A DNA stretch of 64,000 bases. It comes from a virus. The stretch lies in IMG/VR virus record IMGVR_UViG_3300028008_000005, positions 50,690 through 114,689 of that record; one strand, written 5' to 3'. The translations under genes and the position numbers were made by a program. Of the stretch, positions 1 to 64,000 are shown piece by piece; within the stretch, counting starts at the first letter, position 1, and each line of letters opens with the position of its first letter. The notes beneath the pieces are model-generated. The model was not told where the DNA came from, did no database searches, and worked only from the letters and a program-made list of their open reading frames with translations.

Positions 1-9
1 TTACTTACA

Positions 10-1287
10 ATGATTACATTTTTTCTTGTTGGCTTTGTTGCTGGCGGAGTTAATGGTCAAACATATACAGAAGAAGTAGCAAGCATTATTAACGAAAACT
101 GCGTGGTCTGTCACAGAGCAGGCGGCATTGGACCTATGAGCTTTGAAACATATGAGCAAGTAAGACCATGGGCACCACTTATCCAAATGAGAGTGGCTAA
201 CCGTGAAATGCCTCCCTATGCATACGATCATGGAATTGGTATTCAAGACTTGCAAGGTGACTGGCGACTATCACAGGATGACATAGACACTGTTGTTGCG
301 TGGGTCAATGAAGGATCTCAATACGGCAATCCAGACACAGTATTACAGTCAGTTGACCTAGGCGATCCAGAAGCATGGAGCTTCGAAGGAGACTTTGGAG
401 TACCAGATGCAATCATACCAAGTGTAGCAATCGATATTCCGGCAAACGGTAACGACCTATGGCATAAGCATTTAGTACCTACAGGCCTTACTGAAGATCG
501 CTGCATTAAAGCAGTACAGGTAAAGCCTCGTGGTGATGCAAAAGCAGTAGTGCATCACGCTAACTCCAATGTTGTTATTGACGGAGGTCGTGAAGGTATG
601 CTCACGGAGTATGCTATGGGAAAGTGGGGAGAGATCGTCCCAGAGGGAGTATGCAGGCTACTTCCAGGAAACGCAGAAATCAGATGGGATATTCACATGT
701 TCCCGGGTGGACTTGGAGCAATGGCACCCGGATCAGTTATCAAAGACAACGTGGTAGAGATTGGTCTTTGGTTATATACCGAAGAGGAAAGCCAAGGATT
801 GAAATACAAACAAGATTTGAGTCTGTATCGCCTAGGCAACCAGGACGATATTACGATACCCCCAAATGGTTACTACATGACTCAAGGTTTACACAGTTTT
901 GATCATCCAGTTAGACTAGATAGTTTTCAACCACATGGACACTTGCGTATGAACGCAGCAAGTTTGGAAATATTCTATCCAGAGACAGGACGCACAGAAC
1001 AGATTAGCCAAGTAAGTAATTGGAGTGCAACATGGCATCACAGTCATTTATATGACCCAGATGTAGCACCACTCTTACCAGCAGGCGCAGTGATTGTTCT
1101 GAAGCAATGGTACGATAACACATCAGACAATCCAAATAACCCAGATCCAGATATGTGGGTAATGGGTGGCTCAAGAACAGGCGATGAGATGACGCACGCG
1201 TGGCTTGCTATTACGCATCTAGATGACGAAGGATATAATAGGCTAAAAGATGAAAGAAATGAAAGAGTTGAGCTTGCTAATAGATAA
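10..1287 (+). CDS. Exported cytochrome c / copper type II (PHM/DBM-like) monooxygenase fusion; the start may lie upstream of the window
   Basis: Hydrophobic N-terminus and CVVCH haem-c motif. PHM-type copper ligands occur in the expected order: VVHH, DIHM, PHGH, DEMT. The frame is open back to base 1. Confidence 0.8.
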   Translation: MITFFLVGFVAGGVNGQTYTEEVASIINENCVVCHRAGGIGPMSFETYEQVRPWAPLIQMRVANREMPPYAYDHGIGIQDLQGDWRLSQDDIDTVVAWVNEGSQYGNPDTVLQSVDLGDPEAWSFEGDFGVPDAIIPSVAIDIPANGNDLWHKHLVPTGLTEDRCIKAVQVKPRGDAKAVVHHANSNVVIDGGREGMLTEYAMGKWGEIVPEGVCRLLPGNAEIRWDIHMFPGGLGAMAPGSVIKDNVVEIGLWLYTEEESQGLKYKQDLSLYRLGNQDDITIPPNGYYMTQGLHSFDHPVRLDSFQPHGHLRMNAASLEIFYPETGRTEQISQVSNWSATWHHSHLYDPDVAPLLPAGAVIVLKQWYDNTSDNPNNPDPDMWVMGGSRTGDEMTHAWLAITHLDDEGYNRLKDERNERVELANR

Positions 1288-1408
1288 TCGCAATAGGTTA
1301 GATATAGATAGGGATTGGGAAGAATACCAAGAACTAACTGAAGAGATCCAACTTTTACAAAATGATTTAGTAACACTATCAATTATGGGAGAAGATTTAA
1401 ATGAATAA
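1250..1408 (+). CDS. Possible 52-aa acidic helical protein ([52 protein letters not shown])
   Basis: Translated by hand. It fills the gap between the two monooxygenases and overlaps both. No family recognised. Confidence 0.35.
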   Translation: MKEMKELSLLIDNRNRLDIDRDWEEYQELTEEIQLLQNDLVTLSIMGEDLNE

Positions 1409-2645
1409 AATAAACGCTGCGGCAGGAACATTAGGTGTTCTATTGCTAATGCTTGGACTTAGAGCAGAAGCGCATGACGATGTAAAGATCGACTACGCAG
1501 AGAACGTAGCCCCTATCTTTGTAGAACAATGTCAAAGCTGCCACCGTGAAGGTGGTATTGCACCGTGGGCAATGAGTGACTTTAGAATGTTGCAAGCATT
1601 CGCCCCTGCAATCCGTGAAGCAGTTACAACATTAGAAATGCCACCCGGGCAGATTGATCGCAAATATGCAAAGGATATTATCAATCATCGCACACTCAGT
1701 CATACAGAAATGGAGACTATTGTACAGTGGATTGATGCAGGCGCTCCTGTCGAAGGTGACAGAGATCCGCTAACAGAAACTGTATACTCAACATCAGAGT
1801 GGGTACACGGTGAGCCTGATATGATTGTCTATGTACCAGCACAAGAAATTCCTGCTGGTCCTTCTGCGATTCCATATCGTTATGTTGGTGTAGACTTAGG
1901 ACTAACTGAAGACAAATGGCTTCGTGGTTCAGAGTTTTTGCCTTCAGAGCCTACAGTAATGCATCACATGCTAAACTCAGTAAGTGTACCGGGAGAGCGT
2001 AATGGCAACATCTTAGGCACACAAGGTGGCGGACAAGAAGAAATGAACTACGCTAGTGTGAGTGCATATGTACCAGGAGGCGATCCAGAATTTTATGACG
2101 AGAACACTGGTGGTTTGTTAAGAGCAGGTTCAACAGTAAACTTACAGTTACACTACACACCAGACGGCAGAGCAAGAACTGACGAAGCAAGAATTGGTTT
2201 GTACTTTCACGATGAAGGTGTAGTACCAGAAGAGAGAATGGCAGGCGACTGTGCTTGTATCTTCCCTAACAACTGGACAACTATCCCTGCATTTGATCCT
2301 AACTTTGTACAAACAGCAGAAGTAGTTCTAAAGCAAGATGTAATGCTGCACACATTCTTACCACACATGCACTTCCGTGGCAAGAGTATGAAAGCAACTG
2401 CATTCTATCCAGACGGCACTGTAGAAGAACTAATTGATGTACCAAGATATGAATATGCTTGGCAACTATCATACACGTGGAGAGAGCCTAAGTTCTTACC
2501 TGTAGGTACAAGACTGTTTGTAGAGGGAGCATTTGACAACTCAGCAGAGAATAAAATGAATCCCGATCCTAGCAGAGACGTACCGTGGGGTCAGATGAGC
2601 GAAGATGAAATGTTCTTTGGAGCATTTACTTGGAAAAACCTATAA
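1401..2645 (+). CDS. Second exported cytochrome c / copper type II monooxygenase (paralogue)
   Basis: Signal peptide ending AEA, CQSCH motif, and ligand motifs MHHM, QLHY, PHMHFRG, EDEMF. GGAG RBS upstream. Confidence 0.82.
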
Positions 2646-2655
2646 GGGGACTAAT

Positions 2656-2727
2656 ATGTGGACTAAACCAGCTTATGAAAATATAAGACTTGGATTTGAA
2701 ATCACTATGTATTTTAGTGTTAGATAA
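2656..2727 (+). CDS. pqqA: PQQ precursor peptide PqqA ([23 protein letters not shown])
   Basis: Translated by hand: 23 aa with the MWTKP...R.GFE.TMY PqqA signature including ExxxY. AAGGGGA RBS just upstream. Confidence 0.9.
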
Positions 2728-2756
2728 TCTATAACTTGTCAAACTAGGAAAAATAA

Positions 2757-3086
2757 ATGTCAGAAGCAGAAATAAAAAAATCTGGTCATCATCCTGCCGA
2801 TACAAATGGTGATGGTAAAGTAAGCCCTAAAGAACAAGATATGTACATGGAATTTAGGCGTAAAGAGCTTGAAGACCAAGATGCAATGCGGGATGCACAA
2901 AGGAAGATGGCATGGTTTGCTTTAGGTGGTATGCTTCTTTATCCTTTTGCAGTTGTAGTCGCATCCATTGCAGGATTAGACCAAGCTCAGGCAACTCTCG
3001 GTGATATGGCACCTACATATTTTGTTGCTGTTGCTGGTATTGTTGCTGCCTTTTTTGGGGCTCAGGCATTTGCTAAGAAACCATAA
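2757..3086 (+). CDS. Small membrane protein with an EF-hand loop and two TM helices (holin-like topology)
   Basis: Canonical 12-residue loop DTNGDGKVSPKE, two hydrophobic segments and a basic C-terminus. Confidence 0.6.
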   Translation: MSEAEIKKSGHHPADTNGDGKVSPKEQDMYMEFRRKELEDQDAMRDAQRKMAWFALGGMLLYPFAVVVASIAGLDQAQATLGDMAPTYFVAVAGIVAAFFGAQAFAKKP

Positions 3087-3090
3087 TAAG

Positions 3091-3131
3091 ATTAATACGG
3101 GTAGATTTGCCTTGAATCTACCCGTATTAAT
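3091..3131. terminator. Perfect 17-bp inverted repeat; likely bidirectional terminator
   Basis: ATTAATACGGGTAGATT-tgccttg-AATCTACCCGTATTAAT between convergent genes. Confidence 0.75.
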
Positions 3132-3161
3132 AATTAACGGGTGATTTTCTTATGTTTTTCC

Positions 3162-3638
3162 CTAAGGGGTGTTAGACACTAGTAAGCCAATCATAACCGC
3201 GATTATCATAGTTCCTATTATACAAACTGCCCCTATAGTAATTACATCGGACCAGAACTTTTTATTTTCTGCTTCCGCCTTTGCTTTCGCTGCTCGTGCA
3301 TTCATAATTCTTCTACGCTCCGCCATCATATCTTCATAAAATGCACCCTGTCCTGACCATATCAAATATTCTCGCAATTCTTTTTCAAGTTGCATGATTT
3401 TATGTTTTGCGGCTGTTGCTTCAAGTGCTTGTGCTTCGACACTAGTACCAGAAAGAAGTTTAGATGCAATTGGCGCATTTTGACTCAGATGGTTGGCTTT
3501 AATAATATTATCTTTGGCATCAAAAAACTTGCCAAACATCTGCGCCATGTCTTGCGCTTCTTTTCCGGCATCCATTGCCTTTCTAATGGTTTTATAGGCA
3601 CCGTTTGCTATAGAGACTGCTGCTGCGATTTCTATCAT
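3162..3638 (-). CDS. Hypothetical helical protein with a C-terminal TM segment
   Basis: 158-aa ORF with a C-terminal hydrophobic helix; late promoter upstream. Confidence 0.7.
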   Translation of the reverse strand: MIEIAAAVSIANGAYKTIRKAMDAGKEAQDMAQMFGKFFDAKDNIIKANHLSQNAPIASKLLSGTSVEAQALEATAAKHKIMQLEKELREYLIWSGQGAFYEDMMAERRRIMNARAAKAKAEAENKKFWSDVITIGAVCIIGTMIIAVMIGLLVSNTP

Positions 3639-3722
3639 AAACGATCCATTTGAACTGATAGCATAACAAAGAGATATAGGCGTTTCATTTGCTACTCCCT
3701 TATAAGGTAAGAACTATATCTT

Positions 3723-3730
3723 TATTTATA
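3723..3730 (-). promoter_or_regulatory. T4-type late promoter TATAAATA
   Basis: TATTTATA on + strand, in the intergenic region upstream of 3162..3638. Confidence 0.6.
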
Positions 3731-3733
3731 TAA

Positions 3734-4237
3734 TTACTCTGAGTCGTTCAGGGGGTTATCGAGTATACGCTCGATTTTATCTTCTAGTTCATCACGCATT
3801 TCTCGCAACTCTTCATCTAGATCTCTCAGACGATCATTTAACTCTGTCTCCATACCATAAACATCGTTGCGTAAGTCTCTTTGTGTCTCATTTGTAGACT
3901 CGTCAATTGTTCTTACGAATGTATCCATCTCGTCTACGTCTTCACGAACACGGTCTATGTCTTCTGCTATACTTTCAAATAAGGTTGTTACAGTATTAAA
4001 CTGCTGAGATATATCTTCTTGCAGCGAACCGACTGTCTCTGCCTGTACTGCTAACTGCTGATTAATACCAGACATATCAGGAGCAACATATTCTGTTACC
4101 GCTTGTTCTGCATCGAGCAATCTCTGATACAGTTCAAAGCCTCCCCACATGCCACCAAGTATAGTGCCTAGTAATGGGATAAGAATTAGTGCCTTTCCGC
4201 CTGATACTTTCATTTGTCCTATTTCTACTTCAGCCAT
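3734..4237 (-). CDS. Membrane-anchored coiled-coil protein
   Basis: N-terminal TM segment (ALILIPLLGTILGGMWGG) followed by a long acidic heptad region. Confidence 0.7.
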   Translation of the reverse strand: MAEVEIGQMKVSGGKALILIPLLGTILGGMWGGFELYQRLLDAEQAVTEYVAPDMSGINQQLAVQAETVGSLQEDISQQFNTVTTLFESIAEDIDRVREDVDEMDTFVRTIDESTNETQRDLRNDVYGMETELNDRLRDLDEELREMRDELEDKIERILDNPLNDSE

Positions 4238-4502
4238 TTGAAAATTTCCTTTGAATCCATTTAAATGTGTAGTAAATTGTAAGACCGTAACAAGCCAATA
4301 CGCTCATAGGCATCGCTATGTATATTAGCTCCCACGGGGATAAGAATAATATTTCCCATGTAAAGTTTGCTACTGCTTCAGCATCGCCTATAGGATGTTT
4401 AGGTATAAAGGCTTCTGCATCGTCAAATTCAACGTAGTTATGGAACTCTATCCATTCGTTATTTGTAAAACATATTTCAAATTCTTCTGGACACTCTGTC
4501 AT
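4230..4502 (-). CDS. Small membrane protein
   Basis: 90 aa with a C-terminal TM segment; coupled to its neighbours; GGAG RBS. Confidence 0.6.
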   Translation of the reverse strand: MTECPEEFEICFTNNEWIEFHNYVEFDDAEAFIPKHPIGDAEAVANFTWEILFLSPWELIYIAMPMSVLACYGLTIYYTFKWIQRKFSNG

Positions 4503-4504
4503 AA

Positions 4505-6601
4505 TTATCTCCCGTATTGTAAGGATATTAATTCTTTGTATTTCTTATCTGTGCCAATCATTCGCAGCATAGAGTTTCTATCATTCTGTACACTGCTCGT
4601 CGGCATACCTCTGTCAGTGTAAAAGCTAACATCTTGTAGTTGTCCGCTGTATTGTGAAAACGCACTGTTACGACCCATTAAGAATACAGTCAAGCTTTGA
4701 TCTGTGAATCCGCCAGAGTCTTGCATGTTACTAGCAAACTCGTCCAAGTTTTGTTCTAGTTGTTCGTCAGACATATTTTCAGCTTGTGCGTTTGCTTTGT
4801 CTGTAGTCTCCTGTTCTTCTTGACTTGGTGGCGCAACATTAAAACGTGAGAAATCAGGTGGTGCTGTTGAAGTTAGAGCATCGCTTATCGATCCACCACT
4901 AGAGAAGGCTTGATTAGTTTGACTACCAAAGTTCTGGTCTGAAGTTGTTACACCAGATGACGATAAAGTGTCTGTGAAATCTTGGGTATCAGACTGTTGA
5001 TTAGTTGCCTCAATTGATAGTGCTGAAAATATTATAGAAGGCCCTCCAAAGCTAAAATCAAGGTTAGTCTCTTCGCCGAAAGATTGTTTCCCGCCGTTAA
5101 AAGTTTGACCGCTATCTCCCATGCCCATACTACCTGAGTTTTGTTCTATTAAGTCTTCAACAATGCTTTCTTCGGTTATTTCACTAAAGCTTTGAATTTG
5201 GGATTGTTGCTGTGCCTGTGTTATGCTGTTTAAAGCGAACTTGTTGCTTGATGTTATCGATGACTGAACTAAGTTTGCACTAGATTGTATCTGGTTCATA
5301 GCAATGGCCACAGCGTCTACTCTTCTAGCTGCGTTTTGCCTTGTTGCTACTGGACCAGATCGACTATTAACAGGTGCTGCTTTGACTACAGCGACTTCAA
5401 TCATGTCTTCTCTTATGAGTAAATTGTCATCAGAATTACTCATAACTTCGGGTTGCGTGTAATTTTCTTCTTTTTTTACATCTACAATTTGCTTTTCTAT
5501 TTCAGGTGTAAATTCTTCATATGTTTCCTCTATCTCTGGTACAACTACCTCATCGAACTCTTGCTCCATCATGTCTAGTTCTGGTCCACCACCAAAGTCA
5601 TCCAGAGAAGAACCACCATTAAAAAGATCAGGTGTTGATCCATCAAATGTATCAGCTACCATTCCGTTAAAGTCATCCAGAGAAGAACCACCAAAAAACT
5701 CCTCTTGAGTTTGACCAGCTGTCAATGTATCTTGATATGTATCAAAAGGATCCGGGCCGAAATTAAGTGAAGGATCATCAACAAAATCAAATACATTATC
5801 ACCAAAGACTTCAGTACCATCAAAGGATCCTACAGGATCAAAAATGCCACACGACTGTGGATTGTCGTCACATTCATCTACAGCTACGTAATTAGATAGA
5901 GTGGAGTTTACAGTATCTAATACTGAATCAACACCGCTCGCATTCTCATACGCACCTGTTACTGTATTAAACTGCATTGTAAATGGAATATTAGAAACCC
6001 ATTTATTCTTTTTATATTCAAGAACATTATATTGACCAATACTCAAATCACCTGCTGTACCTACCGTAGTGTTGTGCGACTTTATCTTTATTTTATCGTA
6101 TCTAAATTTAATATCACCTGTGTCAAAAATCTTTACTTCAAAGCTATTTAATCTATTAACATTATAATATTCTGGTATATCGTACCAGCCAAACGTGGCA
6201 GTATTGCTTGTTGTTTTATACCAAGGGTTAGGATTATATTCTACTGCTAAGTCTGTCCAAAGACCGAAAATAGAATAACTCAATGCATCCGCTTTGCTAC
6301 CGTTTCTCCATTGCTCGGTATTGTACATTTCAGCTTCTAAGTCGTATCCACTACAACAAAAAGTATGTCCCTTAACACCATTATCTTGGAAGTTCACTAC
6401 ACCGTTGTAAGTGACCCATGCTTTGTCGTATGTGTTATCATAGAAAGGAAAGTCAAACCCTAGATCAACTTGAGCTTGTTGGAGGTCATCGATATCAAGC
6501 TTTACTGCTGAGTTATCATTTCTTAAGTCTACAAGCACAGACGGATATTGCCCATAAGCAATTCCGCTCAATAGCATTAAGGCTATAAATAACTTTTTCA
6601 T
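4505..6601 (-). CDS. Secreted protein with a NIDO/nidogen-like N-terminal domain and acidic low-complexity linker
   Basis: Signal peptide; motifs LGFDFPFY..Y....V..NG.V.F, LWTDL and F.V.IF..G.I.FRY typical of NIDO-like domains. Confidence 0.6.
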   Translation of the reverse strand: MKKLFIALMLLSGIAYGQYPSVLVDLRNDNSAVKLDIDDLQQAQVDLGFDFPFYDNTYDKAWVTYNGVVNFQDNGVKGHTFCCSGYDLEAEMYNTEQWRNGSKADALSYSIFGLWTDLAVEYNPNPWYKTTSNTATFGWYDIPEYYNVNRLNSFEVKIFDTGDIKFRYDKIKIKSHNTTVGTAGDLSIGQYNVLEYKKNKWVSNIPFTMQFNTVTGAYENASGVDSVLDTVNSTLSNYVAVDECDDNPQSCGIFDPVGSFDGTEVFGDNVFDFVDDPSLNFGPDPFDTYQDTLTAGQTQEEFFGGSSLDDFNGMVADTFDGSTPDLFNGGSSLDDFGGGPELDMMEQEFDEVVVPEIEETYEEFTPEIEKQIVDVKKEENYTQPEVMSNSDDNLLIREDMIEVAVVKAAPVNSRSGPVATRQNAARRVDAVAIAMNQIQSSANLVQSSITSSNKFALNSITQAQQQSQIQSFSEITEESIVEDLIEQNSGSMGMGDSGQTFNGGKQSFGEETNLDFSFGGPSIIFSALSIEATNQQSDTQDFTDTLSSSGVTTSDQNFGSQTNQAFSSGGSISDALTSTAPPDFSRFNVAPPSQEEQETTDKANAQAENMSDEQLEQNLDEFASNMQDSGGFTDQSLTVFLMGRNSAFSQYSGQLQDVSFYTDRGMPTSSVQNDRNSMLRMIGTDKKYKELISLQYGR

Positions 6602-7635
6602 TAATTAGGCATGTTAGGTGAGGAGGTCATTTTCCTAACACTGCGTTTGGTTACACCAGGCACATCTATAAGATTCTCTTCCCATGCAACGCCCGCCTCT
6701 TCGCCAATCAAACCTTGGTAAGGGCATGGAGTTCCTGCCATCTTCATAGCAGTCCATACACGCTCATCTTGACACATTAAAGATACAGCAGCAACTCTCA
6801 TACCCATATCGTATATTGTCTTAGCAAGTTTAATTCGTTCACAGTTTGTATCTGTAACCGACTTGCCTGCCGACAAACCAAATATTTGAGTTTGAACAGC
6901 ACCTGCTACACCTGTAGTACACAAGTCTTGTGAGAATGAAGCACCTATAGAAGGAGCAATAGCAGATGGCGGAGGTGACTCTATTTTCTGAGTCACGGTT
7001 TGAGTTGATTGTGATTGATTAATGTTCTGGTTTACATTATTGTTTGTGTTATCAGTTGTTACCTCACTAACGCTGTTGTTATTATTAGATGACGAAGATG
7101 TAGAAACGTTGACGTTTGTATTGTCACTAGTTGATGATGACACATTGGTGTTATTACTAGTACTAGAATTGTTACTGGTAGAAGTATTAACATTGGTGTT
7201 GCTATTTGTATTGGTGTTTGTGTTGGTATTCACATTGGTATTACTGTTTGTATTGTTACTTGTATTGTTGCTTGTATTATTTGAGGTATTGATATTAGTA
7301 TTCACATTAGTATTACTAGTGCCACCACTCATCACGTTATTGTTAGTATTAACATTAGTGTTGCTACTTGTGCTAGTACTGGTATTTGTATTGTTGTTAG
7401 TATTTGTGTTTGTATTATTATTGGTAGCAGTACTAGTGTTGGTATTTGTATTGTTGTTAGTATTTGTGGTAGTTGCAGTCGAGGTCGATGTTGAAGTCGA
7501 CGTGATATCAGTTTCCGCAGTGGATCCTTCGCAGTATTGGGTTCCAGCAGTACAAGTGCCAGTTGCTTGTGCCAATACAGGGTTAGACAATATAGGAGTC
7601 ATCAAAAGCATAGCAAAGAGATATAAACGTTTCAT
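6601..7635 (-). CDS. Secreted Asn/Thr-repeat protein with a Cys-containing C-terminal domain
   Basis: Signal peptide, a long (NT)n-rich tract, then PPPSAIAP..DLC...CERIK...C...PCP. Confidence 0.75.
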   Translation of the reverse strand: MKRLYLFAMLLMTPILSNPVLAQATGTCTAGTQYCEGSTAETDITSTSTSTSTATTTNTNNNTNTNTSTATNNNTNTNTNNNTNTSTSTSSNTNVNTNNNVMSGGTSNTNVNTNINTSNNTSNNTSNNTNSNTNVNTNTNTNTNSNTNVNTSTSNNSSTSNNTNVSSSTSDNTNVNVSTSSSSNNNNSVSEVTTDNTNNNVNQNINQSQSTQTVTQKIESPPPSAIAPSIGASFSQDLCTTGVAGAVQTQIFGLSAGKSVTDTNCERIKLAKTIYDMGMRVAAVSLMCQDERVWTAMKMAGTPCPYQGLIGEEAGVAWEENLIDVPGVTKRSVRKMTSSPNMPN

Positions 7636-7671
7636 AGTTAATTCTCTTTAGGGGGATAGTTATTGCCTATC

Positions 7672-7679
7672 TATTTATA
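7672..7679 (-). promoter_or_regulatory. T4-type late promoter TATAAATA for the leftward operon
   Basis: Exact consensus about 36 nt upstream of the 7635 start. Confidence 0.7.
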
Positions 7680-7688
7680 ATAATTTAC

Positions 7689-7756
7689 GTTACGAACTAT
7701 GACGATTTGGGGGTTCACAAAAGGTATTTTTTAGGGTATAATACTCACATAAATTA
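7689..7756 (+). promoter_or_regulatory. Early sigma70-like promoter, copy 1
   Basis: TTCACA(7714)-N17-TATAAT(7737), with flanks shared with copy 2. Confidence 0.75.
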
Positions 7757-7773
7757 AATAAAGGACCAAACCT

Positions 7774-7959
7774 ATGTCAAAGATGGGCCAGTACATCCAA
7801 GAGTTTAATGACGACCTAATTAATATGTCGTTCCACGATTTTTGTTTAAAGCATGCCAACGACTATCCAAATAAGGCTAAGGACGAGAACAAGCTAAAGG
7901 AGCTCAAGGATGAGTACAACTCTATGAAAGATGATTTGCTAACAAGTTACGAACTGTGA
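7774..7959 (+). CDS. Hypothetical early protein, 61 aa
   Basis: AAGGA RBS; directly follows the promoter. Confidence 0.7.
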   Translation: MSKMGQYIQEFNDDLINMSFHDFCLKHANDYPNKAKDENKLKELKDEYNSMKDDLLTSYEL

Positions 7960-8014
7960 CGAATTAATTGTTTACAAGACCCCCTGTTCTAGTGTATAAT
8001 ACTCACGTAAATTA
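7946..8014 (+). promoter_or_regulatory. Early sigma70-like promoter, copy 2
   Basis: TTTACA(7971)-N18-TATAAT(7995), with the same upstream GTTACGAACT box and downstream ACTCAC.TAAATTA. Confidence 0.75.
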
Positions 8015-8031
8015 GGAAAAGGACAAAGATT

Positions 8032-8121
8032 ATGGAAAAGGTTAAATACGTACTTACTGAAATAGCTATTGCAGGTTCGGTTGGTTTGGTTATGGGAATT
8101 ATTTTTGGATTAGGGGTTTAA
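8032..8121 (+). CDS. 29-aa single-TM peptide (MEKVKYVLTEIAIAGSVGLVMGIIFGLGV)
   Basis: Translated by hand; AAGGA RBS; first ORF after promoter copy 2. Confidence 0.65.
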   Translation: MEKVKYVLTEIAIAGSVGLVMGIIFGLGV

Positions 8122-8123
8122 TT

Positions 8124-8312
8124 ATGAATATTGATAAGAAAATGGTTACAGATATAAACGTTGCTTATAAGCAGTTCTTAAATCTTGTCGAAGAAGGTGC
8201 GGGTGATTTCACAACCCATAAAGCACTGTGCAATATGATAGATTACGCACACTCTCTTCAAATGGAAATAGATCCAGACCCTCGAGCCATTTGCCGGAGG
8301 GAGGGGCGATAA
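8124..8312 (+). CDS. Hypothetical protein, 62 aa
   Basis: Tightly packed ORF; its stop overlaps the next start (TAATG). Confidence 0.6.
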   Translation: MNIDKKMVTDINVAYKQFLNLVEEGAGDFTTHKALCNMIDYAHSLQMEIDPDPRAICRREGR

Positions 8313-8590
8313 TGAATAGGATCGAAATGATTAAGAATGCGGTTCATAAGATTCAGGGCAATCCAGAATTTAAGTCTACTATGCAAAAGGCTAACGCTAG
8401 GTTTATTAAAGATTGCCAAAAGAAGATCGATCGCATTCGAGCTAAGCAAGAGCGTCAGGCAGAGAAAGAGATACAGGAGCTTGACGAAAACTATAACCAT
8501 CTTGAACCAAAGGTTGCTCGCCAAATCGCAGATTCTGTTGTTGGTGAGATATATCGCGAAACTACTAGATTTGATAATGAGTGGAATTAA
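8312..8590 (+). CDS. Hypothetical basic helical protein, 92 aa (start re-called at MNRIEM)
   Basis: GGAGG RBS before the ATG at 8312. Confidence 0.65.
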   Translation: MNRIEMIKNAVHKIQGNPEFKSTMQKANARFIKDCQKKIDRIRAKQERQAEKEIQELDENYNHLEPKVARQIADSVVGEIYRETTRFDNEWN

Positions 8591-8591
8591 T

Positions 8592-8954
8592 ATGGAAACA
8601 TTTGTTGTAACAACACAGATCCTTGAAAACTACGGATCGCATACCACCGACGGGGAATTCTCTTCGGGCAATGCCTACTGGAAGTTTAAGGGTGGATCAA
8701 CGTATATCGTTAAAGGATTATCCCGTAGCCAGGACGCTATGGCTTATGTTGCTGGACCTAATATCGAGAATACCGTTAACTGGAAAGAGTTTCCTATTGA
8801 GGTTATGACCATGGATGAATTTGAATCTAGGTTTCCAGAAGCTTCTGATCTCCTAGATTTTGAATTGAGAGAAGCTATTACTTTAGATGCTAGCGTTGAG
8901 ATACCTACTAAGCCCAAAGGCAGATTTCATCTGCGTGGGTCCTTGGGACTATAA
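8592..8954 (+). CDS. Hypothetical phage protein, 120 aa (start re-called at METFVV)
   Basis: TQ.LENYG.H...YWKFKGG.TY pattern, recalled from T4-like phage early proteins. Confidence 0.7.
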   Translation: METFVVTTQILENYGSHTTDGEFSSGNAYWKFKGGSTYIVKGLSRSQDAMAYVAGPNIENTVNWKEFPIEVMTMDEFESRFPEASDLLDFELREAITLDASVEIPTKPKGRFHLRGSLGL

Positions 8955-9286
8955 TGTCTACACCTCGTCGCTTAAAAGAAGCAAGAATGGAAGCTCACCG
9001 CCAAGAAAAGATTGAGAAGGAACGTAAGAAGTTGTTTACGGTTAATTCAAATAAGAAGGAGTTTATACCCTATGTCCCGAAACCGATTTATCGCAAGGAG
9101 GAACAGAAGTATGAAAGTGCAGTCAGCAGCAAACTCGAACATTCGGCGGCAGCAACAGCAAAGCCAAGAAGAACAGAGTACTCCGGTGACTACGTCACAG
9201 GAATCGCAACAATGCACAAATCAAATCTCGTCCCTGTCGGAAGGGGAGATAATCCGCAAGATTATGCAACAATGAGGAGAAGTTAA
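8954..9286 (+). CDS. Conserved hypothetical T4-like phage protein
   Basis: C-terminal Y.G..V.GIATMHKSN.VPV motif. Confidence 0.7.
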   Translation: MSTPRRLKEARMEAHRQEKIEKERKKLFTVNSNKKEFIPYVPKPIYRKEEQKYESAVSSKLEHSAAATAKPRRTEYSGDYVTGIATMHKSNLVPVGRGDNPQDYATMRRS

Positions 9287-9534
9287 TGAACCGCAATAAA
9301 ATGATTGAAATGCTACGTGATCAGGTGTGCGTAGTTAAGTTTACTAAGGTAAACGGGGAATCTCGCGAAATGGCATGCACTTTAAATGAGAATGCTATTC
9401 CAGATACAATGAAGCCTAAGGATTCATCTACAGCTTGGCCGGAAGAAGTTATTCGGGTCTTTGATGTAAACAAATCCGGTTGGCGTTCTTTTAAGGTTGA
9501 TTCAGTTCAGACGTTTGATTTTCTACTTCCATAA
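9286..9534 (+). CDS. SH3/WYL_2-like beta-barrel protein
   Basis: V.FTKVNGE.R.M.CTL ... VFD.....WRSF motif. Confidence 0.75.
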   Translation: MNRNKMIEMLRDQVCVVKFTKVNGESREMACTLNENAIPDTMKPKDSSTAWPEEVIRVFDVNKSGWRSFKVDSVQTFDFLLP

Positions 9535-9539
9535 ATATG

Positions 9540-9568
9540 TTTACTTTTTTAGAAAAGTGTGATATAAT
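9540..9568 (+). promoter_or_regulatory. Early sigma70-like promoter
   Basis: TTTACT-N17-TATAAT with extended TG. Confidence 0.7.
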
Positions 9569-9597
9569 GATTTTATTATTAACAAAAGGAGGTTATT

Positions 9598-10731
9598 ATG
9601 GCAATAGGTAGAAAGCAATTAAAGAAGACAGTCAGGGTAAGACCTAAGACTGGAATCCATGCTGCTGAGACCATTGTTGATTTCTATAAGCTTAAGTGGT
9701 ACTTCCACTATGAAATAGAAGTAAAAGAAATATCTTCTGTTGTTAAGCCCTGGATCAAAGAAACCTTTTCTAAAGAAGAAGCAAAGGCTATTCTAGCTAA
9801 TCCCGAATATCACTTTACGATGTATCCACACTTTGCATCGTGTATATTTTGGGCTAAGAAGAATATGCCTTATCCTGAACCATATGCTAATTGGTTTAAT
9901 ATTGTTAAGGATTACTATACCAGCATTATTGAAATCGGTCAATCTATTGTTAAGGAAAAAGCTGAGAACAAAGATAATGCTGGAACAAACGTAGTAACAC
10001 TCAGTCCTCAGCAAAGACTAATCAATAAGATTAACGATACAGTTATGCAGGATATTCTTGATCTTGAAGATAAGTGGATAGATGGTGACAATAAAGCTAC
10101 TATCGATCTCTATACCCAGTTTAAGGTACACGGCCTATCTGGCTCTGCTGCTGATCACGTTCGTAAGGTCCTTAGTGTATGGTTGGATGAGTACACAGAA
10201 GCTTATAGCGGAACGTGTGAGCAGCTTAGCGAGGCGTATTCACATGTCTCTAAGCCTAATCTTAAGCAAAGGATTAAGACCTGCGAAGCTATGCTATCTG
10301 ATCTTGATAAGATTAAGAGTGCAGCTAAGGCAGTTCGTAAGACTCGTATTAAGAAACCTAGAGCTGCTGATAAGCAAGTAAGTAAGTTAAACTACTGCAA
10401 AGAGAATAATGAATTTAAAATTGTTTCAATATTCCCTATACAGATTGTTGGCTCTATGAGGTTATATGTATTTAATGTTAAAACCAGAGAGTTAACTGAA
10501 TTCATAAGTGAATCGGTTAATGGCTTTGAAGTGAAAGGGACTTCATTGCAAAACTTCGCGGGAGGATCACGTAAGGTTAGATTACGTAAACCAGACGAGT
10601 TCCTATCAATTGTACAGTCTAAAACACCGAGGCAAATTGATAACGAATGGCAAAAATTAACTACAAAGACAAGCGAACCCAACGGGCGAATCAACAAGGA
10701 CTGTGTCTTGTTACGTGTATCGGACTCTTAG
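9598..10731 (+). CDS. Conserved hypothetical protein of marine T4-like phages
   Basis: 377 aa; AGGAGG RBS; C-terminal VKGTSL...LRKP...NGRIN..C.LL motif. Confidence 0.75.
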   Translation: MAIGRKQLKKTVRVRPKTGIHAAETIVDFYKLKWYFHYEIEVKEISSVVKPWIKETFSKEEAKAILANPEYHFTMYPHFASCIFWAKKNMPYPEPYANWFNIVKDYYTSIIEIGQSIVKEKAENKDNAGTNVVTLSPQQRLINKINDTVMQDILDLEDKWIDGDNKATIDLYTQFKVHGLSGSAADHVRKVLSVWLDEYTEAYSGTCEQLSEAYSHVSKPNLKQRIKTCEAMLSDLDKIKSAAKAVRKTRIKKPRAADKQVSKLNYCKENNEFKIVSIFPIQIVGSMRLYVFNVKTRELTEFISESVNGFEVKGTSLQNFAGGSRKVRLRKPDEFLSIVQSKTPRQIDNEWQKLTTKTSEPNGRINKDCVLLRVSDS

Positions 10732-11261
10732 CAGTTGTAGCTCGATGGGATTATTCAACCCCTGTAAAAGCTGAGCCAATTGTAATTCCTGAGGTAGTAG
10801 AAAAACACACACCTTATGAAACTGTCTATGCTACTGATATATTCGTAGAGAAAGACTTTGAATGCTTAGTTTTAAATAGCTATTATGAAGCTAGGAATCA
10901 GAACGAAGATGCTATTATGGCAGTTGCCATGGTTACTTTAAATAGAACCCAAGATAGTCGTTATCCTTCTACAATATGCGAGGTTATTAAGCAAACTAAG
11001 TATGATAGACTGGGTAGGATACTGCTTAACCAATGCCAGTTCTCTTGGTATTGCGACGGTAAGTCCGATAGACCCAAAGATAGAAAGGCATATAAGTATG
11101 TACAGTATATAACAGAGAAAGCTATTGTTCTCTGGTATACTAATCAGGACATTACAAAAGGTGCAACACACTATCATGCACGCTATGTAAAACCTGATTG
11201 GGCATCATCACTCGCTTACATTGATGATATAGGCGATCATAGATTTTATAAATGGAACTAA
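10647..11261 (+). CDS. Cell wall hydrolase, SleB/Hydrolase_2 family (start uncertain)
   Basis: CL..N.YYEARN, AVA.V.LNR....YP.TIC.V, CQFSWYCDGK, GATHYHA.YV.P.W, IGDH.FY. Confidence 0.88.
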   Translation: MAKINYKDKRTQRANQQGLCLVTCIGLLAVVARWDYSTPVKAEPIVIPEVVEKHTPYETVYATDIFVEKDFECLVLNSYYEARNQNEDAIMAVAMVTLNRTQDSRYPSTICEVIKQTKYDRLGRILLNQCQFSWYCDGKSDRPKDRKAYKYVQYITEKAIVLWYTNQDITKGATHYHARYVKPDWASSLAYIDDIGDHRFYKWN

Positions 11262-11279
11262 TGACTGAGGAGTATAGCT

Positions 11280-11459
11280 ATGCCAACGAAGTTTAAACCG
11301 TCTACATATAAGAGGGTTGGGGGTGTTAAAGTAGGATCTCATACCTACATGTCCGGGGTATCTGTTAAAGCCCTGCAAGACGTATTAGAGTCTAATTCAG
11401 CAAAGCCTAAGATGAAGAATAAGGTTCGAAAAGAGCTTGTCCGACGAGGCGTTGTATGA
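11280..11459 (+). CDS. Hypothetical basic protein, 59 aa (MPTKFKPSTY...KVRKELVRRGVV)
   Basis: Translated by hand; GAGGAG RBS; ATGA overlap with gp33. Confidence 0.7.
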   Translation: MPTKFKPSTYKRVGGVKVGSHTYMSGVSVKALQDVLESNSAKPKMKNKVRKELVRRGVV

Positions 11460-11698
11460 TAGAACCTAAAATCTTAACTAAGAAAAGGTTTTCAGAGGAA
11501 GTAGAAAACAGGATGGCAAAAGGCTTAGAGAGTAGCTACATTGACGCCTGTGTTCAAGTCTGTGAGAACCACCAATTCCCTCCAGAAGAAGCTGGTCGGC
11601 TTATCTCTCCCTCTTTATACTCTAAGATTGAGGCAGAAGCTGCTAGGGTAAATTTAGTAAAGGTTCCCTCTCATAATACAACCATGCTTCCTATATGA
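11456..11698 (+). CDS. gp33: Late transcription coactivator gp33
   Basis: FS.EVE...SYIDA....CE...LIS..L..KIEAEA..NL motif; 33-59-32 synteny. Confidence 0.85.
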   Translation: MIEPKILTKKRFSEEVENRMAKGLESSYIDACVQVCENHQFPPEEAGRLISPSLYSKIEAEAARVNLVKVPSHNTTMLPI

Positions 11699-12285
11699 GA
11701 CAAATGGAACCTTTCCAAGCCTTCAGTCTATATCAAGCTATTAAGCTACACTTCGAAAGTGATAGCTACGATGCAGTAAAGTATAACTACAAAACGTCTG
11801 CTAAGCCACAGTCTTTCTGGAAAAGAAAGGATAAGTATTTCTTTGCTAAAGTTGGTAAAAGGTTTGAAACAGCAGAGCAGTTAAAGTTCTATTACATCTC
11901 CCACTTCATTAAAGACAATAAGTGGATAGGTGATATGATCTCAAACGAAGGTCCTTATGATGACTGGATTAGGATAAACGAAAGTCTTGGCTATATCTTT
12001 GAGCAAGACCTATATAAACTATCAGAGGAGATAAGCTCGTTTGACGACTTGTTTAAGATTGATGTACATCCTAAGATTGTAGAAAAATACATGCAGGATG
12101 AGATATCATTAGAAACAGTTGTTATAATAAATAAATTAGTCGGCTTTATGAATAAGGCTGATAAAGAAATTACGGAAACTATCGTGTGGCCTGACATCTC
12201 ACGAAAGATTCGTAAGTATACCCCTTTTGTTATGGCGAACCCTGAAAGAATGAAAAAAATTATTCTTAAGGTGTTTACATCATAG
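11695..12285 (+). CDS. gp59: Helicase loader gp59-like
   Basis: Y.AIKLHF...YD..KY, F.KRKDKYFF.K, ISLET motifs; located between gp33 and gp32. Confidence 0.8.
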   Translation: MRQMEPFQAFSLYQAIKLHFESDSYDAVKYNYKTSAKPQSFWKRKDKYFFAKVGKRFETAEQLKFYYISHFIKDNKWIGDMISNEGPYDDWIRINESLGYIFEQDLYKLSEEISSFDDLFKIDVHPKIVEKYMQDEISLETVVIINKLVGFMNKADKEITETIVWPDISRKIRKYTPFVMANPERMKKIILKVFTS

Positions 12286-12302
12286 CAAAAGTATGGTATA
12301 AT
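12274..12302 (+). promoter_or_regulatory. Early sigma70-like promoter for gp32
   Basis: TTTACA-N17-TATAAT with extended TG. Confidence 0.75.
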
Positions 12303-12367
12303 GTAGTCTATATTATGGGAAAGTGGATAATTCAGTAATACTAATACAAACTATATGGAGTAATAAT

Positions 12368-13279
12368 ATGTCATTCGCAGACCTCAAGCGTAACCGTTCA
12401 TCAGCAATCTCAGCTCTTACTGCAGCAGCAGAATCAGCTGGATCTGGTCAACAACAAACTAAAAGCTATGTAGACGATCGATTCTGGAAGCCAACATCTG
12501 ATAAAGCAGGTAATGGTTATGCAGTAATTCGATTCTTACCTGCCCCATCCGGTGAAGAACTCCCTTGGGTTCGTTACTGGGATCACGGCTTCCAAGGTCC
12601 TGGTGGTCTTTGGTACATCGAAAGCTCACTCACCTCGATCGGACAACAAGATCCAGTATCTGAAATGAATACTGTACTTTGGAATACCGGCAGGGATGAG
12701 GATAAGCAGATCGCTCGCGATCGTAAGCGTCGTCTACATTATGTAGCGAATATTCAAGTTATCTCAGATCCTTCTAAGCCAGAAAACGAAGGTAAAGTAT
12801 TCCTTTACAAGTTTGGCAAAAAGATCTTTGATAAAGTTATGGATGTTATGCAACCTCAGTTTGCAGACGAGCAACCAGTTAATCCTTTTGATTTCTGGGA
12901 AGGTGCAAACTTTAAGATTAAGATTCGTAAGGTAGATGGTTGGGTTAACTATGACAAGTCAGAATTTGATGGCATGTCAGCAATCTCTCAAGATGAAACT
13001 GAAATCGAAGCAATCTATAATAAGCTATATAGTCTACAGGATTTTATGGATCCTAAGAACTATAAGACCTATGAAGAACTTAAGCAACGCCTAAACAAAG
13101 TATTGGGTGAAGCACAAGTTATGACTACTGCAGAATCTATCTCATTGGACGAATCTTCTGATTCAATCCCATGGTCAGCAGAACCGGCTCCAGTTCCAGC
13201 TCCGGTTCAGGCTTCTGTTGATAATGATGACACAGAGGATACATTAAGTTACTTTCAGAAGTTAGCAACGCAAGGGTAA
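12368..13279 (+). CDS. gp32: Single-stranded DNA-binding protein gp32
   Basis: DDRFWK..DKAGNGYAVIRFLP, NEGKVFLYKFGKKIFDK, NYDKSEF and an acidic tail. Start re-called at MSFADLK (GGAG RBS). Confidence 0.96.
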   Translation: MSFADLKRNRSSAISALTAAAESAGSGQQQTKSYVDDRFWKPTSDKAGNGYAVIRFLPAPSGEELPWVRYWDHGFQGPGGLWYIESSLTSIGQQDPVSEMNTVLWNTGRDEDKQIARDRKRRLHYVANIQVISDPSKPENEGKVFLYKFGKKIFDKVMDVMQPQFADEQPVNPFDFWEGANFKIKIRKVDGWVNYDKSEFDGMSAISQDETEIEAIYNKLYSLQDFMDPKNYKTYEELKQRLNKVLGEAQVMTTAESISLDESSDSIPWSAEPAPVPAPVQASVDNDDTEDTLSYFQKLATQG

Positions 13280-13295
13280 GAACTTAGCGTTTTTT

Positions 13296-13319
13296 GGGAG
13301 ACTTCGGTCTCCCTTTTTT
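13296..13319 (+). terminator. Rho-independent terminator with a C(UUCG)G tetraloop
   Basis: GGGAGAC-TTCG-GTCTCCC-TTTTTT after gp32. Confidence 0.92.
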
Positions 13320-13327
13320 ATGTGTGG

Positions 13328-15271
13328 CTAGAAGGGGTTTATAAAGTCCAGACGTTGAAGGTCGTCAGCTGATATACCCTGTGATATATTATTAGTTATA
13401 GCTGTAGCTGAATTAATGTTGCCACCTGATCTACCACCACCTCCACCGCTTGAAGCTTGAATAATAGTCATATTAGTTTGTGCAGCTGCTTGCGCTTTAT
13501 TGTCCATCATAGTATTAGTAGATGAGAGTACTGCTCCAGGTGTCGTAGCGGGCTCTATACGAGGTGCTAGAGGGGTAGGTTCACTGCCTTGTATAAGATT
13601 ATTAGATTGGTCTTCATCAGATCCTCTGATCATTGACCTCGTTCTGGTCTCTATAGTAGCTATAGCATCTTTCTTTTGTTCTACTAGCTTATTGTATTCT
13701 TCGGCTTCATCTCCAAAGAATCCTGCATTATCTTTTGCTTGAGCTCTTAGTTGTTCGTCGTTTGCGGTTGCAACGTTAAACTCAGGCTCTTCACCACCCA
13801 ACCAGGACGGCAGTATAGATTTAAGTTTAGCACTGATCTCGTCGAGAGACGGGAGGAAGTCAAACAGTTCTGAAAAGAAGTTTATAACATTATCAACTAC
13901 ACCGCCAATCATTTCGCGTAGGGAGAAACTTTCTTCTGGTGTCTCAAAGGCAAACATACCCATGATCCAGTTAATAGCCATATCAACAGGAGCAAAGAGT
14001 ATATCAAATAAGCCACCTTCACCTACTAGTCCTTCCCATAGGGCTTGCATTGTTTCAGCAATATCAAAGTTAGAGAATACTCCCTTTACCCAATCAACTG
14101 CTGAACCTACAATTCCGAATATACTATCAAACATTGAGGTAAACAATTCAGAGAATGAAAATGATTCTAGCATCTCTGCAGCGTTTTCAAATCCTAGCTT
14201 ACCCAATACCCAGGATACTATATTTTTAATAAAATCGAGGGGAACAGCAACAAGATTATCAAATAGGTTTGTTATCGCCCCTTGGATACCACCTATTAAA
14301 CCACCTTCTTTAAATCCTTCGATAAAGCCAGTAATAGCAGAAAATGCACCCAAAGCAATTGTAAAGGGCAGAAAGATTTTTCCAAAGATTTTTCCGACCT
14401 TACCCAAGGTTTGACCAAAAGATCTAGCCATTTTTAGTAAAGAAGAAAATCCTCGTATAATAGATCCGCCAAATATAGCAAAGAATCCTGCTAAGGCAAT
14501 ACCTATACCTTTAATATTTTCTCCTATAAGGACTTTTGCTGTTTCCCAATCGCCACCAATAATAGCTTGGATGGTCTTGTACATACCATCAAAGAAGTTA
14601 ATAACAGAATCAATTATCTTATATAATGTTTCCGGAGAGAATAGCATTAGGCCAATAGCACCAAGAGCGCCAATTAGTCCTGCACCTTTCTTAAAGTTAT
14701 CTGAGAACTTATCAAACTTATCCCCTACATTATCAAGACCGTTAGACATTTGAAGCAGGCGAGAGTTACCTTCTTCTGATAGTCTTCGATTCTCGCGAAT
14801 AGTCTCTTCGTCGTCTGCAGATGATTTAATTGTTTCTATCTGCTTAAGCAATAGATCCTTTTCCTCAGAGCTTATATCAGGATTCTCTAAACGCTCTGAT
14901 GTTTCTTCAAACGACTTCAGTAATGCCTTAGAGTTATCAGTAGATGATAATAGCCCATTTAAAGACTCAAGCTTATTACCAAGCTGCGCAACAGTCTTAT
15001 TTGCTAAAGTATCTTTCTTTTCTACTTTCATGTCTTCCACAAGCTTTGGAAGGCCAGTAAGATTAGCTAACTTATCACTTAGCATTTTCTTAGTACTATT
15101 TAATGCTTCTAGTTCTTTAGAGTGCACTCTAAGCTGATTAGTCAATTTCTTTTTGTTGTTTTTCCCCTCTGCAGACTCTCTGGCTTTTGAGATCCTACTT
15201 TGCTCATCTGTCGCAGCGGCAAGTTGATCTGTAACCTCTTTTAGTTGACTACTTAAACTATCTTCAGCCAT
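13328..15271 (-). CDS. Tape measure / baseplate hub protein, gp29-like
   Basis: N-terminal coiled coil and amphipathic Gly/Phe-rich repeats; lies downstream of gp26/gp51. Start re-called at MAEDS. Confidence 0.7.
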   Translation of the reverse strand: MAEDSLSSQLKEVTDQLAAATDEQSRISKARESAEGKNNKKKLTNQLRVHSKELEALNSTKKMLSDKLANLTGLPKLVEDMKVEKKDTLANKTVAQLGNKLESLNGLLSSTDNSKALLKSFEETSERLENPDISSEEKDLLLKQIETIKSSADDEETIRENRRLSEEGNSRLLQMSNGLDNVGDKFDKFSDNFKKGAGLIGALGAIGLMLFSPETLYKIIDSVINFFDGMYKTIQAIIGGDWETAKVLIGENIKGIGIALAGFFAIFGGSIIRGFSSLLKMARSFGQTLGKVGKIFGKIFLPFTIALGAFSAITGFIEGFKEGGLIGGIQGAITNLFDNLVAVPLDFIKNIVSWVLGKLGFENAAEMLESFSFSELFTSMFDSIFGIVGSAVDWVKGVFSNFDIAETMQALWEGLVGEGGLFDILFAPVDMAINWIMGMFAFETPEESFSLREMIGGVVDNVINFFSELFDFLPSLDEISAKLKSILPSWLGGEEPEFNVATANDEQLRAQAKDNAGFFGDEAEEYNKLVEQKKDAIATIETRTRSMIRGSDEDQSNNLIQGSEPTPLAPRIEPATTPGAVLSSTNTMMDNKAQAAAQTNMTIIQASSGGGGGRSGGNINSATAITNNISQGISADDLQRLDFINPF

Positions 15272-15282
15272 TACCGTCTCTC

Positions 15283-15468
15283 TCATCGACTTTGTTGTTT
15301 TATTCTTTGGTTCTCATCTTCGATATACTGATGTAATAACATAATATAAATCTCTCTTTCCCAAGGTAGCATATCATCTAATTCTGTTAATGAGTACTTG
15401 TGGTGCTGCATTAATGCAAAATTAGTCTTATAATGGTTCTCCAATGAATCATGAGAAAGACTTACGAG
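15283..15468 (-). CDS. gp51-like baseplate assembly chaperone segment in the -1 frame of gp26 (not in the ORF track)
   Basis: Translated by hand: LVSLSHDSLENHYKTNFALMQHHKYSLTELDDMLPWEREIYIMLLHQYIEDENQRIKQQSR*. Confidence 0.8.
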   Translation of the reverse strand, partial: LVSLSHDSLENHYKTNFALMQHHKYSLTELDDMLPWEREIYIMLLHQYIEDENQRIKQQSR

Positions 15469-16166
15469 AAAAAATTCTGTAAGCCCTCGATCTCAATATC
15501 ATTCTTTACTTTACAGCTTTGACACTGAAAAGATACTTTATGCTTAAGCTTAGGCATATCGTCAAAAAACGACGTAACCTTTTTAAACTGATCAGAAGTT
15601 AATGAATCAATAAACTCCATTAGACTCTCATCCGTTTCATTTTCTGATGCATAAACGTTCTCAGCATCGTAGATAGATTCAATTGAAGAGATAACAGCTG
15701 ACATTGCTGAGTCTGTATCATTGCTCTTCTGAAGCTGTCTATATAACCCTTTAACAGTCGGATACTTAACCATTAGACCAACTGTATCTGTTAGCTCAAT
15801 CTTGGCAGATGGTTTAATATCTCCTTCAACCTCGACGTCGTTTAAATTTATTTCCACCTGACTTGTCTTAGAACAGTCTGAGCATTTAATACCGAGGGTA
15901 GATGTCTCTCCCACTGACTTAGACCGAAGCTTAAGGAAGATGTACTCTAGATCAAAGATAGTAAGGTTATCAACCTTTACTTTACCCTCTGTACAACCTG
16001 CGATTGTATCACGAAGAGCTGATATCATTTGAGATTGGTCTTTTGTCTCAAACGCCATCATTAAGATCTTTTCTTCTTTAACTAAGTACGGCCGATATTC
16101 TACTACCTCCTTTGTACTCGGTACTTCTAAACTATATTTAGCTGCGACCAGCTTGGGTAATGCCAT
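15462..16166 (-). CDS. gp26: Baseplate hub assembly protein gp26
   Basis: MALPK, YRP.LVKEEKIL, FDLEYIFL.LRSKSVGE, two CxxC motifs, EGLQNFF. Confidence 0.88.
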   Translation of the reverse strand: MALPKLVAAKYSLEVPSTKEVVEYRPYLVKEEKILMMAFETKDQSQMISALRDTIAGCTEGKVKVDNLTIFDLEYIFLKLRSKSVGETSTLGIKCSDCSKTSQVEINLNDVEVEGDIKPSAKIELTDTVGLMVKYPTVKGLYRQLQKSNDTDSAMSAVISSIESIYDAENVYASENETDESLMEFIDSLTSDQFKKVTSFFDDMPKLKHKVSFQCQSCKVKNDIEIEGLQNFFS

Positions 16167-16205
16167 AATATTCTCCAATAATTATATAACTTACACGTCT
16201 AACGA

Positions 16206-17123
16206 TTAACCAGATAAACCTTTAACGGCTGAAGATGTTCGAGAGATAACAGCTTGTGATGCAGTACTTGCTGCTTCATTAACCGTTCCTCCTAGACCAG
16301 CACCGAATATATTTGTAACCTTTCCAGATATTTGTGAGATAACAGATCCAAGTGATCCTTCATATGGTATTGTTATAGATGCGGAATTACCAAGTATCTT
16401 ATCTCGAATTTGTGATGTAATAGAGTTAAGAGCAGTTGTCATCTCTCCAGCTAATTCTGATTTTAAACCTGCTAGAAGTGTTTCAGCCTGATCTCCCAAA
16501 TCCCCAAAAGGGAAGAAGGGGAGTGAAGGCATAAGTGGGTTAGGGAATGACAATGAGTTCTTAAACTCTGCTAATGATGATGCCAAAGTGAAGTATGTAG
16601 TGTTACTTTTAAAGTTATCATAGGTCATTGTAACAGTAAATTTCATGACCTGGCTTTCAGCGGTATTAGATAGCTCCATAGCACTAAATGAAATAGGGAA
16701 TGCTTTTTCTAGATTTACCCTATGTACCATTTTGCCATCAAGAGATAGCATTGTTATAGTCATATCAGAGGCATACTGCGATTTATAGTATATCTTACCG
16801 TCTTCGTCGTTTATAACGTGCTTCATCCACTTCTCAAATAGATTCTTAATATAGAAATCATTTGTAACTAAGAAGGTAAGAGTTACATCGTCGTTTATAA
16901 ACGTATAAGGTGTTTTAGTAGAATGCTTAGTGGTTACATGTTCGTTAGTAGATATAGAGCGACCAGGTAATGATGCAGACTCGCATATAGCGTTAACAAG
17001 AAACATATCTGGATTAATAGAAGCTGGACCATTAAACGTAATAGCAAAAAGATTAGGACGGGCTAATCCGCCACGCTCTGATATTCTTGAAGATAAATCC
17101 TGGACTGGAGAATCAAAAATCAT
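16206..17123 (-). CDS. Baseplate-tail tube initiator gp54-like (tail-tube fold) with a low-complexity C-terminal extension
   Basis: GGLARPN.F, CESASLPGR, FE.WM..V, AFP, F.VT.TY motifs. Confidence 0.75.
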   Translation of the reverse strand: MIFDSPVQDLSSRISERGGLARPNLFAITFNGPASINPDMFLVNAICESASLPGRSISTNEHVTTKHSTKTPYTFINDDVTLTFLVTNDFYIKNLFEKWMKHVINDEDGKIYYKSQYASDMTITMLSLDGKMVHRVNLEKAFPISFSAMELSNTAESQVMKFTVTMTYDNFKSNTTYFTLASSLAEFKNSLSFPNPLMPSLPFFPFGDLGDQAETLLAGLKSELAGEMTTALNSITSQIRDKILGNSASITIPYEGSLGSVISQISGKVTNIFGAGLGGTVNEAASTASQAVISRTSSAVKGLSG

Positions 17124-17125
17124 TG

Positions 17126-17713
17126 TTATACCTTTTGTCTTGAGTCTTTCCAGACTGTTCTCTTGCCTGATTTACGGAATTGCTCTGTTGGTAAGAACAC
17201 TGCTATTTCCCATTCTGTTGCCTGTACCATAGCAGCTTGTCCTTCTACATGCTTATATAGATATCTTTTAAAACAAGGAGCAAACCATTTTAATTTAGAT
17301 ACACTTTTTAATAGATTGTAGTTTAGTTTAAAACGTGTTGACTCGTCGTATCTCTTATTGTTTGTTATATCCATAAGACCATCGAGCATCTTAGCGCGAA
17401 GCGGCGGTGGGAGATAATGTAGGTTTAAGCCATAGAATCCACCAGGTGCTGCTTCTACCATAACAACTAAAGGAAATGCGTCATAGTACGGTAAGGTCTC
17501 TCGATTCTTAGGATCATAGAAATACATGTACATTGATCCAGAGCGTAAACGTTTTCGTTCTATTACATTCGGATCTTTTAAAAGACCACGACGGCTTACA
17601 CCTTGCATTGTTTTAAGCTTATCCTGGAACCAAGCACGAGAACTATCTGTACGTGGAGTTATTCCAGCTTTAAAAGCTTGCGCTTGATACTTGTCGAATA
17701 GAGAATCTGCCAT
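17126..17713 (-). CDS. gp2: DNA end protector protein gp2
   Basis: Y.YDPK..ETLPYYD.FPLV, GLNLHYL, CFKRYL..HV, LPTEQF. Confidence 0.9.
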   Translation of the reverse strand: MADSLFDKYQAQAFKAGITPRTDSSRAWFQDKLKTMQGVSRRGLLKDPNVIERKRLRSGSMYMYFYDPKNRETLPYYDAFPLVVMVEAAPGGFYGLNLHYLPPPLRAKMLDGLMDITNNKRYDESTRFKLNYNLLKSVSKLKWFAPCFKRYLYKHVEGQAAMVQATEWEIAVFLPTEQFRKSGKRTVWKDSRQKV

Positions 17714-17734
17714 AGTACTATTTATGCTATTTTG

Positions 17735-17763
17735 TTTACATTCCTATGAATATATGATATAAT
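17735..17763 (+). promoter_or_regulatory. Sigma70-like promoter oriented antisense to gp4
   Basis: (G)TTTACA-N17-TATAAT with TG, the same pattern as the other early promoters. Confidence 0.6.
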
Positions 17764-17794
17764 AAGAGAGTCTTCTCTGAGGAGGGATGATATA

Positions 17795-18247
17795 CTACCC
17801 AGTCAAGAGTCTTATTCCTAATGATTTTAAGGTGTCTTCTGTCCATATCTCAAAATGATATCCACGGTTAGATGCGTACTTCTCAGCAGCTTTCCATTTT
17901 GATTCATTCTTAATAAAGGTCATGACCTCTGAGATATATCTTTTAGTTTGTCTGGCAGGCTTCTTAGGAGGTGCGCATTGTGATTTAGGTTTAATCTCTA
18001 CAAGGACTATTCTTCCATCAGAGAATTTTACTTTTAAATCAATAAAGTACCTATGAGGCTTATTGTCAGTCCTACAGATATAAGGAACAATTACTTCCTC
18101 AGAAGACCATCCGACAACTGCATCTTGGTCTTCACACCAGCGAAAAGCCTGGCGCTCCCATAAAGACCTATATGTTACTTTGGATGGATCACCCAGATAC
18201 TTCTCGGGTTTCTTTAATTTATATTTGCCTTTATAAGTCTTTGCCAT
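17795..18247 (-). CDS. gp4: Head completion nuclease gp4
   Basis: YKGKY...PEKY.GD....YRSLWE, WSSEE..VPY, HRYF.D, EIKP. Confidence 0.93.
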   Translation of the reverse strand: MAKTYKGKYKLKKPEKYLGDPSKVTYRSLWERQAFRWCEDQDAVVGWSSEEVIVPYICRTDNKPHRYFIDLKVKFSDGRIVLVEIKPKSQCAPPKKPARQTKRYISEVMTFIKNESKWKAAEKYASNRGYHFEIWTEDTLKSLGIRLLTG

Positions 18248-18252
18248 AACAC

Positions 18253-18286
18253 CATAAATAGATAGAGTACTTCTAATTTATTTATA
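18253..18286. promoter_or_regulatory. Pair of opposing late promoters: CATAAATA (+) at 18253 and TATAAATA (-) at 18279-18286
   Basis: Both lie in the short gap between divergent gp4 and gp48. Confidence 0.7.
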
Positions 18287-18296
18287 AGGTCACGAT

Positions 18297-19085
18297 ATGC
18301 CTCGCGAATACATATATCCATCTCATCTGGCCGGAGCCAACGTCCCTTTTATGAGAATAACCGCTAACCGCTATAAGTACGGTGGTGGAGGACAGCCTCG
18401 AGGCCACGTGACTCTATATCAACCGCCAGGTGTTTCTTTTTCAGACGGTGCTGGTTTTGGGTCTATGGATATGGGACCAATTGGCAATCAGCTTATGGAA
18501 GGTGTTCAATCAGGTAGGTCTGGTGTAGAGATAGCAAAGCAAGCAAACCAACAGATCAATGGTGAAGGATCTAATTCTGATCTTCGATCCATGATGAGTT
18601 TAAAAATAGCAAAAGATTCTGGTCTAGGAAATTTAGTACCTGGAGCTGAGAACCTTTCTGATATGTATGGTATGTCTAAAGGTGTAGCTACTAACCCTAA
18701 TACTGTTGTAGCATTTCAGAATATGACACTACGTTCGTTTAGCTTTAACTTCTCCCTTGTTGCAGAAGATCCATCTGAGTCAGATGAGATTCGTAAGATC
18801 CAGGAATTCTTTCGCTCTGAAATGTATCCAGAGGCCGGAGTAGGTTCTTACATTCTAACCTATCCCTCTACCTTCTCAATTAAGTTCTATACACAGAATG
18901 GTCAGGAGAATCCATACTATCCTAGAATATTTGAGTGCAACCTAACTAATCTTCAGACTAATTTTAATGAAAGTGCCCATATGCATTTTGATGGAGGTGC
19001 ACCTATATCGGTAGGCGTATCTCTTACTTTCCAAGAGACTCGTGTTCTTACTAAAAATGATATTGGTGCTGATGTGCCGGAGTAA
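18297..19085 (+). CDS. gp48: Baseplate tail tube cap gp48
   Basis: NPN....F....LRSFSF.F.L, EI..I..FFR, YP..F.I; synteny. Confidence 0.8.
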   Translation: MPREYIYPSHLAGANVPFMRITANRYKYGGGGQPRGHVTLYQPPGVSFSDGAGFGSMDMGPIGNQLMEGVQSGRSGVEIAKQANQQINGEGSNSDLRSMMSLKIAKDSGLGNLVPGAENLSDMYGMSKGVATNPNTVVAFQNMTLRSFSFNFSLVAEDPSESDEIRKIQEFFRSEMYPEAGVGSYILTYPSTFSIKFYTQNGQENPYYPRIFECNLTNLQTNFNESAHMHFDGGAPISVGVSLTFQETRVLTKNDIGADVPE

Positions 19086-19090
19086 GCTTA

Positions 19091-19864
19091 ATGCTAAATT
19101 TCTTTAAATCGTTCCCATTAGTTCAGTATCAGTTTGATGAAGAATCAGACGAAAAGAACGTTATTATTGATATAAGTCGTAATGTTCGTGCATATCTAAG
19201 CGAGATGGATAACGCAAATGCCTATCGCTACTTCGAGGTAAATGACGGGGCAAGACCCGATCAGGTATCAATGAAGCTATATGGTACTCCAGCATACTAT
19301 TGGACATTCTTTGTAGTCAATGAGGATCTAAGCAATGGATTACATGAATGGCCTAAGTCTTCCCAGGAATTAGCTAACTTTGTCGATGAGACCTACTTCC
19401 GTACTGCTCTTACCTTGGAATCTAAGCTTGGGGTATCAAGTAATTCACATCATCTATATAATTATCCTACTCTCGTAATAGGAGAGACTGTTAAGGGTCT
19501 TACATCAGATGCAACTGGTAAGATAGCAAAAATAAATTATTCTACAAACAGCCTTATACTTTCCAATGTTACTGGTACGTTTATAAACGAAGACTTTATT
19601 ACTCTAACTTCTGAATTAGCATTTGCAAAGGGCGCACAATTTAACCATTTTATTACAAAGGAAAAGGATGCGCCACATCATTATGTAGACTCACAGGGAA
19701 GAGAAATAGATCGTTTAAACTTTAACGTCTCTGATAACCAGTTACCTGTGACTAACTTTGAGCACGAGGTAGAGGTAAACGAAGCTAAGCTATCAATTAG
19801 GGTTATTAATCCTGCTGCTATAGATACTTTTGCCACTCGTTATCGCAAACTCATTAATTCTTAA
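19091..19864 (+). CDS. gp53: Baseplate wedge subunit gp53
   Basis: FF..FP...Y, RPDQVS..LYG...Y.W, EWP, NE.K..I. Confidence 0.88.
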   Translation: MLNFFKSFPLVQYQFDEESDEKNVIIDISRNVRAYLSEMDNANAYRYFEVNDGARPDQVSMKLYGTPAYYWTFFVVNEDLSNGLHEWPKSSQELANFVDETYFRTALTLESKLGVSSNSHHLYNYPTLVIGETVKGLTSDATGKIAKINYSTNSLILSNVTGTFINEDFITLTSELAFAKGAQFNHFITKEKDAPHHYVDSQGREIDRLNFNVSDNQLPVTNFEHEVEVNEAKLSIRVINPAAIDTFATRYRKLINS

Positions 19865-19873
19865 GAGTAGAAT

Positions 19874-21178
19874 ATGCCCCTCCAAAAAGGTTTACATCCT
19901 ACAGATCTTTCTGCTATATCGCCTGATTCTTTTAGGCTAACAGTAACGATCGAGGGAGCAAACGGTAAAGAAAGAGACATATCACAGCTTGTTACATCAA
20001 TGAGAGTATATGAATCAATCTTTCAACAAACTCTTATGGCAGAATTTGATATATCAGACGGTATATCACTCTTTGAAGATTTAAACATATCAGGTAATGA
20101 AAAGATAGTATCTGTTGTGCGTAAGCAGAATGATAAGAGTTCTCCCCCAATCGACATACAAAATGATTGGCATGTTCTTGATATACCTATATACGGTAAG
20201 CCTAAACCAGATCTTGCTACATATCGTATAAGATGCATTACTCCCTTTGGACTAGTATCTAAGTTTCGCCGTATCTCTTCTCCTTTATCTGGTACCTCTA
20301 TTGAGATAATAGAAGAACTATACAGACAAGTAGGGGTAACAATAGATAAGCAAGAGACACAGAGTCTAGGCACAATGAAGTTTATTCCGCCTAAGCTAAC
20401 ATATTCCGATGCTATATCAAATGTACTGCAGAAGAGTATGACTCCTAATGGTTCGCCACTCTTTACATATCAGACCTTTCATGACTCTGCATTTGTTTTA
20501 AACTCTTATAATAAAATGATTACGTCTGACATAGTTGATAACTATTCCCAAGGTTATTTTTATACACAAGAGTCACAGACAGAAGGTTCATTTGAGGAAA
20601 AGAGACTACGTATACTCGAATCAGCATCAAACATAGGCTTTTCTCCATATAAGTCTATGAAGAATGGATCATATGTTACGCGTACGCATAAGCTCGATAT
20701 ATCAAATAAGACATATGAGCGAATAGATTTTAATGCCTATGAAGACAAGGTCCCACTTATAGATGGGGAGGAATCAGATCCAGTCTGGAATAGATCGTTT
20801 ACAGTATCTGGTGTAGGTCCTACGACACTCAAAGAGACAAGTAATATCTTTATAAACCAGAACTCACTTGCCATGGCAGAGACTGGCGATATAAACTATC
20901 ATCAATTCGGTGCATATAAAGAAGCAACAAAGAGATCAGTCTATTCTAATTTAGAACAGCTAGAGCATTCAATTAAACTATATGGTGATTCGCGATTAAA
21001 ACCCGGATCTATAATCAATTTAAACTTTCCTAAGACAGGACAGGTAGAAGGAGCAGGAAGACAGAACGATGAGTTTATGTCTGGACGCTATCTAATAGTG
21101 TCAAGCACACATACCTTTAATAGTCTTGGTTACTTTACACAAGTGAAGGTACGTCGCGATTCGGTGCACAAACGATGA
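19874..21178 (+). CDS. Baseplate hub protein, gp27-like
   Basis: YESIF, I.GNE and C-terminal GD....G......SGRYLI...H motifs; located between gp53 and gp5. Confidence 0.65.
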   Translation: MPLQKGLHPTDLSAISPDSFRLTVTIEGANGKERDISQLVTSMRVYESIFQQTLMAEFDISDGISLFEDLNISGNEKIVSVVRKQNDKSSPPIDIQNDWHVLDIPIYGKPKPDLATYRIRCITPFGLVSKFRRISSPLSGTSIEIIEELYRQVGVTIDKQETQSLGTMKFIPPKLTYSDAISNVLQKSMTPNGSPLFTYQTFHDSAFVLNSYNKMITSDIVDNYSQGYFYTQESQTEGSFEEKRLRILESASNIGFSPYKSMKNGSYVTRTHKLDISNKTYERIDFNAYEDKVPLIDGEESDPVWNRSFTVSGVGPTTLKETSNIFINQNSLAMAETGDINYHQFGAYKEATKRSVYSNLEQLEHSIKLYGDSRLKPGSIINLNFPKTGQVEGAGRQNDEFMSGRYLIVSSTHTFNSLGYFTQVKVRRDSVHKR

Positions 21179-22500
21179 ATAAATTTATGGATACAAAGTT
21201 TGTTTGGTTTCATGGTGTTGTGGAAGACCGAGCAGATCCTCTCTATTTAAACAGAGTACGTATACGTGCCTTTGGTTATCATACTCCAAATAAGGAGTTA
21301 CTGCCCACTGAAGACCTTCCATGGGCAACTATAATGATGCCTACAACTGATTCAGGCACATCTGGTGTCGGTCGCAGTCCCCATGGATTAGTTGAGGGAT
21401 CGTGGATAGTTGGATTCTTCCGTGATGGCACAGACGCGCAAGACCCTATCGTTTTAGGTTCTATTGCAGCACTGAATACTACTGAAGCTGATACAACTAT
21501 AGGCTTCTTTGATCCTGCTGGTCTTTACCCTAAGAAGACAGATGATGTAGAGACAAACTATTTAAACGAGTCTGATGTTAATAAAGCTGCTCGTGGATTA
21601 GCTACACAGGCCAATTTAAATCAGGAGTCTATCCGAGTAGGTAAGGTAGCTAACTCAGATGCGAATACCGATCTAGGATATGTTGAATCTAAATCAAAGG
21701 CAGAACCGTTTGCATTAGAGGCAGAAGAGGACACCGATCCTGTTAACATATTTCAGTTTGACGAGCCGCCTTCACCATCTAAACCCCAATATCCGTTTAA
21801 TAAGGTTACAGAGTCTGAGTCAGGACACGTATTCGAAGTAGATGATACTGCAGACTATCAGCGTATTAAGGAGCATCACCGATCTGGTACATTCTATGAG
21901 ATACATCCAGACGGATCACGTGTACTGAAGGTTGTTAAAGACAACTATGAAGTAACATTGGGTGATGAGTATGTAAATGTAAAAGGTACATCCCGTGTTA
22001 CAGTCGAGGGTGACTGCAATCTCTTTGTTGTAGGTAACTGTAACACTGAGATACAAGGTAATAAGGAAGAGCACATATACGGTGACTCTACCCAGGTTAT
22101 ACATGGCTCAGAGTTTAAAACGGTTAAGAAGAACGTTATTGAGAAGATTGAAGGCTTTATGACTCTGGACATAACAGAATACTTAGCTCAGGGTATAGGC
22201 ACTTACATGACTCTTACTACTGGGGATTACTTTACACAGACAATAGCAAAAGATATGACTCTTGAAGTATCAGGAGCATTAACAGAGACTATATCTGGTG
22301 CACAATCAACAACTGCATCTGGCAATACATCGATTAACAATAATGTTGCTATCTCTGGTCTACAAACTGTGGGTTCTACAATCAATGCTGGTGGTATTAT
22401 TACATCTACATCGGATGTTAAGACCGGTTCGATATCTCTTAAGGATCATAAGCATACTTCTAACCAACAGGGCACACCAACCTCTAAACCGATTGGCTAA
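21175..22500 (+). CDS. gp5: Baseplate spike gp5 (OB fold plus beta-helix, no lysozyme domain)
   Basis: WF.GVVEDR.DP...RVR.R..G.H, LPWA, YPFN.V.ESESGH..E.DDT, H..GTF.EI.PDG. Confidence 0.92.
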   Translation: MNKFMDTKFVWFHGVVEDRADPLYLNRVRIRAFGYHTPNKELLPTEDLPWATIMMPTTDSGTSGVGRSPHGLVEGSWIVGFFRDGTDAQDPIVLGSIAALNTTEADTTIGFFDPAGLYPKKTDDVETNYLNESDVNKAARGLATQANLNQESIRVGKVANSDANTDLGYVESKSKAEPFALEAEEDTDPVNIFQFDEPPSPSKPQYPFNKVTESESGHVFEVDDTADYQRIKEHHRSGTFYEIHPDGSRVLKVVKDNYEVTLGDEYVNVKGTSRVTVEGDCNLFVVGNCNTEIQGNKEEHIYGDSTQVIHGSEFKTVKKNVIEKIEGFMTLDITEYLAQGIGTYMTLTTGDYFTQTIAKDMTLEVSGALTETISGAQSTTASGNTSINNNVAISGLQTVGSTINAGGIITSTSDVKTGSISLKDHKHTSNQQGTPTSKPIG

Positions 22501-22504
22501 AGGA

Positions 22505-22512
22505 CATAAATA
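22505..22512 (+). promoter_or_regulatory. Late promoter variant CATAAATA
   Basis: Intergenic, immediately before gp25. Confidence 0.55.
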
Positions 22513-22518
22513 GATACT

Positions 22519-22962
22519 ATGAGTAATCAAATCCTATCAGATAAAAGTTTAGAACTTACACGAGCTTCAGTTGTTGCTCGTTCACGTGACTTCTCTGATC
22601 TTGATCTCCGATTTAAACCCCATCCGAACCTGGGTGATCTGGTACCATTGCGAGACATAGCTGCTATTAAGAACTCTGTAAGAAATCTTATTCTTACAGG
22701 ATATGGCGAAAGACCTTTTCAGCCATCCATTGGTTGTGCTATTACAGATCAGCTATTTGAAAACTTTACCCCAATTACAGTTGCAGCTATGCAGGAATCA
22801 ATAAGTCGTACTATTAGCTTTCATGAACCTCGAGTATCACTTGCAGGTATATCAATAAGTGATAAGTCTGACGAAAATGCTGTGTTTGTTTCTGTAAAAG
22901 TTTCTATAATAAACGTACCTGATCTAGTGGATATAGATATTTACTTAGAGAGAATTCGATAA
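22519..22962 (+). CDS. gp25: Baseplate wedge subunit gp25
   Basis: DLDL.F..HP, AIKNSVRNLILT..GERPF.P..G, EPRV. Confidence 0.93.
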   Translation: MSNQILSDKSLELTRASVVARSRDFSDLDLRFKPHPNLGDLVPLRDIAAIKNSVRNLILTGYGERPFQPSIGCAITDQLFENFTPITVAAMQESISRTISFHEPRVSLAGISISDKSDENAVFVSVKVSIINVPDLVDIDIYLERIR

Positions 22963-24806
22963 TGGCGAACATTAAGAACGTAACTGAATTAGACTTTGAT
23001 CAGATTAAGGTCAATCTAAAAGCTTATCTGCAAGGACAAGATAAGTTTGCTGACTATGATTTCGATGGATCAGGTATGGCAGTCTTACTTGATATCCTTG
23101 CATATAATACCCAATATAATGCTTTACTAGCTCACACTAATGCAAATGAGGCGTTCTTAGATACAGCACAGATGCGTGCGAATGTAGTATCTCATGCTAA
23201 AAGCCTAGGATATGTACCAGCTTCTTCAAAGTCATCTGAGGCTAAAATTGATGTTACCGTTATAGGCGCAGCGGGATCCAATACCTTTGCAACTATACCC
23301 CGAGGAACAGTATTCTCTGGTCTAATTGGATCTAAGCAATTTACCTTTATAACTAACGAATCCTATATTACTTCTAAGAATATTTTAAATCGTTATGTAT
23401 TTGAAAATGTTTCAATCTTTGAGGGTGAGATCGAAACGTTTACCTATCGTGTAAACGGACAAATAGAAAATCAGAAGTTTAAAATACCAACAAACAAAGT
23501 TGATACCTCTACTCTTGTTGTTGCCGTACGGGATTCAGCTACATCTGAAACGTCTGAGATCTACACCCACTTTAACAACATCCTTGATGTAAAATCTGAC
23601 TCTCGTGTGTATTTCTTACAAGAGGGATATGGCGGTGAGTACGAAGTATACTTTGGAGATGGTATTATAGGTAGTAAGCCAACAACAGGTCAGGTAGTAG
23701 ACATAGCTTATATTAAGACCAATGGTGCTGAAGCGAACGGTGCATCATCGTTTACTACTGACGCTACTATTGGGGGATTTTCTGGAGCAACAGCTGCTCT
23801 TTCGACAGGATTTATTAAAACATTTTCTGGAGCAGATAAAGAAGATATAGATTCAATTAAGTTTAATGCACCTAAGGCCTTTCAGAGTCAGAATCGTGCA
23901 GTAACATCTATTGACTATAACGCTATACTTAAGTTAGAATACGATTTTATTGAAGATATATCTGTATGGGGTGGTGAGGTAAACGATCCACCAACGTATG
24001 GTAAAGTGTTTATATCAATTAAGCCTACAACCGGGGACTATTTATCGACTACTACTAAAAGTATAATAAATCGATTTCTCTCTACTAAAAACGTAGGATC
24101 AATTACAACTGAAATCGTTAACCCCGACTTCACCTATATTACAATGGAAGTGTTCTTTAAGTATGACGCAGATAATACAGCGAAATCTAAGGCTCAGTTA
24201 GAGCTAGCGGTTAAGGATGCTATAATAAATTATAACGATGTTAATCTAGAGAAATTTGACGGCGTGCTTCGATTCTCCAAGTTATTAAAAGCAATTGATA
24301 ATGCTGATAAAGGCATTTTAAACTCTACAGTTCGTTTAAAGATGCACAAGCACGTTTCTCCTATAACTGGTGAGATACGCGACTATCCTATTAAATTCTC
24401 TTCTCCGATATATAGGACTTCAAGTACAGAACAAACGCTTTCTTCTTCGAAGTTTACTTATGCTGGACAAGAGTGTGAGCTATCTGATATAGCTTCTGAT
24501 ACATACCCAAATAGAATCGTGCAGATACGTAATGCTTCAACAAAAACCATTGTAAATTCTGCAGCAGGAACAATCACACCTACTACTGGCATGGTTAATC
24601 TAACACAGATTCAAATAGATTCAGTAGCGACTCTACTCATTTTTGTAGATCCAGACTCAAATGATATAGCACCTAAGTTTAATCAGCTAGTATCGATTGA
24701 AAAAGACCAGACTCCTGGCATTGTTATAACAGGCGAAGCAGATAGTATTGCTGCTCTCGGCTCAGTCGGCGCATCCTCATATACAACCTTTAGCAGACAC
24801 GAATAA
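22962..24806 (+). CDS. gp6: Baseplate wedge subunit gp6
   Basis: ELDFD.IK.NLK, DYDFDGS...LLD.LAYNT.YN, QNRAVT..DY, VWGGE.N.PP.YGKVFI. Confidence 0.95.
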   Translation: MANIKNVTELDFDQIKVNLKAYLQGQDKFADYDFDGSGMAVLLDILAYNTQYNALLAHTNANEAFLDTAQMRANVVSHAKSLGYVPASSKSSEAKIDVTVIGAAGSNTFATIPRGTVFSGLIGSKQFTFITNESYITSKNILNRYVFENVSIFEGEIETFTYRVNGQIENQKFKIPTNKVDTSTLVVAVRDSATSETSEIYTHFNNILDVKSDSRVYFLQEGYGGEYEVYFGDGIIGSKPTTGQVVDIAYIKTNGAEANGASSFTTDATIGGFSGATAALSTGFIKTFSGADKEDIDSIKFNAPKAFQSQNRAVTSIDYNAILKLEYDFIEDISVWGGEVNDPPTYGKVFISIKPTTGDYLSTTTKSIINRFLSTKNVGSITTEIVNPDFTYITMEVFFKYDADNTAKSKAQLELAVKDAIINYNDVNLEKFDGVLRFSKLLKAIDNADKGILNSTVRLKMHKHVSPITGEIRDYPIKFSSPIYRTSSTEQTLSSSKFTYAGQECELSDIASDTYPNRIVQIRNASTKTIVNSAAGTITPTTGMVNLTQIQIDSVATLLIFVDPDSNDIAPKFNQLVSIEKDQTPGIVITGEADSIAALGSVGASSYTTFSRHE

Positions 24807-27703
24807 TGACTATAAGATCTAATATAGAATCGAGTAAACTCGAATCGTTAATCCCGCGTCAGTTAATAGCTGATGCAGGAGGACTAATTGAGTTTATAAA
24901 AGAATATTATAGATTTATGCACGAGGAGCAAGGACCTTCCTATGTAATAAACAACATTCTTGCAAATAAAGATGTTGATACAGTTGTAGATACCTTTATA
25001 TCTTTGGTAGAAAAAGAAATTGGAGCTGGATTTACTACTAATCTAGCAGCCAATAAGACTAATCTCTATAAAAATATAGTTCAGTTTTATCAGGCAAAAG
25101 GTTCTGAAGAATCATTTAAACTTCTTTTTCGACTTCTATATGATACAGATATTGATATATCGTTTCCTAAAGAAAAAATCCTTGTAGCTTCAGACGGGCG
25201 TTGGATCCAGCAGAATTCAATCTTTATTGAGGTTACAGAAGGTGATCCATTTGACCTTTTTGCTAACATTACAGATGTAACCACAACTGATAGGGTTGTT
25301 AAGGTTGAAGTAGAAAGAATACGGCGTGTCGAAGAAACTGCTTTTTATGAGATCTTTATAACAAAGGATAATAACACTCGGCGAGTTACTACTGGAGCAA
25401 CGATAGATCAGTATGGTGTTAAGGCTACTGTTGTCGAGTCCTTAAACAAGTATGAGATCTATCATCCAGGTACAGGCTTTGGAATTGCACAGTTTGTCGA
25501 CGTTACACAATCTCAAGATTTAGAATATAATTCCGGCGATTTAATCGCTATAACCTCTATACCTTCTGCTACCTTTATAGGAAAAAACGTAACGGTTGCT
25601 ACAGGTACTAACGCCTATGGTACAGGAAATAAGTTTTATATTGACGGATTATCAGGTGCAAGCCCTGACCTAGATTTGGTGGAAGAAAGAACCTATAGAC
25701 TCGATCAATCAGATTCAAGTAATTCATTCCATCCAATTAAATTTTCAGAGACGGCAAACGGTACCCACGGTACCGGAACAGAGTATACTACGGGTGTAAC
25801 ATATGTAGGAACACCCGGTACAGCAGGAGCATATACACAAATTGTTCTTACTGCAAATACTCCTGCCCTATATTACTATTGTGCTAATCACTCTGGTATG
25901 GGAGGTACTGCAAATACAATTGCTGGAGCTACTGAGAACTTCTTTCAGAAAGAACTTACAGTAAACGGCATTCGACTCGTATCAGCTGGCGCTGTTGGCG
26001 GTCAGGATTCTGTACCAGACGAATGGGTTAAGAAGACAGCAAGAGTTATTGAGCTACTGACAGATCCGACAGGTGCTGGTATTAATGAGGCTGATCAAAG
26101 AAACTTAATTAAAACCCTTTCAGGCGATTCTGGCACACTTACACACCCGGGAGTTCCAACACTACAAAGAATTGCATATGGTGGTGGATCAGAGTATACC
26201 CCAGCTTTCTTAACTGATGCTGGTACTGAATATTGGAACCTAAATGGTTTATATGATACCCATGTCCAAGATGATATGGTATGGTATAAGAATGTTTCAG
26301 GACCAGATCCCTCAACAAGTGATCGAGACATTGAAGAAATTATGGAGCACGTGTTCCATACTATTCATAACTTTGGTATTCCAGGTGCAGTGGCTGCTTC
26401 ACAGGCTGAAGTACCAATGGCTTATCTGACGACACTCCTTCAACAGAGTCCTGCTTTCGATTGGCAAAACACAGCTCTTCACCTTGCTATGAAGGAGGTA
26501 ATCGACGCAGGCTTATTTGATCCCTCCGGCTATGCTGTAGATTGGGACACAGATCCAGAAGCAGCAGTTGTAGCATATAAGGAATATGCGTATCTTCTTA
26601 ACTGGTCAATGTGGGACATGAAAGAGTTCTGGGAGAACGAATCTCTAGCCCCAGAGTGGAGCGATACACTCAGAACACCTGCATTTATGCTGGCAAACAA
26701 CCCTTTAGGTTATGCCTTATTCAATACCTACTTTGCCCCAGTATTAAGCAAGCCAGACTTTGCTGTATTAAAAAATATTTTTCAAGCAAATGATGCTGGT
26801 GAATCAGGATATAACGCTAACGACATATCAGATGGGGATGGCGTTAAGTTTAAAGTAACTAAGGTAGATGCTGGAACAGGTGCTCTAGAAGAAATTAAAT
26901 TTATAAACTTTGGTGTAGGATACTCTTCGGAGTTCTATGCTATGATCATTCCTCGATCAGAAATAGTTGGCGGGGTTGATCTTATTATATCACAAAACCC
27001 TGCAGGGGATAAGATTACATATCCATCACGAGCAATTATAAAATTCTCTGAGTCAGTTCTTGCAGAGTATCGTGGGGAATATTCTACAAATAATGGTTTT
27101 TTATCTGACGATATATATCTACAAGACAACTTCTTTTATCAGCAGTTCTCTTACCTTATTCGATCATCCCAGCAGTTTGATAACTACAAGGATATTGTTA
27201 ATAAGACAGTTCACCCAGCTGGCATGGCTATGTTTGGTGAGTTCGAGATTAATAACTCTTTTGATATGTCTCGTGCGTTCGAGCTCTTACGTCGTTACTT
27301 CACTAACCGTGAAGAAGATGTTATCGATACAATTGATCTAAATTTTTGGACACTGTATAAGCCACGTGAAGATGTAGCCTATGCTTCAACTACTGATTGG
27401 TTCTACGATTTCTATAAGAATGTTTCAGAGATTGTAAACGTTCCAGATCCAGAATATAAAGACTTCTTTAAAGTTCTTGGAGATACAGCACTTAGTACCG
27501 ATGAATTAACATACGCAATTACTAAGATGAAGGAGCTGGTAGAGAATTTAGCTATATCAGAACTTGCTATAGTTAGTTACGCAAAACCGCTTACAGAAGT
27601 CATAAATAGTAATGATTCAGGCGTTATAGAGATATTAGGTGATATCTACGCCGAAGATTATTTTGCTGAAGATTATTCCGAAGGATTAACTTCATTTACC
27701 TAG
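24806..27703 (+). CDS. gp7: Baseplate wedge initiator gp7-like with inserted domains
   Basis: FY.AKGSE.SF..LFRLLY, P...IL.ASDG.W, LQDN.FYQ.FSY, HPAG; located between gp6 and gp8. Confidence 0.8.
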   Translation: MTIRSNIESSKLESLIPRQLIADAGGLIEFIKEYYRFMHEEQGPSYVINNILANKDVDTVVDTFISLVEKEIGAGFTTNLAANKTNLYKNIVQFYQAKGSEESFKLLFRLLYDTDIDISFPKEKILVASDGRWIQQNSIFIEVTEGDPFDLFANITDVTTTDRVVKVEVERIRRVEETAFYEIFITKDNNTRRVTTGATIDQYGVKATVVESLNKYEIYHPGTGFGIAQFVDVTQSQDLEYNSGDLIAITSIPSATFIGKNVTVATGTNAYGTGNKFYIDGLSGASPDLDLVEERTYRLDQSDSSNSFHPIKFSETANGTHGTGTEYTTGVTYVGTPGTAGAYTQIVLTANTPALYYYCANHSGMGGTANTIAGATENFFQKELTVNGIRLVSAGAVGGQDSVPDEWVKKTARVIELLTDPTGAGINEADQRNLIKTLSGDSGTLTHPGVPTLQRIAYGGGSEYTPAFLTDAGTEYWNLNGLYDTHVQDDMVWYKNVSGPDPSTSDRDIEEIMEHVFHTIHNFGIPGAVAASQAEVPMAYLTTLLQQSPAFDWQNTALHLAMKEVIDAGLFDPSGYAVDWDTDPEAAVVAYKEYAYLLNWSMWDMKEFWENESLAPEWSDTLRTPAFMLANNPLGYALFNTYFAPVLSKPDFAVLKNIFQANDAGESGYNANDISDGDGVKFKVTKVDAGTGALEEIKFINFGVGYSSEFYAMIIPRSEIVGGVDLIISQNPAGDKITYPSRAIIKFSESVLAEYRGEYSTNNGFLSDDIYLQDNFFYQQFSYLIRSSQQFDNYKDIVNKTVHPAGMAMFGEFEINNSFDMSRAFELLRRYFTNREEDVIDTIDLNFWTLYKPREDVAYASTTDWFYDFYKNVSEIVNVPDPEYKDFFKVLGDTALSTDELTYAITKMKELVENLAISELAIVSYAKPLTEVINSNDSGVIEILGDIYAEDYFAEDYSEGLTSFT

Positions 27704-27715
27704 GAGAAGAAAAAA

Positions 27716-28171
27716 ATGCCATTAATGAACGAGCAAGTTAGCCCCAAGGGTCAAGTCTCAATTGAGATATTTAGCCCAGACGGCAAGCTTAAGGATAAGG
27801 TAAACATTCCAAACCTAGTCGTACAGACTGGTAGGAACTATATTGCCTCGCGTATGAACGATACAGCACAGACTGACGTAATGACTCATATGGCAGTTGG
27901 TTCTGGTTCAACTGCAGCTACATTAAGTGACACAGTTCTAGGAACTGAGCTTACTCGTGTTGTTCTTGATTCAGATAATACTGTTGATAACGTTATTACC
28001 TATATTGCTACCTATGCTCCTGGAGTTGGTACTGGTGCGATCACTGAAGCTGGTATCTTTAATGATGCTGCAGCGAACACAGGTGATCTACTTTGTCGAA
28101 CGACTTTCCTTGTCGTAAATAAAGCAGTAGATGACTCTATGGTTATCACTTGGACAATTACAATATCTTAA
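27716..28171 (+). CDS. Virion structural protein (tail/baseplate-attachment-type domain)
   Basis: NLVV..G, MAVG.G, GTGAITEAGIFN, RT.F.V.NK..D...ITWT; CATAAATA at 27601. Confidence 0.65.
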   Translation: MPLMNEQVSPKGQVSIEIFSPDGKLKDKVNIPNLVVQTGRNYIASRMNDTAQTDVMTHMAVGSGSTAATLSDTVLGTELTRVVLDSDNTVDNVITYIATYAPGVGTGAITEAGIFNDAAANTGDLLCRTTFLVVNKAVDDSMVITWTITIS

Positions 28172-28189
28172 TAGAATAGAGACTACCTT

Positions 28190-29755
28190 ATGTCTGCTGT
28201 AATTAGACCTAACTTTCATCATACGATGGCTGAATCGATTTACGATAAGATTCAGAATAGATCGGCGAACTATCATTACTACCTTGGTAAGGTTTTACCA
28301 TGGCAGTTTGAAGGAGCTATTGCAGATGCACCTAATCCATCCAATAATATGGATGAAGAGAACGATTCCCGTAATAATATGATCGGGATTAAGCAAATAA
28401 ACATTAATGACGTATCTTTTATTACTCGTCGAATTGATTGGTCTTCAAGGGTATTTGATGCCTACGATGATTTAGATACTGTTATGGTAGAAGAAGATTT
28501 CTACGTATTAACAGAGGATTTTAATGTTTATAAGTGCATAGAAAATAACAAGGGTGCTGTATCCACGGTTAAGCCAACTGGTTTTGATGTTGGTTATACC
28601 TCTACAGCTGATGGATATATTTGGAAGTTTATGTACTTTATGCCGCTTGCATTGCGAAATAAGTTCTTAACACCTAACTATATGCCAGTGATTAAGAAAG
28701 TTAAAAACCAGTACTACTCAGCTGGAGTTATTGAAAACTACGTTCTAAACGACTCTGGCCAAGACTATGATCCTGATGAGACATATGCAGTTATTCAGGG
28801 TGATGGTGCAGACGGAGCAGCATCTCTTACAATAGAGAATGGCCAGATTACTGCAGTCACAATTGATAATCCTGGTACAGGTTATACTATTGCTTATCTA
28901 ACTGTAACAAAAGGTGCACTCGATCCAGGTACTGGTGCTGATATTGATCTAGTCCTTTCTTCTCCGGGAGATCTAGATTCTCAGCAAGCAGATGTTGAAA
29001 CCCTTACAGTAGATGGCGACATATCACAGATTGTTGTTACAAGATCAGATAATTCTTTTACAAGCGTGCCAGCTGTGACTATTACGGGTGATGGCACAGG
29101 AGCAACAGCAACAGCAACACTAGATGTAAATGGCGCAGTTTCTCAGATTATTCTAAATAATAGGGGATCAGGATATACCTATGCGGATATATCAATAGCA
29201 GCGGAATTAGATGGTCTTAGAAGTGCTACAGCTCGTGCGGTTATATCACCCCAATATGGGCATGGATTTAACGCTCCTCGTGAGTTAATCGCTGATACGC
29301 TTTGCTTCCATACTTCTTTCGAAAATGAATTAAATCAAGGTGTGTTAGTAAATAATCAATATAGACAGTTTGGGATTATTAAAGACGTCGAGATCTTTGA
29401 TGCTAAGAGGTATTATATTACTGATTCTGGATCAGCATGCTATCTCGTAGAAGGGACATTGGTTGGTGATTCGTTTCCAGAGGATCAGCTTGTAGCTACA
29501 GCGGGTAGTGTTAAGATATTAAGAACTGTAACAAGCGAAGATAATAAATTACTTGCTCAGTCTCTTGATGGAACAATACCGGCAATTGGTGATATCTTTT
29601 TTAATGCTGCAGAGACTGCTTACTTTACAGTTACAGCAGTTACTAATCCTCAAATAAACAAAAAGACTGGCGAAATACTGTTTATTGATAATAGACTAGC
29701 ATTTACATCTTCTGAGGAACAAACTGTAACATTCAGATCATTCATCAAATTTTAA
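28190..29755 (+). CDS. gp8: Baseplate wedge subunit gp8
   Basis: FYV.T..FNVYKC..NN, ST.KP, DGYIWKFMY, G.ILFIDNR. Confidence 0.88.
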   Translation: MSAVIRPNFHHTMAESIYDKIQNRSANYHYYLGKVLPWQFEGAIADAPNPSNNMDEENDSRNNMIGIKQININDVSFITRRIDWSSRVFDAYDDLDTVMVEEDFYVLTEDFNVYKCIENNKGAVSTVKPTGFDVGYTSTADGYIWKFMYFMPLALRNKFLTPNYMPVIKKVKNQYYSAGVIENYVLNDSGQDYDPDETYAVIQGDGADGAASLTIENGQITAVTIDNPGTGYTIAYLTVTKGALDPGTGADIDLVLSSPGDLDSQQADVETLTVDGDISQIVVTRSDNSFTSVPAVTITGDGTGATATATLDVNGAVSQIILNNRGSGYTYADISIAAELDGLRSATARAVISPQYGHGFNAPRELIADTLCFHTSFENELNQGVLVNNQYRQFGIIKDVEIFDAKRYYITDSGSACYLVEGTLVGDSFPEDQLVATAGSVKILRTVTSEDNKLLAQSLDGTIPAIGDIFFNAAETAYFTVTAVTNPQINKKTGEILFIDNRLAFTSSEEQTVTFRSFIKF

Positions 29756-29756
29756 T

Positions 29757-29764
29757 TATAAATA
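29757..29764 (+). promoter_or_regulatory. Late promoter TATAAATA
   Basis: Exact consensus, intergenic. Confidence 0.75.
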
Positions 29765-29797
29765 TTTGGTATAAGACTTAATTTTAGGAATAAGTTA

Positions 29798-32700
29798 ATG
29801 GCAATAAATCTAAACACTGATCCGTATTATGACGACTTTGATAATACCAAAGGGTTTCATCAAATACTCTTTAAGCCAGGTGTTGCTGTACAAGCGAGAG
29901 AATTAACCCAGATTCAATCTATTCTTCAGAATCAGATTAAATCTTTTGGTGATAACATCTTCAAAGAAGGTGCTCTTATTCAAGGTGGTCATCAATCTCT
30001 AGATACCCAGTATCACTCAGTTAAGCTAACTGCCGCTGCGGATTCAATTGTATTGTCATTAATTGATCAAGAGGTATATGGACTAAAATCCGGTATTAAA
30101 GCTAAGGTTGTTAATGCTACCCAAGCGACCGCGGCAGGCGATCCGCCAACTATCTTTATTAAATATCTAAACTCAGGTAAAAGTAAAGAAAAATCCGGAT
30201 TTGCTCAGTCTGAGATAATATGGAACGAGGCTAAAACTGTCTCCGTTACTACTGCGGCTACTTCTGTAAATTCAGTTGGAACAGCTTATACCATGACAAA
30301 CGGTATCGTATATGCTGGAGGATTCTTTGTATACTTTGCTGATCAGACAGCTATCCTAAACAAATATGGTCCAATCACCAACATTATTGTTGGATTCGAT
30401 GTTAAGCAAACGATTAAAGATTTTACAGACGACTCTAGCCTAAATGATCCAGCTAACGGATCATTTAACTATGCTGCTCCTGGTGCTGATCGTCTTCAAG
30501 TAGCTCTTACACTTACAAATAGACCTTGGCAAGCTGATAATGTAGTTGATCCCGATTTTATAGAAATCGCTAGAATACAAAATAAAAAAGTTATATCTGC
30601 TGTAACAAGCACTGCATATAATATTCTAGGTGATACCCTTGCTCGTCGCACATATGACGAGTCAGGCGATTATGTAGTTCGTCCATATGATCTTTCAATG
30701 GTAGAGCATAAAAGGACATCGCTATCTGTAAACGATGGATACTACACTGCTGCCGAAGGTGGTGATGCTAATAAGTTTATTAATAAGATCTCCCCTGGTA
30801 AAGCTTACGTTAAAGGGTATGAGATTGATAACGTTAAAAGCGCAGCTATAGCTGGAGACAAGGCAAGAGATACAGCATTAGTAGAATCAGGATCGGTGTA
30901 CACCCCATTTGGTAACTATGTTCGTGTTACCAATATTAATGGTGTATCAGAAGAAATAGACAATCTTCCTGAAGTACAGATATACAGCCAATTTACTTCT
31001 ACCCCGGGTGTACCAGAAGGAATAGCAATCGGTACTGCTCGTATTCGTCATACAGAATTCTTTTCTGGTACACCAGGAACAACTACTGCCCAGTATAACG
31101 TTTACCTCTTTGATATTAAGATGAGGACTGGATTTTCGTTTACAAACGATGCCAAGCAAATAGTCTATATTAATTCAGTATATTCTTCTGACTTTACTGC
31201 TGATGTTGTTGAAGAACTATCTAACCTAACAGGTACTATATCAACCGTTGGAGCTTCCCAAACAATACAAGGTATTGGTACACGATTCCTTACAGAATTG
31301 AGTATAGGCAACTATATCAATATAGATGGGGATACACATCGTGTTACTACAATAATTGATGATACAGGAATTGAAGTATCACCAACGCCCACCCAGAGTC
31401 GGTCAGGCTATGTATTCTCATCTGTAAAGTCTAAACTATGGAATACCGATAGGAATTCATACATATTCCCCTTACCAGTTAATATTGTTAAGTCAATTGA
31501 TCCAAGTGGAGTAGATACGGTATACGAGACTCGAAGAATATTTGAAAGAACTTTAACAGCAGGTGTAGTTCAAGTAGATGCAGGCGTTAACGAAAGCTTC
31601 TCATCCGAATCACTTGATAATATGCAGCTATATGTTTCTAATGGAGATGTTGTAGATATAACTGGCGACGTAACAATATCTGGTGCAGCAAATACAGTAC
31701 TCACAATAGACATATCAGGTCAAGGATATACAACAGAAACAGTTATGCTAATTGCTACTGTTTCAAAAAATGGTTCGGCTGCTGACAAAAAGACTAAGTC
31801 TCTGCAAGCGAATCAACAGCTTGACATCCTAACAGAGGCAACATCGACTGCTCAAAGCATCTCTTTAGGTAAGGCAGATATTTATAGATTAGTCTCTGTT
31901 AAGATGACAACAACCGGTGTATTCGGTGATGCATCGTATAACAGTACAACAGAAGTTGATATTACTAATCGTTATACCCTTGACAACGGTCAAAAGGCAA
32001 CATACTACGGATTAGGTTCTCTTCGACTAAAAAGTGGATCAAATGCACCTACAGGGCCAATCCGTATTACCTTTGACTACTTTACACATGGAACAGGCGA
32101 CTACTTCTCTGTTGATTCATATACTATTGACTATAAGGATATTCCAACTCTTATTCTAGGTGGTAACGAGTACGTACTTCGAGACTGCTTAGATTTCAGA
32201 CCTAAGATTAACGATGCTGGTACCGGCTTCTCTGGTGCTGGATCAAGCGTTGGTGAATTCCCAGACTTTGAAAACGATATTACTACATCATACGAGTATT
32301 ACTTACCACGAACAGATAAGATTGTTATCAATCGCGATGGTCGTATTAAGGTAATTAAGGGTGAAAGCGGATTCGAGGCAAAAGAGCCTACCACACCTGA
32401 AGACTCAATGGCTTTGTATATCCTTAAACAAAAGCCATATGTCTTTAATATATCTACAGATATTGATATTGTTAAAATTGACAACCGACGCTTTACTATG
32501 CGTCAAATTGGCAAGTTAGAAAATAGAATTAAAAATATCGAATACTATACTTCTCTTAACCAGCTTGAGGTTGATACCCAGAACTATCAGATTAAGGATA
32601 TTAATGGATTTGATAAGTTTAAGAATGGCTTTGTTGTAGATTCATTCCAAGGTCACGGGATAGGAGACGTATATAACCCCGACTATGGTGTTGCAATCGA

Positions 32701-35038
32701 TTATGATAAGAGAGAACTTAGACCTCTATGTAAGACTGAGGCATTTACCCTAAAAGAAGTTGCAACCACAGACGCTGAAAGAGCTGCAGCTGGATATGCT
32801 AAGACTGGGGATTTGTACACTCTTCCATATACAGAAGAGAGACTAATCTCAAATAATAGATCTTCTAAAGTAGAGAATCTAAACCCATATGACGTGGTAT
32901 CTTTCCGGGGTAAGATGAAAGGTAAGCAATCCGACATATGGATTGATACGATTCGTCTTCCGGATCTTCCAGTATCTGTTGACAACTATTCTTCTCTTAC
33001 TGCTGATGCAAAGGCAAAGGGAACATATGGCACAGTTTGGGGAGCATGGGAAACAGTCCATTTTGGTACATATCAAGGAACACAAGAAATTGGAACCCGA
33101 GTAGGTACTGAAACAACCTACACTGAAGAGATTACAACAGAAACAAAACATGATATAGTAAGATCTTCTTCTGTTATAGCTAAAATGAGAGATGTTTCTA
33201 TTAACTTTGAGGCAGAGGGCTTAATGCCTGACACCAGAATGTACATCTTTATGAATAATCAAGATGTTACTGCAGATTGTAAATCTACTTTGTTATACGA
33301 TCATGATCTTGTAGCTGGTGATTCTAATACAACTATTAATGCTTTTGGGCAGCAAGGGAAAATGCTTGCTACAGATGATAACGGAAAGCTAAAAGGTACA
33401 TTCCATTATTCTGCAGAAAAGTATAATTGGAACACCGGATCATATATTATTCGAATGACCGATGATTTTGAAAATAATCCAACATATGAGTTTACTGCTG
33501 CAGAAATGACGTTTACCTCTTCGGGAGAACTTCATAATATACAAAATGAAATCGTATCAACACGAAATGCTATTGTTACTTCTAAGCCTGTTATTGAAAA
33601 GTCATCAAGAACAGACTATTTTGAAAGCGGTAAGCTTAAGAGCAAGTCTTGTAAAGGATTTGATCTATATGAAGAAAAATACGACGGGTCTGGCGGTACA
33701 TACGAAGTCCTTATAGATGCAAAGAATATTGGTGTATGTGGATATGTTAAGCCTATTATAACCCCTACCCCAATCGAGCCAGATAACCCTGTAGTTGTAC
33801 AGACATGTCCGGCCGGTGGAACAATACTTGATACCTATTGTGATGCTGTTACCTTTAATCTTATGGCAACAGTAGCTGCAGGACCTGATGGTAATGGGAA
33901 TTGCACAACAACAACAGTTATTACCGAAACTGGTTCTACCCAATGTACACCAGTTAGCCCGTGCGATGTTGCTGGAACCCTAGCTCAGACGTTCTGTAAG
34001 AATCAAACAGATCTATGGGGTCAATACTTTGACGGTACATACAACTACGTTACTGGGGATTGCAACACTTACCAATCCTTAATAGAAGCGAATAATGTTG
34101 AAGACTGTAAATATATACTTCATACTGCTTATGGTGTACCTACTGGTAACACTGAATGCTACCAGCCTGGATTTATTAAGTATGTAGAATATCACGATGG
34201 ACTTGGTGGAACATATAAGAACATTGAAGAATACGGTTCAGTAGAATGTGGATATGTAACTCCGGCAGTAATCGCAGCAGCTGAAGCTGAGGGCGAAGTT
34301 GTTACACAGGAAGAAAAAGATCTTGCTGAAACATATGATCCTGCTGATCCTATTGCAGCTGGTACACATAATCGTTATGAGTGTCGCGGCGTTGATTACT
34401 ATGAAATGATAGCTGATGGAAACTGGGGAGAAACTGCAGTTCTAATTGAAGCTAACTCTGAGTTCTACTGTAACTATACAGTTCCTAAAGATACAATCTT
34501 TATTGAAACCTTTGTCGATCTAGATCCAGACGACGATGATGACGGCGACTTAGATCCTCCACGAGCTCAAGTTGTAGATACCGTTGGATTTATAGGTGGT
34601 GTATTTAACTATGCATTTGGTAGAAACCTTACAGAAGCAGAAAGAGGAGAAGCTCAGGCTTATTTCGATGCTAACGGTATTACAGCAGACACCCTAGCAA
34701 ATGCAACAACGTCTGGCTCTAACATTACTAATGGATATATTGATGCTGACGTTGTCCCTGATGCTTATAATGCAGACGCAGAAAAAGTAGCACTTGCAGT
34801 AAAAACCATGATTGAGGTTGGTGTAGCTAGGGGATATGGAAGTGATTCAGATGCATCTGTAACCAATTATCTAAATACTGTTGAAGGTGCAAATGTAGAA
34901 ACTCTTTCAAACCAAATTGCTATTCAAGCAATTACAGCTGCTACACACATAGATAACCCTGCGATAGACGAAAGCTGGGCAAAAGAGGCTGTTAGGCTTC
35001 TTATAAATAATACTGAAACTGGCGGAAGCCTGGTATAA
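29798..35038 (+). CDS. Large virion structural protein, VrlC/DUF4815-like, N-terminal part
   Basis: N..PYYDDF, QARELTQ.Q.ILQNQ, APGADR, LARRTYDESGDY, FKNGF.VD.F. Confidence 0.85.
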   Translation: MAINLNTDPYYDDFDNTKGFHQILFKPGVAVQARELTQIQSILQNQIKSFGDNIFKEGALIQGGHQSLDTQYHSVKLTAAADSIVLSLIDQEVYGLKSGIKAKVVNATQATAAGDPPTIFIKYLNSGKSKEKSGFAQSEIIWNEAKTVSVTTAATSVNSVGTAYTMTNGIVYAGGFFVYFADQTAILNKYGPITNIIVGFDVKQTIKDFTDDSSLNDPANGSFNYAAPGADRLQVALTLTNRPWQADNVVDPDFIEIARIQNKKVISAVTSTAYNILGDTLARRTYDESGDYVVRPYDLSMVEHKRTSLSVNDGYYTAAEGGDANKFINKISPGKAYVKGYEIDNVKSAAIAGDKARDTALVESGSVYTPFGNYVRVTNINGVSEEIDNLPEVQIYSQFTSTPGVPEGIAIGTARIRHTEFFSGTPGTTTAQYNVYLFDIKMRTGFSFTNDAKQIVYINSVYSSDFTADVVEELSNLTGTISTVGASQTIQGIGTRFLTELSIGNYINIDGDTHRVTTIIDDTGIEVSPTPTQSRSGYVFSSVKSKLWNTDRNSYIFPLPVNIVKSIDPSGVDTVYETRRIFERTLTAGVVQVDAGVNESFSSESLDNMQLYVSNGDVVDITGDVTISGAANTVLTIDISGQGYTTETVMLIATVSKNGSAADKKTKSLQANQQLDILTEATSTAQSISLGKADIYRLVSVKMTTTGVFGDASYNSTTEVDITNRYTLDNGQKATYYGLGSLRLKSGSNAPTGPIRITFDYFTHGTGDYFSVDSYTIDYKDIPTLILGGNEYVLRDCLDFRPKINDAGTGFSGAGSSVGEFPDFENDITTSYEYYLPRTDKIVINRDGRIKVIKGESGFEAKEPTTPEDSMALYILKQKPYVFNISTDIDIVKIDNRRFTMRQIGKLENRIKNIEYYTSLNQLEVDTQNYQIKDINGFDKFKNGFVVDSFQGHGIGDVYNPDYGVAIDYDKRELRPLCKTEAFTLKEVATTDAERAAAGYAKTGDLYTLPYTEERLISNNRSSKVENLNPYDVVSFRGKMKGKQSDIWIDTIRLPDLPVSVDNYSSLTADAKAKGTYGTVWGAWETVHFGTYQGTQEIGTRVGTETTYTEEITTETKHDIVRSSSVIAKMRDVSINFEAEGLMPDTRMYIFMNNQDVTADCKSTLLYDHDLVAGDSNTTINAFGQQGKMLATDDNGKLKGTFHYSAEKYNWNTGSYIIRMTDDFENNPTYEFTAAEMTFTSSGELHNIQNEIVSTRNAIVTSKPVIEKSSRTDYFESGKLKSKSCKGFDLYEEKYDGSGGTYEVLIDAKNIGVCGYVKPIITPTPIEPDNPVVVQTCPAGGTILDTYCDAVTFNLMATVAAGPDGNGNCTTTTVITETGSTQCTPVSPCDVAGTLAQTFCKNQTDLWGQYFDGTYNYVTGDCNTYQSLIEANNVEDCKYILHTAYGVPTGNTECYQPGFIKYVEYHDGLGGTYKNIEEYGSVECGYVTPAVIAAAEAEGEVVTQEEKDLAETYDPADPIAAGTHNRYECRGVDYYEMIADGNWGETAVLIEANSEFYCNYTVPKDTIFIETFVDLDPDDDDDGDLDPPRAQVVDTVGFIGGVFNYAFGRNLTEAERGEAQAYFDANGITADTLANATTSGSNITNGYIDADVVPDAYNADAEKVALAVKTMIEVGVARGYGSDSDASVTNYLNTVEGANVETLSNQIAIQAITAATHIDNPAIDESWAKEAVRLLINNTETGGSLV

Positions 35039-35059
35039 TACAAAGAGGCTAGTTAATAA

Positions 35060-36859
35060 ATGTCATATAATGTCGTAGATCCTTTAGCTCAATCTTTTCT
35101 TGTTGAGGATACCTGTGTAGTTACTAAGGTAGAATTATTCTTTAAGAATATAGACAGAAAGACCCCTATGAGGATTCAGTTAAGGGATATGAAAGACGGA
35201 TTCCCCGGAGATTATATTATTCCTCTTTCAGACAAGTTTGTATATCCTAAAAATATATCTACCTCAGCTGACGGGTCCAAGGGTACTATAGTAAGATTTG
35301 ATAGCCCTGTGTTTTTAAAGAAAGGCGAATATGCTCTTTGTCTCGGTTCTGATTCAAAGAAATATACCGTGTTTATATCTGAGCTAGACACTACAGATCT
35401 GATTACTGGTAAAAGAATTATTAAGCAGCCTTATCTAGGATCCCTGTTCAAGTCCCAAAATACCTCAACTTGGACACCCGAGCAAATGCAGGATCTTAAG
35501 TTTAGTATTTTTAAAGCTAAATTTGATACAACTGCAGCTGGTAGTATTGATTTCAATGTTAACAATTCCCTTATGGAAACACAAGTCCTAGAAGAAGATC
35601 CTTGTCAGACCTTCTCAGGGTCTACCACAATGAGGGTAAACCATTTTAATCATGGTATGACTGATGGATCCTATGTTAAGTTATCTGGTATTGCAGAAGT
35701 AGATAAGGTATTCGGAACAACTGGAACTATACATGGTGTAGACTTTACAAATGTATTGAATACAGCTCTAGTAATAGCAAACGCTAGTCTTAACGGATAT
35801 ACTGTTACACTCCCTACTGCAGCAAATGCTGATGCTAGATTTGGAGGAACTCGAGTAACCGCTACGGAAAACATTGTAGTAAATGCTCTATACCCTATTA
35901 CATCTAAGATTGAAGAAACAACTACACAGGTCCAGCATTTATTTAAAGGGACTTACTCTGATTACTCTCAGGATCTAGCCTACACTGTTCTTGAACCTGG
36001 CACAACTGAATTATCTAAGTCTAGAATTATTACTAACTCGACTACTAAAGCAGAAAACCTATCAGGAGCAGATTCGTTTAGTTATAGAATTGGTTTAAGC
36101 TCTCAGAATACTAGACTATCTCCCGTAATCGATCAGCAGCAGCTTGGGGTATTAACAGCACAAAATTTAATAAACAACCCAGACGAATCAACTGAAAATC
36201 CATTAACAGAAGACCTTATAAACTTTATGACTTCTGTGGCTTCTGTAACATTTACAGCTGTTACAACAACTTCCGGAATACTTACGGTACCCCTGGCACA
36301 ACAAGATGCTGCACTTAAATTGATACCAGGAACAACAGCATATATTACTGATTCTAATACTACCAATACTGGGACTTATCGTATATCAAATATCGCATCT
36401 AATGGTGATGAGATATTATTTACTAAGATTTCAGGTACATGTGCTACTAATACTGGAACATATACAATTTCAATTGGTAGAAACTTTGTTGCTGAAGAAG
36501 CTCCTTCTGGCGGTTCAGTATACTCTAAGTATATTACTCGTAAAATTGACTTTGCTAATCCGTCTACGTCGATTAACCTTAGATTAGATGTTAATCGGCC
36601 GGCGGGATCAAACATTAAAGTATTCTATAAGTCAAGCCTAGTTGGTGAATCTGATGATATTGCAGAGAACGAATTCAAACACATTGATGCCTTAATACCT
36701 ATTCTGCCGGTATCTCTAGACAAGAAATTCCAAGAAGTAGAGGTAGAGCTACTTGATCTTCCTCCTTTTGAAAGCATCGTATTTAAGATTGCATTTACAT
36801 CAACAGATTCTGCTAGTGTACCTAAGTGTAAGAATCTAAGGATCATAGCGTTAGCATAA
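35060..36859 (+). CDS. Virion structural protein, VrlC-like C-terminal part
   Basis: DPLAQSF, F.SPVFL, QPYLGSLFKSQN.STW...Q..DLKF, KYITRK, P....LR.IAL. Confidence 0.8.
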   Translation: MSYNVVDPLAQSFLVEDTCVVTKVELFFKNIDRKTPMRIQLRDMKDGFPGDYIIPLSDKFVYPKNISTSADGSKGTIVRFDSPVFLKKGEYALCLGSDSKKYTVFISELDTTDLITGKRIIKQPYLGSLFKSQNTSTWTPEQMQDLKFSIFKAKFDTTAAGSIDFNVNNSLMETQVLEEDPCQTFSGSTTMRVNHFNHGMTDGSYVKLSGIAEVDKVFGTTGTIHGVDFTNVLNTALVIANASLNGYTVTLPTAANADARFGGTRVTATENIVVNALYPITSKIEETTTQVQHLFKGTYSDYSQDLAYTVLEPGTTELSKSRIITNSTTKAENLSGADSFSYRIGLSSQNTRLSPVIDQQQLGVLTAQNLINNPDESTENPLTEDLINFMTSVASVTFTAVTTTSGILTVPLAQQDAALKLIPGTTAYITDSNTTNTGTYRISNIASNGDEILFTKISGTCATNTGTYTISIGRNFVAEEAPSGGSVYSKYITRKIDFANPSTSINLRLDVNRPAGSNIKVFYKSSLVGESDDIAENEFKHIDALIPILPVSLDKKFQEVEVELLDLPPFESIVFKIAFTSTDSASVPKCKNLRIIALA

Positions 36860-37110
36860 TGTCATTAGTTAAAGTAAAACCATTTGACGGTTATGAACAT
36901 CTTCTAAAGGATACTCGGAATAAAGCTGTGATTAACCAAGACGATAAGGCTTTTTCTGATTATGTTTCAAAAAGAAATAAAATCAGAGAAGAGGAAGCTT
37001 TTAAATATAATATGGAAACCCAGATGCAAGATGTTGAATCGGATATAAATAATATTAAGTCCGATTTATCTGATATTAAGAATCTGCTTACTGCATTAGT
37101 AAATAAATAA
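36859..37110 (+). CDS. Small coiled-coil protein that typically follows VrlC-like genes
   Basis: L.KD....AVIN.D followed by C-terminal heptads. Confidence 0.7.
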   Translation: MSLVKVKPFDGYEHLLKDTRNKAVINQDDKAFSDYVSKRNKIREEEAFKYNMETQMQDVESDINNIKSDLSDIKNLLTALVNK

Positions 37111-37121
37111 TAGGAATCACA

Positions 37122-38078
37122 ATGTCTGTAGCACTCACACTTCGTAGTGTAAAAGGTACCCGACTAACTAATACAGAAGTCGATACTAACTTTAGTAATA
37201 TTAGCACAGAACTTGATCTTAAAGCACCTATTAATAATCCGGTCTTTACTGGATCAGGTCAATTTACTGGTGCTTTAACTGTAGACGGCGATCTAGAAGT
37301 ATCAGGTACAACCACCTTTGTTAACGTACAGAATCTTGGTGTTGCTGATACCATGATCTATGTTAACCAACGAACAGAGGGAACACTAACTGCTGCTTCT
37401 GGTGATGGAACCAATGTAACATATACAGTTGATAATAACTATGTTGTAGGGGACTTCCTCGTTGTACAGGGTGTTACCCCAGCGTCTTTTAATGTTAACG
37501 GAGCATTGATTACCGCAACTACAGAGACATCAGTTACAATTGCTTCAACAAATACAGATACATATGTGTCTGGTGGTTCTACCTATGCTAAGACCTATGT
37601 TAATCTAGATCTTGGTTTAGCAGGGGGATATAATTCAGACGGTACAGCAGGCGGGTATGCACACACTGGCGTATTTAGAGATGCTACTGACGGCGGAACT
37701 TGGAAGTTCTATCAGGGATATACCCCAGAGCCTTCAGCTGGTGTTGACATTAATACGAGTCACGCTAGCTTTGCTCTTGCGCCAATCGCTGGATCAACAA
37801 TATCAGCAACAGACTTTAATTCAACGTCTGATATTAGTTTAAAGAAAAACGTGAGAGTTATAGAAAATGCTTTAGATCTGGTAAACAGACTAGAAGGCGT
37901 AAACTTTGAATGGAAAGATTCCTCCAAAGCTGCTATAGGTGTAATTGCTCAGCAGGTAGAAGAGGTAGTTCCAACTATTGTTAATACAGGTTCAGATGGA
38001 ATTAAGAGAGTATCATATGACTCGCTTATTCCTATACTCATCGAGGCAATTAAAGAGTTATCAGCTAAAGTCAAATAA
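37122..38078 (+). CDS. Fibre protein with a C-terminal intramolecular chaperone (peptidase S74-like)
   Basis: N-terminal LR..KG..LT..EVD.NF; C-terminal SD..LKKN...I.NAL...GVIAQ.VE..VP..V...LIEAIKEL. TATAAATA at 37044. Confidence 0.85.
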   Translation: MSVALTLRSVKGTRLTNTEVDTNFSNISTELDLKAPINNPVFTGSGQFTGALTVDGDLEVSGTTTFVNVQNLGVADTMIYVNQRTEGTLTAASGDGTNVTYTVDNNYVVGDFLVVQGVTPASFNVNGALITATTETSVTIASTNTDTYVSGGSTYAKTYVNLDLGLAGGYNSDGTAGGYAHTGVFRDATDGGTWKFYQGYTPEPSAGVDINTSHASFALAPIAGSTISATDFNSTSDISLKKNVRVIENALDLVNRLEGVNFEWKDSSKAAIGVIAQQVEEVVPTIVNTGSDGIKRVSYDSLIPILIEAIKELSAKVK

Positions 38079-38112
38079 GACCTTCAGCCGAGTTTCTCTA
38101 GGAGATACGAAG

Positions 38113-38493
38113 ATGGCAATAAAGGTATCAGGCACTACGATTATTGATGATAATCGTAATCTTGTCGACGCCAATGTCAGGGGTAAAAAACAGGATCTAG
38201 GTAGCATCTCTGGTGTAATATCACTAGATATGAATGATGGCGAAACTGTTACAGCAACCATTACTGGCAATACTACATTCACTGCTACAAATATTGTTAG
38301 CGGTTCTGTAAACACTATTTTCTTTTATCTAACTAATCCTGGGACAGGAACAATTACCTGGCCACCAACTACTACTTGGGACAAAGGAAATTATCCAGTA
38401 CTTAATTCCTCCGGTAAGACTCTGATTATTCTAGAATCATACGATAACGGATCAAATTGGTTAGGTGTTCAGGCTTGGCGTCAAAACGCATAA
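38113..38493 (+). CDS. Small fibre-associated structural protein (start re-called at MAIKVSG)
   Basis: AGGAG RBS; MAIK..GT.IIDD.RN and ITWP....W..G..P motifs. Confidence 0.7.
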   Translation: MAIKVSGTTIIDDNRNLVDANVRGKKQDLGSISGVISLDMNDGETVTATITGNTTFTATNIVSGSVNTIFFYLTNPGTGTITWPPTTTWDKGNYPVLNSSGKTLIILESYDNGSNWLGVQAWRQNA

Positions 38494-38502
38494 GGAAATA
38501 TA

Positions 38503-40467
38503 ATGTCACGTAGATTCTGGTTAGGTACTCCAAAAGGGCAGTACACGTCAGCTGTTACTAGCTTTCTTACATCTAGACTGACTAATACAACTTTTAATAC
38601 TTCAGCTCCTACGCTAACTCCTACTACTTTTATAACACAGTGGTATACACCTACACCTACGTCAAATTTAACGACTACAACCTATAACACCTTATTTACT
38701 GATCCTGGTATTGATACTGAATACTCAAGCTCTTTTATAACAAATTATATTACTAACTTTGCGAATGTTGTACCAACTGCGTTTGCTGAAACCACAATAT
38801 ATTCCCCGACTAGTAATCAAACGTTTAAGGGTAATTATAACACAGATATTTCTACAACTATAAGTCCTGGCACAACACAATATACTGTGCCTACTACATC
38901 TACTAGTTTTACATCTGGCACAACACAATATACTGTGCCTACTACATCTACTAGTTTTACACCTGGTACAACACAATATACTGTGCCTACTACATCTACT
39001 AGTTTTACACCAACGGCAACTGTGTACACTAGTTATACGCCAACGGCAACTGTGTACACTAGTTATACCCCAACTCCAACTAATTATACTTATTTTTATA
39101 CCTATCCCACTCAATATTTACAACCAACTAGTCATCCTACAATTAGCACTACTTACGTTACTCAGGATATTTATCAGCCCACAGAATATTCACAAAATAC
39201 GACTGTTGCTGGATATTTCTATACTACATTTACAACGACAACAACATCATATACATATCCCGATTCTGCATCCGGATGCTACCTATATAATGTAGACGGA
39301 TCGCCGGCCGGTACATCAGGAGACACGGTACCAAGTAACTGCTCTATTGTATCTTGTACTCCGGCCCCCAACGGCGATACATATTCTACTGGAAATGTAT
39401 TTACTGATTATCCTTATTCTCAAGCAACCTTTTATGTGTCAACATATATTTCTACACAAACAACATATACCACAACATCTTCAAACACTTACGTGGGAAA
39501 CGGCCTAGGTGCTCCCCCGTTTGGGGGTTGTTATCCAGAAATAGATGCAGCCGAATATTGCGCAAGTCCTGAGTCTAACTGTTATCCTTGTGCGATCTAT
39601 GAGGTTACTTCCACAATCGCCACGTCATATGCTAATTACCCTGTTAGTGTTACAGTATATTATAATTCAGGTTATACCCTTCCTCAGTATACACAAGTTA
39701 CTTATTTATCAGCATCTTGTCTAGATTGTAGTTTAACGTGTAATACCACTGAGGAGATTATCGCTGCTAATCCAACTGGAGGATACGTAGCACCTAGCTC
39801 TAGAAATACATCTTATAATGTAAATACAGTTATCGGTAACACAATTAATACTAATTTAACGCCCACTGAAACATACTATGATTCCGGTTATTATGTTAAT
39901 ACCCAGGGTGAGGGATATAATGTTACTTCAACGCAGTATACCAGCTTTACCCCAGGTACAACGCAGTATACTAACCTTACACCAGGTTCAACGCAGTATA
40001 CTAACCTTACACCAGTTCAAGAAACAAGGTTTGATCCAACAACATATACTAGTTTTACAACAGTTCAAGAAACAAGGTTTGATCCAACGACATATACTAA
40101 CCTTACACCAGTTCAAGAAACAAGGTTTGATCCAACGACATATACCAGTTTTTCTACTACTGTTAGCTCCTTATTGGAAACTACTACATATCAAACTGAA
40201 ACAGGTATAACAACGTCGTTTAGAGATACTGATTATCCTACTAGTAATCCTACTTCAAAAACGACTACAACTACTTTCTTACAGAATACAGGTGCTACTT
40301 CATATGAGGTTCCAACGTCGAATCAGACTACAACTACATATGATACCGATACTTTAACCCAGCAAGAAACATCAAGAGATACCGAGGTTATTACAACTTG
40401 GTTAACAGATGATGACATAACAACATCATTTACGACTTCTAGGTCTACGACCTGGTTCACGCAATAA
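38503..40467 (+). CDS. Thr/Tyr-rich fibre-like protein with mirrored repeat arrays and a central Cys-rich domain
   Basis: 654 aa; repeats detailed in the findings; lies in the fibre cluster; AAGGA RBS. Confidence 0.75.
   Translation: MSRRFWLGTPKGQYTSAVTSFLTSRLTNTTFNTSAPTLTPTTFITQWYTPTPTSNLTTTTYNTLFTDPGIDTEYSSSFITNYITNFANVVPTAFAETTIYSPTSNQTFKGNYNTDISTTISPGTTQYTVPTTSTSFTSGTTQYTVPTTSTSFTPGTTQYTVPTTSTSFTPTATVYTSYTPTATVYTSYTPTPTNYTYFYTYPTQYLQPTSHPTISTTYVTQDIYQPTEYSQNTTVAGYFYTTFTTTTTSYTYPDSASGCYLYNVDGSPAGTSGDTVPSNCSIVSCTPAPNGDTYSTGNVFTDYPYSQATFYVSTYISTQTTYTTTSSNTYVGNGLGAPPFGGCYPEIDAAEYCASPESNCYPCAIYEVTSTIATSYANYPVSVTVYYNSGYTLPQYTQVTYLSASCLDCSLTCNTTEEIIAANPTGGYVAPSSRNTSYNVNTVIGNTINTNLTPTETYYDSGYYVNTQGEGYNVTSTQYTSFTPGTTQYTNLTPGSTQYTNLTPVQETRFDPTTYTSFTTVQETRFDPTTYTNLTPVQETRFDPTTYTSFSTTVSSLLETTTYQTETGITTSFRDTDYPTSNPTSKTTTTTFLQNTGATSYEVPTSNQTTTTYDTDTLTQQETSRDTEVITTWLTDDDITTSFTTSRSTTWFTQ
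38866..39099 (+). repeat. Coding tandem repeats: 3 x 48 bp, then 3 x 30 bp (third copy degenerate)
   Basis: PGTTQYTVPTTSTSFT x3; PTATVYTSYT x2 plus PTPTNYTYFY. Confidence 0.9.
39922..40155 (+). repeat. Coding tandem repeats: 3 x 30 bp, then 3 x 48 bp
   Basis: VTSTQYTSFT, PGTTQYTNLT, PGSTQYTNLT; then (P/T)VQETRFDPTTYT(SF/NL)(T/S) x3. Confidence 0.9.
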
Positions 40468-40477
40468 GGAGCATTAA

Positions 40478-40987
40478 ATGTTATATGCAAGAATAAACAA
40501 AGAAACTGACGAGGTCTTAGAGTTTCCCATAACAGAAAAAGAGCTTCGCAATGCTCTTTTAAACACCTCTCTGCCATCTAAAATTACCTCAATGACCCTA
40601 GCTGGTACTGCTTATGTATTGGTTCCCCCGATTCATCCAGATCAGCTTACTGTTCAGGCAACTGCTGAAATGGCTATTGAGCCTGTTGGTTGTTCAAAAG
40701 ATCCTGAAACAAAAGTCTGGATAAGAGAATATGGATTGGTAGAAGTACCTGAAGGTGGTCGTTTACAAAGGCTTGCCGGCCGATGGAATTATATACGAAC
40801 AAGAAGGGATAGAGTTCTTAGGGCTATCGATTGGAGAGTAATAAGAAACCAAAGAGAGATTGCTTTAGGCCTTACTCCTACAGACGATATAGATACTCTA
40901 TATGCTAAGGCACAAGAGATGGCTGATATTACAGATTCACATGAAGATCCGTTCTTAATTGATGCTAGTACTATAACTATAGAATAA
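40478..40987 (+). CDS. Tail fibre assembly chaperone-like protein
   Basis: W..IR..RD..L...DW...Q..ADIT C-terminal motif; directly follows the fibre gene. Confidence 0.65.
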   Translation: MLYARINKETDEVLEFPITEKELRNALLNTSLPSKITSMTLAGTAYVLVPPIHPDQLTVQATAEMAIEPVGCSKDPETKVWIREYGLVEVPEGGRLQRLAGRWNYIRTRRDRVLRAIDWRVIRNQREIALGLTPTDDIDTLYAKAQEMADITDSHEDPFLIDASTITIE

Positions 40988-41021
40988 AAATACTTTTTGT
41001 TATTTTTGATAAGGTAATACT

Positions 41022-42065
41022 ATGGAAGTAAAAACAAATATGGACCCGTATGCGGCTTATTCTCCTGCAAAGGAAGAAAAAAAGCCTAAGATTGAACCTA
41101 AAATTGCCCCTCGATTATCTGATCAGCTTATGTCTGACGAAAAGACGTTCGGTTCTGGTAAGATAGGTCCATATATCTCAAGATCTAAAAGAAACAATTG
41201 GGCTACTGATCAAGAAGCTACTCTTCGCGAAAAGTGCCCAGATTTCTATTATATCTCCTATGATGTTTCAGCAAATCAACCTAACAACTTCTCAGAATAT
41301 TGCTACACTGAATTCCCAGCTGGTGGACTTTATAGTTCCACACAATCACGCGAGATTAATTGCAGATTAATTGATTTTGCATCTAAGGAAGAATCAGGTT
41401 TAAAAGGAGAAGAAGCCCTTACTCATTTTATTGATTCCCTGTCTGATAAATACGATCTTCTTGATATAGAAGAAAAATATCAAGGTATAAATCATGTTGT
41501 CTTTATGCCAGGTCATAATCTTTTAGACTTAGCTGATGTTGACTATGTCCTAAGACTTATAAATGAAACCGATGATGTATATCTTAAGCCACACCCTCTA
41601 ACTGTAGGTGATGCAGTTCACGGTTTAGCCGGTAGAGTTGGATGGAATAAAATCTTGCCAAAGGATGCTTCTGGTGTAAAGTTACTTCAAAACTGTACCC
41701 ATGTTTATACAACAACTGCATCTGAATTCTCTATTACTGGAGCTGCTCTTGGTAAGGCTGTTATTAATATCTCTAAATATCAATCAGAGGGAGCTGGAGT
41801 ATATCAACCATTCTCGAGAGTATTAACGATTGCCCAAAGACGTCATGGCACTGAAGAAGCAAAAAGGTTACTAGGTAATATACTGGCATGTAAGTGGTCT
41901 GGCCTCTATTTTGAGTGGCAGGATGATGTCGAGGAAAGAATGGATGCTTACTTTACTAAAACCCAAGAGCTTCGCGAGCTGTACCGCCCATTAGCACAGG
42001 GTCGTGGCGATATTGATAAAGGTGCTAAAAAAGTCCCAGTTAAGGCTGTAGCTGGAAAGAAATAA
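41022..42065 (+). CDS. Hypothetical protein, possibly a GT-B glycosyltransferase (KpsC/KpsS-like C-terminal half)
   Basis: YLKPHP motif followed by LL..C..VYT..SE....A.LGK.V. Confidence 0.45.
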   Translation: MEVKTNMDPYAAYSPAKEEKKPKIEPKIAPRLSDQLMSDEKTFGSGKIGPYISRSKRNNWATDQEATLREKCPDFYYISYDVSANQPNNFSEYCYTEFPAGGLYSSTQSREINCRLIDFASKEESGLKGEEALTHFIDSLSDKYDLLDIEEKYQGINHVVFMPGHNLLDLADVDYVLRLINETDDVYLKPHPLTVGDAVHGLAGRVGWNKILPKDASGVKLLQNCTHVYTTTASEFSITGAALGKAVINISKYQSEGAGVYQPFSRVLTIAQRRHGTEEAKRLLGNILACKWSGLYFEWQDDVEERMDAYFTKTQELRELYRPLAQGRGDIDKGAKKVPVKAVAGKK

Positions 42066-42094
42066 ATCATAAATACATGTAAGGAGTCTCCTCC

Positions 42095-42295
42095 ATGTCA
42101 ATAGTGGAAGGTAAAGGACACCCAGAAGTAGCAAGACGAATTGCTCTTTGCGGAAGATGTGTTCATCTTATACCTCATATGAACGTATGTAAAAAGTGCG
42201 GATGCTTTATGCCCGCCAAGACAAGATTATCCGGAGCTCGATGCCCAATAGGTAAATGGGAAAAAATCGAGATAAAAGATATAACAGAAGAATAG
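42095..42295 (+). CDS. Small Cys-rich protein (DUF6171-like)
   Basis: R...C..C......C..CGCFM..K......CP..KW; CATAAATA at 42068. Confidence 0.7.
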   Translation: MSIVEGKGHPEVARRIALCGRCVHLIPHMNVCKKCGCFMPAKTRLSGARCPIGKWEKIEIKDITEE

Positions 42296-42304
42296 GTAAT
42301 AGCA

Positions 42305-42841
42305 ATGGCAGCAAAGATTATACTTAAGAAATCTAATACGCCTACTAGTCAACCAGGTGTATCAGATCTTGAATATGGTGAGCTTGCTATTAACTATGAC
42401 GATGGCATACTGTATTATAAAAATAATGCAGGTGCAGTTGATATTATTGCACGTAAAGCCATTGGTGGTGCATCTGGTATATCAATCACTAGGATATCTA
42501 CTAGCTATACTGCAAGTGGCGGTGATTTCCTCCTTGCCGATACTTCTCTCGGTTCATTTACTCTAACCCTACCATCCGCTCCTACAACAGGATCTTTTGT
42601 TACTATATTTGACGGTGGGTCTTGGACATCTGATCCTCTTATTATAGATCCAGGCCTTCTTAGTATAGATGGTGGTGCAGGCGGAAGTACCATTAATCTA
42701 GAGGTAGGCAACGTAAGGGTAGACTTAGTTTATAATGGGACAACCTGGAAAACCCACATACCAGTTGATCGCCAGTGGGTAGAAAATAGATTAACAGCAT
42801 TTGAGGATGATGTTATAACTTATGCTATAGCTTTAGGTTAG
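42305..42841 (+). CDS. Virion protein with an Mtd_N-like N-terminus
   Basis: I.LK.S......P....L..GELAINY.DG.LYYK; DTS.G.FT.TLP..P..G; C-terminal YAIALG. Confidence 0.7.
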   Translation: MAAKIILKKSNTPTSQPGVSDLEYGELAINYDDGILYYKNNAGAVDIIARKAIGGASGISITRISTSYTASGGDFLLADTSLGSFTLTLPSAPTTGSFVTIFDGGSWTSDPLIIDPGLLSIDGGAGGSTINLEVGNVRVDLVYNGTTWKTHIPVDRQWVENRLTAFEDDVITYAIALG

Positions 42842-42847
42842 AATACG

Positions 42848-42855
42848 TATAAATA
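42848..42855 (+). promoter_or_regulatory. Late promoter TATAAATA
   Basis: Exact consensus, intergenic. Confidence 0.75.
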
Positions 42856-42888
42856 GTAACTATATACTAAGAATCTTAAGTAGAATTT

Positions 42889-43206
42889 ATGTCATCATTC
42901 TCTAACATTTCATCATCAGGAATTGGCACTACGCCAACGACCCTATTTACAGCTACAGAAAAAACTGTAGTGATTGGCTGTAATATGTCAAATGTTATTA
43001 ATCAGATCGTTCCAGTTAGCGTTATATTAAATGATGGTAGTAACGACGTATACATCAAGAAAAACTTTAGAATAGAAAATGGTTTTAATGATGAAATTAT
43101 GAAGGGCAACAAAATAGTATTAGAGATAGGCGATTCAATTAAAGCTTCAGCTGCTGTTGATTCGTCTGTTGATGTAGTTCTATCCCTATTAACAGGAGTT
43201 AATTAA
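42889..43206 (+). CDS. Small virion structural protein
   Basis: VIG...SN ... GNKIVLE.GD.I.....S.D...S motif; follows the late promoter. Confidence 0.7.
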   Translation: MSSFSNISSSGIGTTPTTLFTATEKTVVIGCNMSNVINQIVPVSVILNDGSNDVYIKKNFRIENGFNDEIMKGNKIVLEIGDSIKASAAVDSSVDVVLSLLTGVN

Positions 43207-43463
43207 TGGCTGGAATCGAAGGCGCAGATGACTATCCCGAAGGGTTAGATCTTGCTAATAAAACCTTTTATGGATTTAAACTAAATCCTGACAATGGCGG
43301 ACTAGATGTTCAGCTTATAGACGATGATACCATGGCGGTTTCACTTCCTAACCTACAGGATAAAATCATCGATAAATACGCATATAAACATTGGGTTTGG
43401 TCACAAAATTCCCTTCAGTTCCAGTGGAGCGATAACGGACATTTACAGGTTAAAATAGTATGA
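43206..43463 (+). CDS. Hypothetical protein, 85 aa
   Basis: Translationally coupled on both sides. Confidence 0.7.
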   Translation: MAGIEGADDYPEGLDLANKTFYGFKLNPDNGGLDVQLIDDDTMAVSLPNLQDKIIDKYAYKHWVWSQNSLQFQWSDNGHLQVKIV

Positions 43464-46400
43464 CACAGTTAATAGATTTAGGTAAATTAAGATTTCACTT
43501 TGCGGGTGACTGGGCTTCTGGTACTACCTACGAATCCAATGACATTGTAAAATACGGTGGTAATGTATATGTTTATACGTATGCATTAAAATCTGCTGGT
43601 GTTTTACCTACAGATGACACTCGCTGGGCCTTAATGGTTGAAGGCTTTAGATTCCAGGGTGAATTTGATGTTACTGTTGACTATAAAGTCGGCGATACAG
43701 TAGCACATGGTGGTGTTGTTTATGTTGCTATTGCTGATTCTGTAAACACTACACCACCCAATGCTACATACTGGAGCAAATTCCTTGATGGTATTCAATA
43801 TGAGGGAATTTATGATCCGGTAGGTGTATACCAAAAGAGCGACGTAGTTAACTACGGTGGTTCAATATACATTGCTACACAAGATACATCTGGTAATTTA
43901 CCAACAGATGCTACTTTCTGGAATAAGTTCGTAGAAGGTGTAAGCCCACAAGGCGTATATAACGACGCTACAGCATATGTACCAAACGACTTGGTAGCAT
44001 ACGGCGCTAACATCTACCGAAATAAAATCGAAAGTACTGGCAACGTTCCTTCTAATGTAACATATTGGGAACTTTACATTGGTGGTATTATCTTTACGGG
44101 TACATTTAATCCCGTTACAGAGTACTTTGTAAATGACTTGGTTATTTACGGTAACACAATTTATCGATCACGCCAAACTCAATCTGCTGTACTTCCTACT
44201 GTTACAGCTAACTGGGAATTGCTAACTGGCGGTGTTAACTACTCCGGTAACTGGGACGTTGCTACACAGTATTACATCGGTGATATTGTTGTATATGGTA
44301 ATAACTCTTACCGTGCTACCGTAACTACACTTGGTGCTAATCCAACTGATCTGGTTGATTGGGTATTACAAGCTGGTGCAACATCATATCAAGGCGTATA
44401 TTCTAACGCGACTACTTACTATATTGGCGACTTAGTTAACTATGGTGGTAACGTATATCTTAACATAGCAGAATCAGTTGGCGATGTACCGACAGATACA
44501 AGTCATTGGTCATCATATTCTGCTGGATTCTCCTATCAAGGAGTGTGGTCAAGCGCTACTCAGTATTACATTGCTCAAGTGGTTAACTACGGTGGATCGC
44601 TATACCAAGCTGATGTTGATAATAGCAATACTAATCCTACAGACACAGCGTCATGGAGTAAGATCGTACCAGGCATTAAATCGCTAGGTCCATGGGCAAC
44701 GCTAACAGAATATGCTACAGACGAAGTGGTTACATATGGCGGTAACACGTTTATCGTTCTATTACCACACGCTGCTGGTTCAGACTTTAATGTTGATCTC
44801 GCTGCTGGTAAATGGCAAAAATTTAACTCTGGCATTCGTTGGAGAGGCATTTGGTCATCAGCTACACAATATCTAAAAGATGATGTAGTAAAGGCTGGTT
44901 CATCCTCCTTTATTGCAGGCGAAGATGTAATCGGCGGTAATTCCCCAGCAAGTGATCCTGTTCCACCAGAATGGCTTGGCTTTGCAACAGGTGCTGAAGG
45001 ATTCCTATCAAAAGATGGCGATACAATGTTGGGTTTCCTTACATTGGATGCAGATCCTACTGACGCTTTACATGCGGCAACTAAAGCATATGTAGATCGC
45101 TTTGTTAATGCTACAGATGGTGGTACAGTTGAAGGCCCATTAATATTCGACAACACTTCCTCGGGTGGTGCTGGACTTACCCTGCAGAATGGTGCTGATC
45201 TTACTGTTGATGGTGGTACTGTTACACTTGAAAACGGTGCTACACTTTCAATTGACTCAGCATCAACCCTTGCAGAAGTTACTGTAGACGGTGATATTAA
45301 TCTAAATGGCGGTAACCTAGACACTACGCAGACCTCTATTAATATAGTTAATGCCAACGCTACAACAGTTAATTTTGCAGGTGCGGGTACAGCAGTGAGT
45401 ATTGGTGCTGCTACTGGTACTACAACGATTAATAATAACCTTGTCGTTACAGGTACAACAGCATTTAACGGTGGTACAATTGAGCTTGGCGATGGTGATG
45501 CAGATAACGTTGTGTTTGGTGCTGATGTTAACTCGGCAATTATTCCAAATATTGATGATACCTACGACTTAGGTACTGCTACTAAAGAATGGAAAGATTT
45601 ATTCCTCGACGGTACTGCAAAGATTGATACAGTCGTCGTTGATGAAACTCTAAGTGTTACTGGTAATACCTATCTTACAGGCGAGCTAGATACTGGAATT
45701 GGCGGTACTACATACACTAATACTTCTCTTGATCCAACAGGCTTTGACAACAGCCACGCAACAACACGTGGTGTTATTGAATTCTCTGATAATGGTACAA
45801 GAGTATATTCAATTGGTACCGACGGCGTAGTAACAGAGCGTGAAGATTCTACCTTTGCAACAGGTACTGCTTACTCAACTGCTGCTACTGCAAATACTTT
45901 GGTTATGTATCCAGCAGCTGGTCAGGCTAACTTTACCTACTACGTTAACGGAGTACGCTACGAAAAGACTGCATTAGAGTCAGTTACATTAGCTGGTACA
46001 CCTACACTATATCATTACTTCCACTTTGCTGATGGCGTATTAAGTTCTTCTACTACACGAGACGACGCATCATTAATTAGTAATGCTCAAGTTGCTTCAA
46101 TCTACATTAGTCCATCTAATAATCGTATTACCTATCTTTCAGACGAAAGACATGGTATATCAATTGATGGTGATAGCTTAGTCTATGCTAATAAAGATGG
46201 CCTTGAGGTAATTAGCGGATTTGGTCTAACAGGAACTGCTGGATCAGAGAATTATGTATCTACTTCTGCAGGTGTACTTAGAAATGCAGATCTTAGAATC
46301 GATGCTCCGGTTAAAACAACAAATAAGTTTGCTTCTCGTCTTGCTACAGATTGGAAAATTTCAGACTTCGGCAACACATTAATATCCAACAAGCTAAGTA

Positions 46401-49400
46401 TTCTTGGCTCTGTTACAGTTGATAATGGAGGTTCTGGATATCGTGGTGCAACAACCTCAGCAGTTGTTCAGGGTGATGGCTCGCTCGCAACTGTTGAGCT
46501 GGGTTTCTCTGCTGCTCCTATCGCATCTGTTACTTTAACAGACGGTGGTTATGACTATGCACCTGGAACAACAGCAGCAATCACTGGTGATGGTACTGGA
46601 GCTTTGGTTTCAGTTACAATTCCATTGGGATTTAACCTTGCTACTCAAGCAAGTGGCGGTCTAAATCTTCCCACAAGCGGTAGTGGTTACACTAATCCAC
46701 TTATTACTGTAGTTAACGATCCTAGTGATACAACAGGTACCGGTGCAGTAATATCGCATACTCTAGATTATGGTACTCCAATTGCAGATATCCACATGGA
46801 TGCTCTCGGCTCTGGGTATACTACAGCAACAGCAACAATTACCGGTGATGGTGCTGGCGCAACAGCAACTGTCACCATTACTGCTGGTGCAGTATCAGAT
46901 ATTAACATTACAGATCCTGGTTCTGGATATACTACAGCAACCGTAGATATTACAGGTGACGGAACTGGAGCTTCTGCAACAGTTTACACTCTAAAAAATG
47001 AGATTGTAGATTATCTTATAACCGCGGTAGGCTCTGGGTATACTACAGCTTCGGTAACAATTAACGGTGATGGACACGGAGCTACTGCAACAGCAACAAT
47101 TACAGCTGGTGGTGTGGCTGATATCGTAATTACAGCTGGTGGTCATAGCTATACATACGCTACAATGACTATTACAGGTGATGGTACTGGTGCTACTGCA
47201 GAGCCACGTTTAAGCGGTTACCCAATTGCTTCAATTAGCTTTGCCGATGACGATGCTCGTGGTAAAAACTATACAGCTATTCCTGACGTTACAATCCTCG
47301 AGGATGGGTTTGGTATTGTAAAAGACGGGGGATCACCAAATTCACCAAATGCCCCTACACCAGCAGATATTACAACAGCTCTATCTACGGGTAATACGAT
47401 CGAGGCACTTACTCTAGATTCTGCTGGCACAGGATATACCACAGCTGTATTAGGTCTTTCTAATATTGGCGATGGAAACGGTGCATCTTTTGATTCTTCA
47501 ACAGAACCAAGCAGTATTCTATCTGTTACCGTAACAAACGGTGGTAAGCAATATACCTATGCAGATATTATTATTACTTCCCCAACAGGATCAGGAGCGA
47601 CCTTTACCTCAAACCTAACTCCTGTACCTCAGTTTAACGAAAAGACTGCTGGACAATACGATTTTGCTAATATTCCAGCAGATAAGTTTACAACTACATA
47701 CTTTGTAGCTATCAATGGCGTTGATAATGTAATTAAGATACCAAGCGAATATATCTTTGATAGTATCGTAGAAGCTTACATGAAAGCTACTCCGGAGATC
47801 GAAGAGCTAAAAACATATGGACTACCTTTTGAAAAGTACGAGTTTATCGGCTTCTCTATTCTTAATCACCTTGGTGAAATCCAGACAATGTCTGATACCA
47901 ATCAAGGCGATGTAGTTTACTATGACTTAACTGCTAGAATCGCAACGGACTTAGTAGAAGATCAAGTTGGGGACGTTGGCGTAGCTGGTAGATCACTAAC
48001 AGTTACAAACTCAGGAACATCTGCTCAGTTTATTGGTGCTACTGAATCTGATAAAGTATACTACGTTGCTCCACATGGTGTAGATGCTTTACATTCTGGT
48101 AGAAACCAATCAACACCATTTGCTTCAATCAAGTATGCCTGTGAGCAAGCAGGCGATAATGCTACAATCTTTGTTAAGACTGGTTCTTATACAGAGGAAC
48201 TTCCAATTGTAGTAGGAAGTAATACAGCGGTAGTGGGTGATAACCAACGTACAGTATTAGTACACGCTGCATCAGGCTTTGAGACTGGTACAATGTGGAA
48301 GTTATCTAACGGTGCTATCCTGAACAAAATGACGTTTAAGGGTATGACCGGTTGGGTAGCTGGTTCTACTCCAGATGATATTACTACATCAACACCAGCT
48401 GGTATCGCGGTAGCATTTAACGAGCTATCTCCTATCTCTACCAAGTCACCATATGTACTAGAATGCTCATTTATTGGATCTGGTGGTATTGGCGCATATG
48501 TAGATGGTACGCTTCACGGAAGCGGTAATAAGAGTATGATCTTCCACGGTTATACTATTATCTCTGACAACGGTGTAGGCTATTGGGTTGATAACGGCGG
48601 TTTAGCAGAACTTGTATCTAACTTTACATACTTTTGTTACTTTGGTTACACATGTACAAATGGTTCAGAAATTCGTTCACTTAACGGTAACTGCTCATAC
48701 GGTACATACGGTGCATCATCAAGCGGTTTTGATGCTGCAGAAGTACCTCTAACTGGTACTCTTGTAGGTCAAGAGCTTAACGCAGTATACATCTCCGGAA
48801 CAGTAAACGTCGGCGATACTATTACAGAAGATATAACAGGTGCTACTGCTACAGTATTAAACGTACAGTATTCAGCTGATAAAGTCTATGTCGAAAATGT
48901 TTCAGGAACATTTACCCCTGGTAATAACTGCACAACATCAAGCGGCGCTGTCTTTACAGTAGACCTTGGCGGTGCACAAGACGTACGAGGATTTATCCTA
49001 ATTGTTACAGGCCTTGCTGCTGAGCCAAAACCAGGCGGTAGTATATCTCTTACCGATGACAGTATCTCTTATGTAATTCAGAGTGTATCTGGAACATATG
49101 TAGATAATACATCAAATATGATAGTTGTTCTTTCTCAAGAGAAACCTACAGGATCTGCTGAAGGCGTTGCTACTACAGTTCGTTATAACTATTCACAAGT
49201 ACGTTTGACAGGTCACGATTTCCTACAGATTGGTACTGGTGGTACAGTTACAACAAACCATCCGAACGAGCCTACTCAACCACCTGCTCAAGGTAATGAG
49301 ATTCAGGAAACGTTCCCAGGTCGTGTATACTACGTGTCTACTGACCAAAACGGTAACTTTAGAGTTGGTGAATTCTTTAAGATTGATCAGGCAACAGGTA

Positions 49401-49801
49401 CAGCAACGCTAAATGCTAACGCCTTTAACCTAGCTGGTTTGACTAGCTTACGACTCGGTTCGATCGGTGCACAACTTGGTGAATCGATTAACGAATTCTC
49501 ATCTGATGGTACATTGGCTGGTAATTCAAATATTGCAGTACCAACAGAAGCAGCTGTTAAAACTTATGTAGATAATAAGAGTCTTAGCAGTACCTTTAGT
49601 AGTTTGAATTCTACATTTAATGCAGCTAATCAATTAACTGGAGCTATAAATCAGGGAATAACTTACTCAGAAATAGCTTATAATTCAGATGGATATATAT
49701 CATCATATAAAGAAACAGTTGACGGCCTAACTATAAAGCTTATAACTGTTACATATGACTCTGATAATCTAATTACTGCAGTAACAACAGCAGTCGTATA
49801 A
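43460..49801 (+). CDS. Giant multi-domain tail fibre / adhesin (2113 aa)
   Basis: IDLGKLRF start; about 9 W...T.Y...D.V.YGG..Y repeats; DP....HAATK.YVD; GSGYT.A...ITGDG.GA repeats; PFASIKYA..beta-helix-like domain; AVPTE.AVK.YVD. Confidence 0.8.
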   Translation: MTQLIDLGKLRFHFAGDWASGTTYESNDIVKYGGNVYVYTYALKSAGVLPTDDTRWALMVEGFRFQGEFDVTVDYKVGDTVAHGGVVYVAIADSVNTTPPNATYWSKFLDGIQYEGIYDPVGVYQKSDVVNYGGSIYIATQDTSGNLPTDATFWNKFVEGVSPQGVYNDATAYVPNDLVAYGANIYRNKIESTGNVPSNVTYWELYIGGIIFTGTFNPVTEYFVNDLVIYGNTIYRSRQTQSAVLPTVTANWELLTGGVNYSGNWDVATQYYIGDIVVYGNNSYRATVTTLGANPTDLVDWVLQAGATSYQGVYSNATTYYIGDLVNYGGNVYLNIAESVGDVPTDTSHWSSYSAGFSYQGVWSSATQYYIAQVVNYGGSLYQADVDNSNTNPTDTASWSKIVPGIKSLGPWATLTEYATDEVVTYGGNTFIVLLPHAAGSDFNVDLAAGKWQKFNSGIRWRGIWSSATQYLKDDVVKAGSSSFIAGEDVIGGNSPASDPVPPEWLGFATGAEGFLSKDGDTMLGFLTLDADPTDALHAATKAYVDRFVNATDGGTVEGPLIFDNTSSGGAGLTLQNGADLTVDGGTVTLENGATLSIDSASTLAEVTVDGDINLNGGNLDTTQTSINIVNANATTVNFAGAGTAVSIGAATGTTTINNNLVVTGTTAFNGGTIELGDGDADNVVFGADVNSAIIPNIDDTYDLGTATKEWKDLFLDGTAKIDTVVVDETLSVTGNTYLTGELDTGIGGTTYTNTSLDPTGFDNSHATTRGVIEFSDNGTRVYSIGTDGVVTEREDSTFATGTAYSTAATANTLVMYPAAGQANFTYYVNGVRYEKTALESVTLAGTPTLYHYFHFADGVLSSSTTRDDASLISNAQVASIYISPSNNRITYLSDERHGISIDGDSLVYANKDGLEVISGFGLTGTAGSENYVSTSAGVLRNADLRIDAPVKTTNKFASRLATDWKISDFGNTLISNKLSILGSVTVDNGGSGYRGATTSAVVQGDGSLATVELGFSAAPIASVTLTDGGYDYAPGTTAAITGDGTGALVSVTIPLGFNLATQASGGLNLPTSGSGYTNPLITVVNDPSDTTGTGAVISHTLDYGTPIADIHMDALGSGYTTATATITGDGAGATATVTITAGAVSDINITDPGSGYTTATVDITGDGTGASATVYTLKNEIVDYLITAVGSGYTTASVTINGDGHGATATATITAGGVADIVITAGGHSYTYATMTITGDGTGATAEPRLSGYPIASISFADDDARGKNYTAIPDVTILEDGFGIVKDGGSPNSPNAPTPADITTALSTGNTIEALTLDSAGTGYTTAVLGLSNIGDGNGASFDSSTEPSSILSVTVTNGGKQYTYADIIITSPTGSGATFTSNLTPVPQFNEKTAGQYDFANIPADKFTTTYFVAINGVDNVIKIPSEYIFDSIVEAYMKATPEIEELKTYGLPFEKYEFIGFSILNHLGEIQTMSDTNQGDVVYYDLTARIATDLVEDQVGDVGVAGRSLTVTNSGTSAQFIGATESDKVYYVAPHGVDALHSGRNQSTPFASIKYACEQAGDNATIFVKTGSYTEELPIVVGSNTAVVGDNQRTVLVHAASGFETGTMWKLSNGAILNKMTFKGMTGWVAGSTPDDITTSTPAGIAVAFNELSPISTKSPYVLECSFIGSGGIGAYVDGTLHGSGNKSMIFHGYTIISDNGVGYWVDNGGLAELVSNFTYFCYFGYTCTNGSEIRSLNGNCSYGTYGASSSGFDAAEVPLTGTLVGQELNAVYISGTVNVGDTITEDITGATATVLNVQYSADKVYVENVSGTFTPGNNCTTSSGAVFTVDLGGAQDVRGFILIVTGLAAEPKPGGSISLTDDSISYVIQSVSGTYVDNTSNMIVVLSQEKPTGSAEGVATTVRYNYSQVRLTGHDFLQIGTGGTVTTNHPNEPTQPPAQGNEIQETFPGRVYYVSTDQNGNFRVGEFFKIDQATGTATLNANAFNLAGLTSLRLGSIGAQLGESINEFSSDGTLAGNSNIAVPTEAAVKTYVDNKSLSSTFSSLNSTFNAANQLTGAINQGITYSEIAYNSDGYISSYKETVDGLTIKLITVTYDSDNLITAVTTAVV

Positions 49802-49819
49802 ATAAATGTTATATAAATA
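49797..49819 (+). promoter_or_regulatory. Tandem late promoters TATAAATA (49797 and 49812)
   Basis: Two exact consensus copies upstream of the Cys-rich genes. Confidence 0.7.
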
Positions 49820-49848
49820 TAACAAACAGAATTAAAAGGGACAATTAA

Positions 49849-51285
49849 ATGGCTGATATACTATTATCTAATTCTTTAGAGAACCTTGCTAAGTCTCATA
49901 TTTCAGCTAATGCTAAAATAGACTACAAGAAGCTCTTAGGATCTAGTCTGAAAGACTTTTTGGATGCTTTGTTTACGAATAATATTTCTTCAGGCCCATG
50001 GCAACCGTTTACTGGCGCTGTTGCAGCCTGTCCTTTATATCTTCTGTCTTGCGGATCGCGATTAAGCTCATGTGAGAATAACTTTTCTGGTTCAGGATCA
50101 CAAGTCGGCGATAAATTCTGCGGTACCGATGATAATCCGTGGCGACTAGAAAACGTATTATTAGGACAACTTACAATTTCCAATGCAGACGTTGTTAACT
50201 CAGTATTAACTTTATCTTCGATATTAAATGAAGTATCTATTAGTGGCTATACCTCTGATATTTCGAAAGACATCCAATTACAACATGCGGTTTTAAGAAG
50301 TGAATATATTTCTGACGGGGGGTCAACAGCTACAGAAATTTTAAGTAATTGGTACGGAGTCGGTGTTGCTCCAGATAATTCTGGGGCAAAGCTTAGCAAC
50401 GATAACACCTTTAAAGTATGTGGAACAAATTGGACATTCGGCGAAGGCGGATCTTGTACTTGGACAGTCCCGAACGGGGCCACTAGAGCCAAGTTTCAAG
50501 TATGGGGAGCAGGAGGTGGAAGCAATCCAGGCTGTTGTTGTGGAGGAAGTCCAGGAGGTCCTACTGGGGCTTATGCTGAAGCCACCATGACAGTATCGCC
50601 AGGCGATACATACACTATTTGCTCCGGTTGTTCATGTAACCAGTATCTTTGTAGCAACTCACAGCCGGGTCCTGGATGTATGTCAGGTGTTACAGGGCCT
50701 GGTATATGTTGTTTATCGGCTCATGGCGGGCACTGTACTTCCGGAAGTCCTAGGCAAAGCATGTATTATCTTCGGCAAACAGGTCAAGTTGTCGGCGGGC
50801 CCGGCGGAGGATGTTGCAGATTTGAAAGCTTTTACTGCACTTCTAGCGGGCCCTGCTGGTGTTCAAACGGGGAATATTGCTATGATAACAGCTGTGCAAC
50901 GTGTGGAGTAGTTGCAATGTATCCTGACTGTTGCAACTTTACAAATGGATGTAGCTGCATAAATCTAGATGCAGCGTATTGTATTACTGGATTGTCAGGA
51001 ATTAATAGAACAGTTAGAGGTTTGCTAGGCGGGGGATGCCTGGATACAAATAACTATGGTTATCATATTCGTCCTCCTGTTATTGATGCAGACACAGGAT
51101 TATGTTTTTGCGGTGGCTGTCGGTGCGCAAGCTTTTCATCAGGCACTTGCTGTGGTGGATGTAACGGTAGGGATTGGCTATTTCATCCTGGTCATGGAGG
51201 AGCTCATACCCACATTATGGGTGGTACTAATGAGCATAAATCTGACGCTGGTAAAGCTGGTATGGTCCAGGTCTCATGGGTTTAA
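49849..51285 (+). CDS. Cys/Gly-rich virion-associated protein, paralogue 1
   Basis: CTWTVP.GATRAKFQVWGAG, GCCCGG, C-terminal G.AGMV.VSW. Confidence 0.75.
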   Translation: MADILLSNSLENLAKSHISANAKIDYKKLLGSSLKDFLDALFTNNISSGPWQPFTGAVAACPLYLLSCGSRLSSCENNFSGSGSQVGDKFCGTDDNPWRLENVLLGQLTISNADVVNSVLTLSSILNEVSISGYTSDISKDIQLQHAVLRSEYISDGGSTATEILSNWYGVGVAPDNSGAKLSNDNTFKVCGTNWTFGEGGSCTWTVPNGATRAKFQVWGAGGGSNPGCCCGGSPGGPTGAYAEATMTVSPGDTYTICSGCSCNQYLCSNSQPGPGCMSGVTGPGICCLSAHGGHCTSGSPRQSMYYLRQTGQVVGGPGGGCCRFESFYCTSSGPCWCSNGEYCYDNSCATCGVVAMYPDCCNFTNGCSCINLDAAYCITGLSGINRTVRGLLGGGCLDTNNYGYHIRPPVIDADTGLCFCGGCRCASFSSGTCCGGCNGRDWLFHPGHGGAHTHIMGGTNEHKSDAGKAGMVQVSWV

Positions 51286-51300
51286 TAAAAGGATAAAAAA

Positions 51301-52698
51301 ATGGCTGATATTATAGTTCAAAATGGTATTAATAAGGTAGCATCTGCCGTAATACAGGTAGGAAGTAATATAGACTATGTTACTTTATTAGGGGAATCAC
51401 TAGCTTCAAGGCTTACTGCAATAATTAACGCAAATACTACAGTCGGTTCTCCATATTACTCAACGATAGCGACTACTAAATTATTATGTGACCTTTCGAG
51501 TGCAGGGTTTATAAGCAAATGCACATGCAGTTATAGTGGATCAGGCTCGACCTATCCAGGACAAACAGGCACACAGGTTTGGACGTCTGGGGAGGTTTTA
51601 AAGGGGGGAGCTTTCGAAAAATCTTTAATCGAAATATCAGGGGCTTTTAAAAACCTTGATACAGAATTAAATAATATAGCCACTATAGAACCTGATAGAG
51701 TAAATCTTGATTTATATACAGAATATTATTCGTTAAAAAGCACTTTTTCTGATACTACTATTTTAGGTAATTGGTACGGAGTCGGAGCAGATGAAGTACA
51801 AGGCGCGGCTTTAAGTTCTACAAATAGAATAAAAGTATGTGGAACAGATTGGGCGAGTGGAGAAGGCGGAACTTGTACTTGGACAGTCCCGGCCGGGGCC
51901 ACTAGAGCCAAGTTTCAAGTATGGGGAGCTGGGGTTGGTACTAATCCAGGCTGTTGTTGTGGAGGAAGTCCCTTTGGAACTACTGGGGCTTATTCAGAAA
52001 TGTTTCTTAACGTAACTCCCGGTGAAACATATACGGCGTGTTCAGGATGCTCATGTAGTATTTATTGCTGCAGCAATACTCTTCCAGGGCCGGCTTGCAA
52101 TAGCGGAGTAACAGGTCCTGGTATATGCTGCCTAATAGCTAAAGGGCAAGGAGCTTGCTCGGCAGCGAGCTGCAATAATATGAATTTTGTTCGTTGCGAA
52201 CAAGGCAGTGGCGGCGCGTGTTATAGATACCAAAGCATATATTGCACAAACAGCAGCGGCTGCTGGTGTTCAAATAACGAATATTGCTATGATAACAGCT
52301 GTGAAACGTGTGGTACTGTATCAGTAATCCCTTCCTGCTGCGGAGATATGACTACGTATTGCAGCTGTAGTACCTTAGATAGTTACTGTGTGACAGATGG
52401 CGACGGCGCAAAAAGAGGTCATAGAGGAATATACGGCGGTGGCTGTTTAGATCAAAACAATTATGGATTCCATAATAGACCGCCTATTATTGATGCAGAC
52501 ACAGGATTAGAATACCCTAAAGACTCTGGTTGTTATCTTATGACATTTACATCAGGCACTTCATGTGGTGGATGTAACGGTAAGGATTGGGCATTTCATC
52601 CTGGTCATGGCGGGGCCGGAAATCATATTATGGGTGGTACTAATGATCATAAAGGTGATACTGGTAAAGCTGGTATGGTTCAGATTTCTTGGATATAA
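51301..52698 (+). CDS. Cys/Gly-rich virion-associated protein, paralogue 2
   Basis: Colinear with paralogue 1 over the C-terminal ~300 aa. Confidence 0.75.
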   Translation: MADIIVQNGINKVASAVIQVGSNIDYVTLLGESLASRLTAIINANTTVGSPYYSTIATTKLLCDLSSAGFISKCTCSYSGSGSTYPGQTGTQVWTSGEVLKGGAFEKSLIEISGAFKNLDTELNNIATIEPDRVNLDLYTEYYSLKSTFSDTTILGNWYGVGADEVQGAALSSTNRIKVCGTDWASGEGGTCTWTVPAGATRAKFQVWGAGVGTNPGCCCGGSPFGTTGAYSEMFLNVTPGETYTACSGCSCSIYCCSNTLPGPACNSGVTGPGICCLIAKGQGACSAASCNNMNFVRCEQGSGGACYRYQSIYCTNSSGCWCSNNEYCYDNSCETCGTVSVIPSCCGDMTTYCSCSTLDSYCVTDGDGAKRGHRGIYGGGCLDQNNYGFHNRPPIIDADTGLEYPKDSGCYLMTFTSGTSCGGCNGKDWAFHPGHGGAGNHIMGGTNDHKGDTGKAGMVQISWI

Positions 52699-52721
52699 AT
52701 TAATTTTAAAGGGTATAAAAA

Positions 52722-53384
52722 ATGACAGATGTTAGTGTAACTTATAGTTATAATATTCCTAATGATCAATTCATTGAGGATTTTTCCAACGGGGAAACCG
52801 GGACTTTTACATACAATGGTCCAGAAGTGCTGTTAGTAACAGTACCTGCAGGCGGATCAGCATATACACAAAAATTAGATGGACCTGTTTATGACACTGA
52901 GCAATTAATTCAGATTAATGTAACAGAAAATCCAGAATTACTTGTTTATGCTGATCTTCTATGGGGTATACCAGAAGATTATGAAGCAGAGTTTGAAAAT
53001 GTTACATTAGATGACGGAACGGTGTATGCTGATCAAACTAACAAAAGAATTAGCGATTATTACTGGATGCCTGTATACAATGAAGAAACTGAAGAGTGGA
53101 AGCCTTTACAGTTGCTAGTAAAAGATACGTTAAGCGCTAAAATGAGAACTGAAATTGCTAAAGGCGAACAGTTTATCGAAATTTTAGAAAGATTCTCGCT
53201 TGAAGAAGAAGACGAAGCAAAATTCAGGACGTACAAAGAAGGATTAGCAAGCTATAGAAACGTATGTGCGATGCCATGGAAATATCCTGGTACAAATCCG
53301 TTCGACCTTTTATGTCCTAAAATCCCTATGTCACTTGTAAATGCAAAAAACACTATTAAACAAGCTGGATTAGAAGACTCTTAA
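52722..53384 (+). CDS. Acidic hypothetical protein (possible partner or chaperone of the Cys-rich proteins)
   Basis: 220-aa ORF in the same operon; function inferred from position only. Confidence 0.6.
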   Translation: MTDVSVTYSYNIPNDQFIEDFSNGETGTFTYNGPEVLLVTVPAGGSAYTQKLDGPVYDTEQLIQINVTENPELLVYADLLWGIPEDYEAEFENVTLDDGTVYADQTNKRISDYYWMPVYNEETEEWKPLQLLVKDTLSAKMRTEIAKGEQFIEILERFSLEEEDEAKFRTYKEGLASYRNVCAMPWKYPGTNPFDLLCPKIPMSLVNAKNTIKQAGLEDS

Positions 53385-53389
53385 TATTG

Positions 53390-53418
53390 TTTACTTTTTT
53401 AGCTTTTTGTGGTATAAT
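53390..53418 (+). promoter_or_regulatory. Early sigma70-like promoter
   Basis: (G)TTTACT-N17-TATAAT with TG; its -35 flank matches the 9540 promoter. Confidence 0.75.
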
Positions 53419-53466
53419 ATATACTACAGACATATAAATTAATATAATTATTGAATAGGTTATTTC

Positions 53467-54501
53467 ATGAAAAAAGCGTTTTTTATAAACGGTGGCGTGG
53501 GAAGGGTTCTCTGCTCCATTCCCGCCTTAGAATGGCATAAGGAAAATATAGACCCGAGCGTTGTAATTGTAGCAGAAGCTTGGCTGGAAATTTTCTTTAC
53601 TAGTCCTATATTAAGAGATAACGTATATCCTATAGGCCACAAGGGGCTATTTGAGGATAACCTTATTGATCGCGAAATCATATCCCCTGAACCGTATCGA
53701 CTTAATCCATACTTTAATCAAAAGTGTGACTTAACCCAAGCCTTTGACATATTAATTAATGACTTGCAAGAAATTCCAAAAAGCAAGCCAATTAACCTAG
53801 AGGTTTCTCGTTTAGATCAAGCTTATGGTTACAATTTTATTAATCAGGTTAAATCACAAACTGGTAAAGAAAAGGTAGTTATTTTTCAGCCTTTAGGGTC
53901 TGGAGCTAACATAAACGGAGACTTCTTACTAGATCAGTCAGGAAGAAGCTTTGAGCTTAACGACATAGTAAAAATAACTAAAGAGCTAGTAAAAGACTAT
54001 GCTGTTGTATTAATGACTAATATTGATATTCCTGTACAAGAAAATATAGGCGCCATAATTCCTAATGGGGCTAATCTTCTTGAATGGATGGGCATTATTA
54101 ATGCAGCAGACTATTTCCTAGGATGTGACAGTATGGGTCAGCATTATGCTAATGCCTTAAATAAGCCAGCTACTGTGGTAATCGGTTCTACCTTCCCTGA
54201 AAATATATCATATCCAGATAATAAGAATTTTACTCTTATAGATAATGGAAAAGATATTCGAAAGTATATTCCTATGAGAATTACCCAAGATTTTACTGGG
54301 GAAAGAAACAACGAAGACGCTATGGTATTGGACAATAAACAGGTAGAAAAAATTATTAAGAGTGTTACTGATAAACTTGGTAAAAGCAAGAAAAACAAAG
54401 TGCCTAAAATAACCCCTGCAGCGGCGTCTCACGTCCATGGACCCGATTGTTCCCACGGTAAAGCTGGGCAACCCATTTCTCCACCCTTTGCTAAGAAATA
54501 A
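53467..54501 (+). CDS. Glycosyltransferase, GT9/heptosyltransferase-like
   Basis: GG.GR.LC..PA at the N-terminus; I..ADYFLGCDS..QH.A.AL.KP..V..G. Confidence 0.7.
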   Translation: MKKAFFINGGVGRVLCSIPALEWHKENIDPSVVIVAEAWLEIFFTSPILRDNVYPIGHKGLFEDNLIDREIISPEPYRLNPYFNQKCDLTQAFDILINDLQEIPKSKPINLEVSRLDQAYGYNFINQVKSQTGKEKVVIFQPLGSGANINGDFLLDQSGRSFELNDIVKITKELVKDYAVVLMTNIDIPVQENIGAIIPNGANLLEWMGIINAADYFLGCDSMGQHYANALNKPATVVIGSTFPENISYPDNKNFTLIDNGKDIRKYIPMRITQDFTGERNNEDAMVLDNKQVEKIIKSVTDKLGKSKKNKVPKITPAAASHVHGPDCSHGKAGQPISPPFAKK

Positions 54502-54525
54502 ATTATTAATTGATGAGGTTTTATA

Positions 54526-56319
54526 ATGTCTAACCAAACAGGATACATCCTAGGTATTTCCCGTGGGCACAATGCTGGCGCTTGCTTGTTAAAAGATGGC
54601 AAGATTGTTTTTGCTTTAGAAGAAGAAAGACTTTCTAGACAAAAATATGACGGAGGACCGTACGCGTGCATGATGAAAGTTAAGGAATACACTGATAAAC
54701 TAGATTATATCTTTATCTCTCATACTCAATCATTAAAAGATACAGGAGCAACCGTTGAATTTATTGGTGACGATGTTTATACTGGACTAGCACGTAAAAT
54801 GGGATTGATCGAAAGAAAAAACGTCAATCTCAGGGAACATCCTCAAGTTATTGATTTAAGCCATCAGCATCATAAAATACATGCCGCTTGTTCTTTTTAC
54901 AGATCTGGATTTGATTCCGCTGTATCTCTTATTGTGGATGGAGCTGGATCCGTAGAGTTTGTTGGCCAAGGAGGAGCAGCGCTTTGGGAAGTAGAAACAA
55001 TTATCGATTGTGACTTCCCTGCTAAATTTAATACTTTATACAAGCATCAAGGCACTGTGGAAAGAATGTCTTCGGGCATAGATCCTAAAAGGAGTGCTAA
55101 GCATCTTGGAGAAGATGGTACTTTCTTTAGTGTTATTTCTGATACAGCTGGTATTGTTAAAGTTTATGAAGCAGTGACAGAATATTGTGGGTTCTCTGGG
55201 ATTGAAGCTGGTAAAACCATGGGGCTTTTCCCATACGGAAACCCCAATAAGGCTATACCAGAGCTATTTAGAAAGGATACTGAAATTCCTTTATCTGATA
55301 GAAATGTTACTGTTCCTACGTATCCTGGCTCAGCTATTATAAATTCTAACGTTTTTGAGTCTTTAAACGATTCCGGTAAAGATTTAACGCTTCTACAATC
55401 TCGTCGAGATCTAGCATACGCTTTACAAACCCAAACTCAAGATCAAGTTCTAAATCTTATTCTTAAAGCTGCAGAAATGTCCGGTAAAAATAAAGTAATT
55501 TTATCAGGTGGTTATGGCTTGAATTGTGTAGCAAATTATCACTACCTAGATAAGCTAAACGAGGAAGGAATTGAGCTATATGTTGAACCAATTTCAAATG
55601 ACGGTGGTACGGCGATCGGGGTTGCTCTTTGGGGTTACTATGAGGTATCCCAGTCTACAGAAAAACTAAATGGTCGTGAGATTTATCTTGGTCCAGAGTA
55701 TAACTATAAGCAAAGTGAGATTGAAGCTTTAGCAGCTCGATATAATGCTATTGTAGAAGATGCTGATGACGATAAAGTTATTGAGACTATGCGCAATAAG
55801 AATATTGTTGCACTGTTCCAGGGTCGATCAGAGAATGGTCCACGTGCTTTAGGTAATCGTTCACTGATGTTTGATCCTACCTTTAAGGATGGAAAAGACT
55901 TTGTTAACGAGATTAAGCATCGCGAGTACTTCCGGCCATTTGCTGGGTCGATCCTTGTTGAAGACGTGCACGAATGGTTTGATCTCCGTGGAATGGAAGA
56001 TTCGCCCCACATGATGTATGCTGTATCATGTAAAGATGGGGTTGAGGAAAAGATTCCATCTATTATTCACGTTGATGGATCATGCCGTATACAGACTGTA
56101 TCAAAGGAAGACAACCCGATCTACCATCGTATTATTTCTAAGTTCAAAGAAGAGACTGGTGTACCTATTATCTTTAATACGTCATTTAACCTTGGAGGTG
56201 AACCGCTGGTTGAGACCCTTGAAGATTGTCTATGGACACTACAGCAAAGTGATATTCAATATCTCTACTTGCCAGAATACGGTAAAATGCTAACCGTCCC
56301 TAACATAAAAGTAATCTAA
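54526..56319 (+). CDS. O-carbamoyltransferase (NodU/CmcH/TobZ family)
   Basis: GH.A...EEERLSR.K, HH..HA, VDG.G, GKTMGL, SGG..LNCVAN, E.GPRALGNRS, KHRE.FRPFA, HVDGSCRIQTV, NTSFN..GEPLV. Confidence 0.95.
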   Translation: MSNQTGYILGISRGHNAGACLLKDGKIVFALEEERLSRQKYDGGPYACMMKVKEYTDKLDYIFISHTQSLKDTGATVEFIGDDVYTGLARKMGLIERKNVNLREHPQVIDLSHQHHKIHAACSFYRSGFDSAVSLIVDGAGSVEFVGQGGAALWEVETIIDCDFPAKFNTLYKHQGTVERMSSGIDPKRSAKHLGEDGTFFSVISDTAGIVKVYEAVTEYCGFSGIEAGKTMGLFPYGNPNKAIPELFRKDTEIPLSDRNVTVPTYPGSAIINSNVFESLNDSGKDLTLLQSRRDLAYALQTQTQDQVLNLILKAAEMSGKNKVILSGGYGLNCVANYHYLDKLNEEGIELYVEPISNDGGTAIGVALWGYYEVSQSTEKLNGREIYLGPEYNYKQSEIEALAARYNAIVEDADDDKVIETMRNKNIVALFQGRSENGPRALGNRSLMFDPTFKDGKDFVNEIKHREYFRPFAGSILVEDVHEWFDLRGMEDSPHMMYAVSCKDGVEEKIPSIIHVDGSCRIQTVSKEDNPIYHRIISKFKEETGVPIIFNTSFNLGGEPLVETLEDCLWTLQQSDIQYLYLPEYGKMLTVPNIKVI

Positions 56320-56904
56320 ATGCGGGATATAATAACCCACGTAAAGAATGTGCTAACCCCTGAGGAGTGCCAAGCTATTATTGACGACCAACTCCCTCGG
56401 GTTCAGCAGGGTATGGTTGGTGGTGGTAAAATGGTTGCCCTGAAGGTAAGAAAAAGCCAGGTATCTTTTATAAGGGGGAAAGACCATCCATTAAGACCTT
56501 TAGTAAAGCGTCTACATAATATTATAACAGATATTGCTTGGAAAGTACATCAGACTGAAATAACATTCTTTGAAGATGCTCAGTTTACAGCATATAAGCC
56601 TATCGGATTTTATAAAGCACATGTGGATGTACAAAGGGTAGCACCGATGAGAACTATATCAGCTACTATTGAGCTAAGCGATCCTAAGAATTATATAGGT
56701 GGTGGTATTACTATACATAATCATCCTAAGTCTAAAGTTCAGCCAAAAGAGCGTGGAGGCCTAATAACATTTCCATCCCTGTCACTACATGAAGCAAACA
56801 CGGTTTGGTGGGGTAATAGATACTCATTAGTAATATGGGGATTAGAAAGACATCCCTCTGAAACAGATCCTAATCTACCTAAATGGAAAAAGCAACCGTC
56901 ATGA
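56320..56904 (+). CDS. 2OG-Fe(II) oxygenase (prolyl 4-hydroxylase-like)
   Basis: FY..HVD, R.IS....LS....Y.GG, FPS...H....V..G.RYSLV.W. Confidence 0.9.
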   Translation: MRDIITHVKNVLTPEECQAIIDDQLPRVQQGMVGGGKMVALKVRKSQVSFIRGKDHPLRPLVKRLHNIITDIAWKVHQTEITFFEDAQFTAYKPIGFYKAHVDVQRVAPMRTISATIELSDPKNYIGGGITIHNHPKSKVQPKERGGLITFPSLSLHEANTVWWGNRYSLVIWGLERHPSETDPNLPKWKKQPS

Positions 56905-57440
56905 CACTAAAAGAGCAAACTCAGGATCTACACGAAATAGCAGAAAAGAATACCTTTGCTCAGATGCTACTTGGCGGAAAACTTAATGAGCAGCAGTATG
57001 GTACATATCTTGCTAATCTTTGGTTAATCTATAGTGTCTTAGAAAAGATTGCTGAAGAGAATGGTGCACTCAAAGGTATCGAAGACATCAAAAGATCACA
57101 TGAGATTCGTGCTGATTTGCTTGAGCTTAATGTTAAGGATCAAGTGATTGTCCCTGCAACATACATGTACATAACCCATCTTGATAATGAGTTTGCTAAT
57201 AATAAGAGGCCAGGTATACTGGCCCACATTTATGTACGTCACTTTGGTGACTTGTATGGTGGACAAATAGTTAAGAAGATGGTTCCAGGATCTGGTATGA
57301 TGTACGAGTTTCCTGACCGTGCAGGACTAATTGAAAAGACCCGATCTATGCTAACTGAGGACCTAGGTCCAGAAGCAAGAATGGGATTCGAATTTGCTAT
57401 AGCGCTATTTGAGGATCTGGTTAATGAGCTTAATCTTTGA
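56901..57440 (+). CDS. hemO: Haem oxygenase
   Basis: LKE.T...H..AE (proximal His), AH.YVRH.GDL.GGQ, EA..GF. Start re-called at MTLKEQ. Confidence 0.92.
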   Translation: MTLKEQTQDLHEIAEKNTFAQMLLGGKLNEQQYGTYLANLWLIYSVLEKIAEENGALKGIEDIKRSHEIRADLLELNVKDQVIVPATYMYITHLDNEFANNKRPGILAHIYVRHFGDLYGGQIVKKMVPGSGMMYEFPDRAGLIEKTRSMLTEDLGPEARMGFEFAIALFEDLVNELNL

Positions 57441-58110
57441 TAGACTAGAAGAGCATGCGGGCAATTTACAGTCTATACTAAATTCTAGGCTGTTACGCTC
57501 AGATGAGACGCACGATTTTCCATGGGACAATTTAGTATATAATGGTAAAGGATCAAGAAGAGCTCACATTGACATTGTAGATAAGCGTAAAGAAAAGAAG
57601 CTTTATATGATGCACCTTTGTGTATTTCCCTCTATATACTCCTCTGCCCCTATATACGGATTTGATCTTATCGCTGGGCCAAATAAGGTAACCGGTGCAT
57701 TCCACGATTTTAGTCCTATAAAATGTGATCACCCTCTTAATGATATATTTTATAATAGGGTTAAAGGATATTCTTGGAGTAAGAAACGAGAGTTACCTGA
57801 ATGGGCTAAAGCTATATTCTCTGAGAACATGGTATCAGCTGGCAACATAAGAGATTCAAAAGAGCTAGATGAAGTACTTAATTTATCAGTTTGTAATCTG
57901 CTAGAGTACTTAGATTACCTTGAGGGTGAAACCGAGATTGTTTCATCTGCCGAGCAACTAAAGATTATTACAGACTACACAGAAGCACAGAATCGTTACT
58001 GTCACTTTCAAAAGCAAAATCCTCACACCCCACGAGTTATGGAATCACTAGGCTATGATCCAGATACCGTAAATAGATTTATTCAGACCTGTCTCTTCCC
58101 AGAAATATAG
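57424..58110 (+). CDS. pcyX: Ferredoxin-dependent bilin reductase, PcyX/PcyA-like
   Basis: RRAH, MMH.CVFP....PIYGFD...G..KVTGAFHDFSP, RELPEWA..IFS, QN.YC..QKQNPHT; overlaps hemO. Confidence 0.8.
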   Translation: MSLIFDRLEEHAGNLQSILNSRLLRSDETHDFPWDNLVYNGKGSRRAHIDIVDKRKEKKLYMMHLCVFPSIYSSAPIYGFDLIAGPNKVTGAFHDFSPIKCDHPLNDIFYNRVKGYSWSKKRELPEWAKAIFSENMVSAGNIRDSKELDEVLNLSVCNLLEYLDYLEGETEIVSSAEQLKIITDYTEAQNRYCHFQKQNPHTPRVMESLGYDPDTVNRFIQTCLFPEI

Positions 58111-58151
58111 CCATAAATACTAATAGAGGTGTTTCTTTAGTCCTCTTTTAG

Positions 58152-58159
58152 TATAAATA
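58152..58159 (+). promoter_or_regulatory. Late promoter TATAAATA (CATAAATA also at 58112)
   Basis: Exact consensus upstream of the neck/head module. Confidence 0.75.
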
Positions 58160-58183
58160 GATGAAAGACCTAGGATTTTATCA

Positions 58184-58519
58184 ATGGCTATATACGCAAA
58201 CCTAACAGCGGATCAAGGTTCTACATTTATTAGTGTAGTATCATTAGTAGACGATACTAATGAGCCTTTAGATCTTACTGGTTACACTACTAGTGGGCAA
58301 GTAAGAAAAACATACAGTTCAACAACTTCTGTAGATTTTACTACAACTGTTTCTACACCAACAAACGGCCAGATTCAACTTCAGCTAACTGATATACAGA
58401 CTGGTGGAATGAAAGCTGGTCGATACGTTTACGATGTTGAAATCTCATCTGGTGGTGGTACAGTTACAAGAGTTATTGAAGGTCAGTTGGAGATTACTCC
58501 AAGCGTTACTAGGGGATAA
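58184..58519 (+). CDS. Conserved small virion protein (BppU-N-like)
   Basis: NL..DQGSTF, DLTGY....QVRK.Y.S, GRYVYDVEI, RVIEG.....P.VTR. Confidence 0.75.
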   Translation: MAIYANLTADQGSTFISVVSLVDDTNEPLDLTGYTTSGQVRKTYSSTTSVDFTTTVSTPTNGQIQLQLTDIQTGGMKAGRYVYDVEISSGGGTVTRVIEGQLEITPSVTRG

Positions 58520-58521
58520 GA

Positions 58522-58773
58522 ATGGCAAATATAAAAGCTACTGTTGGGATTAACCCCTCAACAAACCTTAAAGCTAAAATAGCTACTAATAGGGATAAGC
58601 TTAGAGCCCAGACTATCGGCATCGGCCAACCCACGTCACTAAATGATATGACTGATATTGACATGTCGTATAAAGAGCAGGGTGCAATGCTTGTATGGGA
58701 TGAATCAGCCGGGCAGTGGAAGGCAAAACAAACATTAGCCGATGGAACTAGTTTCGAAGGCGGACACTATTAA
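58522..58773 (+). CDS. Small virion protein
   Basis: L..M.D.D.....GA.LVWD.....W and GG.Y C-terminus. Confidence 0.65.
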   Translation: MANIKATVGINPSTNLKAKIATNRDKLRAQTIGIGQPTSLNDMTDIDMSYKEQGAMLVWDESAGQWKAKQTLADGTSFEGGHY

Positions 58774-58798
58774 AAAAATAAAGACAACGGAGATTTAG

Positions 58799-60415
58799 AT
58801 GTCTACTACTATTATTCGCGTAAAACGAACCAGTACAGCTGGTGATCCTAGTACGCTAGGTGATGGTGAATTAGCCTATTCAGCTGCGGACTATAGCACC
58901 GTTTCTGGTGGTGGCCGATTATATGTTGGTATTGGTGCAGAAACAGGTGGTGATGCAGCATCTCACCTTGTTATTGGCGGTCAATACTTTACAGATAAAT
59001 TAGATCACCTTCCTGGTACTCTTACAGCTGGTTCAGCTCTATTAGTTGACGTTGACAAGAAGCTAGATAATCTGAAAGTAGATAATCTAGATTTTAACGG
59101 TAATACTATATCTTCAACTGACGTTAATGGTAACATTGTACTGTCTACAAATGGTTCAGGTATTATCTCTGCTGATTCTACTCGAATCTCTAATGTAGCT
59201 AATCCAACATTAGACCAAGATGTGGTTACTAAGAGCTATATTGAAAGCGGACTCAATGACGTAAGCTTCAACAACATTGACGCTTCTGGCAACTTGCAGA
59301 TTGATGGTAATCTCACCGTTGGCGGTTCTACCACTACGATCTCTGCTCAGAACTTGGCAGTTTCAGATAACATGATTTATTTGAATCAAGGTAGTGAGTC
59401 AGGTGTTACAGGAGCTTCTGGTGACGGAACAGACGTAACATATACAACATCTGGACACAACTATATAGTTGGTATGAAAGTTGAGGTAACTAATGTTACT
59501 CCAGCATCATTTAATGTTGTTGATGAAACGATTACTGCGGTAAGCGGTGATGACTTTACGATATCTTCTTCAAATACCGACACATTTGTTTCTGGCGGTG
59601 AAGCTCGAGGTAAAACATCAGCTAATCCAGACCTTGGTTGGTCAGCTGGATATGATGACGGCACATACGCACATGCTGGCTTCTTTCGCGATGCTACTGA
59701 TGGAAGATTTAAGGTCTTTGATAGCTATGTTCCTGAACCAGATGCAGACGTGTTTATCGACACAACCGATTCATCATTTGCTTTATCAGAGATTCAAGCT
59801 GAAAACTTCTATGGCGAATTAGTAGGTAATGCAAGCTCAGCTACGATTTTGCAGACTACACGAACACTTTCAATATCAGGAGATGGTACTGGTTCACAGA
59901 CGTTTAATGGCGGATCTGATTCAGATATAGCCTTTACTCTTGCAGACTCGGGTGTTACAGCTGGAGCATATGGTTCACAGACAGAAATCCCAACGTTTAC
60001 TGTAGACGCAAAAGGTCGTTTAACATCAGCTGGCGTTGTTACCGTAGCTACAACATTAAACATTAACGCTGACAATGCAACATCAGCTTCAGTTGATCTT
60101 CTTTCAGAATCACTAACGTTTGCTGGTGGTCTTGGCTTAATAGCAACTGCAGCATCAGGTACAGATACTCTTACATTCGGTGTAGATATTAATTGGTTTG
60201 ATGAAGCGGCACAAGATGCTCTAGGAACAGCTATTGCAGCTGGCGCACAAACCAATATCTCAGTAACATATGACGATGTAGCAGGCTCAATTGATTACTT
60301 TATAAATACTGCTACAACATCTACTCTAGGTGTTGCTAAGTTTAGTACAGACAATTTCCAAGTAACAGCTGGTAACGTTGAAGTGATTGAAGTTAATGGC
60401 GGTACTTACAGCTAA
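58799..60415 (+). CDS. Fibre / collar whisker-like structural protein
   Basis: Mtd_N-like IRVKR..P..L.DGELAY; GVTAG.Y....P..TVDAKGRLT fibre motif; located just before gp13. Confidence 0.7.
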   Translation: MSTTIIRVKRTSTAGDPSTLGDGELAYSAADYSTVSGGGRLYVGIGAETGGDAASHLVIGGQYFTDKLDHLPGTLTAGSALLVDVDKKLDNLKVDNLDFNGNTISSTDVNGNIVLSTNGSGIISADSTRISNVANPTLDQDVVTKSYIESGLNDVSFNNIDASGNLQIDGNLTVGGSTTTISAQNLAVSDNMIYLNQGSESGVTGASGDGTDVTYTTSGHNYIVGMKVEVTNVTPASFNVVDETITAVSGDDFTISSSNTDTFVSGGEARGKTSANPDLGWSAGYDDGTYAHAGFFRDATDGRFKVFDSYVPEPDADVFIDTTDSSFALSEIQAENFYGELVGNASSATILQTTRTLSISGDGTGSQTFNGGSDSDIAFTLADSGVTAGAYGSQTEIPTFTVDAKGRLTSAGVVTVATTLNINADNATSASVDLLSESLTFAGGLGLIATAASGTDTLTFGVDINWFDEAAQDALGTAIAAGAQTNISVTYDDVAGSIDYFINTATTSTLGVAKFSTDNFQVTAGNVEVIEVNGGTYS

Positions 60416-60426
60416 GGATACAAATA

Positions 60427-61176
60427 ATGGCTAATCCAACAACTAGGGTTACCCTGGTCGACTATTGTTTACGTCGGCTAGGATCTCCAGTAATTGAGAT
60501 AAATGTTGATGAAGATCAGATTGAAGATAGAATTGACGATGCTATGCAATTCTATCAGGAGTATCATCATGACGCAACTATTCGTACATATCTAAAACAT
60601 CAGATTACTGCTGACGATATTACAAACAAGAGTATCCCTATTAGCGATAGTATTATCTACGTAAAAAACGTATTTCCGATATCCGCTTCTAACTCTACTT
60701 CTGGCATGTTTGATATTAAGTATCAGATGCACATAAATGATCTATATGATATGAGCTATATCGGTGATCTTGTGCACTATGAGATGCTACAGCAATATAT
60801 TTCTTTACTTGACCTGAAGCTAAACGGTTCAGGTATGTTTACCAGATATAATCGGCATATGAATAAACTTATGCTTGATATAGACTGGGATACTGAGTTA
60901 AAGGTAGACGACTATATTATTGTTGAATGCCAAGCTGTAGTAAGTCCTTCCTCATATCCAGACATATATAATGATATGTTTCTTAAACAATATGCTACAG
61001 CACTGATTAAACAACAATGGGGTGCAAACCTTATAAAGTTCGACGGAATGGCAATGCCTGGTGGTGTTACCGTTAACGCTCGTCAAATCTTTGATGACGC
61101 AACAGAAGAGCTAAATACAATTAGAGAGCAAATGCAATTAAATTATGAAACCCCTGTCGACTTCTTTGTAGGGTAA
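60427..61176 (+). CDS. gp13: Neck protein gp13
   Basis: YCLRRLG.PVIEINVD.DQ, YND.FLK.Y.TALIK.QWG.NL.KF, PGGVT.N. Confidence 0.95.
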   Translation: MANPTTRVTLVDYCLRRLGSPVIEINVDEDQIEDRIDDAMQFYQEYHHDATIRTYLKHQITADDITNKSIPISDSIIYVKNVFPISASNSTSGMFDIKYQMHINDLYDMSYIGDLVHYEMLQQYISLLDLKLNGSGMFTRYNRHMNKLMLDIDWDTELKVDDYIIVECQAVVSPSSYPDIYNDMFLKQYATALIKQQWGANLIKFDGMAMPGGVTVNARQIFDDATEELNTIREQMQLNYETPVDFFVG

Positions 61177-61179
61177 ATC

Positions 61180-62097
61180 ATGGCTACTAATGTATACTTT
61201 TCGCAAAAGGTAAAGTCCGAGCAAAACCTTTACGAAGATATTGTTATAGAATCCCTGAAAATGTACGGGCAGGATATCTATTATCTTCCCCGTGATGTTG
61301 TTCACGAGGATACAATACTTAATGAAGATGTAGAAAGCAAATTCGATGCTTCCTATACTATTGAGATGTATATCGAGAGCGTTGATGGGTTTGAAGGCGA
61401 CGGGGATATTCTATCTAAGTTTGGTGTAGAGATCAGAGACCAAGCAACCTTTATAGTTTCCCGACGTAGATGGGAACAGCTTATCGGTATTCATAATAAT
61501 GGTATTAACTCCGTTAGGCCAAATGAGGGTGATCTTTTATATCTTCCCCTTTCTAAAGGCTTATTCGAGATTCGCTTTGTAGAAGACGAACAACCATTCT
61601 ATCAGTTATCTAATCTTCCAGTCTATAAGCTTCAATGTGAGCTATTTGAGTTCTCTGGTGAAAAATTCAATACTGGCCTTGTTAATCTTGACGATAATAT
61701 TAACAGTCAAGCTACTCCGCAGTTAAATATTCAATTAGGTACAAACAACAATTCAATTGAATTTATTATTGGGGAAAATATACAGCAAGAGATAACGTCA
61801 GGCTCTGGTGAATATATTACTGGTAATGTTGTAGCATTTGATTCTGTAACAAGGATAATTTCTATAAACGAATGGGCAACAACCGACGGTAAGTATCATG
61901 ACTTTAATCTAGTTTCTGATTTGGTAGGCTTAACCTCTGGTGCTACCTATGATGTTACTAACGTATATCAGATTGACGATACGCTAGATAAGCAGGCGTT
62001 TGGTAATGATAACCTATCCCAAAACCAGGAGTTTGAAGCTGTTAAAAGTGATATTATAGACTTTTCTGAAAATAATCCCTTTGGAGATCTTGGTTGA
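61180..62097 (+). CDS. gp14: Neck protein gp14
   Basis: EQ.LYED..IES....G.D.YYLPR, SKFG, RP.EGDL.Y.P, PFYQL, DFSE.NPFG. Confidence 0.95.
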   Translation: MATNVYFSQKVKSEQNLYEDIVIESLKMYGQDIYYLPRDVVHEDTILNEDVESKFDASYTIEMYIESVDGFEGDGDILSKFGVEIRDQATFIVSRRRWEQLIGIHNNGINSVRPNEGDLLYLPLSKGLFEIRFVEDEQPFYQLSNLPVYKLQCELFEFSGEKFNTGLVNLDDNINSQATPQLNIQLGTNNNSIEFIIGENIQQEITSGSGEYITGNVVAFDSVTRIISINEWATTDGKYHDFNLVSDLVGLTSGATYDVTNVYQIDDTLDKQAFGNDNLSQNQEFEAVKSDIIDFSENNPFGDLG

Positions 62098-62855
62098 TGT
62101 TATCAGATCATTTCTATCACGCAGCTATTCGTCGTACTATCGCGGCATTCGGAACTATCTTTAATGATATTAAGGTAGTAAGAAAGGATGGTAGTGGCGA
62201 GGTAAAAAATATTACTCGTGTACCTCTAGCATACGGACCTAAGCAAAAGTTCTTAGCTCGTATAGAAAGCGAGTCAGATCTAGGTACATTAAAAGGAGGA
62301 GTAGCTATTAAGCTTCCTCGCATGTCATTTGAAATTTCTGGAATGACATATGATGCTGCTTCTCAAGTAAACAAGATGAATCAGCTTAAGCTAGGTTCTA
62401 TTACATCTGGGACCAGGCAATCAGTATATACCCAAACGCCATATAAAATGAATATTGATCTTTCTATAATGGCTAAGAATCAGGATGATGCATTACAGGT
62501 TGTAGAGCAAATACTTCCATACTTTCAGCCCGATTATACTATAACAATTAAAGAAATACCAGAGATCGGGTTAAAGACCGATGTACCTATTGTACTTAAT
62601 GCGGTTAGTTTAACTGACGATTATGAAGGGGATTTTGTTTCACGTAGAGCTATAGTGTATACACTTAGCTTTGAATTACGTGTAAAATTTTATGGACCTG
62701 TTAGAACAAAGACTGTTATCCTTAATTCTTCAGTTGACCTAAACGACCTAGATACCTTTGGGTTCTTGGAAGAGGTGTCAGCAGCTGGAGATCCGGATAC
62801 TCTTGATTTGGATACAGGAATTGATATAACCGACGATAATATTATTACACCATGA
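62097..62855 (+). CDS. gp15: Tail sheath stabiliser / completion protein gp15
   Basis: FYH..IR....AFGT.FN, VPLAYGPKQKFLAR, LPRMSFE, EQILPYFQP. Confidence 0.95.
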   Translation: MLSDHFYHAAIRRTIAAFGTIFNDIKVVRKDGSGEVKNITRVPLAYGPKQKFLARIESESDLGTLKGGVAIKLPRMSFEISGMTYDAASQVNKMNQLKLGSITSGTRQSVYTQTPYKMNIDLSIMAKNQDDALQVVEQILPYFQPDYTITIKEIPEIGLKTDVPIVLNAVSLTDDYEGDFVSRRAIVYTLSFELRVKFYGPVRTKTVILNSSVDLNDLDTFGFLEEVSAAGDPDTLDLDTGIDITDDNIITP

Positions 62856-63214
62856 GAAAAGATAAAACAGATATAGATGACGATTACGAATTTGCTAGAG
62901 CTAAATATTACAATCTAGTAGAGAAAGGCGATGAAGCTCTGGAGCTTATGATGGATCTTGCTCGAGAGTCCGAGCATCCGCGAGCATTTGAAGTTTTATC
63001 TAATATGATGAAGCAAAACGCTGAAGTTGCAGATCGGCTTATGGAACTGCAAAAGAAAAAGAAAGAAGTTGAAAAGGTTGAAAAAGACAACCCATTAGCT
63101 TTACCTAATAGCATGACGCAGAATAATGTTTTTGTTGGATCTACAACGGATCTACAAAGAATGTTAGCCTCTAAATTTGAAGAAAAAGCCAATGTCATTG
63201 AGTCTGAAGAATAA
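62852..63214 (+). CDS. gp16: Terminase small subunit gp16
   Basis: DYE.AR, A.ESEHPRAFEV, NNVFVGST.DLQ. Confidence 0.93.
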   Translation: MRKDKTDIDDDYEFARAKYYNLVEKGDEALELMMDLARESEHPRAFEVLSNMMKQNAEVADRLMELQKKKKEVEKVEKDNPLALPNSMTQNNVFVGSTTDLQRMLASKFEEKANVIESEE

Positions 63215-64000
63215 TATAGCCGGCTATCTCGGCAATCCAAATATCAAGCGCGATGGTATAGAACAGAACTTCACAAATGATGAAGTTACTGAATATGTCA
63301 AGTGCATGAAAGATCCTACATACTTTGCAAGGACCTATATTAAGGTTATTTCCCTCGATGAAGGTCTAGTACCATTCGATCTTTATCCCTATCAAGAAAA
63401 AATGTTTAAGCACTTTAAGGATAATAGATTCTCTATTGTTCTAGCATGTCGTCAATCTGGCAAATCTATATCTTCTGTAGCGTATCTCCTTTGGTATTCT
63501 ATTTTTCACCCAGAAAAGACTGTTGCTATTTTAGCGAACAAAGGTGCTACTGCACGTGAGATGTTAGCTAGGATTACTCTTATGCTGGAGAATCTACCGT
63601 TCTTTTTACAGCCTGGGTGTAAGGCAGTGAATAAGGGTTCACTTGAATTCTCCAACAATTCACGTATTCTTGCTGCAGCGACCTCTGGCTCATCTATTCG
63701 TGGCTTATCGGTTAACCTACTGTTCTTAGATGAGTTTGCCTTTGTTGAAAACGATGCGACGTTCTATACCTCAACATATCCTGTAGTTGCAGCTGGTAAA
63801 GAGACCCAGGTTATTATTACATCCACAGCAAACGGATTAGGTAATGTATACCATAAGCTATATGAAGGTGCAGTACAAGGCACAAACGAATATAAGCACT
63901 TCCGCGTAGACTGGTGGGACGTACCCGGTCGTGATGACGAGTGGAAGAGACAGACTATATCAAATACTTCACAGCTGCAATTTGATCAGGAATTTGGAAA
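63192..64000 (+). CDS. gp17: Terminase large subunit gp17 (5' part; runs off the window; not in the ORF track)
   Basis: Translated by hand: MSLSLKNNIAGYLGNPNIKR..., Walker A RQSGKS, ILANKGATAREML, Walker B LFLDEFAF, ITSTANG. Confidence 0.95.
   Translation, partial: MSLSLKNNIAGYLGNPNIKRDGIEQNFTNDEVTEYVKCMKDPTYFARTYIKVISLDEGLVPFDLYPYQEKMFKHFKDNRFSIVLACRQSGKSISSVAYLLWYSIFHPEKTVAILANKGATAREMLARITLMLENLPFFLQPGCKAVNKGSLEFSNNSRILAAATSGSSIRGLSVNLLFLDEFAFVENDATFYTSTYPVVAAGKETQVIITSTANGLGNVYHKLYEGAVQGTNEYKHFRVDWWDVPGRDDEWKRQTISNTSQLQFDQEFG

Follow-up and report, generated by a model that had tools for sequence, protein, structure and literature searches.

The DNA analysed here, a 64,000-nucleotide stretch of a viral record (hereafter the window), begins with two paralogous genes for haem-copper proteins (genes A and B) followed by pqqA, a gene for a PQQ precursor peptide, which raises the question of whether the three form one redox system. 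The first-pass annotation proposed a single module of this kind, in which extra PQQ supply feeds electrons through the fused haem to the copper centres of two exported monooxygenases. The features on which the analysis turns are given below, with the residues of gene A numbered on its 431-aa protein.

Window 1..1287, + strand: gene A, ORF for a haem-copper protein of 431 aa, extending to a start 9 nt before the window
Window 100-114, + strand: gene A CxxCH motif, C37/C40/H41
Window 208-216, + strand: gene A MPP motif, residues 73-75
Window 553-558, + strand: gene A motif, CuH ligands H188/H189
Window 694-696, + strand: gene A motif, CuH ligand H235
Window 934-936, + strand: gene A motif, CuM ligand H315 (HxH)
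Window 940-942, + strand: gene A motif, CuM ligand H317 (HxH)
Window 1189-1191, + strand: gene A motif, CuM ligand M400 (in DEM)
Window 1401..2645, + strand: gene B, ORF for a paralogue of gene A, 414 aa
Window 1530-1544, + strand: gene B CxxCH motif, C44/C47/H48
Window 1638-1646, + strand: gene B MPP motif, residues 80-82
Window 1962-1967, + strand: gene B motif, CuH ligands H188/H189
Window 2151-2153, + strand: gene B motif, CuH ligand H251
Window 2364-2366, + strand: gene B motif, CuM ligand H322 (HxH)
Window 2370-2372, + strand: gene B motif, CuM ligand H324 (HxH)
Window 2610-2612, + strand: gene B motif, CuM ligand M404
Window 2656..2727, + strand: pqqA, 23-codon PQQ precursor peptide gene (PF08042, TIGR02107)
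Window 2757..3086, + strand: gene D, ORF of 109 aa
Window 3091..3131, no strand assigned: inverted repeat with a 17-bp stem (terminator-like scan and sequence)

The cassette occupies kb 50.7-53.4 of the 114.7-kb T4-like record, internal to the contig and not at its end, with PhoH, lysozyme and DUF1353 genes upstream and baseplate genes downstream. The phage is marine, T4-like and related to Melnitz and the pelagimyophages. The phage setting of the cassette thus stands, and the two putatively exported haem-c copper proteins and the PqqA-type gene are present as first described, with the start of gene A corrected. The ATG at window 10, from which gene A had been read, is the internal Met7; the frame extends past the 5' end of the window to a start at L002:15682 of the full record, 9 nt before window base 1 and preceded by an AAGGAGG ribosome-binding site. 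It had also been feared that this end might come from a chimeric assembly or from contaminating host DNA at the end of a contig. The GC content of window positions 1-2000 is slightly higher (0.439 versus ~0.39), as such an origin might give, but the cassette is internal to the record and synteny refutes the concern: an identical A protein occurs on 23 contigs, contig L176 carries 100% identical B, pqqA and D together with the 3' end of A, and the same arrangement recurs in dozens of independent viral contigs. We therefore give a chimeric origin next to no credence.

Exactly 10 nt separate the stop of gene B from the ATG of pqqA, which has an AAGGGG ribosome-binding site ahead of it, and a terminator-like scan found no site between A, B, pqqA and D. 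The inverted repeat at 3091..3131 sits between convergent blocks of + and - strand genes and is probably a bidirectional terminator that ends an A-B-pqqA-D transcription unit. Sigma-70-like promoter matches showed no excess over shuffled sequence, and the late-promoter motif TATAAATA was not seen in the three short stretches that were read. Gene D is the final gene of the same-strand string; its product has an EF-hand-like loop (DxNxDG), is hydrophobic in its C-terminal half and matches EF-hand_5 below the cut-off (E=0.0055). It is conserved behind B or pqqA at several related viral loci (61-100% identity), and whether it forms part of the cassette is uncertain.

Textbooks present PHM/DBH-type copper monooxygenases as animal enzymes that depend on ascorbate. 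In order to assess whether A and B belong with them, AF2 models of both proteins (pLDDT 82.7 for A and 77.2 for B) were compared with known structures, and Foldseek matched both to PHM/DBH with a probability of 1.0, in keeping with the structure-prediction check that had been proposed for them. The gene A model gave VIA Z scores of 18.9 (DBH) and 18.5 (PHM) over ~250-265 residues, whereas the highest-scoring unrelated fold reached 8.7. Its residues 135-414 superpose on residues 55-328 of PHM and, as 414 of the model maps to 328 of PHM, M400 falls on M314 of PHM (ligand numbering from PMC12164859). The gene A profile also matched DBH (4ZEL) with E=8.9e-5, the HH, H and HxH positions being in register and HxH lying on HTH. 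The alignment profile of gene B returned no DBH or PHM match by sequence and only weak haem-motif matches; its fold is assigned from the structure match together with its homology to A, of which it is a paralogue as judged by 27% identity over ~396 residues (E=1e-34).

Across 37 diverse homologues in the alignment of A, the two Cys and the His of the haem motif, the Met of MPP and the CuH histidines are invariant, and the M400 column is at least 90% conserved; in the alignment of B the haem-motif Cys and His, MPP and the CuH histidines (H188/H189/H251) are invariant as well. The HxH of CuM has been lost in one cellular subfamily. Judged by these residues, both A and B contain a candidate CuH site (HH plus a third His), a candidate CuM site (HxH plus Met) and a putative c-type haem domain (CxxCH plus a distal Met). 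Their N-terminal part forms three helices in the predicted models and is preceded by a putative signal peptide, ending ...VAGGVNG/Q in A and ...LRAEA/HDD in B (both judged by eye, in N-terminal regions with pLDDT <50). Motifs, invariant columns and the fold match thus argue for the original domain reading of an exported protein with c-type haem and a PHM-type two-copper core.

Family models gave a more divided answer to the same reading. PqqA exceeded its cut-offs, whereas neither A nor B matched Pfam Cu2_monooxygen (PF01082) or Cu2_monoox_C (PF03712) at E<=1, and their relatives reached 15.9-19.6 bits against these models (cut-off 23). Cytochrome scores of gene A also fell below the cut-offs (Cytochrome_CBB3 19.8 bits, cut-off 27; Cytochrom_C 17.4 bits, cut-off 21.3), with B weaker still and relatives scoring up to 37 bits. 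Pfam and NCBIfam did not place the C-terminal part of either protein. We conclude that A and B are PHM/DBH-type enzymes at the superfamily or fold level only.

The resemblance to PHM bears on the earlier alternative that A and B act on a peptide. They might do so in an amidation-type reaction or by tailoring a ribosomally made peptide, which could conceivably be PqqA. In favor of this, PHM is the closest structural match and a short peptide gene adjoins A and B; moreover, genes for NHL-repeat beta-propellers, the fold of PHM's lyase partner PAL, occur near A arrays at 17 cellular loci. In PHM, R240 binds the carboxylate of the peptide (PMC12164859), but the equivalent position, two residues before the first His of HxH by motif mapping, is occupied by Q in A and by L in B, which weakens the peptide alternative. 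PqqA furthermore lacks a signal peptide and undergoes its processing by PqqE/D in the cytoplasm, while A and B are putatively exported, and most A/B loci have no pqqA. As to the NHL-repeat neighbor, it matches PAL with E=5e-14 but TRIM-type NHL repeats more strongly, with E=6e-24, and we do not take it for a PAL-like lyase; it remains only a lead. Taken together, peptide hydroxylation seems to us very unlikely.

The bacterial family of A and B is uncharacterized and very large, with more than 4,200 clusters at E<=1e-30, and we know of no member that has been characterized biochemically. A-type genes occur on 421 genomic stretches, mostly of Pseudohongiellaceae/OM182-type Gammaproteobacteria, in tandem arrays of 2-5 paralogues near transporters, TonB receptors and hydrolases. 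A search of the phage record for a conserved 312-aa partner from the cellular loci came back empty, although such an answer proves little. The nearest cellular relatives of B (48-53% identity, ~590 aa) carry an N-terminal AhpC/TSA domain that gene B lacks.

This family context allows a different reading of the chemistry, namely that A and B are not hydroxylases but periplasmic electron sinks or oxidases, acting for example on reduced cytochrome c and O2, or that they handle copper or reactive oxygen. Many of their relatives carry a fused AhpC/TSA peroxiredoxin-type domain, a hint of peroxide chemistry, the cellular subfamily without the CuM HxH persists, and no substrate-binding residues are identifiable in A or B. 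Set against this are the retention of all six ligands by the phage proteins and their closest cellular relatives under strong purifying selection, and the tandem arrays of divergent paralogues with transporter, TonB receptor and hydrolase genes as neighbors, which resemble the substrate diversification of catabolic islands. On balance we find a non-hydroxylase role doubtful and continue with A and B as probable monooxygenases.

In a phylogenetic tree, viral A forms one lineage next to a 5-tip cellular clade, inside a cellular radiation of 136 tips; A and B are host-derived. A is present on 267 or more viral contigs, among them phage contigs of 335-340 kb with tail sheath and clamp-loader genes. 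Purifying selection on both genes is strong (dN/dS ~0.09; 0.088 for A and 0.083 for B). A tblastn search of A against 50,697 GenBank phage records gave no match, and no description of A/B-type monooxygenases in phages was found in the literature searched, in line with the first-pass annotation, to which no such phage system was known. A and B are thus new as phage genes, whereas viral pqqA has already been published (PMC7678222).

The third gene encodes a genuine PqqA, as had been claimed, scoring above the cut-offs of both PF08042 (41.2 bits, cut-off 21.1, E=1.5e-10) and TIGR02107 (49.1 bits, cut-off 20, E=3.4e-13). Its ExxxY cross-link residues, E15 (2698-2700) and Y19 (2710-2712), are invariant in 80 viral PqqA copies. 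Using a degenerate DNA pattern as the search, we found PqqA-type peptides in at least 120 viral contigs, frequently in contigs without A or B and in varied contexts; in both of the scanned, family-matched pqqA-only contigs (L190 and L246) a capsid gene lies directly upstream. Cultured Methylophilales phages contain pqqA-like ORFs that are unannotated, and the one in Melnitz is clearly a PqqA when translated. Cultured phages of OM43 and LD28 are among the carriers. In phages, pqqA thus turns out to be common and for the most part unannotated. The check for more pqq genes that had been proposed was negative: no pqqC, pqqD, pqqE or PQQ_2/PQQ dehydrogenase gene is present in the 114.7-kb record (64% complete), and the phage pqqA is an orphan that relies on host pqq genes. 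Cellular pqqA genes of the phage subtype, with counterparts in Pseudomonadales, always lie ~2.6 kb from pqqC.

Does pqqA then belong functionally with A and B? If it did, phage pqqA would raise PQQ, host PQQ dehydrogenases would reduce the haems of A and B, and copper hydroxylation would follow. The shared strand, the 10-nt gap and the lack of a terminator before 3091-3131 are what such a module would show. Viral co-occurrence gave a mixed result: 13 independent viral loci have pqqA immediately after B, and one jumbo-phage contig has it after A, but 29 of the 42 viral loci with B and room for pqqA do not have it, and A occurs without B in 20 of 61 viral loci. In cells, pqqA was not found within 8 kb of A arrays at any of 77 loci, pqqC is absent from three Pseudohongiella chromosomes that are single contigs and contain A arrays, and it was not found in the four MAGs in which the closest cellular A occurs. 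Two Pseudomonadales genomes do contain both this pqqA subtype and B-type members, but there 51 kb separate the genes, or they sit on different contigs. A fungal PQQ pyranose dehydrogenase that drives a copper monooxygenase via a cytochrome domain provides a precedent (PMC5960967), but the phage record itself has no PQQ dehydrogenase and pqqA is common on viral contigs that carry neither A nor B. The single module of the first-pass annotation is thus not supported by this distribution, and we regard it as unlikely. Were it true, it would be a viral counterpart, in the bacterial periplasm, of the fungal PQQ-dehydrogenase-to-LPMO chain, and would reveal the physiological reductant for a large family of self-sufficient haem-copper monooxygenases.

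pqqA is instead an independent add-on and not a proven partner of A and B. With cellular homologues, viral flanks and purifying selection, A and B qualify as auxiliary metabolic genes. The reading we favor, at a probability of roughly 60%, is an auxiliary metabolic gene island in which two host-derived periplasmic-redox functions are co-located and not obligatorily coupled. On this island, A and B would be exported by Sec and loaded with cofactors in that host cytochrome c maturation may attach haem at CxxCH, with His/Met ligation via the conserved MPP, and two coppers may bind at the PHM-type CuH (HH+H) and CuM (HxH+M) sites. Electrons drawn by the haem from the host's periplasmic cytochrome c pool would pass one at a time to CuH, the fused haem domain taking the place of ascorbate, and CuM would activate O2 and hydroxylate a C-H bond of what is probably a small-molecule substrate. 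Separately, phage pqqA would add precursor peptide, consumed one-for-one, to the host PqqB-E pathway and so raise PQQ for host quinoprotein dehydrogenases, to the presumed benefit of the phage.

The A/B family combines a two-copper core with c-type haem across thousands of sequence clusters, and its marine phage carriers fall into at least two size classes. Establishing its reductant and substrate would define a new means of driving two-copper chemistry, and could expose an unrecognized, virus-boosted periplasmic oxidation step in marine organic-matter turnover. Given how widespread phage pqqA is, PQQ supply is a testable target of viral metabolic reprogramming.

Among known systems, the Lake Baikal methylotroph viruses likewise carry an orphan pqqA, which has been read as a booster of host PQQ supply (PMC7678222). 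There it is linked to a viral methanol dehydrogenase, whereas in the phage described here it lies beside haem-copper monooxygenases and is of a marine subtype with Pseudomonadales cellular counterparts. PHM, dopamine beta-hydroxylase and tyramine beta-monooxygenase have a two-domain beta-sandwich core in common with A and B (Z 18-19, rmsd ~3 A, ~250 residues), with CuH HH+H and CuM HxH+M in register. At 11-16% identity to these animal enzymes, the bacterial and phage A/B proteins are not recognized by the Pfam models; they have an N-terminal c-type haem domain and no DOMON or PAL domain, do not conserve the R240 anchor of PHM, and presumably use cytochrome c as the reductant in place of ascorbate. 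Bacterial fusions of AhpC/TSA (redoxin), cytochrome c and a Cu2_monoox_C-like region, annotated as 'cytochrome c' or 'redoxin', are homologous to A and B across haem and copper core and share their architecture with the nearest cellular relatives of B (48-53% identity), whereas phage A and B and the cellular A-type proteins have no thioredoxin-fold domain. Lastly, c-type cytochromes reduce bacterial copper monooxygenases (LPMOs) in Cellvibrio (PMC8981238), and in both this and the fungal system (PMC5960967) a cytochrome domain feeds an extracytoplasmic copper monooxygenase, to which A and B are likened by analogy only. The fungal chain starts from a PQQ enzyme, like the module first proposed for this locus. 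LPMOs have a mononuclear histidine-brace and a fold unrelated to that of A and B, and their cytochrome is separate or sits on the dehydrogenase, whereas in A and B it is fused to the monooxygenase itself.

Two paralogous genes for exported haem-c/copper monooxygenase-like proteins (A and B), the PQQ precursor peptide gene pqqA and a small gene, D, follow one another at the 5' end of the window:

Gene A: 5' end beyond the window, start 9 nt before window base 1 in the record, AAGGAGG site ahead, 431 aa
Gene B: window 1401-2645, 414 aa
pqqA: window 2656-2727, starting exactly 10 nt past the B stop
Gene D: window 2757-3086, small EF-hand-like membrane protein with a DxNxDG EF-hand-like loop and a hydrophobic tail
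Hairpin: window 3091-3131, 17-bp stem, closing the A-B-pqqA-D string

A and B align over their full length at 27% identity (E=1e-34) and share CxxCH, a conserved MPP, HH, a lone H, HxH and DEM, while pqqA scores 41.2 bits against PF08042 (cut-off 21.1) and 49.1 bits against TIGR02107 (cut-off 20). These motifs, the A/B match and the two pqqA scores bear out the first-pass annotation, which had described two paralogues with a haem motif and a pqqA 10 nt after them, and the parts of this cassette (A, B, pqqA) are real. A ribosome-binding site precedes each of the four genes and no terminator-like site was found between them; judged from sequence they are likely co-transcribed, but in phage islands accessory genes with no functional tie normally are as well. 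In P0244, a relative of A and B 1064 aa long, two haem-copper units are joined to true EF-hand motifs, and these together with the loop in D could possibly reflect a calcium link, or a coincidence.

The window spans bases 50690-114689 of an IMG/VR record that is 114.7 kb long and 64% complete (CheckV). Upstream of the cassette it encodes NT5C, a pyrimidine-dimer-glycosylase-like gene, PhoH and a PD-(D/E)XK nuclease, and further on that side a ClpP-like gene, a kinase, a phage lysozyme and DUF1353. Downstream, baseplate hub, wedge and tail genes match T4-type PHROGs, with the baseplate wedge protein 38% identical to its counterparts in OM43 phage Melnitz and pelagimyophage HTVC008M. Because of these genes the cassette is internal to the phage and flanked by phage genes on both sides, and is not the chimeric host fragment at a contig end that had been considered. 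Two-piece permuted tmRNAs, present in 17 of 47 Melnitz-like contigs, are a known trait of that phage group (PMC9004378).

No Pfam or NCBIfam model matches the C-terminal 300 residues of A or B, and matches to cytochrome c models in these collections are sub-threshold only. A profile built from an alignment of relatives reaches human dopamine beta-hydroxylase (DBH; 4ZEL) at E=8.9e-5, with HH, H and HxH falling on the DBH ligands. AlphaFold models (pLDDT 82.7 for A, 77.2 for B) both have DBH and peptidylglycine alpha-hydroxylating monooxygenase (PHM) as top Foldseek matches, with probability 1.0, and for A VIA-align gave Z 18.9 (DBH) and 18.5 (PHM) at an rmsd of ~3 A over 250-265 residues, as against 8.7 for the best unrelated fold. 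These three lines place A and B in the PHM/DBH fold. Residues 135-414 of the A model correspond to PHM 55-328, so that M400 falls on M314 (PHM ligand numbering from PMC12164859). Since HH, H and HxH align to DBH and M400 maps onto M314, the earlier claim of six PHM-type copper ligands holds for the predicted structures. An alignment of 37 diverse homologues (24-82% identity) shows no variation at the two Cys, the haem His, MPP, HH or the third His, and the copper Met is kept in at least 90%. The position of PHM R240, which binds carboxylate in PHM, is Q in A and L in B, which argues against classical peptidylglycine chemistry for these enzymes.

When 1.84 billion representatives were searched with a profile, 4,212 clusters matched at E<=1e-30; at E<=1e-3 the count was 21,195. 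Many members are ~580-690 aa long, begin with an AhpC/TSA-redoxin domain and give weak Cu2_monoox_C signals, and 'cytochrome c' is the only name they are given in the source databases. Relatives of A at 66-82% identity come mostly from Pseudohongiellaceae, OM182 and other Pseudomonadales (MAGs and chromosomes), in tandem arrays of 2-5 paralogues. The nearest cellular relatives of B (48-53% identity) keep all ligands and have a redoxin domain, which phage B lacks. Most of the cellular loci include a B-like gene that is transcribed divergently and has lost HxH. In such genes (L006:4695-5834(-), L007, L064, L066 and L060) CxxCH, HH, H and Met are kept and the HxH region of CuM, one of the two PHM-type copper sites, reads R-A-R-M-S/N-Y-R, so that these relatives may hold a single copper or be non-catalytic.

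A gene for a conserved secreted protein of 312 aa, which matches no known family, lies close upstream of the A arrays in 57 of 77 cellular loci (e.g. L025:5143-6081, P0241). No copy of it turned up in the phage record; the protein may work with the monooxygenases as a partner, a chaperone or a substrate binder. Genes that recur near the arrays encode MFS and TonB transporters, a serine hydrolase, a cupin, a GMC oxidoreductase, NHL-repeat proteins and STAND-type regulators, a setting that looks like periplasmic catabolic islands of substrate-diversified enzymes. The NHL-repeat beta-propeller gene, 1-2 kb from the arrays at L049:10394-11524 and 16 other cellular loci, has the fold of PAL, the lyase partner of animal PHM; it resembles TRIM-type NHL proteins more closely than PAL (E=5e-14 for PAL). 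In one Pseudohongiellaceae-like genome an AbgT-family transporter gene (L166:2722-4113(-)) is convergent to a B-type gene, a single case that offers only a hint of the substrate.

A is encoded on 267 IMG/VR stretches and is absent from 50,697 GenBank phage records. The maximum-likelihood tree puts viral A in one lineage next to a small cellular clade (L006-L010), within a large cellular radiation; because some node supports are weak (range 0.5-0.97), the direction of transfer was inferred from breadth. Viral copies of A have a median dN/dS of 0.088, those of B one of 0.083. The cassette also occurs on two larger contigs with tail-sheath, clamp-loader and PHROG-only genes in the flanks:

L005: PBPT01000016.1, 335 kb, 'Ca. 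Neomarinimicrobiota MAG RS350', A then pqqA
L094: IMGVR_UViG_3300024228_000554, 340 kb, A-B-pqqA

Gene content suggests that the contig from the MAG is a wrongly binned jumbo phage, and the cassette is thus found in jumbo phages as well.

Linkage was counted in the best 80 of the 267 viral loci, with loci having room for the next gene as denominators: 41 of 61 have B after A, and 13 of 42 have pqqA after B. None of 77 cellular A loci has pqqA within 8 kb, and no pqqC was found in three single-contig Pseudohongiella chromosomes bearing A arrays or in four MAGs holding the closest cellular A. These figures speak against pqqA as an obligate partner, and neither further pqq genes nor a PQQ dehydrogenase was found in the 114.7-kb, 64%-complete record. 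Cellular copies of the phage pqqA subtype lie inside normal pqq operons; two of the genomes also carry B-type genes, distant from pqqA.

A degenerate DNA pattern found pqqA on at least 120 viral contigs. Among the 80 loci listed, about 9-10 of 30 marine-subtype copies adjoin A or B, including two with a 66%-identical A ~2 kb off and one truncated locus. In both pqqA-only contigs with a scanned, family-matched upstream gene, pqqA directly follows the major capsid gene, which suggests very high late expression:

L190, podophage-like contig: major capsid (Phage_capsid_2) 4504-5436(-), pqqA ~4240-4296
L246, podophage-like contig: major capsid (Phage_capsid_3) 1924-3069(+), pqqA 3157

PqqA also has tblastn matches (E 0.08-0.8 with a query of only 23 aa) in the cultured Methylophilales (OM43/LD28) phages Venkman, Melnitz, MEP301/401/402 and P19250A, where the ORFs are unannotated or called 'hypothetical protein', in places on the opposite, overlapping strand. 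The Melnitz copy, the one translated, is a clear PqqA (MKWTKP...FGFEVTMY; L295:3995-4066, MZ577097.1 ~76134-76205); the Melnitz paper names PQQ only as a medium supplement (PMC9004378). Viral pqqA was earlier known from Lake Baikal (PMC7678222). By these comparisons pqqA is not an obligate partner of A and B.

It had been proposed that A, B and pqqA form a single module in which PQQ supply feeds electrons through the fused haem to the copper centres. A fungal analogue of such a coupled chain exists (PMC5960967), but the distribution data do not favour it here and we consider it quite unlikely. Most likely, the pool of cytochrome c in the periplasm would supply electrons through the fused haem to CuH, the other copper site, while CuM would activate O2 for hydroxylation of some small-molecule substrate; in parallel, pqqA would boost PQQ synthesis in the host.

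No characterised family member was found in the literature searched. A and B share the kind of PHM and DBH but are fused to haem c and are bacterial and phage-borne. They are a haem-c-fused variant of that kind, and their novelty is as a variant and as phage auxiliary genes.

Follow-up and report, generated by a model that had tools for sequence, protein, structure and literature searches.

Why would a virus carry the gene for the peptide from which PQQ is made, and none of the genes for the enzymes that make it? PqqA is a ribosomal peptide of approximately 20-40 residues, in which a conserved Glu-X3-Tyr pair is cross-linked by PqqE, and whose N-terminal leader, W-T/K-K-P, is recognised by the chaperone PqqD. 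It is the substrate of the pathway, one peptide being used for each PQQ, and PqqD, PqqE, PqqB and PqqC are the catalysts. A first-pass annotation of the stretch analysed here (the window, 64,000 nucleotides corresponding to bases 50690-114689 of a 114,689-bp IMG/VR virus record) had read a 23-codon ORF as a phage-encoded PqqA unaccompanied by pqqBCDE. According to that reading, the gene would be either a cheap supply of precursor or a means of titrating host PqqD/E, and it would imply a PQQ-producing proteobacterial host.

An orphan pqqA in a marine phage genome

The ORF is located at positions 2656-2727 on the + strand, running from ATG to TAA, and its translation is exactly the one initially given. 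The good ribosome-binding site (RBS) that had been claimed for it is the Shine-Dalgarno-like sequence AAGGGGA (2644-2650, + strand), which lies 5 nt before the ATG and overlaps the stop codon of the upstream gene (2643-2645), the gap between this stop and the pqqA start being 10 nt. An alternative reading of 40 codons, starting at an ATG at 2605, is unsupported, as both the RBS and all homologues favour the 23-codon form. A single copy of pqqA is present in the whole 114.7-kb record.

The identity of the peptide is established by two family models with curated cut-offs, both of which are well exceeded. PF08042 (Pfam PqqA) matches over its full length (model positions 1-19) with 41.2 bits against a cut-off of 21.1 (E 1.5e-10), and TIGR02107 (NCBIfam PqqA), which is an equivalog model, gives 49.1 bits against a cut-off of 20 (E 3.4e-13). 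Taking into account that 64 kb of DNA contains a few thousand short ORFs, this match is far beyond chance. The ExxxY pair pointed out in the first-pass annotation is found as E15-I-T-M-Y19 of the 23-residue peptide, and the leader motif WTKP is present at the N-terminus, being invariant among 13 distinct viral copies.

The record, with a CheckV completeness of 64%, belongs to a large uncultured marine phage of the lytic type, T4-like or a giant myovirus. PHROG matches in the window include baseplate hub, wedge and tail proteins at E 1e-45 to 1e-170, and its closest cultured relatives, judged by the baseplate wedge protein and sharing approximately 38% identity, are Melnitz, a phage of OM43, and the pelagiphage HTVC008M. 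GC content is uniform along the window (0.38-0.42), and around pqqA there is neither a host flank nor any DNA flank in common with host pqqA loci. Thus, given the T4-like baseplate and tail genes on the same contig, its status as an IMG/VR record, the uniform GC and the lack of host flank, pqqA sits on a genuine viral genome and is not a host contamination. A role as an attachment site, or in restoring a host gene, was also considered and rejected, because the phage is T4-like and of the lytic type and shares no such flank.

Profile searches for PqqB, PqqC, PqqD and PqqE gave no match either in the window, in agreement with the earlier claim, or in the whole 114,689-bp record, although the blank for PqqC weighs less, since this model was silent in all control genomes too, and, as just 64% of the genome is represented, pqqB-E genes in its missing part cannot be strictly excluded. 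Four related viral records (G006-G009), among them one of 340 kb and 91% completeness carrying the same pqqA, likewise lack any match to PqqC or PQQ alcohol dehydrogenase and any PqqE match above the cut-off. The canonical adjacency of pqqB, C, D and E to pqqA does not exist in the phage record, where pqqA is an orphan copy; the missing operon does not exclude membership of the PqqA family. The phage gene is real, intact and orphan.

Operon context and spread among related viruses

Four genes on one strand, with pqqA in third place, run up to a 17-bp inverted repeat (3091-3131), which is placed between converging gene blocks and likely to be a bidirectional terminator closing the operon. The two genes that precede pqqA (1-1287, + strand, 431 aa, with its start 9 nt before the window; and 1401-2645, + strand, 414 aa) are diverged paralogs annotated as exported cytochrome c/PHM-like copper monooxygenases, each with a signal peptide, a CxxCH haem site and HH..H / HxH..M motifs. 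In an alignment of 50 homologues, H188, H189, H251 and H324 are invariant, and H322, M404, C44, C47 and H48 nearly so. Searching the PDB directly with the sequence of the neighbouring protein returned nothing useful, but the profile of the 50-homologue alignment matches human dopamine beta-hydroxylase (DBH, 4zel; E 1.6e-7), and the AlphaFold model of the second paralog (pLDDT 87.3, pTM 0.82) matches in Foldseek the whole catalytic core of peptidylglycine alpha-hydroxylating monooxygenase (PHM; E 3e-11, probability 1.0). From these models, both proteins are predicted to be two-copper monooxygenases carrying a two-domain beta-sandwich fold with the copper ligands of PHM/DBH.

The family of these enzymes is large (approximately 11,000 representative clusters). 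Its cellular members, of about 580-660 aa, possess an extra N-terminal AhpC/TSA redoxin domain that the phage enzymes lack, and therefore the haem domain is the only electron entry left in the latter. In a few cellular homologues EF-hands are fused at the C-terminus. The fourth gene of the operon (2757-3086, + strand) encodes a 109-aa protein with membrane helices in its C-terminal part and, at the N-terminus, an EF-hand-like motif (DTNGDGKVS), and the existence of those fusions hints that this protein may work together with the monooxygenase cassette.

PHM is a peptide-modifying enzyme, and the location of a peptide gene beside two enzymes with its fold raises the idea that the product of the 23-codon ORF could be the precursor of some other modified peptide, made by its neighbours. 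This is extremely improbable. The enzymes have signal peptides and a haem c site, hence being periplasmic, and the peptide has no export signal; it also lacks a C-terminal glycine, fits the PqqA equivalog model and tracks the PqqA type of the host.

With respect to expression, a sigma-70 promoter scan yielded a number of sites not above that of shuffled sequence, and the nearest same-strand T4-type late motif is found 2.5 kb upstream. Part of the region 1-3100 of the window is present in 16 RNA-labelled public runs originating from several studies, and 11 listed runs, 8 of them on record as RNA, contain at least half of the words sampled from this region. When the contigs of four runs were mapped on positions 1-9000, the pqqA segment (2656-2727) was covered without mismatch by RNA-library contigs of three independent studies, and in two studies the summed contig depth over 1-3300 was several times that recorded for the block at 3300-6600, which lies on the opposite strand. 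RNA contigs bridge the genes of the operon; one of 874 nt extends from 2214 to 3087, where the fourth gene has its stop codon. The search for metatranscriptome coverage that had been suggested thus yielded matching contigs, although these carry no strand, give only a rough level and may derive from phage DNA carried over into RNA libraries, so that they constitute a hint that pqqA is transcribed. In one of the metatranscriptomes (run X4) a co-occurring variant departs from the window at 2635 and rejoins it at 2789, so that the pqqA segment is precisely where relatives from the same water diverge.

The tandem monooxygenase pair matched 113 IMG/VR contigs, ocean viral contigs with 76-100% identity, from which 80 loci were kept, most of them containing both genes. 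These loci were collected through the neighbouring gene and not through pqqA, which directly follows the monooxygenase gene in 17 of them; the copies tested score 39-48 bits with TIGR02107. In the other 63 the cassette is found without pqqA, and hence the gene is dispensable; in two loci (L176 and L185) the fourth gene comes directly after the cassette, with no pqqA between. Conversely, pqqA occurs outside the cassette in 119 other viral loci. At least 120 viral contigs with pqqA were detected in IMG/VR using a degenerate DNA pattern; GGAG-like sites precede the ORFs of other viral contigs, and no pqqB-E was found near pqqA in the 119 viral contigs examined. In two related T4-like contigs (L057 and L074) pqqA occupies other genome positions, adjoining homologues of genes that lie approximately 46-63 kb and 2-10 kb into the phage record, which implies that the gene has moved or has been gained more than once. 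Its common position within the cassette may reflect one ancestral insertion.

Short ORFs ending in ..GFAITLY.. were also observed directly after the monooxygenase gene in three loci (L192:7230-7274, L217:6491-6535, and about 6900-6950 of L236, the contig G105:C59). They may be decayed pqqA copies in which the cross-link residue Glu15 has become Ala and the leader has been lost, the indication being weak when taken alone.

In the 13 distinct viral ORFs of the window type, M1, W2, T3, K4, P5, Y7, R11, L12, G13, F14, E15, T17, M18 and Y19 never change, and their codons vary freely, six different ones being used for Arg at position 11 and four for Gly at position 13. The means of pS and pN are 0.60 and 0.11, giving a dN/dS of approximately 0.10, an estimate inflated by sampling and flattering to the gene because the conserved residues were built into the pattern used to gather some of the ORFs. 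The set found through the neighbouring gene is free of this bias, and in it the frame is intact in 17 out of 17 copies. Taken together, these comparisons indicate that pqqA is kept by purifying selection in phages, and that the copy studied here is very probably functional.

The same data bear on whether pqqA could be a mere passenger that does nothing for the phage, be it a fragment of host DNA or a gene in decay. Such an origin might be suspected from the fact that most relatives lack the gene and from the possible remnants that L192, L217 and G105:C59 show in its place. Nevertheless, it is very unlikely, as all the retained copies keep their frame despite many synonymous changes, the likeness of the DNA to host copies is only moderate, no host flank accompanies the gene, and it has an RBS of its own. 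Moreover, Arg is encoded by AGA in the phage pqqA versus CGT/CGC in cellular copies, from which it follows that the gene has adopted the codon usage of the phage.

The predicted host

A degenerate pattern for the PqqA signature of the window, scanned over one genome per prokaryote species, matched 17 stretches, nearly all of them from Pseudohongiella, Pseudohongiellaceae, Pseudomonadales or unclassified Gammaproteobacteria. In 14 of these 17 cellular stretches pqqB, pqqD and pqqE lie beside pqqA, most with pqqC after them, and two more end inside pqqB at the end of the locus. The closest cellular peptides, identical to that of the phage at 21 and 20 of the 23 residues, come from genomes that have complete pqq operons and are assigned to Pseudohongiellaceae or to unclassified Gammaproteobacteria, which supports the PQQ-producing proteobacterial host proposed in the first-pass annotation.

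Five small marine genomes of this host type (G001-G005, of 2.0-3.5 Mb; loci L129, L132, L137, L141 and L144) were searched for the enzymes that could be concerned. The PQQ alcohol-dehydrogenase family gives 2-5 matches above the cut-off in each, and 25-52 matched places in all. In the same genomes the haem-copper monooxygenase family has 11-17 matched places, corresponding to paralogs, some of them in pieces, the best being 54% identical. Strong monooxygenase matches were found in 73 of 121 sampled genomes of the family to which one of the host-type genomes belongs. The number of PQQ dehydrogenases and of redoxin-cytochrome c-copper monooxygenases in the five genomes represents an unusual investment in periplasmic oxidation. 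The low-GC marine members of the host type have a GC content of 0.43-0.44, which is compatible with that of the phage (0.38-0.40).

Taking into account that one bacterial family is indicated by two phage genes unrelated to each other, and that full pqqABDEC operons and dozens of PQQ-dehydrogenase paralogs are found there, the likely host is a marine member of the Pseudohongiellaceae (Gammaproteobacteria), a reasonable prediction from the PqqA sequence type and the sharing of a gene family.

Two further loci deserve comment. One contig binned as Verrucomicrobiales (L134; WTHG01000117.1, 5,003 bp, 38% GC) contains pqqA alone, without pqqB-E, together with a neighbouring ORF similar to a gene of the present phage, and is probably a piece of phage DNA placed in the wrong bin. 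A 78%-identical match in a bin of the Pseudohongiellaceae family (G105:C59; L236:1-6996) was dropped as a link to the host, since this short contig, in which GC steps from 0.63 to 0.40 and the first monooxygenase gene is truncated, is probably chimeric.

Precedents and the proposed role of the peptide in infection

It is probable, with some room for the alternatives, that the phage pqqA is an auxiliary metabolic gene which gives the host the one consumable of PQQ synthesis. The peptide would be translated from its own RBS as the product of the third gene of the four-gene operon. Host PqqD and PqqE would then cross-link Glu15 and Tyr19, and a host protease, PqqB and PqqC would complete PQQ from the phage peptide. 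A lytic T4-like phage would halt host transcription, and the short peptide PqqA would be the first component to run out; thus, a gene of 72 bp could sustain PQQ synthesis on pre-existing host enzymes. The PQQ formed would load the many periplasmic PQQ-dependent dehydrogenases of the host, upholding respiratory energy during infection. A point against this supply of precursor is that the need of a non-growing infected cell for new PQQ is not obvious. The cheap precursor supply put forward in the first-pass annotation is consequently the best-supported reading of the gene, and its standing continues to be that of an inference.

The genomic context allows this proposal to be extended, rather than replaced, by considering pqqA and its neighbours as a single periplasmic redox module of the phage. 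In it, a higher level of PQQ would lead to more active PQQ dehydrogenases, whose electrons would pass to the cytochrome c domains and from these to the PHM-like copper monooxygenases. PQQ alcohol dehydrogenases donate electrons to c-type cytochromes, a transfer on which this scheme draws, and in the phage enzymes, devoid of redoxin, the haem domain is the sole point of entry for them. The genes are co-operonic, as reflected in the 10-nt gap, the single terminator after the fourth gene and the bridging RNA contigs; their arrangement recurs in 17 of the 80 loci, and the candidate hosts are rich in both enzyme families. Nonetheless, the cassette without pqqA (63 of the 80 loci) and pqqA without the cassette (119 other viral loci) are both frequent, related T4-like contigs have the gene elsewhere in the genome, and the common position may stem from one ancestral insertion. 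In addition, about 5 of approximately 55 members of the monooxygenase family lie within 3 kb of a PQQ dehydrogenase in the five host-type genomes, which, in a rough hand count, is approximately the expectation from gene density. This extension, although attractive, is regarded as unlikely. A more specific form of it, in which pqqA would supply the cofactor for a periplasmic chain of oxidations built by the phage, with the monooxygenases oxygenating a periplasmic or dissolved organic substrate and the EF-hand membrane protein as a fourth part, is to be considered quite unlikely.

The supply of PqqA by a phage has been proposed before. A viral PqqA was described in the Lake Baikal population VP_266, together with a viral methanol dehydrogenase, and was proposed to be an auxiliary metabolic gene (Coutinho et al. 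2020, Microbiome 8:163, PMC7678222). As in the present case, that pqqA stands alone, and it was suggested to boost PQQ for host dehydrogenases (PMC7678222). The two cases differ in that the Baikal phages are from freshwater, have predicted methylotroph hosts and encode methanol dehydrogenase, whereas the phage analysed here is marine, has no PQQ enzyme that could be found, and encodes a PqqA of Pseudohongiellaceae type within an operon that also contains the genes for haem-copper monooxygenases.

A tblastn search of 50,697 GenBank phage records produced 12 matches, corresponding to nine cultured Methylophilales phages (Venkman, P19250A, MEP301, MEP401, MEP402 and four Melnitz isolates), one spring-water podovirus and two records named as Acinetobacter phages. 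The phage records inspected contain an intact ORF with an RBS, and TIGR02107 scores of 34-41 bits: Melnitz MZ577097 (L003:4995-5066), Venkman (L005:3001-3069), P19250A (L006:3001-3069), MEP402 (L007:621-689) and MEP301 (L008:3001-3069). In these GenBank records pqqA is unannotated or, in Melnitz, a hypothetical gene on the opposite strand has been called instead; the paper describing Melnitz names PQQ solely as a medium supplement (PMC9004378). The Methylophilales phages resemble the phage studied here in having an orphan pqqA of 23-24 codons with an RBS. They differ from it in the core signature of the peptide, which in them is ..TEMRFGFEVTMYVMNK, and in their hosts, obligate methylotrophs unlike the host predicted here; the baseplate proteins are, as stated above, only distantly alike between Melnitz and this phage. 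The two records labelled 'Acinetobacter phage MD-2021a', which were the top tblastn matches, were both discarded as apparently mislabelled bacterial DNA. The one opened (L002; CAKLQF020000010.1) is a chromosome piece in which fur, ppk, pqqB, pqqC, pqqD and pqqE are accompanied by a pqqA ORF lacking annotation, and its label misleads database searches for phages.

The methylotroph phages are also relevant to the second role contemplated in the first-pass annotation, the titration of host PqqD/E, in which the phage peptide would be a decoy that ties up both proteins and stops PQQ synthesis. The gene is certainly cheap, and it retains the leader motif for PqqD binding. Even so, both cross-link residues, invariant in all the phage copies, and the whole core, indistinguishable from that of host PqqA, are features that a dead-end decoy does not need, and a perfect substrate would raise output instead of blocking it. 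Furthermore, phages of PQQ-dependent methylotrophs bear the same intact gene, in one population together with methanol dehydrogenase. Titration is consequently less likely than supply, and in itself highly improbable.

Orphan copies of pqqA are known in bacteria as well. Hyphomicrobium denitrificans has five, three of them stand-alone, and their expression tracks the rate of PQQ synthesis (PMC9851590). They share with the phage gene a location away from pqqBCDE (PMC9851590), and differ from it in being cellular and under host regulation, this pqqA being virus-borne.

The precursor supply favoured here may also be compared with the carriage by cyanophages of psbA, encoding the D1 protein, whose function in infection has been experimentally shown. 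By analogy, in both situations the phage would encode just the fast-consumed part of an energy system of the host. The psbA protein and its pathway are unrelated to pqqA, and the function of the phage pqqA is deduced from its sequence and context, in contrast to that of psbA.

Phage-borne pqqA has thus been known since 2020 (PMC7678222) and is widespread, the gene at 2656-2727 being a new example of the same kind. What is new is the predicted host type, which is not methylotrophic and is rich in PQQ dehydrogenases, and the operon shared with two exported haem-copper monooxygenases. The range of phage-borne pqqA is in this way extended beyond the phages of methanol-eating bacteria, to phages whose likely hosts are the Pseudohongiellaceae, abundant and uncultured marine Gammaproteobacteria packed with PQQ-dependent dehydrogenases. 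The finding supports the general rule that phages bring the component that a host pathway consumes rather than its catalysts, and it makes the PqqA type a sequence-based clue to the host of a large family of ocean phages. Gene callers overlook genes as short as this one (72 bp) or call them wrongly, published phage genomes included, and for this reason the influence of viruses on marine PQQ-dependent carbon oxidation is underestimated.

Follow-up and report, generated by a model that had tools for sequence, protein, structure and literature searches.

The locus and its gene neighbourhood

The DNA analysed here, a stretch of 64,000 nucleotides (the window; positions 50,690 to 114,689 of the IMG/VR record IMGVR_UViG_3300028008_000005), derives from an uncultured marine T4-like myophage, whose record comprises 114689 bases and is 64% complete. 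Positions 38503-40467 hold, on the plus strand, an open reading frame for a protein of 654 amino acids that is situated in a baseplate/tail-fibre gene module. Upstream of it lie genes resembling gp5, gp6 and the wedge genes together with a fibre gene of the S74-chaperone type, and further fibre genes follow downstream; those related loci in which the module is present (L001-L016) share this order. The features discussed below are the following, all on the plus strand.

38503..40467, plus: Thr/Ser/Tyr-rich fibre protein, whole gene (open reading frame and composition)
38503..38553, plus: N-terminal 17 residues (MSRRFWLGTPKGQ...), the most conserved segment, with many invariant columns
38554..38865, plus: N flank, aa 18-121, free of repeats, with echo motifs at aa 19-27 and 52-63
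38866..39012, plus: N-arm array of three 16-residue units (TRF, regular expression)
39013..39102, plus: N-arm array of three 10-residue units, the third degenerate (TRF, protein level)
39103..39276, plus: N link, aa 201-258, from the repeats to the Cys core, variable (57% mean identity in the close clade)
39277..39741, plus: Cys core, aa 259-413, with all 10 Cys and invariant Cys columns
39742..39924, plus: C link, aa 414-474, variable (61% mean identity)
39925..40014, plus: C-arm array of three 10-residue units (TRF, protein level)
40015..40158, plus: C-arm array of three 16-residue units, unlike the N-arm 16-mers in sequence (TRF, protein level)
40159..40464, plus: C flank, aa 553-654 (86% mean identity in the close clade), with the invariant end ...TSRSTTWFTQ
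40478..40987, plus: tail (fibre) assembly chaperone, 169 aa (PHROG, PF16778 and fold matches)

The fibre gene is the most divergent of the module: between loci its product is 55-65% identical where the neighbours reach 88-95%, and in distant loci the corresponding values are 40% and 59-87%. Within this tail-fibre module it is the hypervariable gene. Next in divergence, at 77-79% identity between loci, comes the gene immediately downstream, which encodes the 169-aa protein. This protein matches PHROG families for tail fibre and tail fibre assembly (6e-5 and 7e-4), and 4 of its 16 homologues match PF16778 at E <= 0.01 (best 2.4e-5), one homologue carrying a precomputed PF16778 match; the copy in the window scores 12.3 bits and thus stays below the Pfam cut-off of 26.6. 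Its AlphaFold2 model (pLDDT 90.1) finds entries named 'Phage tail assembly chaperone protein' as its best fold matches in BFVD (E 1.6e-7, TM 0.55). A Foldseek search of this model against the PDB returned nothing at E <= 0.001, and the wide VIA-align search returned generic helical hairpins only (Z <8). A neighbouring gene for a 347-aa protein had no Pfam match and no meaningful match among PDB sequences.

Composition and mirror-ordered repeats of the fibre protein

The 654-aa product is dominated by Thr (28%), Ser (10.5%) and Tyr (9.6%); Thr, Ser and Pro together make up about 46%, and Thr, Ser, Tyr and Pro 55% of its residues, while His occurs once. An earlier note on this DNA, made from the letters alone, had described three 16-residue followed by three 10-residue repeats in the N-terminal half and the reverse succession in the C-terminal half, and TRF recovers precisely four such arrays in that order. 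In the N arm, a period of 48 (3.0 copies, 96% matches) is found at 38866-39011 and a period of 30 (2.8 copies) at 38998-39081; the 16-residue units begin at aa 123, 139 and 155 and the 10-residue units at aa 171, 181 and 191. The C arm has a period of 30 (2.9 copies) at 39929-40015 and one of 48 (3.0 copies) at 40007-40152, with 10-residue units starting at aa 475, 485 and 495 and 16-residue units at aa 505, 521 and 537. Within each 16-residue array the units are close to identical at the DNA level, the longest exact repeats being 47, 44 and 42 nt in the N arm and 44, 37 and 28 nt in the C arm. The 16-mers of the two arms, which the note had called different sequences, do differ at the protein level and share a '..TSFT' tail. 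The repeats of the two arms thus differ in sequence, and DNA duplication is unable to produce a mirror order. The gene contains no inverted repeat, be it in the DNA or at the RNA level.

The arrays are framed by flanks that are, as had been remarked, similar in length (about 122 aa before the repeats and about 102 aa after them), and all 10 Cys residues fall within aa 259-413, in agreement with the central location given for them. The note had also seen the flanks echo each other. The motifs themselves are present (aa 19-27 pairing with 641-649, and aa 52-63 with 604-615), but against composition-matched shuffles they are only marginal when taken alone: their local score is 81, compared with 63.8 +/- 8.5, and 40 of 1000 shuffles reach 81. 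That the mirror layout exceeds chance is established by comparisons with homologues, and not by the 654-aa sequence alone.

For the fibre protein, neither Pfam (at E up to 10) nor PHROGs gave a match, a profile of 15 homologues found nothing at E <= 1 among all PDB chain sequences, and the phage collection, from which close relatives of the window may have been withheld, was silent to tblastn with the protein as well as to blastn with positions 36000-43000. The exact sequence is present in the ESM Atlas (pLDDT 0.33), where its entry has no feature matches and all structure rows lie at TM <0.3. An AlphaFold2 monomer model built on a 15-row alignment, the type of prediction in which the note expected an anti-diagonal contact pattern, is unusable (mean pLDDT 35.9, pTM 0.17, arms as coil); for what a low-confidence model is worth, its arms are free of helix. 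Pro recurs about every 10 residues within the repeats, which argues against one uninterrupted beta ribbon.

Co-variation of the two arms within the family

The family is small: in a set of 1.84 billion proteins it has 7 representatives at the 50% identity level. We assembled 32 members of 407-654 aa, falling into 19 length classes, and defined the N arm as the residues before the first conserved Cys and the C arm as those after the last. The Cys core between them keeps a length of 150-163 aa across the family. The N arm ranges from 135 to 258 and the C arm from 117 to 241 residues, and the two lengths are correlated with r=0.992, as the note had predicted for the repeat content of the two arms among homologues; for 29 of these 32 members, N exceeds C by 15-18 residues. 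When arm lengths of the first 22 sequences (15 classes) were permuted, none of 200000 permutations was as tight.

Shared ancestry was taken into account by comparing nine phylogenetically independent pairs, whose changes in the N and the C arm (dN, dC) are (10,10), (-49,-49), (16,16), (-27,-14), (42,42), (32,32), (33,34), (-14,-13) and (5,3). Both arms change with the same sign in every one of these pairs, and by amounts equal within 2 aa in eight. The positions of the changes are matched as well. In four cases that do not involve tandem units, the insertions are mirror-placed within 2-5 residues, their distances from the Cys core being 130-133 versus 128, 100 versus 97, 137 versus 132, and 90 versus 85 in the N and C arms, respectively. 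A more elaborate mirror order is found in homologue P0002, whose N arm reads 16-10-16-10-10-10 and whose C arm reads 10-10-10-16-10-16. Homologue P0004 has 71 and 70 residues on its two arms in the form of unrelated 20-aa repeats, and in both P0004 and P0068 the arms are matched by unrelated, partly non-repetitive inserts.

Arms of unequal content, which the note had named as evidence against its idea should they be common, are not common among the diverged lineages. Unbalanced forms were confined to the tips of 90%-identity clusters, as rare variants that in three of these clusters account for about 12-27% of the contigs, and one clade (P0069, P0070 and P0071) stably maintains an N minus C difference of 28-30, an offset of about 13 aa. 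Because this clade persists with its offset, exact equality of the arms is not obligatory. The note's wording that a gain on one arm must be matched on the other is hence too strict: a pronounced long-term tendency of this kind exists, but the offset clade and the unbalanced variants show that it is no absolute rule.

Register and conservation gradient

If the arms face each other, residues i and j at opposed positions should sum to a constant. The insertion sites place this symmetry point at i + j = 667-669, the echo motifs at 667-668, and a peak of residue covariation at 665-669; these three independent estimates agree, the contribution of the covariation being suggestive only. The covariation peak (S = 665-669, anti-diagonals of corrected mutual information) was obtained with 21 sequences and with several subsets at z 2-2.9. 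Once the set had grown to 31 sequences and been realigned, z in the predicted anti-diagonal window came to only 1.8-2.6, which surpassed position-shuffled columns (0-3 of 300 as high) but was not the global maximum; for this reason, and because the signal is confounded by a symmetric gradient of conservation, we treat it as no more than suggestive. When the hydrophobic and aromatic patterns of the N arm were cross-correlated with those of the C arm read backwards, an offset of +5 was consistent only in the closely related clade; the offsets of distant members disagreed, and this register was therefore set aside.

The conservation gradient itself is symmetric, with values that drop from the termini (0.96, 0.84 and 0.86) to the middle (0.57-0.66). 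The N-terminal 17 residues stand out, with a mean identity of 96% in the close clade and 77% towards the distant members, and may represent an unpaired overhang or a docking end.

A proposed out-and-back architecture

The two arms change jointly, by equal amounts and at mirror sites, and the best explanation for this behaviour is a chain leading out to a Cys-rich tip and returning from there. We regard it as fairly likely that the gene at 38503-40467 encodes a receptor-binding protein of the tail-fibre type in which the chain extends to a distal Cys tip and returns antiparallel, with arm lengths that compensate each other. The N arm (about aa 18-258) would run outward from the virion-proximal end, aa 259-413 would form a distal, Cys-stabilised tip domain at the turn, and the C arm (aa 414-654) would return antiparallel against the N arm in an approximate register of i + j = 667-669. 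In such an arrangement both conserved termini would come to lie together at the attachment end. The arms would be assembled from 10- and 16-residue Thr/Tyr modules, each facing a module of equal length on the other arm. By analogy, the protein may be a trimer, and the PF16778-like chaperone encoded downstream probably assists its folding.

The evolution of such a fibre can be envisioned in two steps. One arm is probably altered by slippage in the near-identical 30- and 48-nt repeats or by another insertion; the unbalanced form then probably disappears, unless a change of the same size at the mirrored site of the opposite arm makes up for it. Such a succession would tune the length of the fibre while the termini and the tip stay in place. 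The hairpin interpretation that the earlier note had put forward is, as a whole, supported by these findings, with pairing of the arms within one chain, the beta ribbon and receptor binding by the tip as those of its elements that we infer. A more specific claim, to which we would give an even chance, is that the architecture is an undescribed one, in which the entire polypeptide forms a single out-and-back rod of paired 10- and 16-residue Thr/Tyr modules with a 10-Cys tip and adjusts its length by mirror-placed compensatory insertions and slippage.

Alternative explanations for matched arms

Arms of matched size, mirrored insertion sites and mirrored unit order would be accounted for equally well if the arms paired between chains, the N arm of one subunit running antiparallel to the C arm of another. 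The product would be a rod of two-fold symmetry in which the Cys domains sit at mid-length and two termini lie at either end. Phage fibres are usually conserved at their attachment end and variable at the distal end; measured against this usual polarity, the gradient from conserved ends to a variable middle would speak against an interchain arrangement, as would the precedent of T4 gp37, whose pairing is intrachain (PMC9603124). We consider pairing between chains unlikely, with some room left for it.

A still less probable explanation is that the arms do not touch at all and serve as spacers gauged on a third component, or as an open arch held by two anchors, with selection keeping the central domain centred; no structural model shows a contact between the arms, which is in line with it. 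The adjacent structural genes, however, align over their full length in every locus and are constant in size (318, 126 and 169 aa), whereas arm length differs by as much as 48 residues among members of the close clade; the arms are thus not measured against an adjacent partner. Nor would an arch or spacer explain why the changes in 8 of 9 independent pairs are equal to within 2 aa, why the insertion sites are mirrored within 2-5 residues, or why the 16- and 10-residue units follow a mirrored order.

Least probable of all, in our view, is a mucin-like nature of the arms, as linkers that are for the most part disordered, may carry O-glycans and owe their matched lengths to slippage or conversion. 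Their content of Thr, Ser and Pro and the low-confidence coil of the AlphaFold2 arms might suggest it. Disorder, however, would not hold lengths equal over 19 length classes, and conversion would yield copies in the original order of units and not in mirror order. The 16-mers of the two arms also differ, and it is unrelated inserts that match the arms of P0004 and of P0068. Glycosylation of a folded fibre is possible and would be compatible with the out-and-back chain.

Comparison with known systems

The closest analogue of an out-and-back fibre protein would be the receptor-binding needle of the T4 long tail fibre (gp37, domains D10-D11; PDB 2XGF), an analogy without homology. The gp37 chains run from the proximal knob to the distal tip and back, so that the N- and C-termini lie together, and the fibre has equal stem segments (882-931 and 960-1009) with the tip inserted between them (PMC9603124, PMC6957217); the stem coordinates iron through His-x-His motifs (PMC6957217). 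Matched arms, mirrored insertion sites and symmetric conservation in the present family would fit such equal outward and returning segments. The present gene likewise resides in a T4-like tail-fibre module, and gp37 requires dedicated chaperones and determines host range.

The differences are substantial. There is no detectable sequence relationship between the two proteins, and seven His-bound iron ions staple the gp37 stem together, whereas the present protein has 1 His in 654 residues. In gp37 the fold-back is a 128-residue insertion that ends a unidirectional fibre of 1026 aa; here it would comprise the whole protein, the arms measuring about 120-240 residues and the core, with its 10 Cys, about 155. 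The present arms consist of modular tandem repeats whose number varies between relatives, and the associated chaperone is probably of the PF16778 type, unlike gp38 or gp57A.

Chains that fold back on themselves are also known from SMC, Rad50 and MukB, in which N- and C-terminal arms run antiparallel to a small apex domain (in Rad50, a Cys zinc hook), and in which the lengths of the arms must match and differ jointly between species. The joint variation of arm lengths in the fibre family (r=0.992; 9 of 9 pairs) is of the same kind, but those proteins are DNA-handling ATPases with alpha-helical coiled coils and without homology to the fibre protein, whose arms are rich in Thr, Tyr and Pro and have no predicted helix. 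A hypervariable fibre gene followed by a small chaperone gene that diverges with it is the arrangement known for PF16778 (Phage_tail_APC)-type pairs, although the chaperone in the window falls short of the Pfam threshold and the present fibre belongs to no described family. The triple beta-spiral shafts of the adenovirus fibre and reovirus sigma1 are unidirectional and use repeats of about 15-16 residues that contain a Gly/Pro turn. Units of 16 residues with Pro/Gly occur in the present protein, but they are mixed with 10-residue units and have no sequence match, and a unidirectional shaft would have no need of matched arms. On a conceptual level, the family resembles the covariation of RNA stems, in which distant segments change jointly and pairing is kept, one-sided forms being only rare recent variants; the compensated unit, however, is a peptide module of 10-49 residues and not a base pair.

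Implications for fibre biology

If the arms do pair, the family would show entire peptide modules of a fibrous protein evolving in a compensatory manner, legible from sequence without a structure and equivalent, at the protein level, to covariation in RNA stems. The out-and-back principle of the short, iron-stapled gp37 stem would then apply to an entire protein with a different chemistry. The structure is predicted to have its register near i + j = 668, which would bring Cys259 close to Cys406/409, with the two termini side by side and the Cys core at the distal end.

To our knowledge, host-recognition proteins are almost unknown in uncultured marine T4-like phages. The present protein belongs to a tiny family without a Pfam, PHROG or PDB-chain match, from a group of such phages that is abundant in the sea. 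Should the proposed architecture be correct, each step in the reach of its fibre would add or remove about 10 or 16 residues on either arm and leave the attachment end and the tip undisturbed; such a step would correspond to about 3-5 nm if the arms are extended, as estimated from the normal rise of an extended strand. The fibre would then be a nanofibre whose length is naturally programmable.

A threonine-rich fibre protein with mirrored repeat arrays

The open frame 38503-40467 on the plus strand of the window encodes a protein of 654 residues, composed of 28% Thr, 10.5% Ser, 9.6% Tyr and 7% Pro, and containing a single His. No Pfam or PHROG family and no PDB sequence match was found for it. 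All ten Cys residues are located within amino acids 259-413 (the Cys core), the central position that the earlier note had ascribed to them; the parts of the chain before and after this core are referred to here as the N and C arms. Tandem Repeats Finder reported four DNA arrays in the gene, and these arrays and the corresponding protein units follow the mirrored order described in that note.

Repeats and echo motifs of the fibre gene (plus strand) and its product
38866-39011: DNA array 1, N side, period 48, 3.0 copies
38998-39081: DNA array 2, N side, period 30, 2.8 copies
39929-40015: DNA array 3, C side, period 30, 2.9 copies
40007-40152: DNA array 4, C side, period 48, 3.0 copies
N-side protein units: 16-mers starting at amino acids 123, 139 and 155; 10-mers starting at 171, 181 and 191
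C-side protein units: 10-mers starting at amino acids 475, 485 and 495; 16-mers starting at 505, 521 and 537
Echo motif pair 1: amino acids 19-27 and 641-649
Echo motif pair 2: amino acids 52-63 and 604-615

The N-side and C-side 16-mers differ in sequence, and no inverted DNA repeat was found in the gene. The echo motifs lie where the first reading had placed them; flank-to-flank similarity alone is marginal, with 40 of 1000 composition-matched shuffles reaching the observed score. The initial description of the protein was correct, and its significance had to come from relatives.

Genomic setting and the fibre family

The fibre gene is single-copy in an IMG/VR virus record of 114,689 bases with an estimated completeness of 64%. 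It is surrounded by the baseplate and fibre module of a T4-like myophage, which encodes a gp5-like hub/lysozyme, a gp6-like wedge subunit and more wedge proteins, and carries several further fibre genes downstream. The gp6-like protein is ~38% identical to its best cultured-phage matches (Methylophilales phage Melnitz, and the Pelagibacter phages Mosig and HTVC008M).

Genes in the vicinity of the fibre gene
29798-35038, plus strand: 1746-aa protein matching phrog_358 positions 4-1241 of 2056
35060-36859, plus strand: adjacent 599-aa protein matching phrog_358 positions 1420-1603 of 2056
37122-38078, plus strand: 318-aa fibre directly upstream, with a C-terminal peptidase S74 intramolecular chaperone domain
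38113-38493, plus strand: 126-aa protein directly upstream, matching C-terminal parts of tail fibre PHROGs
40478-40987, plus strand: 169-aa PF16778-like tail assembly chaperone, directly behind the fibre gene
41022-42065, plus strand: 347-aa protein, ~90% conserved between loci, matching phrog_26179 (unknown function, 3.4e-54)
42095-42295, plus strand: 66-aa Cys-rich protein with a sub-threshold DUF6171 match (E 3.3e-4; 21.4 bits against a cut-off of 27)
43460-49801, plus strand: 2113-aa fibre protein (phrog_9851, 6.4e-225) with internal wedge-like and virion-protein repeats

By their matches, the 1746-aa and 599-aa genes look like a two-piece encoding of one large virion protein, and the same split is found in related loci. 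The 347-aa protein has neither a Pfam match nor a meaningful PDB sequence match, and the 66-aa protein is conserved at 92-95% in closely related and ~72% in distant loci. The first 700-1000 residues of the 2113-aa protein are just 82-91% identical among closely related loci, and the lengths of the 318-aa S74 fibre and the 126-aa protein are constant in all loci.

Among 1.84 billion cluster representatives, a profile search with the 654-aa protein family recovered just seven proteins; three word-indexed searches and contig scans provided a family set of 32 distinct full-length members (407-654 residues, 30-98% identity to the window protein), around which gene order is conserved. No other gene of the module diverges nearly as much as the fibre gene (55-65% identity between loci; neighbours 88-95%); the chaperone-like gene directly downstream comes next (77-79%). 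The 169-aa product of the latter has weak PHROG matches to tail fibre and tail fibre assembly families, and 4 of 16 of its homologues match PF16778. Its AF2 model is confident (pLDDT 90.1). In BFVD, a collection of predicted viral structures, the entries that match it best carry the annotation of phage tail assembly chaperones (E 1.6e-7, TM 0.55); a search of solved structures returned nothing specific. Receptor-binding fibres are usually encoded in this way, by a hypervariable gene with a co-diverging chaperone gene behind it.

Coupled lengths of the two arms

The N part of each member was taken as all residues that precede the first conserved Cys, and the C part as all that follow the last. 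Across the 32 members the Cys core is steady at 150-163 residues, and the N and C parts range from 135 to 258 and from 117 to 241 residues, respectively. Among the first 22 sequences, which fall into 15 distinct length classes, N minus C is always 15-18 (r=0.9997, slope 0.99), a tightness not reached in any of 200,000 permutations. For an out-of-sample test, a third search was started from distant members and yielded ten new sequences; the rule held in seven, including a new class (229/214), and failed in one clade of three (206-208/178; N minus C 28-30). Shared ancestry was removed by comparing nine pairs of sequences whose tree paths share no branch; their differences (dN, dC) are (10,10), (-49,-49), (16,16), (-27,-14), (42,42), (32,32), (33,34), (-14,-13) and (5,3), thus equal within two residues in eight pairs. 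The covariation of the arms that the earlier note had predicted is therefore borne out, with an overall r of 0.992 over 19 classes and changes in the same direction in all nine independent pairs.

Insertion sites can be located where the inserted material is no tandem copy. In four homologues, such sites on the N and C arms are nearly equidistant from the Cys core: 130-133 and 128 residues in P0068, 100 and 97 in P0014, 137 and 132 in P0069, and 90 and 85 in P0002. P0002 also has units in exact mirror order (N arm 16-10-16-10-10-10, C arm 10-10-10-16-10-16), and P0004 has 71/70 residues between fixed anchors through 20-residue repeats that bear no relation to the units of the window protein. 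The remaining classes of the close clade, the nearest relatives, measure 36/35, 46/45, 52/51, 78/77 and 84/83 between these anchors. Units that share one reading direction cannot be brought into mirror order by DNA duplication or conversion; separate events in each arm are required, which were then retained together.

Forms with unequal arms

Unequal forms were found only within 90%-identity clusters, where they occur beside the majority ones, for example 84/67, 68/83 and 52/83 beside 84/83; 36/45, 46/35 and 26/45 near 46/45; and 94/77 alongside 78/77. Each is present on 1-3 contigs (balanced forms on 37, 16 and 7), and together they make up about 12%, 27% and 12% of the contigs in three clusters. 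Nine of ten are whole-unit deletions. They are limited to genes with near-identical DNA units (longest exact repeats 47/44/42 nt and 44/37/28 nt), and a cluster without such units contained no length variants. The unbalanced locus L004 is 99.7-99.99% identical to the balanced locus L002 over 9 kb and differs inside the fibre gene by three substitutions and one 30-nt deletion. In view of this confinement and near-identity, the unequal variants are either products of assembly collapse or slippage alleles of very recent origin. Common inequality would have spoken against the pairing proposed in the earlier note; whichever origin the variants have, imbalance does not persist in diverged lineages, apart from one clade with an offset of ~13 residues.

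That clade (P0069, P0070 and P0071) is the sole diverged lineage that breaks the equal-arm rule. Its inserts (N arm about 25-27 aa, C arm 13-19 aa) are unequal in size, non-repetitive and of different composition; they still lie at mirror positions near the termini, and could form a small paired knob instead of an extended arm. A quick tree groups P0070 with P0068, and not with P0069 and P0071, a placement that hints at recombination.

Register and proposed architecture

If N-arm residue i faces C-arm residue j, the sum i + j (window-protein numbering) defines a putative symmetry point, which is 667-669 from the insertion sites and 667-668 from the two echo motifs. A third value comes from corrected mutual information: averaged over the anti-diagonals that pair N-part with C-part columns, it is highest at 665-669, both in the first data set and in four subsets (close-only, distant-only, flank-only and link-only, links being the stretches between repeats and core). 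The three independent sequence-derived estimates thus agree. With 31 sequences the covariation beats position-shuffled columns (0-3 of 300), yet is not the global maximum; this weak signal may partly mirror the symmetric conservation profile and is suggestive only. In the close clade, the first 17 residues have a mean identity of 0.96 and the two flanks 0.84 and 0.86, with a drop to 0.57-0.66 in repeats, links and core; such a profile would be expected if both termini sit at a conserved attachment end and the middle is distal. The 318-aa and 126-aa upstream proteins are candidate docking partners for these termini.

The AlphaFold2 monomer of the fibre protein (pLDDT 35.9) is unusable and the public ESM model does not improve on it; it is thus from the comparative data that the out-and-back fold is inferred. 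We consider it probable that the arms pair antiparallel within one chain, which would run outward as the N arm, form a Cys-stabilised distal tip, and return as the C arm in contact with the first, with modules of equal length facing each other. With a Pro about every ten residues, the arms are unlikely to form a single continuous ribbon and would more plausibly be a series of short paired modules, perhaps placed inside a trimer, as in other fibres. Antiparallel pairing between different chains carries the same expectations in the comparative tests, and we regard it as unlikely. Still less credit is given to arms acting as non-contacting spacers or as an arch, which would leave the mirrored insertion sites and unit order unexplained, and against which the constant length of neighbouring genes also speaks. 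The least probable reading is a disordered mucin-like linker, which leaves the match in arm length across 19 classes without an explanation.

Among known designs, the T4 gp37 needle comes closest: each chain of its trimer runs from knob to tip and then turns back (stem segments 882-931 and 960-1009, tip 932-959; PMC9603124, PMC6957217). The likeness lies in the out-and-back plan, which we infer here, and not in family membership: the 654-aa protein has no sequence similarity to gp37 and lacks its His-x-His iron sites, its fold-back would span the whole protein, and its arms are made of variable modules in tandem. SMC and Rad50 offer another parallel, as the N and C arms of their antiparallel coiled coils are likewise matched and vary together; those arms, unlike the arms of the fibre protein, are helical.

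Under intrachain pairing, slippage or an insertion in one arm would cause a misfit that is either lost or compensated at the mirror site, and the fibre would thus change its length in paired steps. The fibre family is new and very small, and carries a clean signature of coupled arm evolution.
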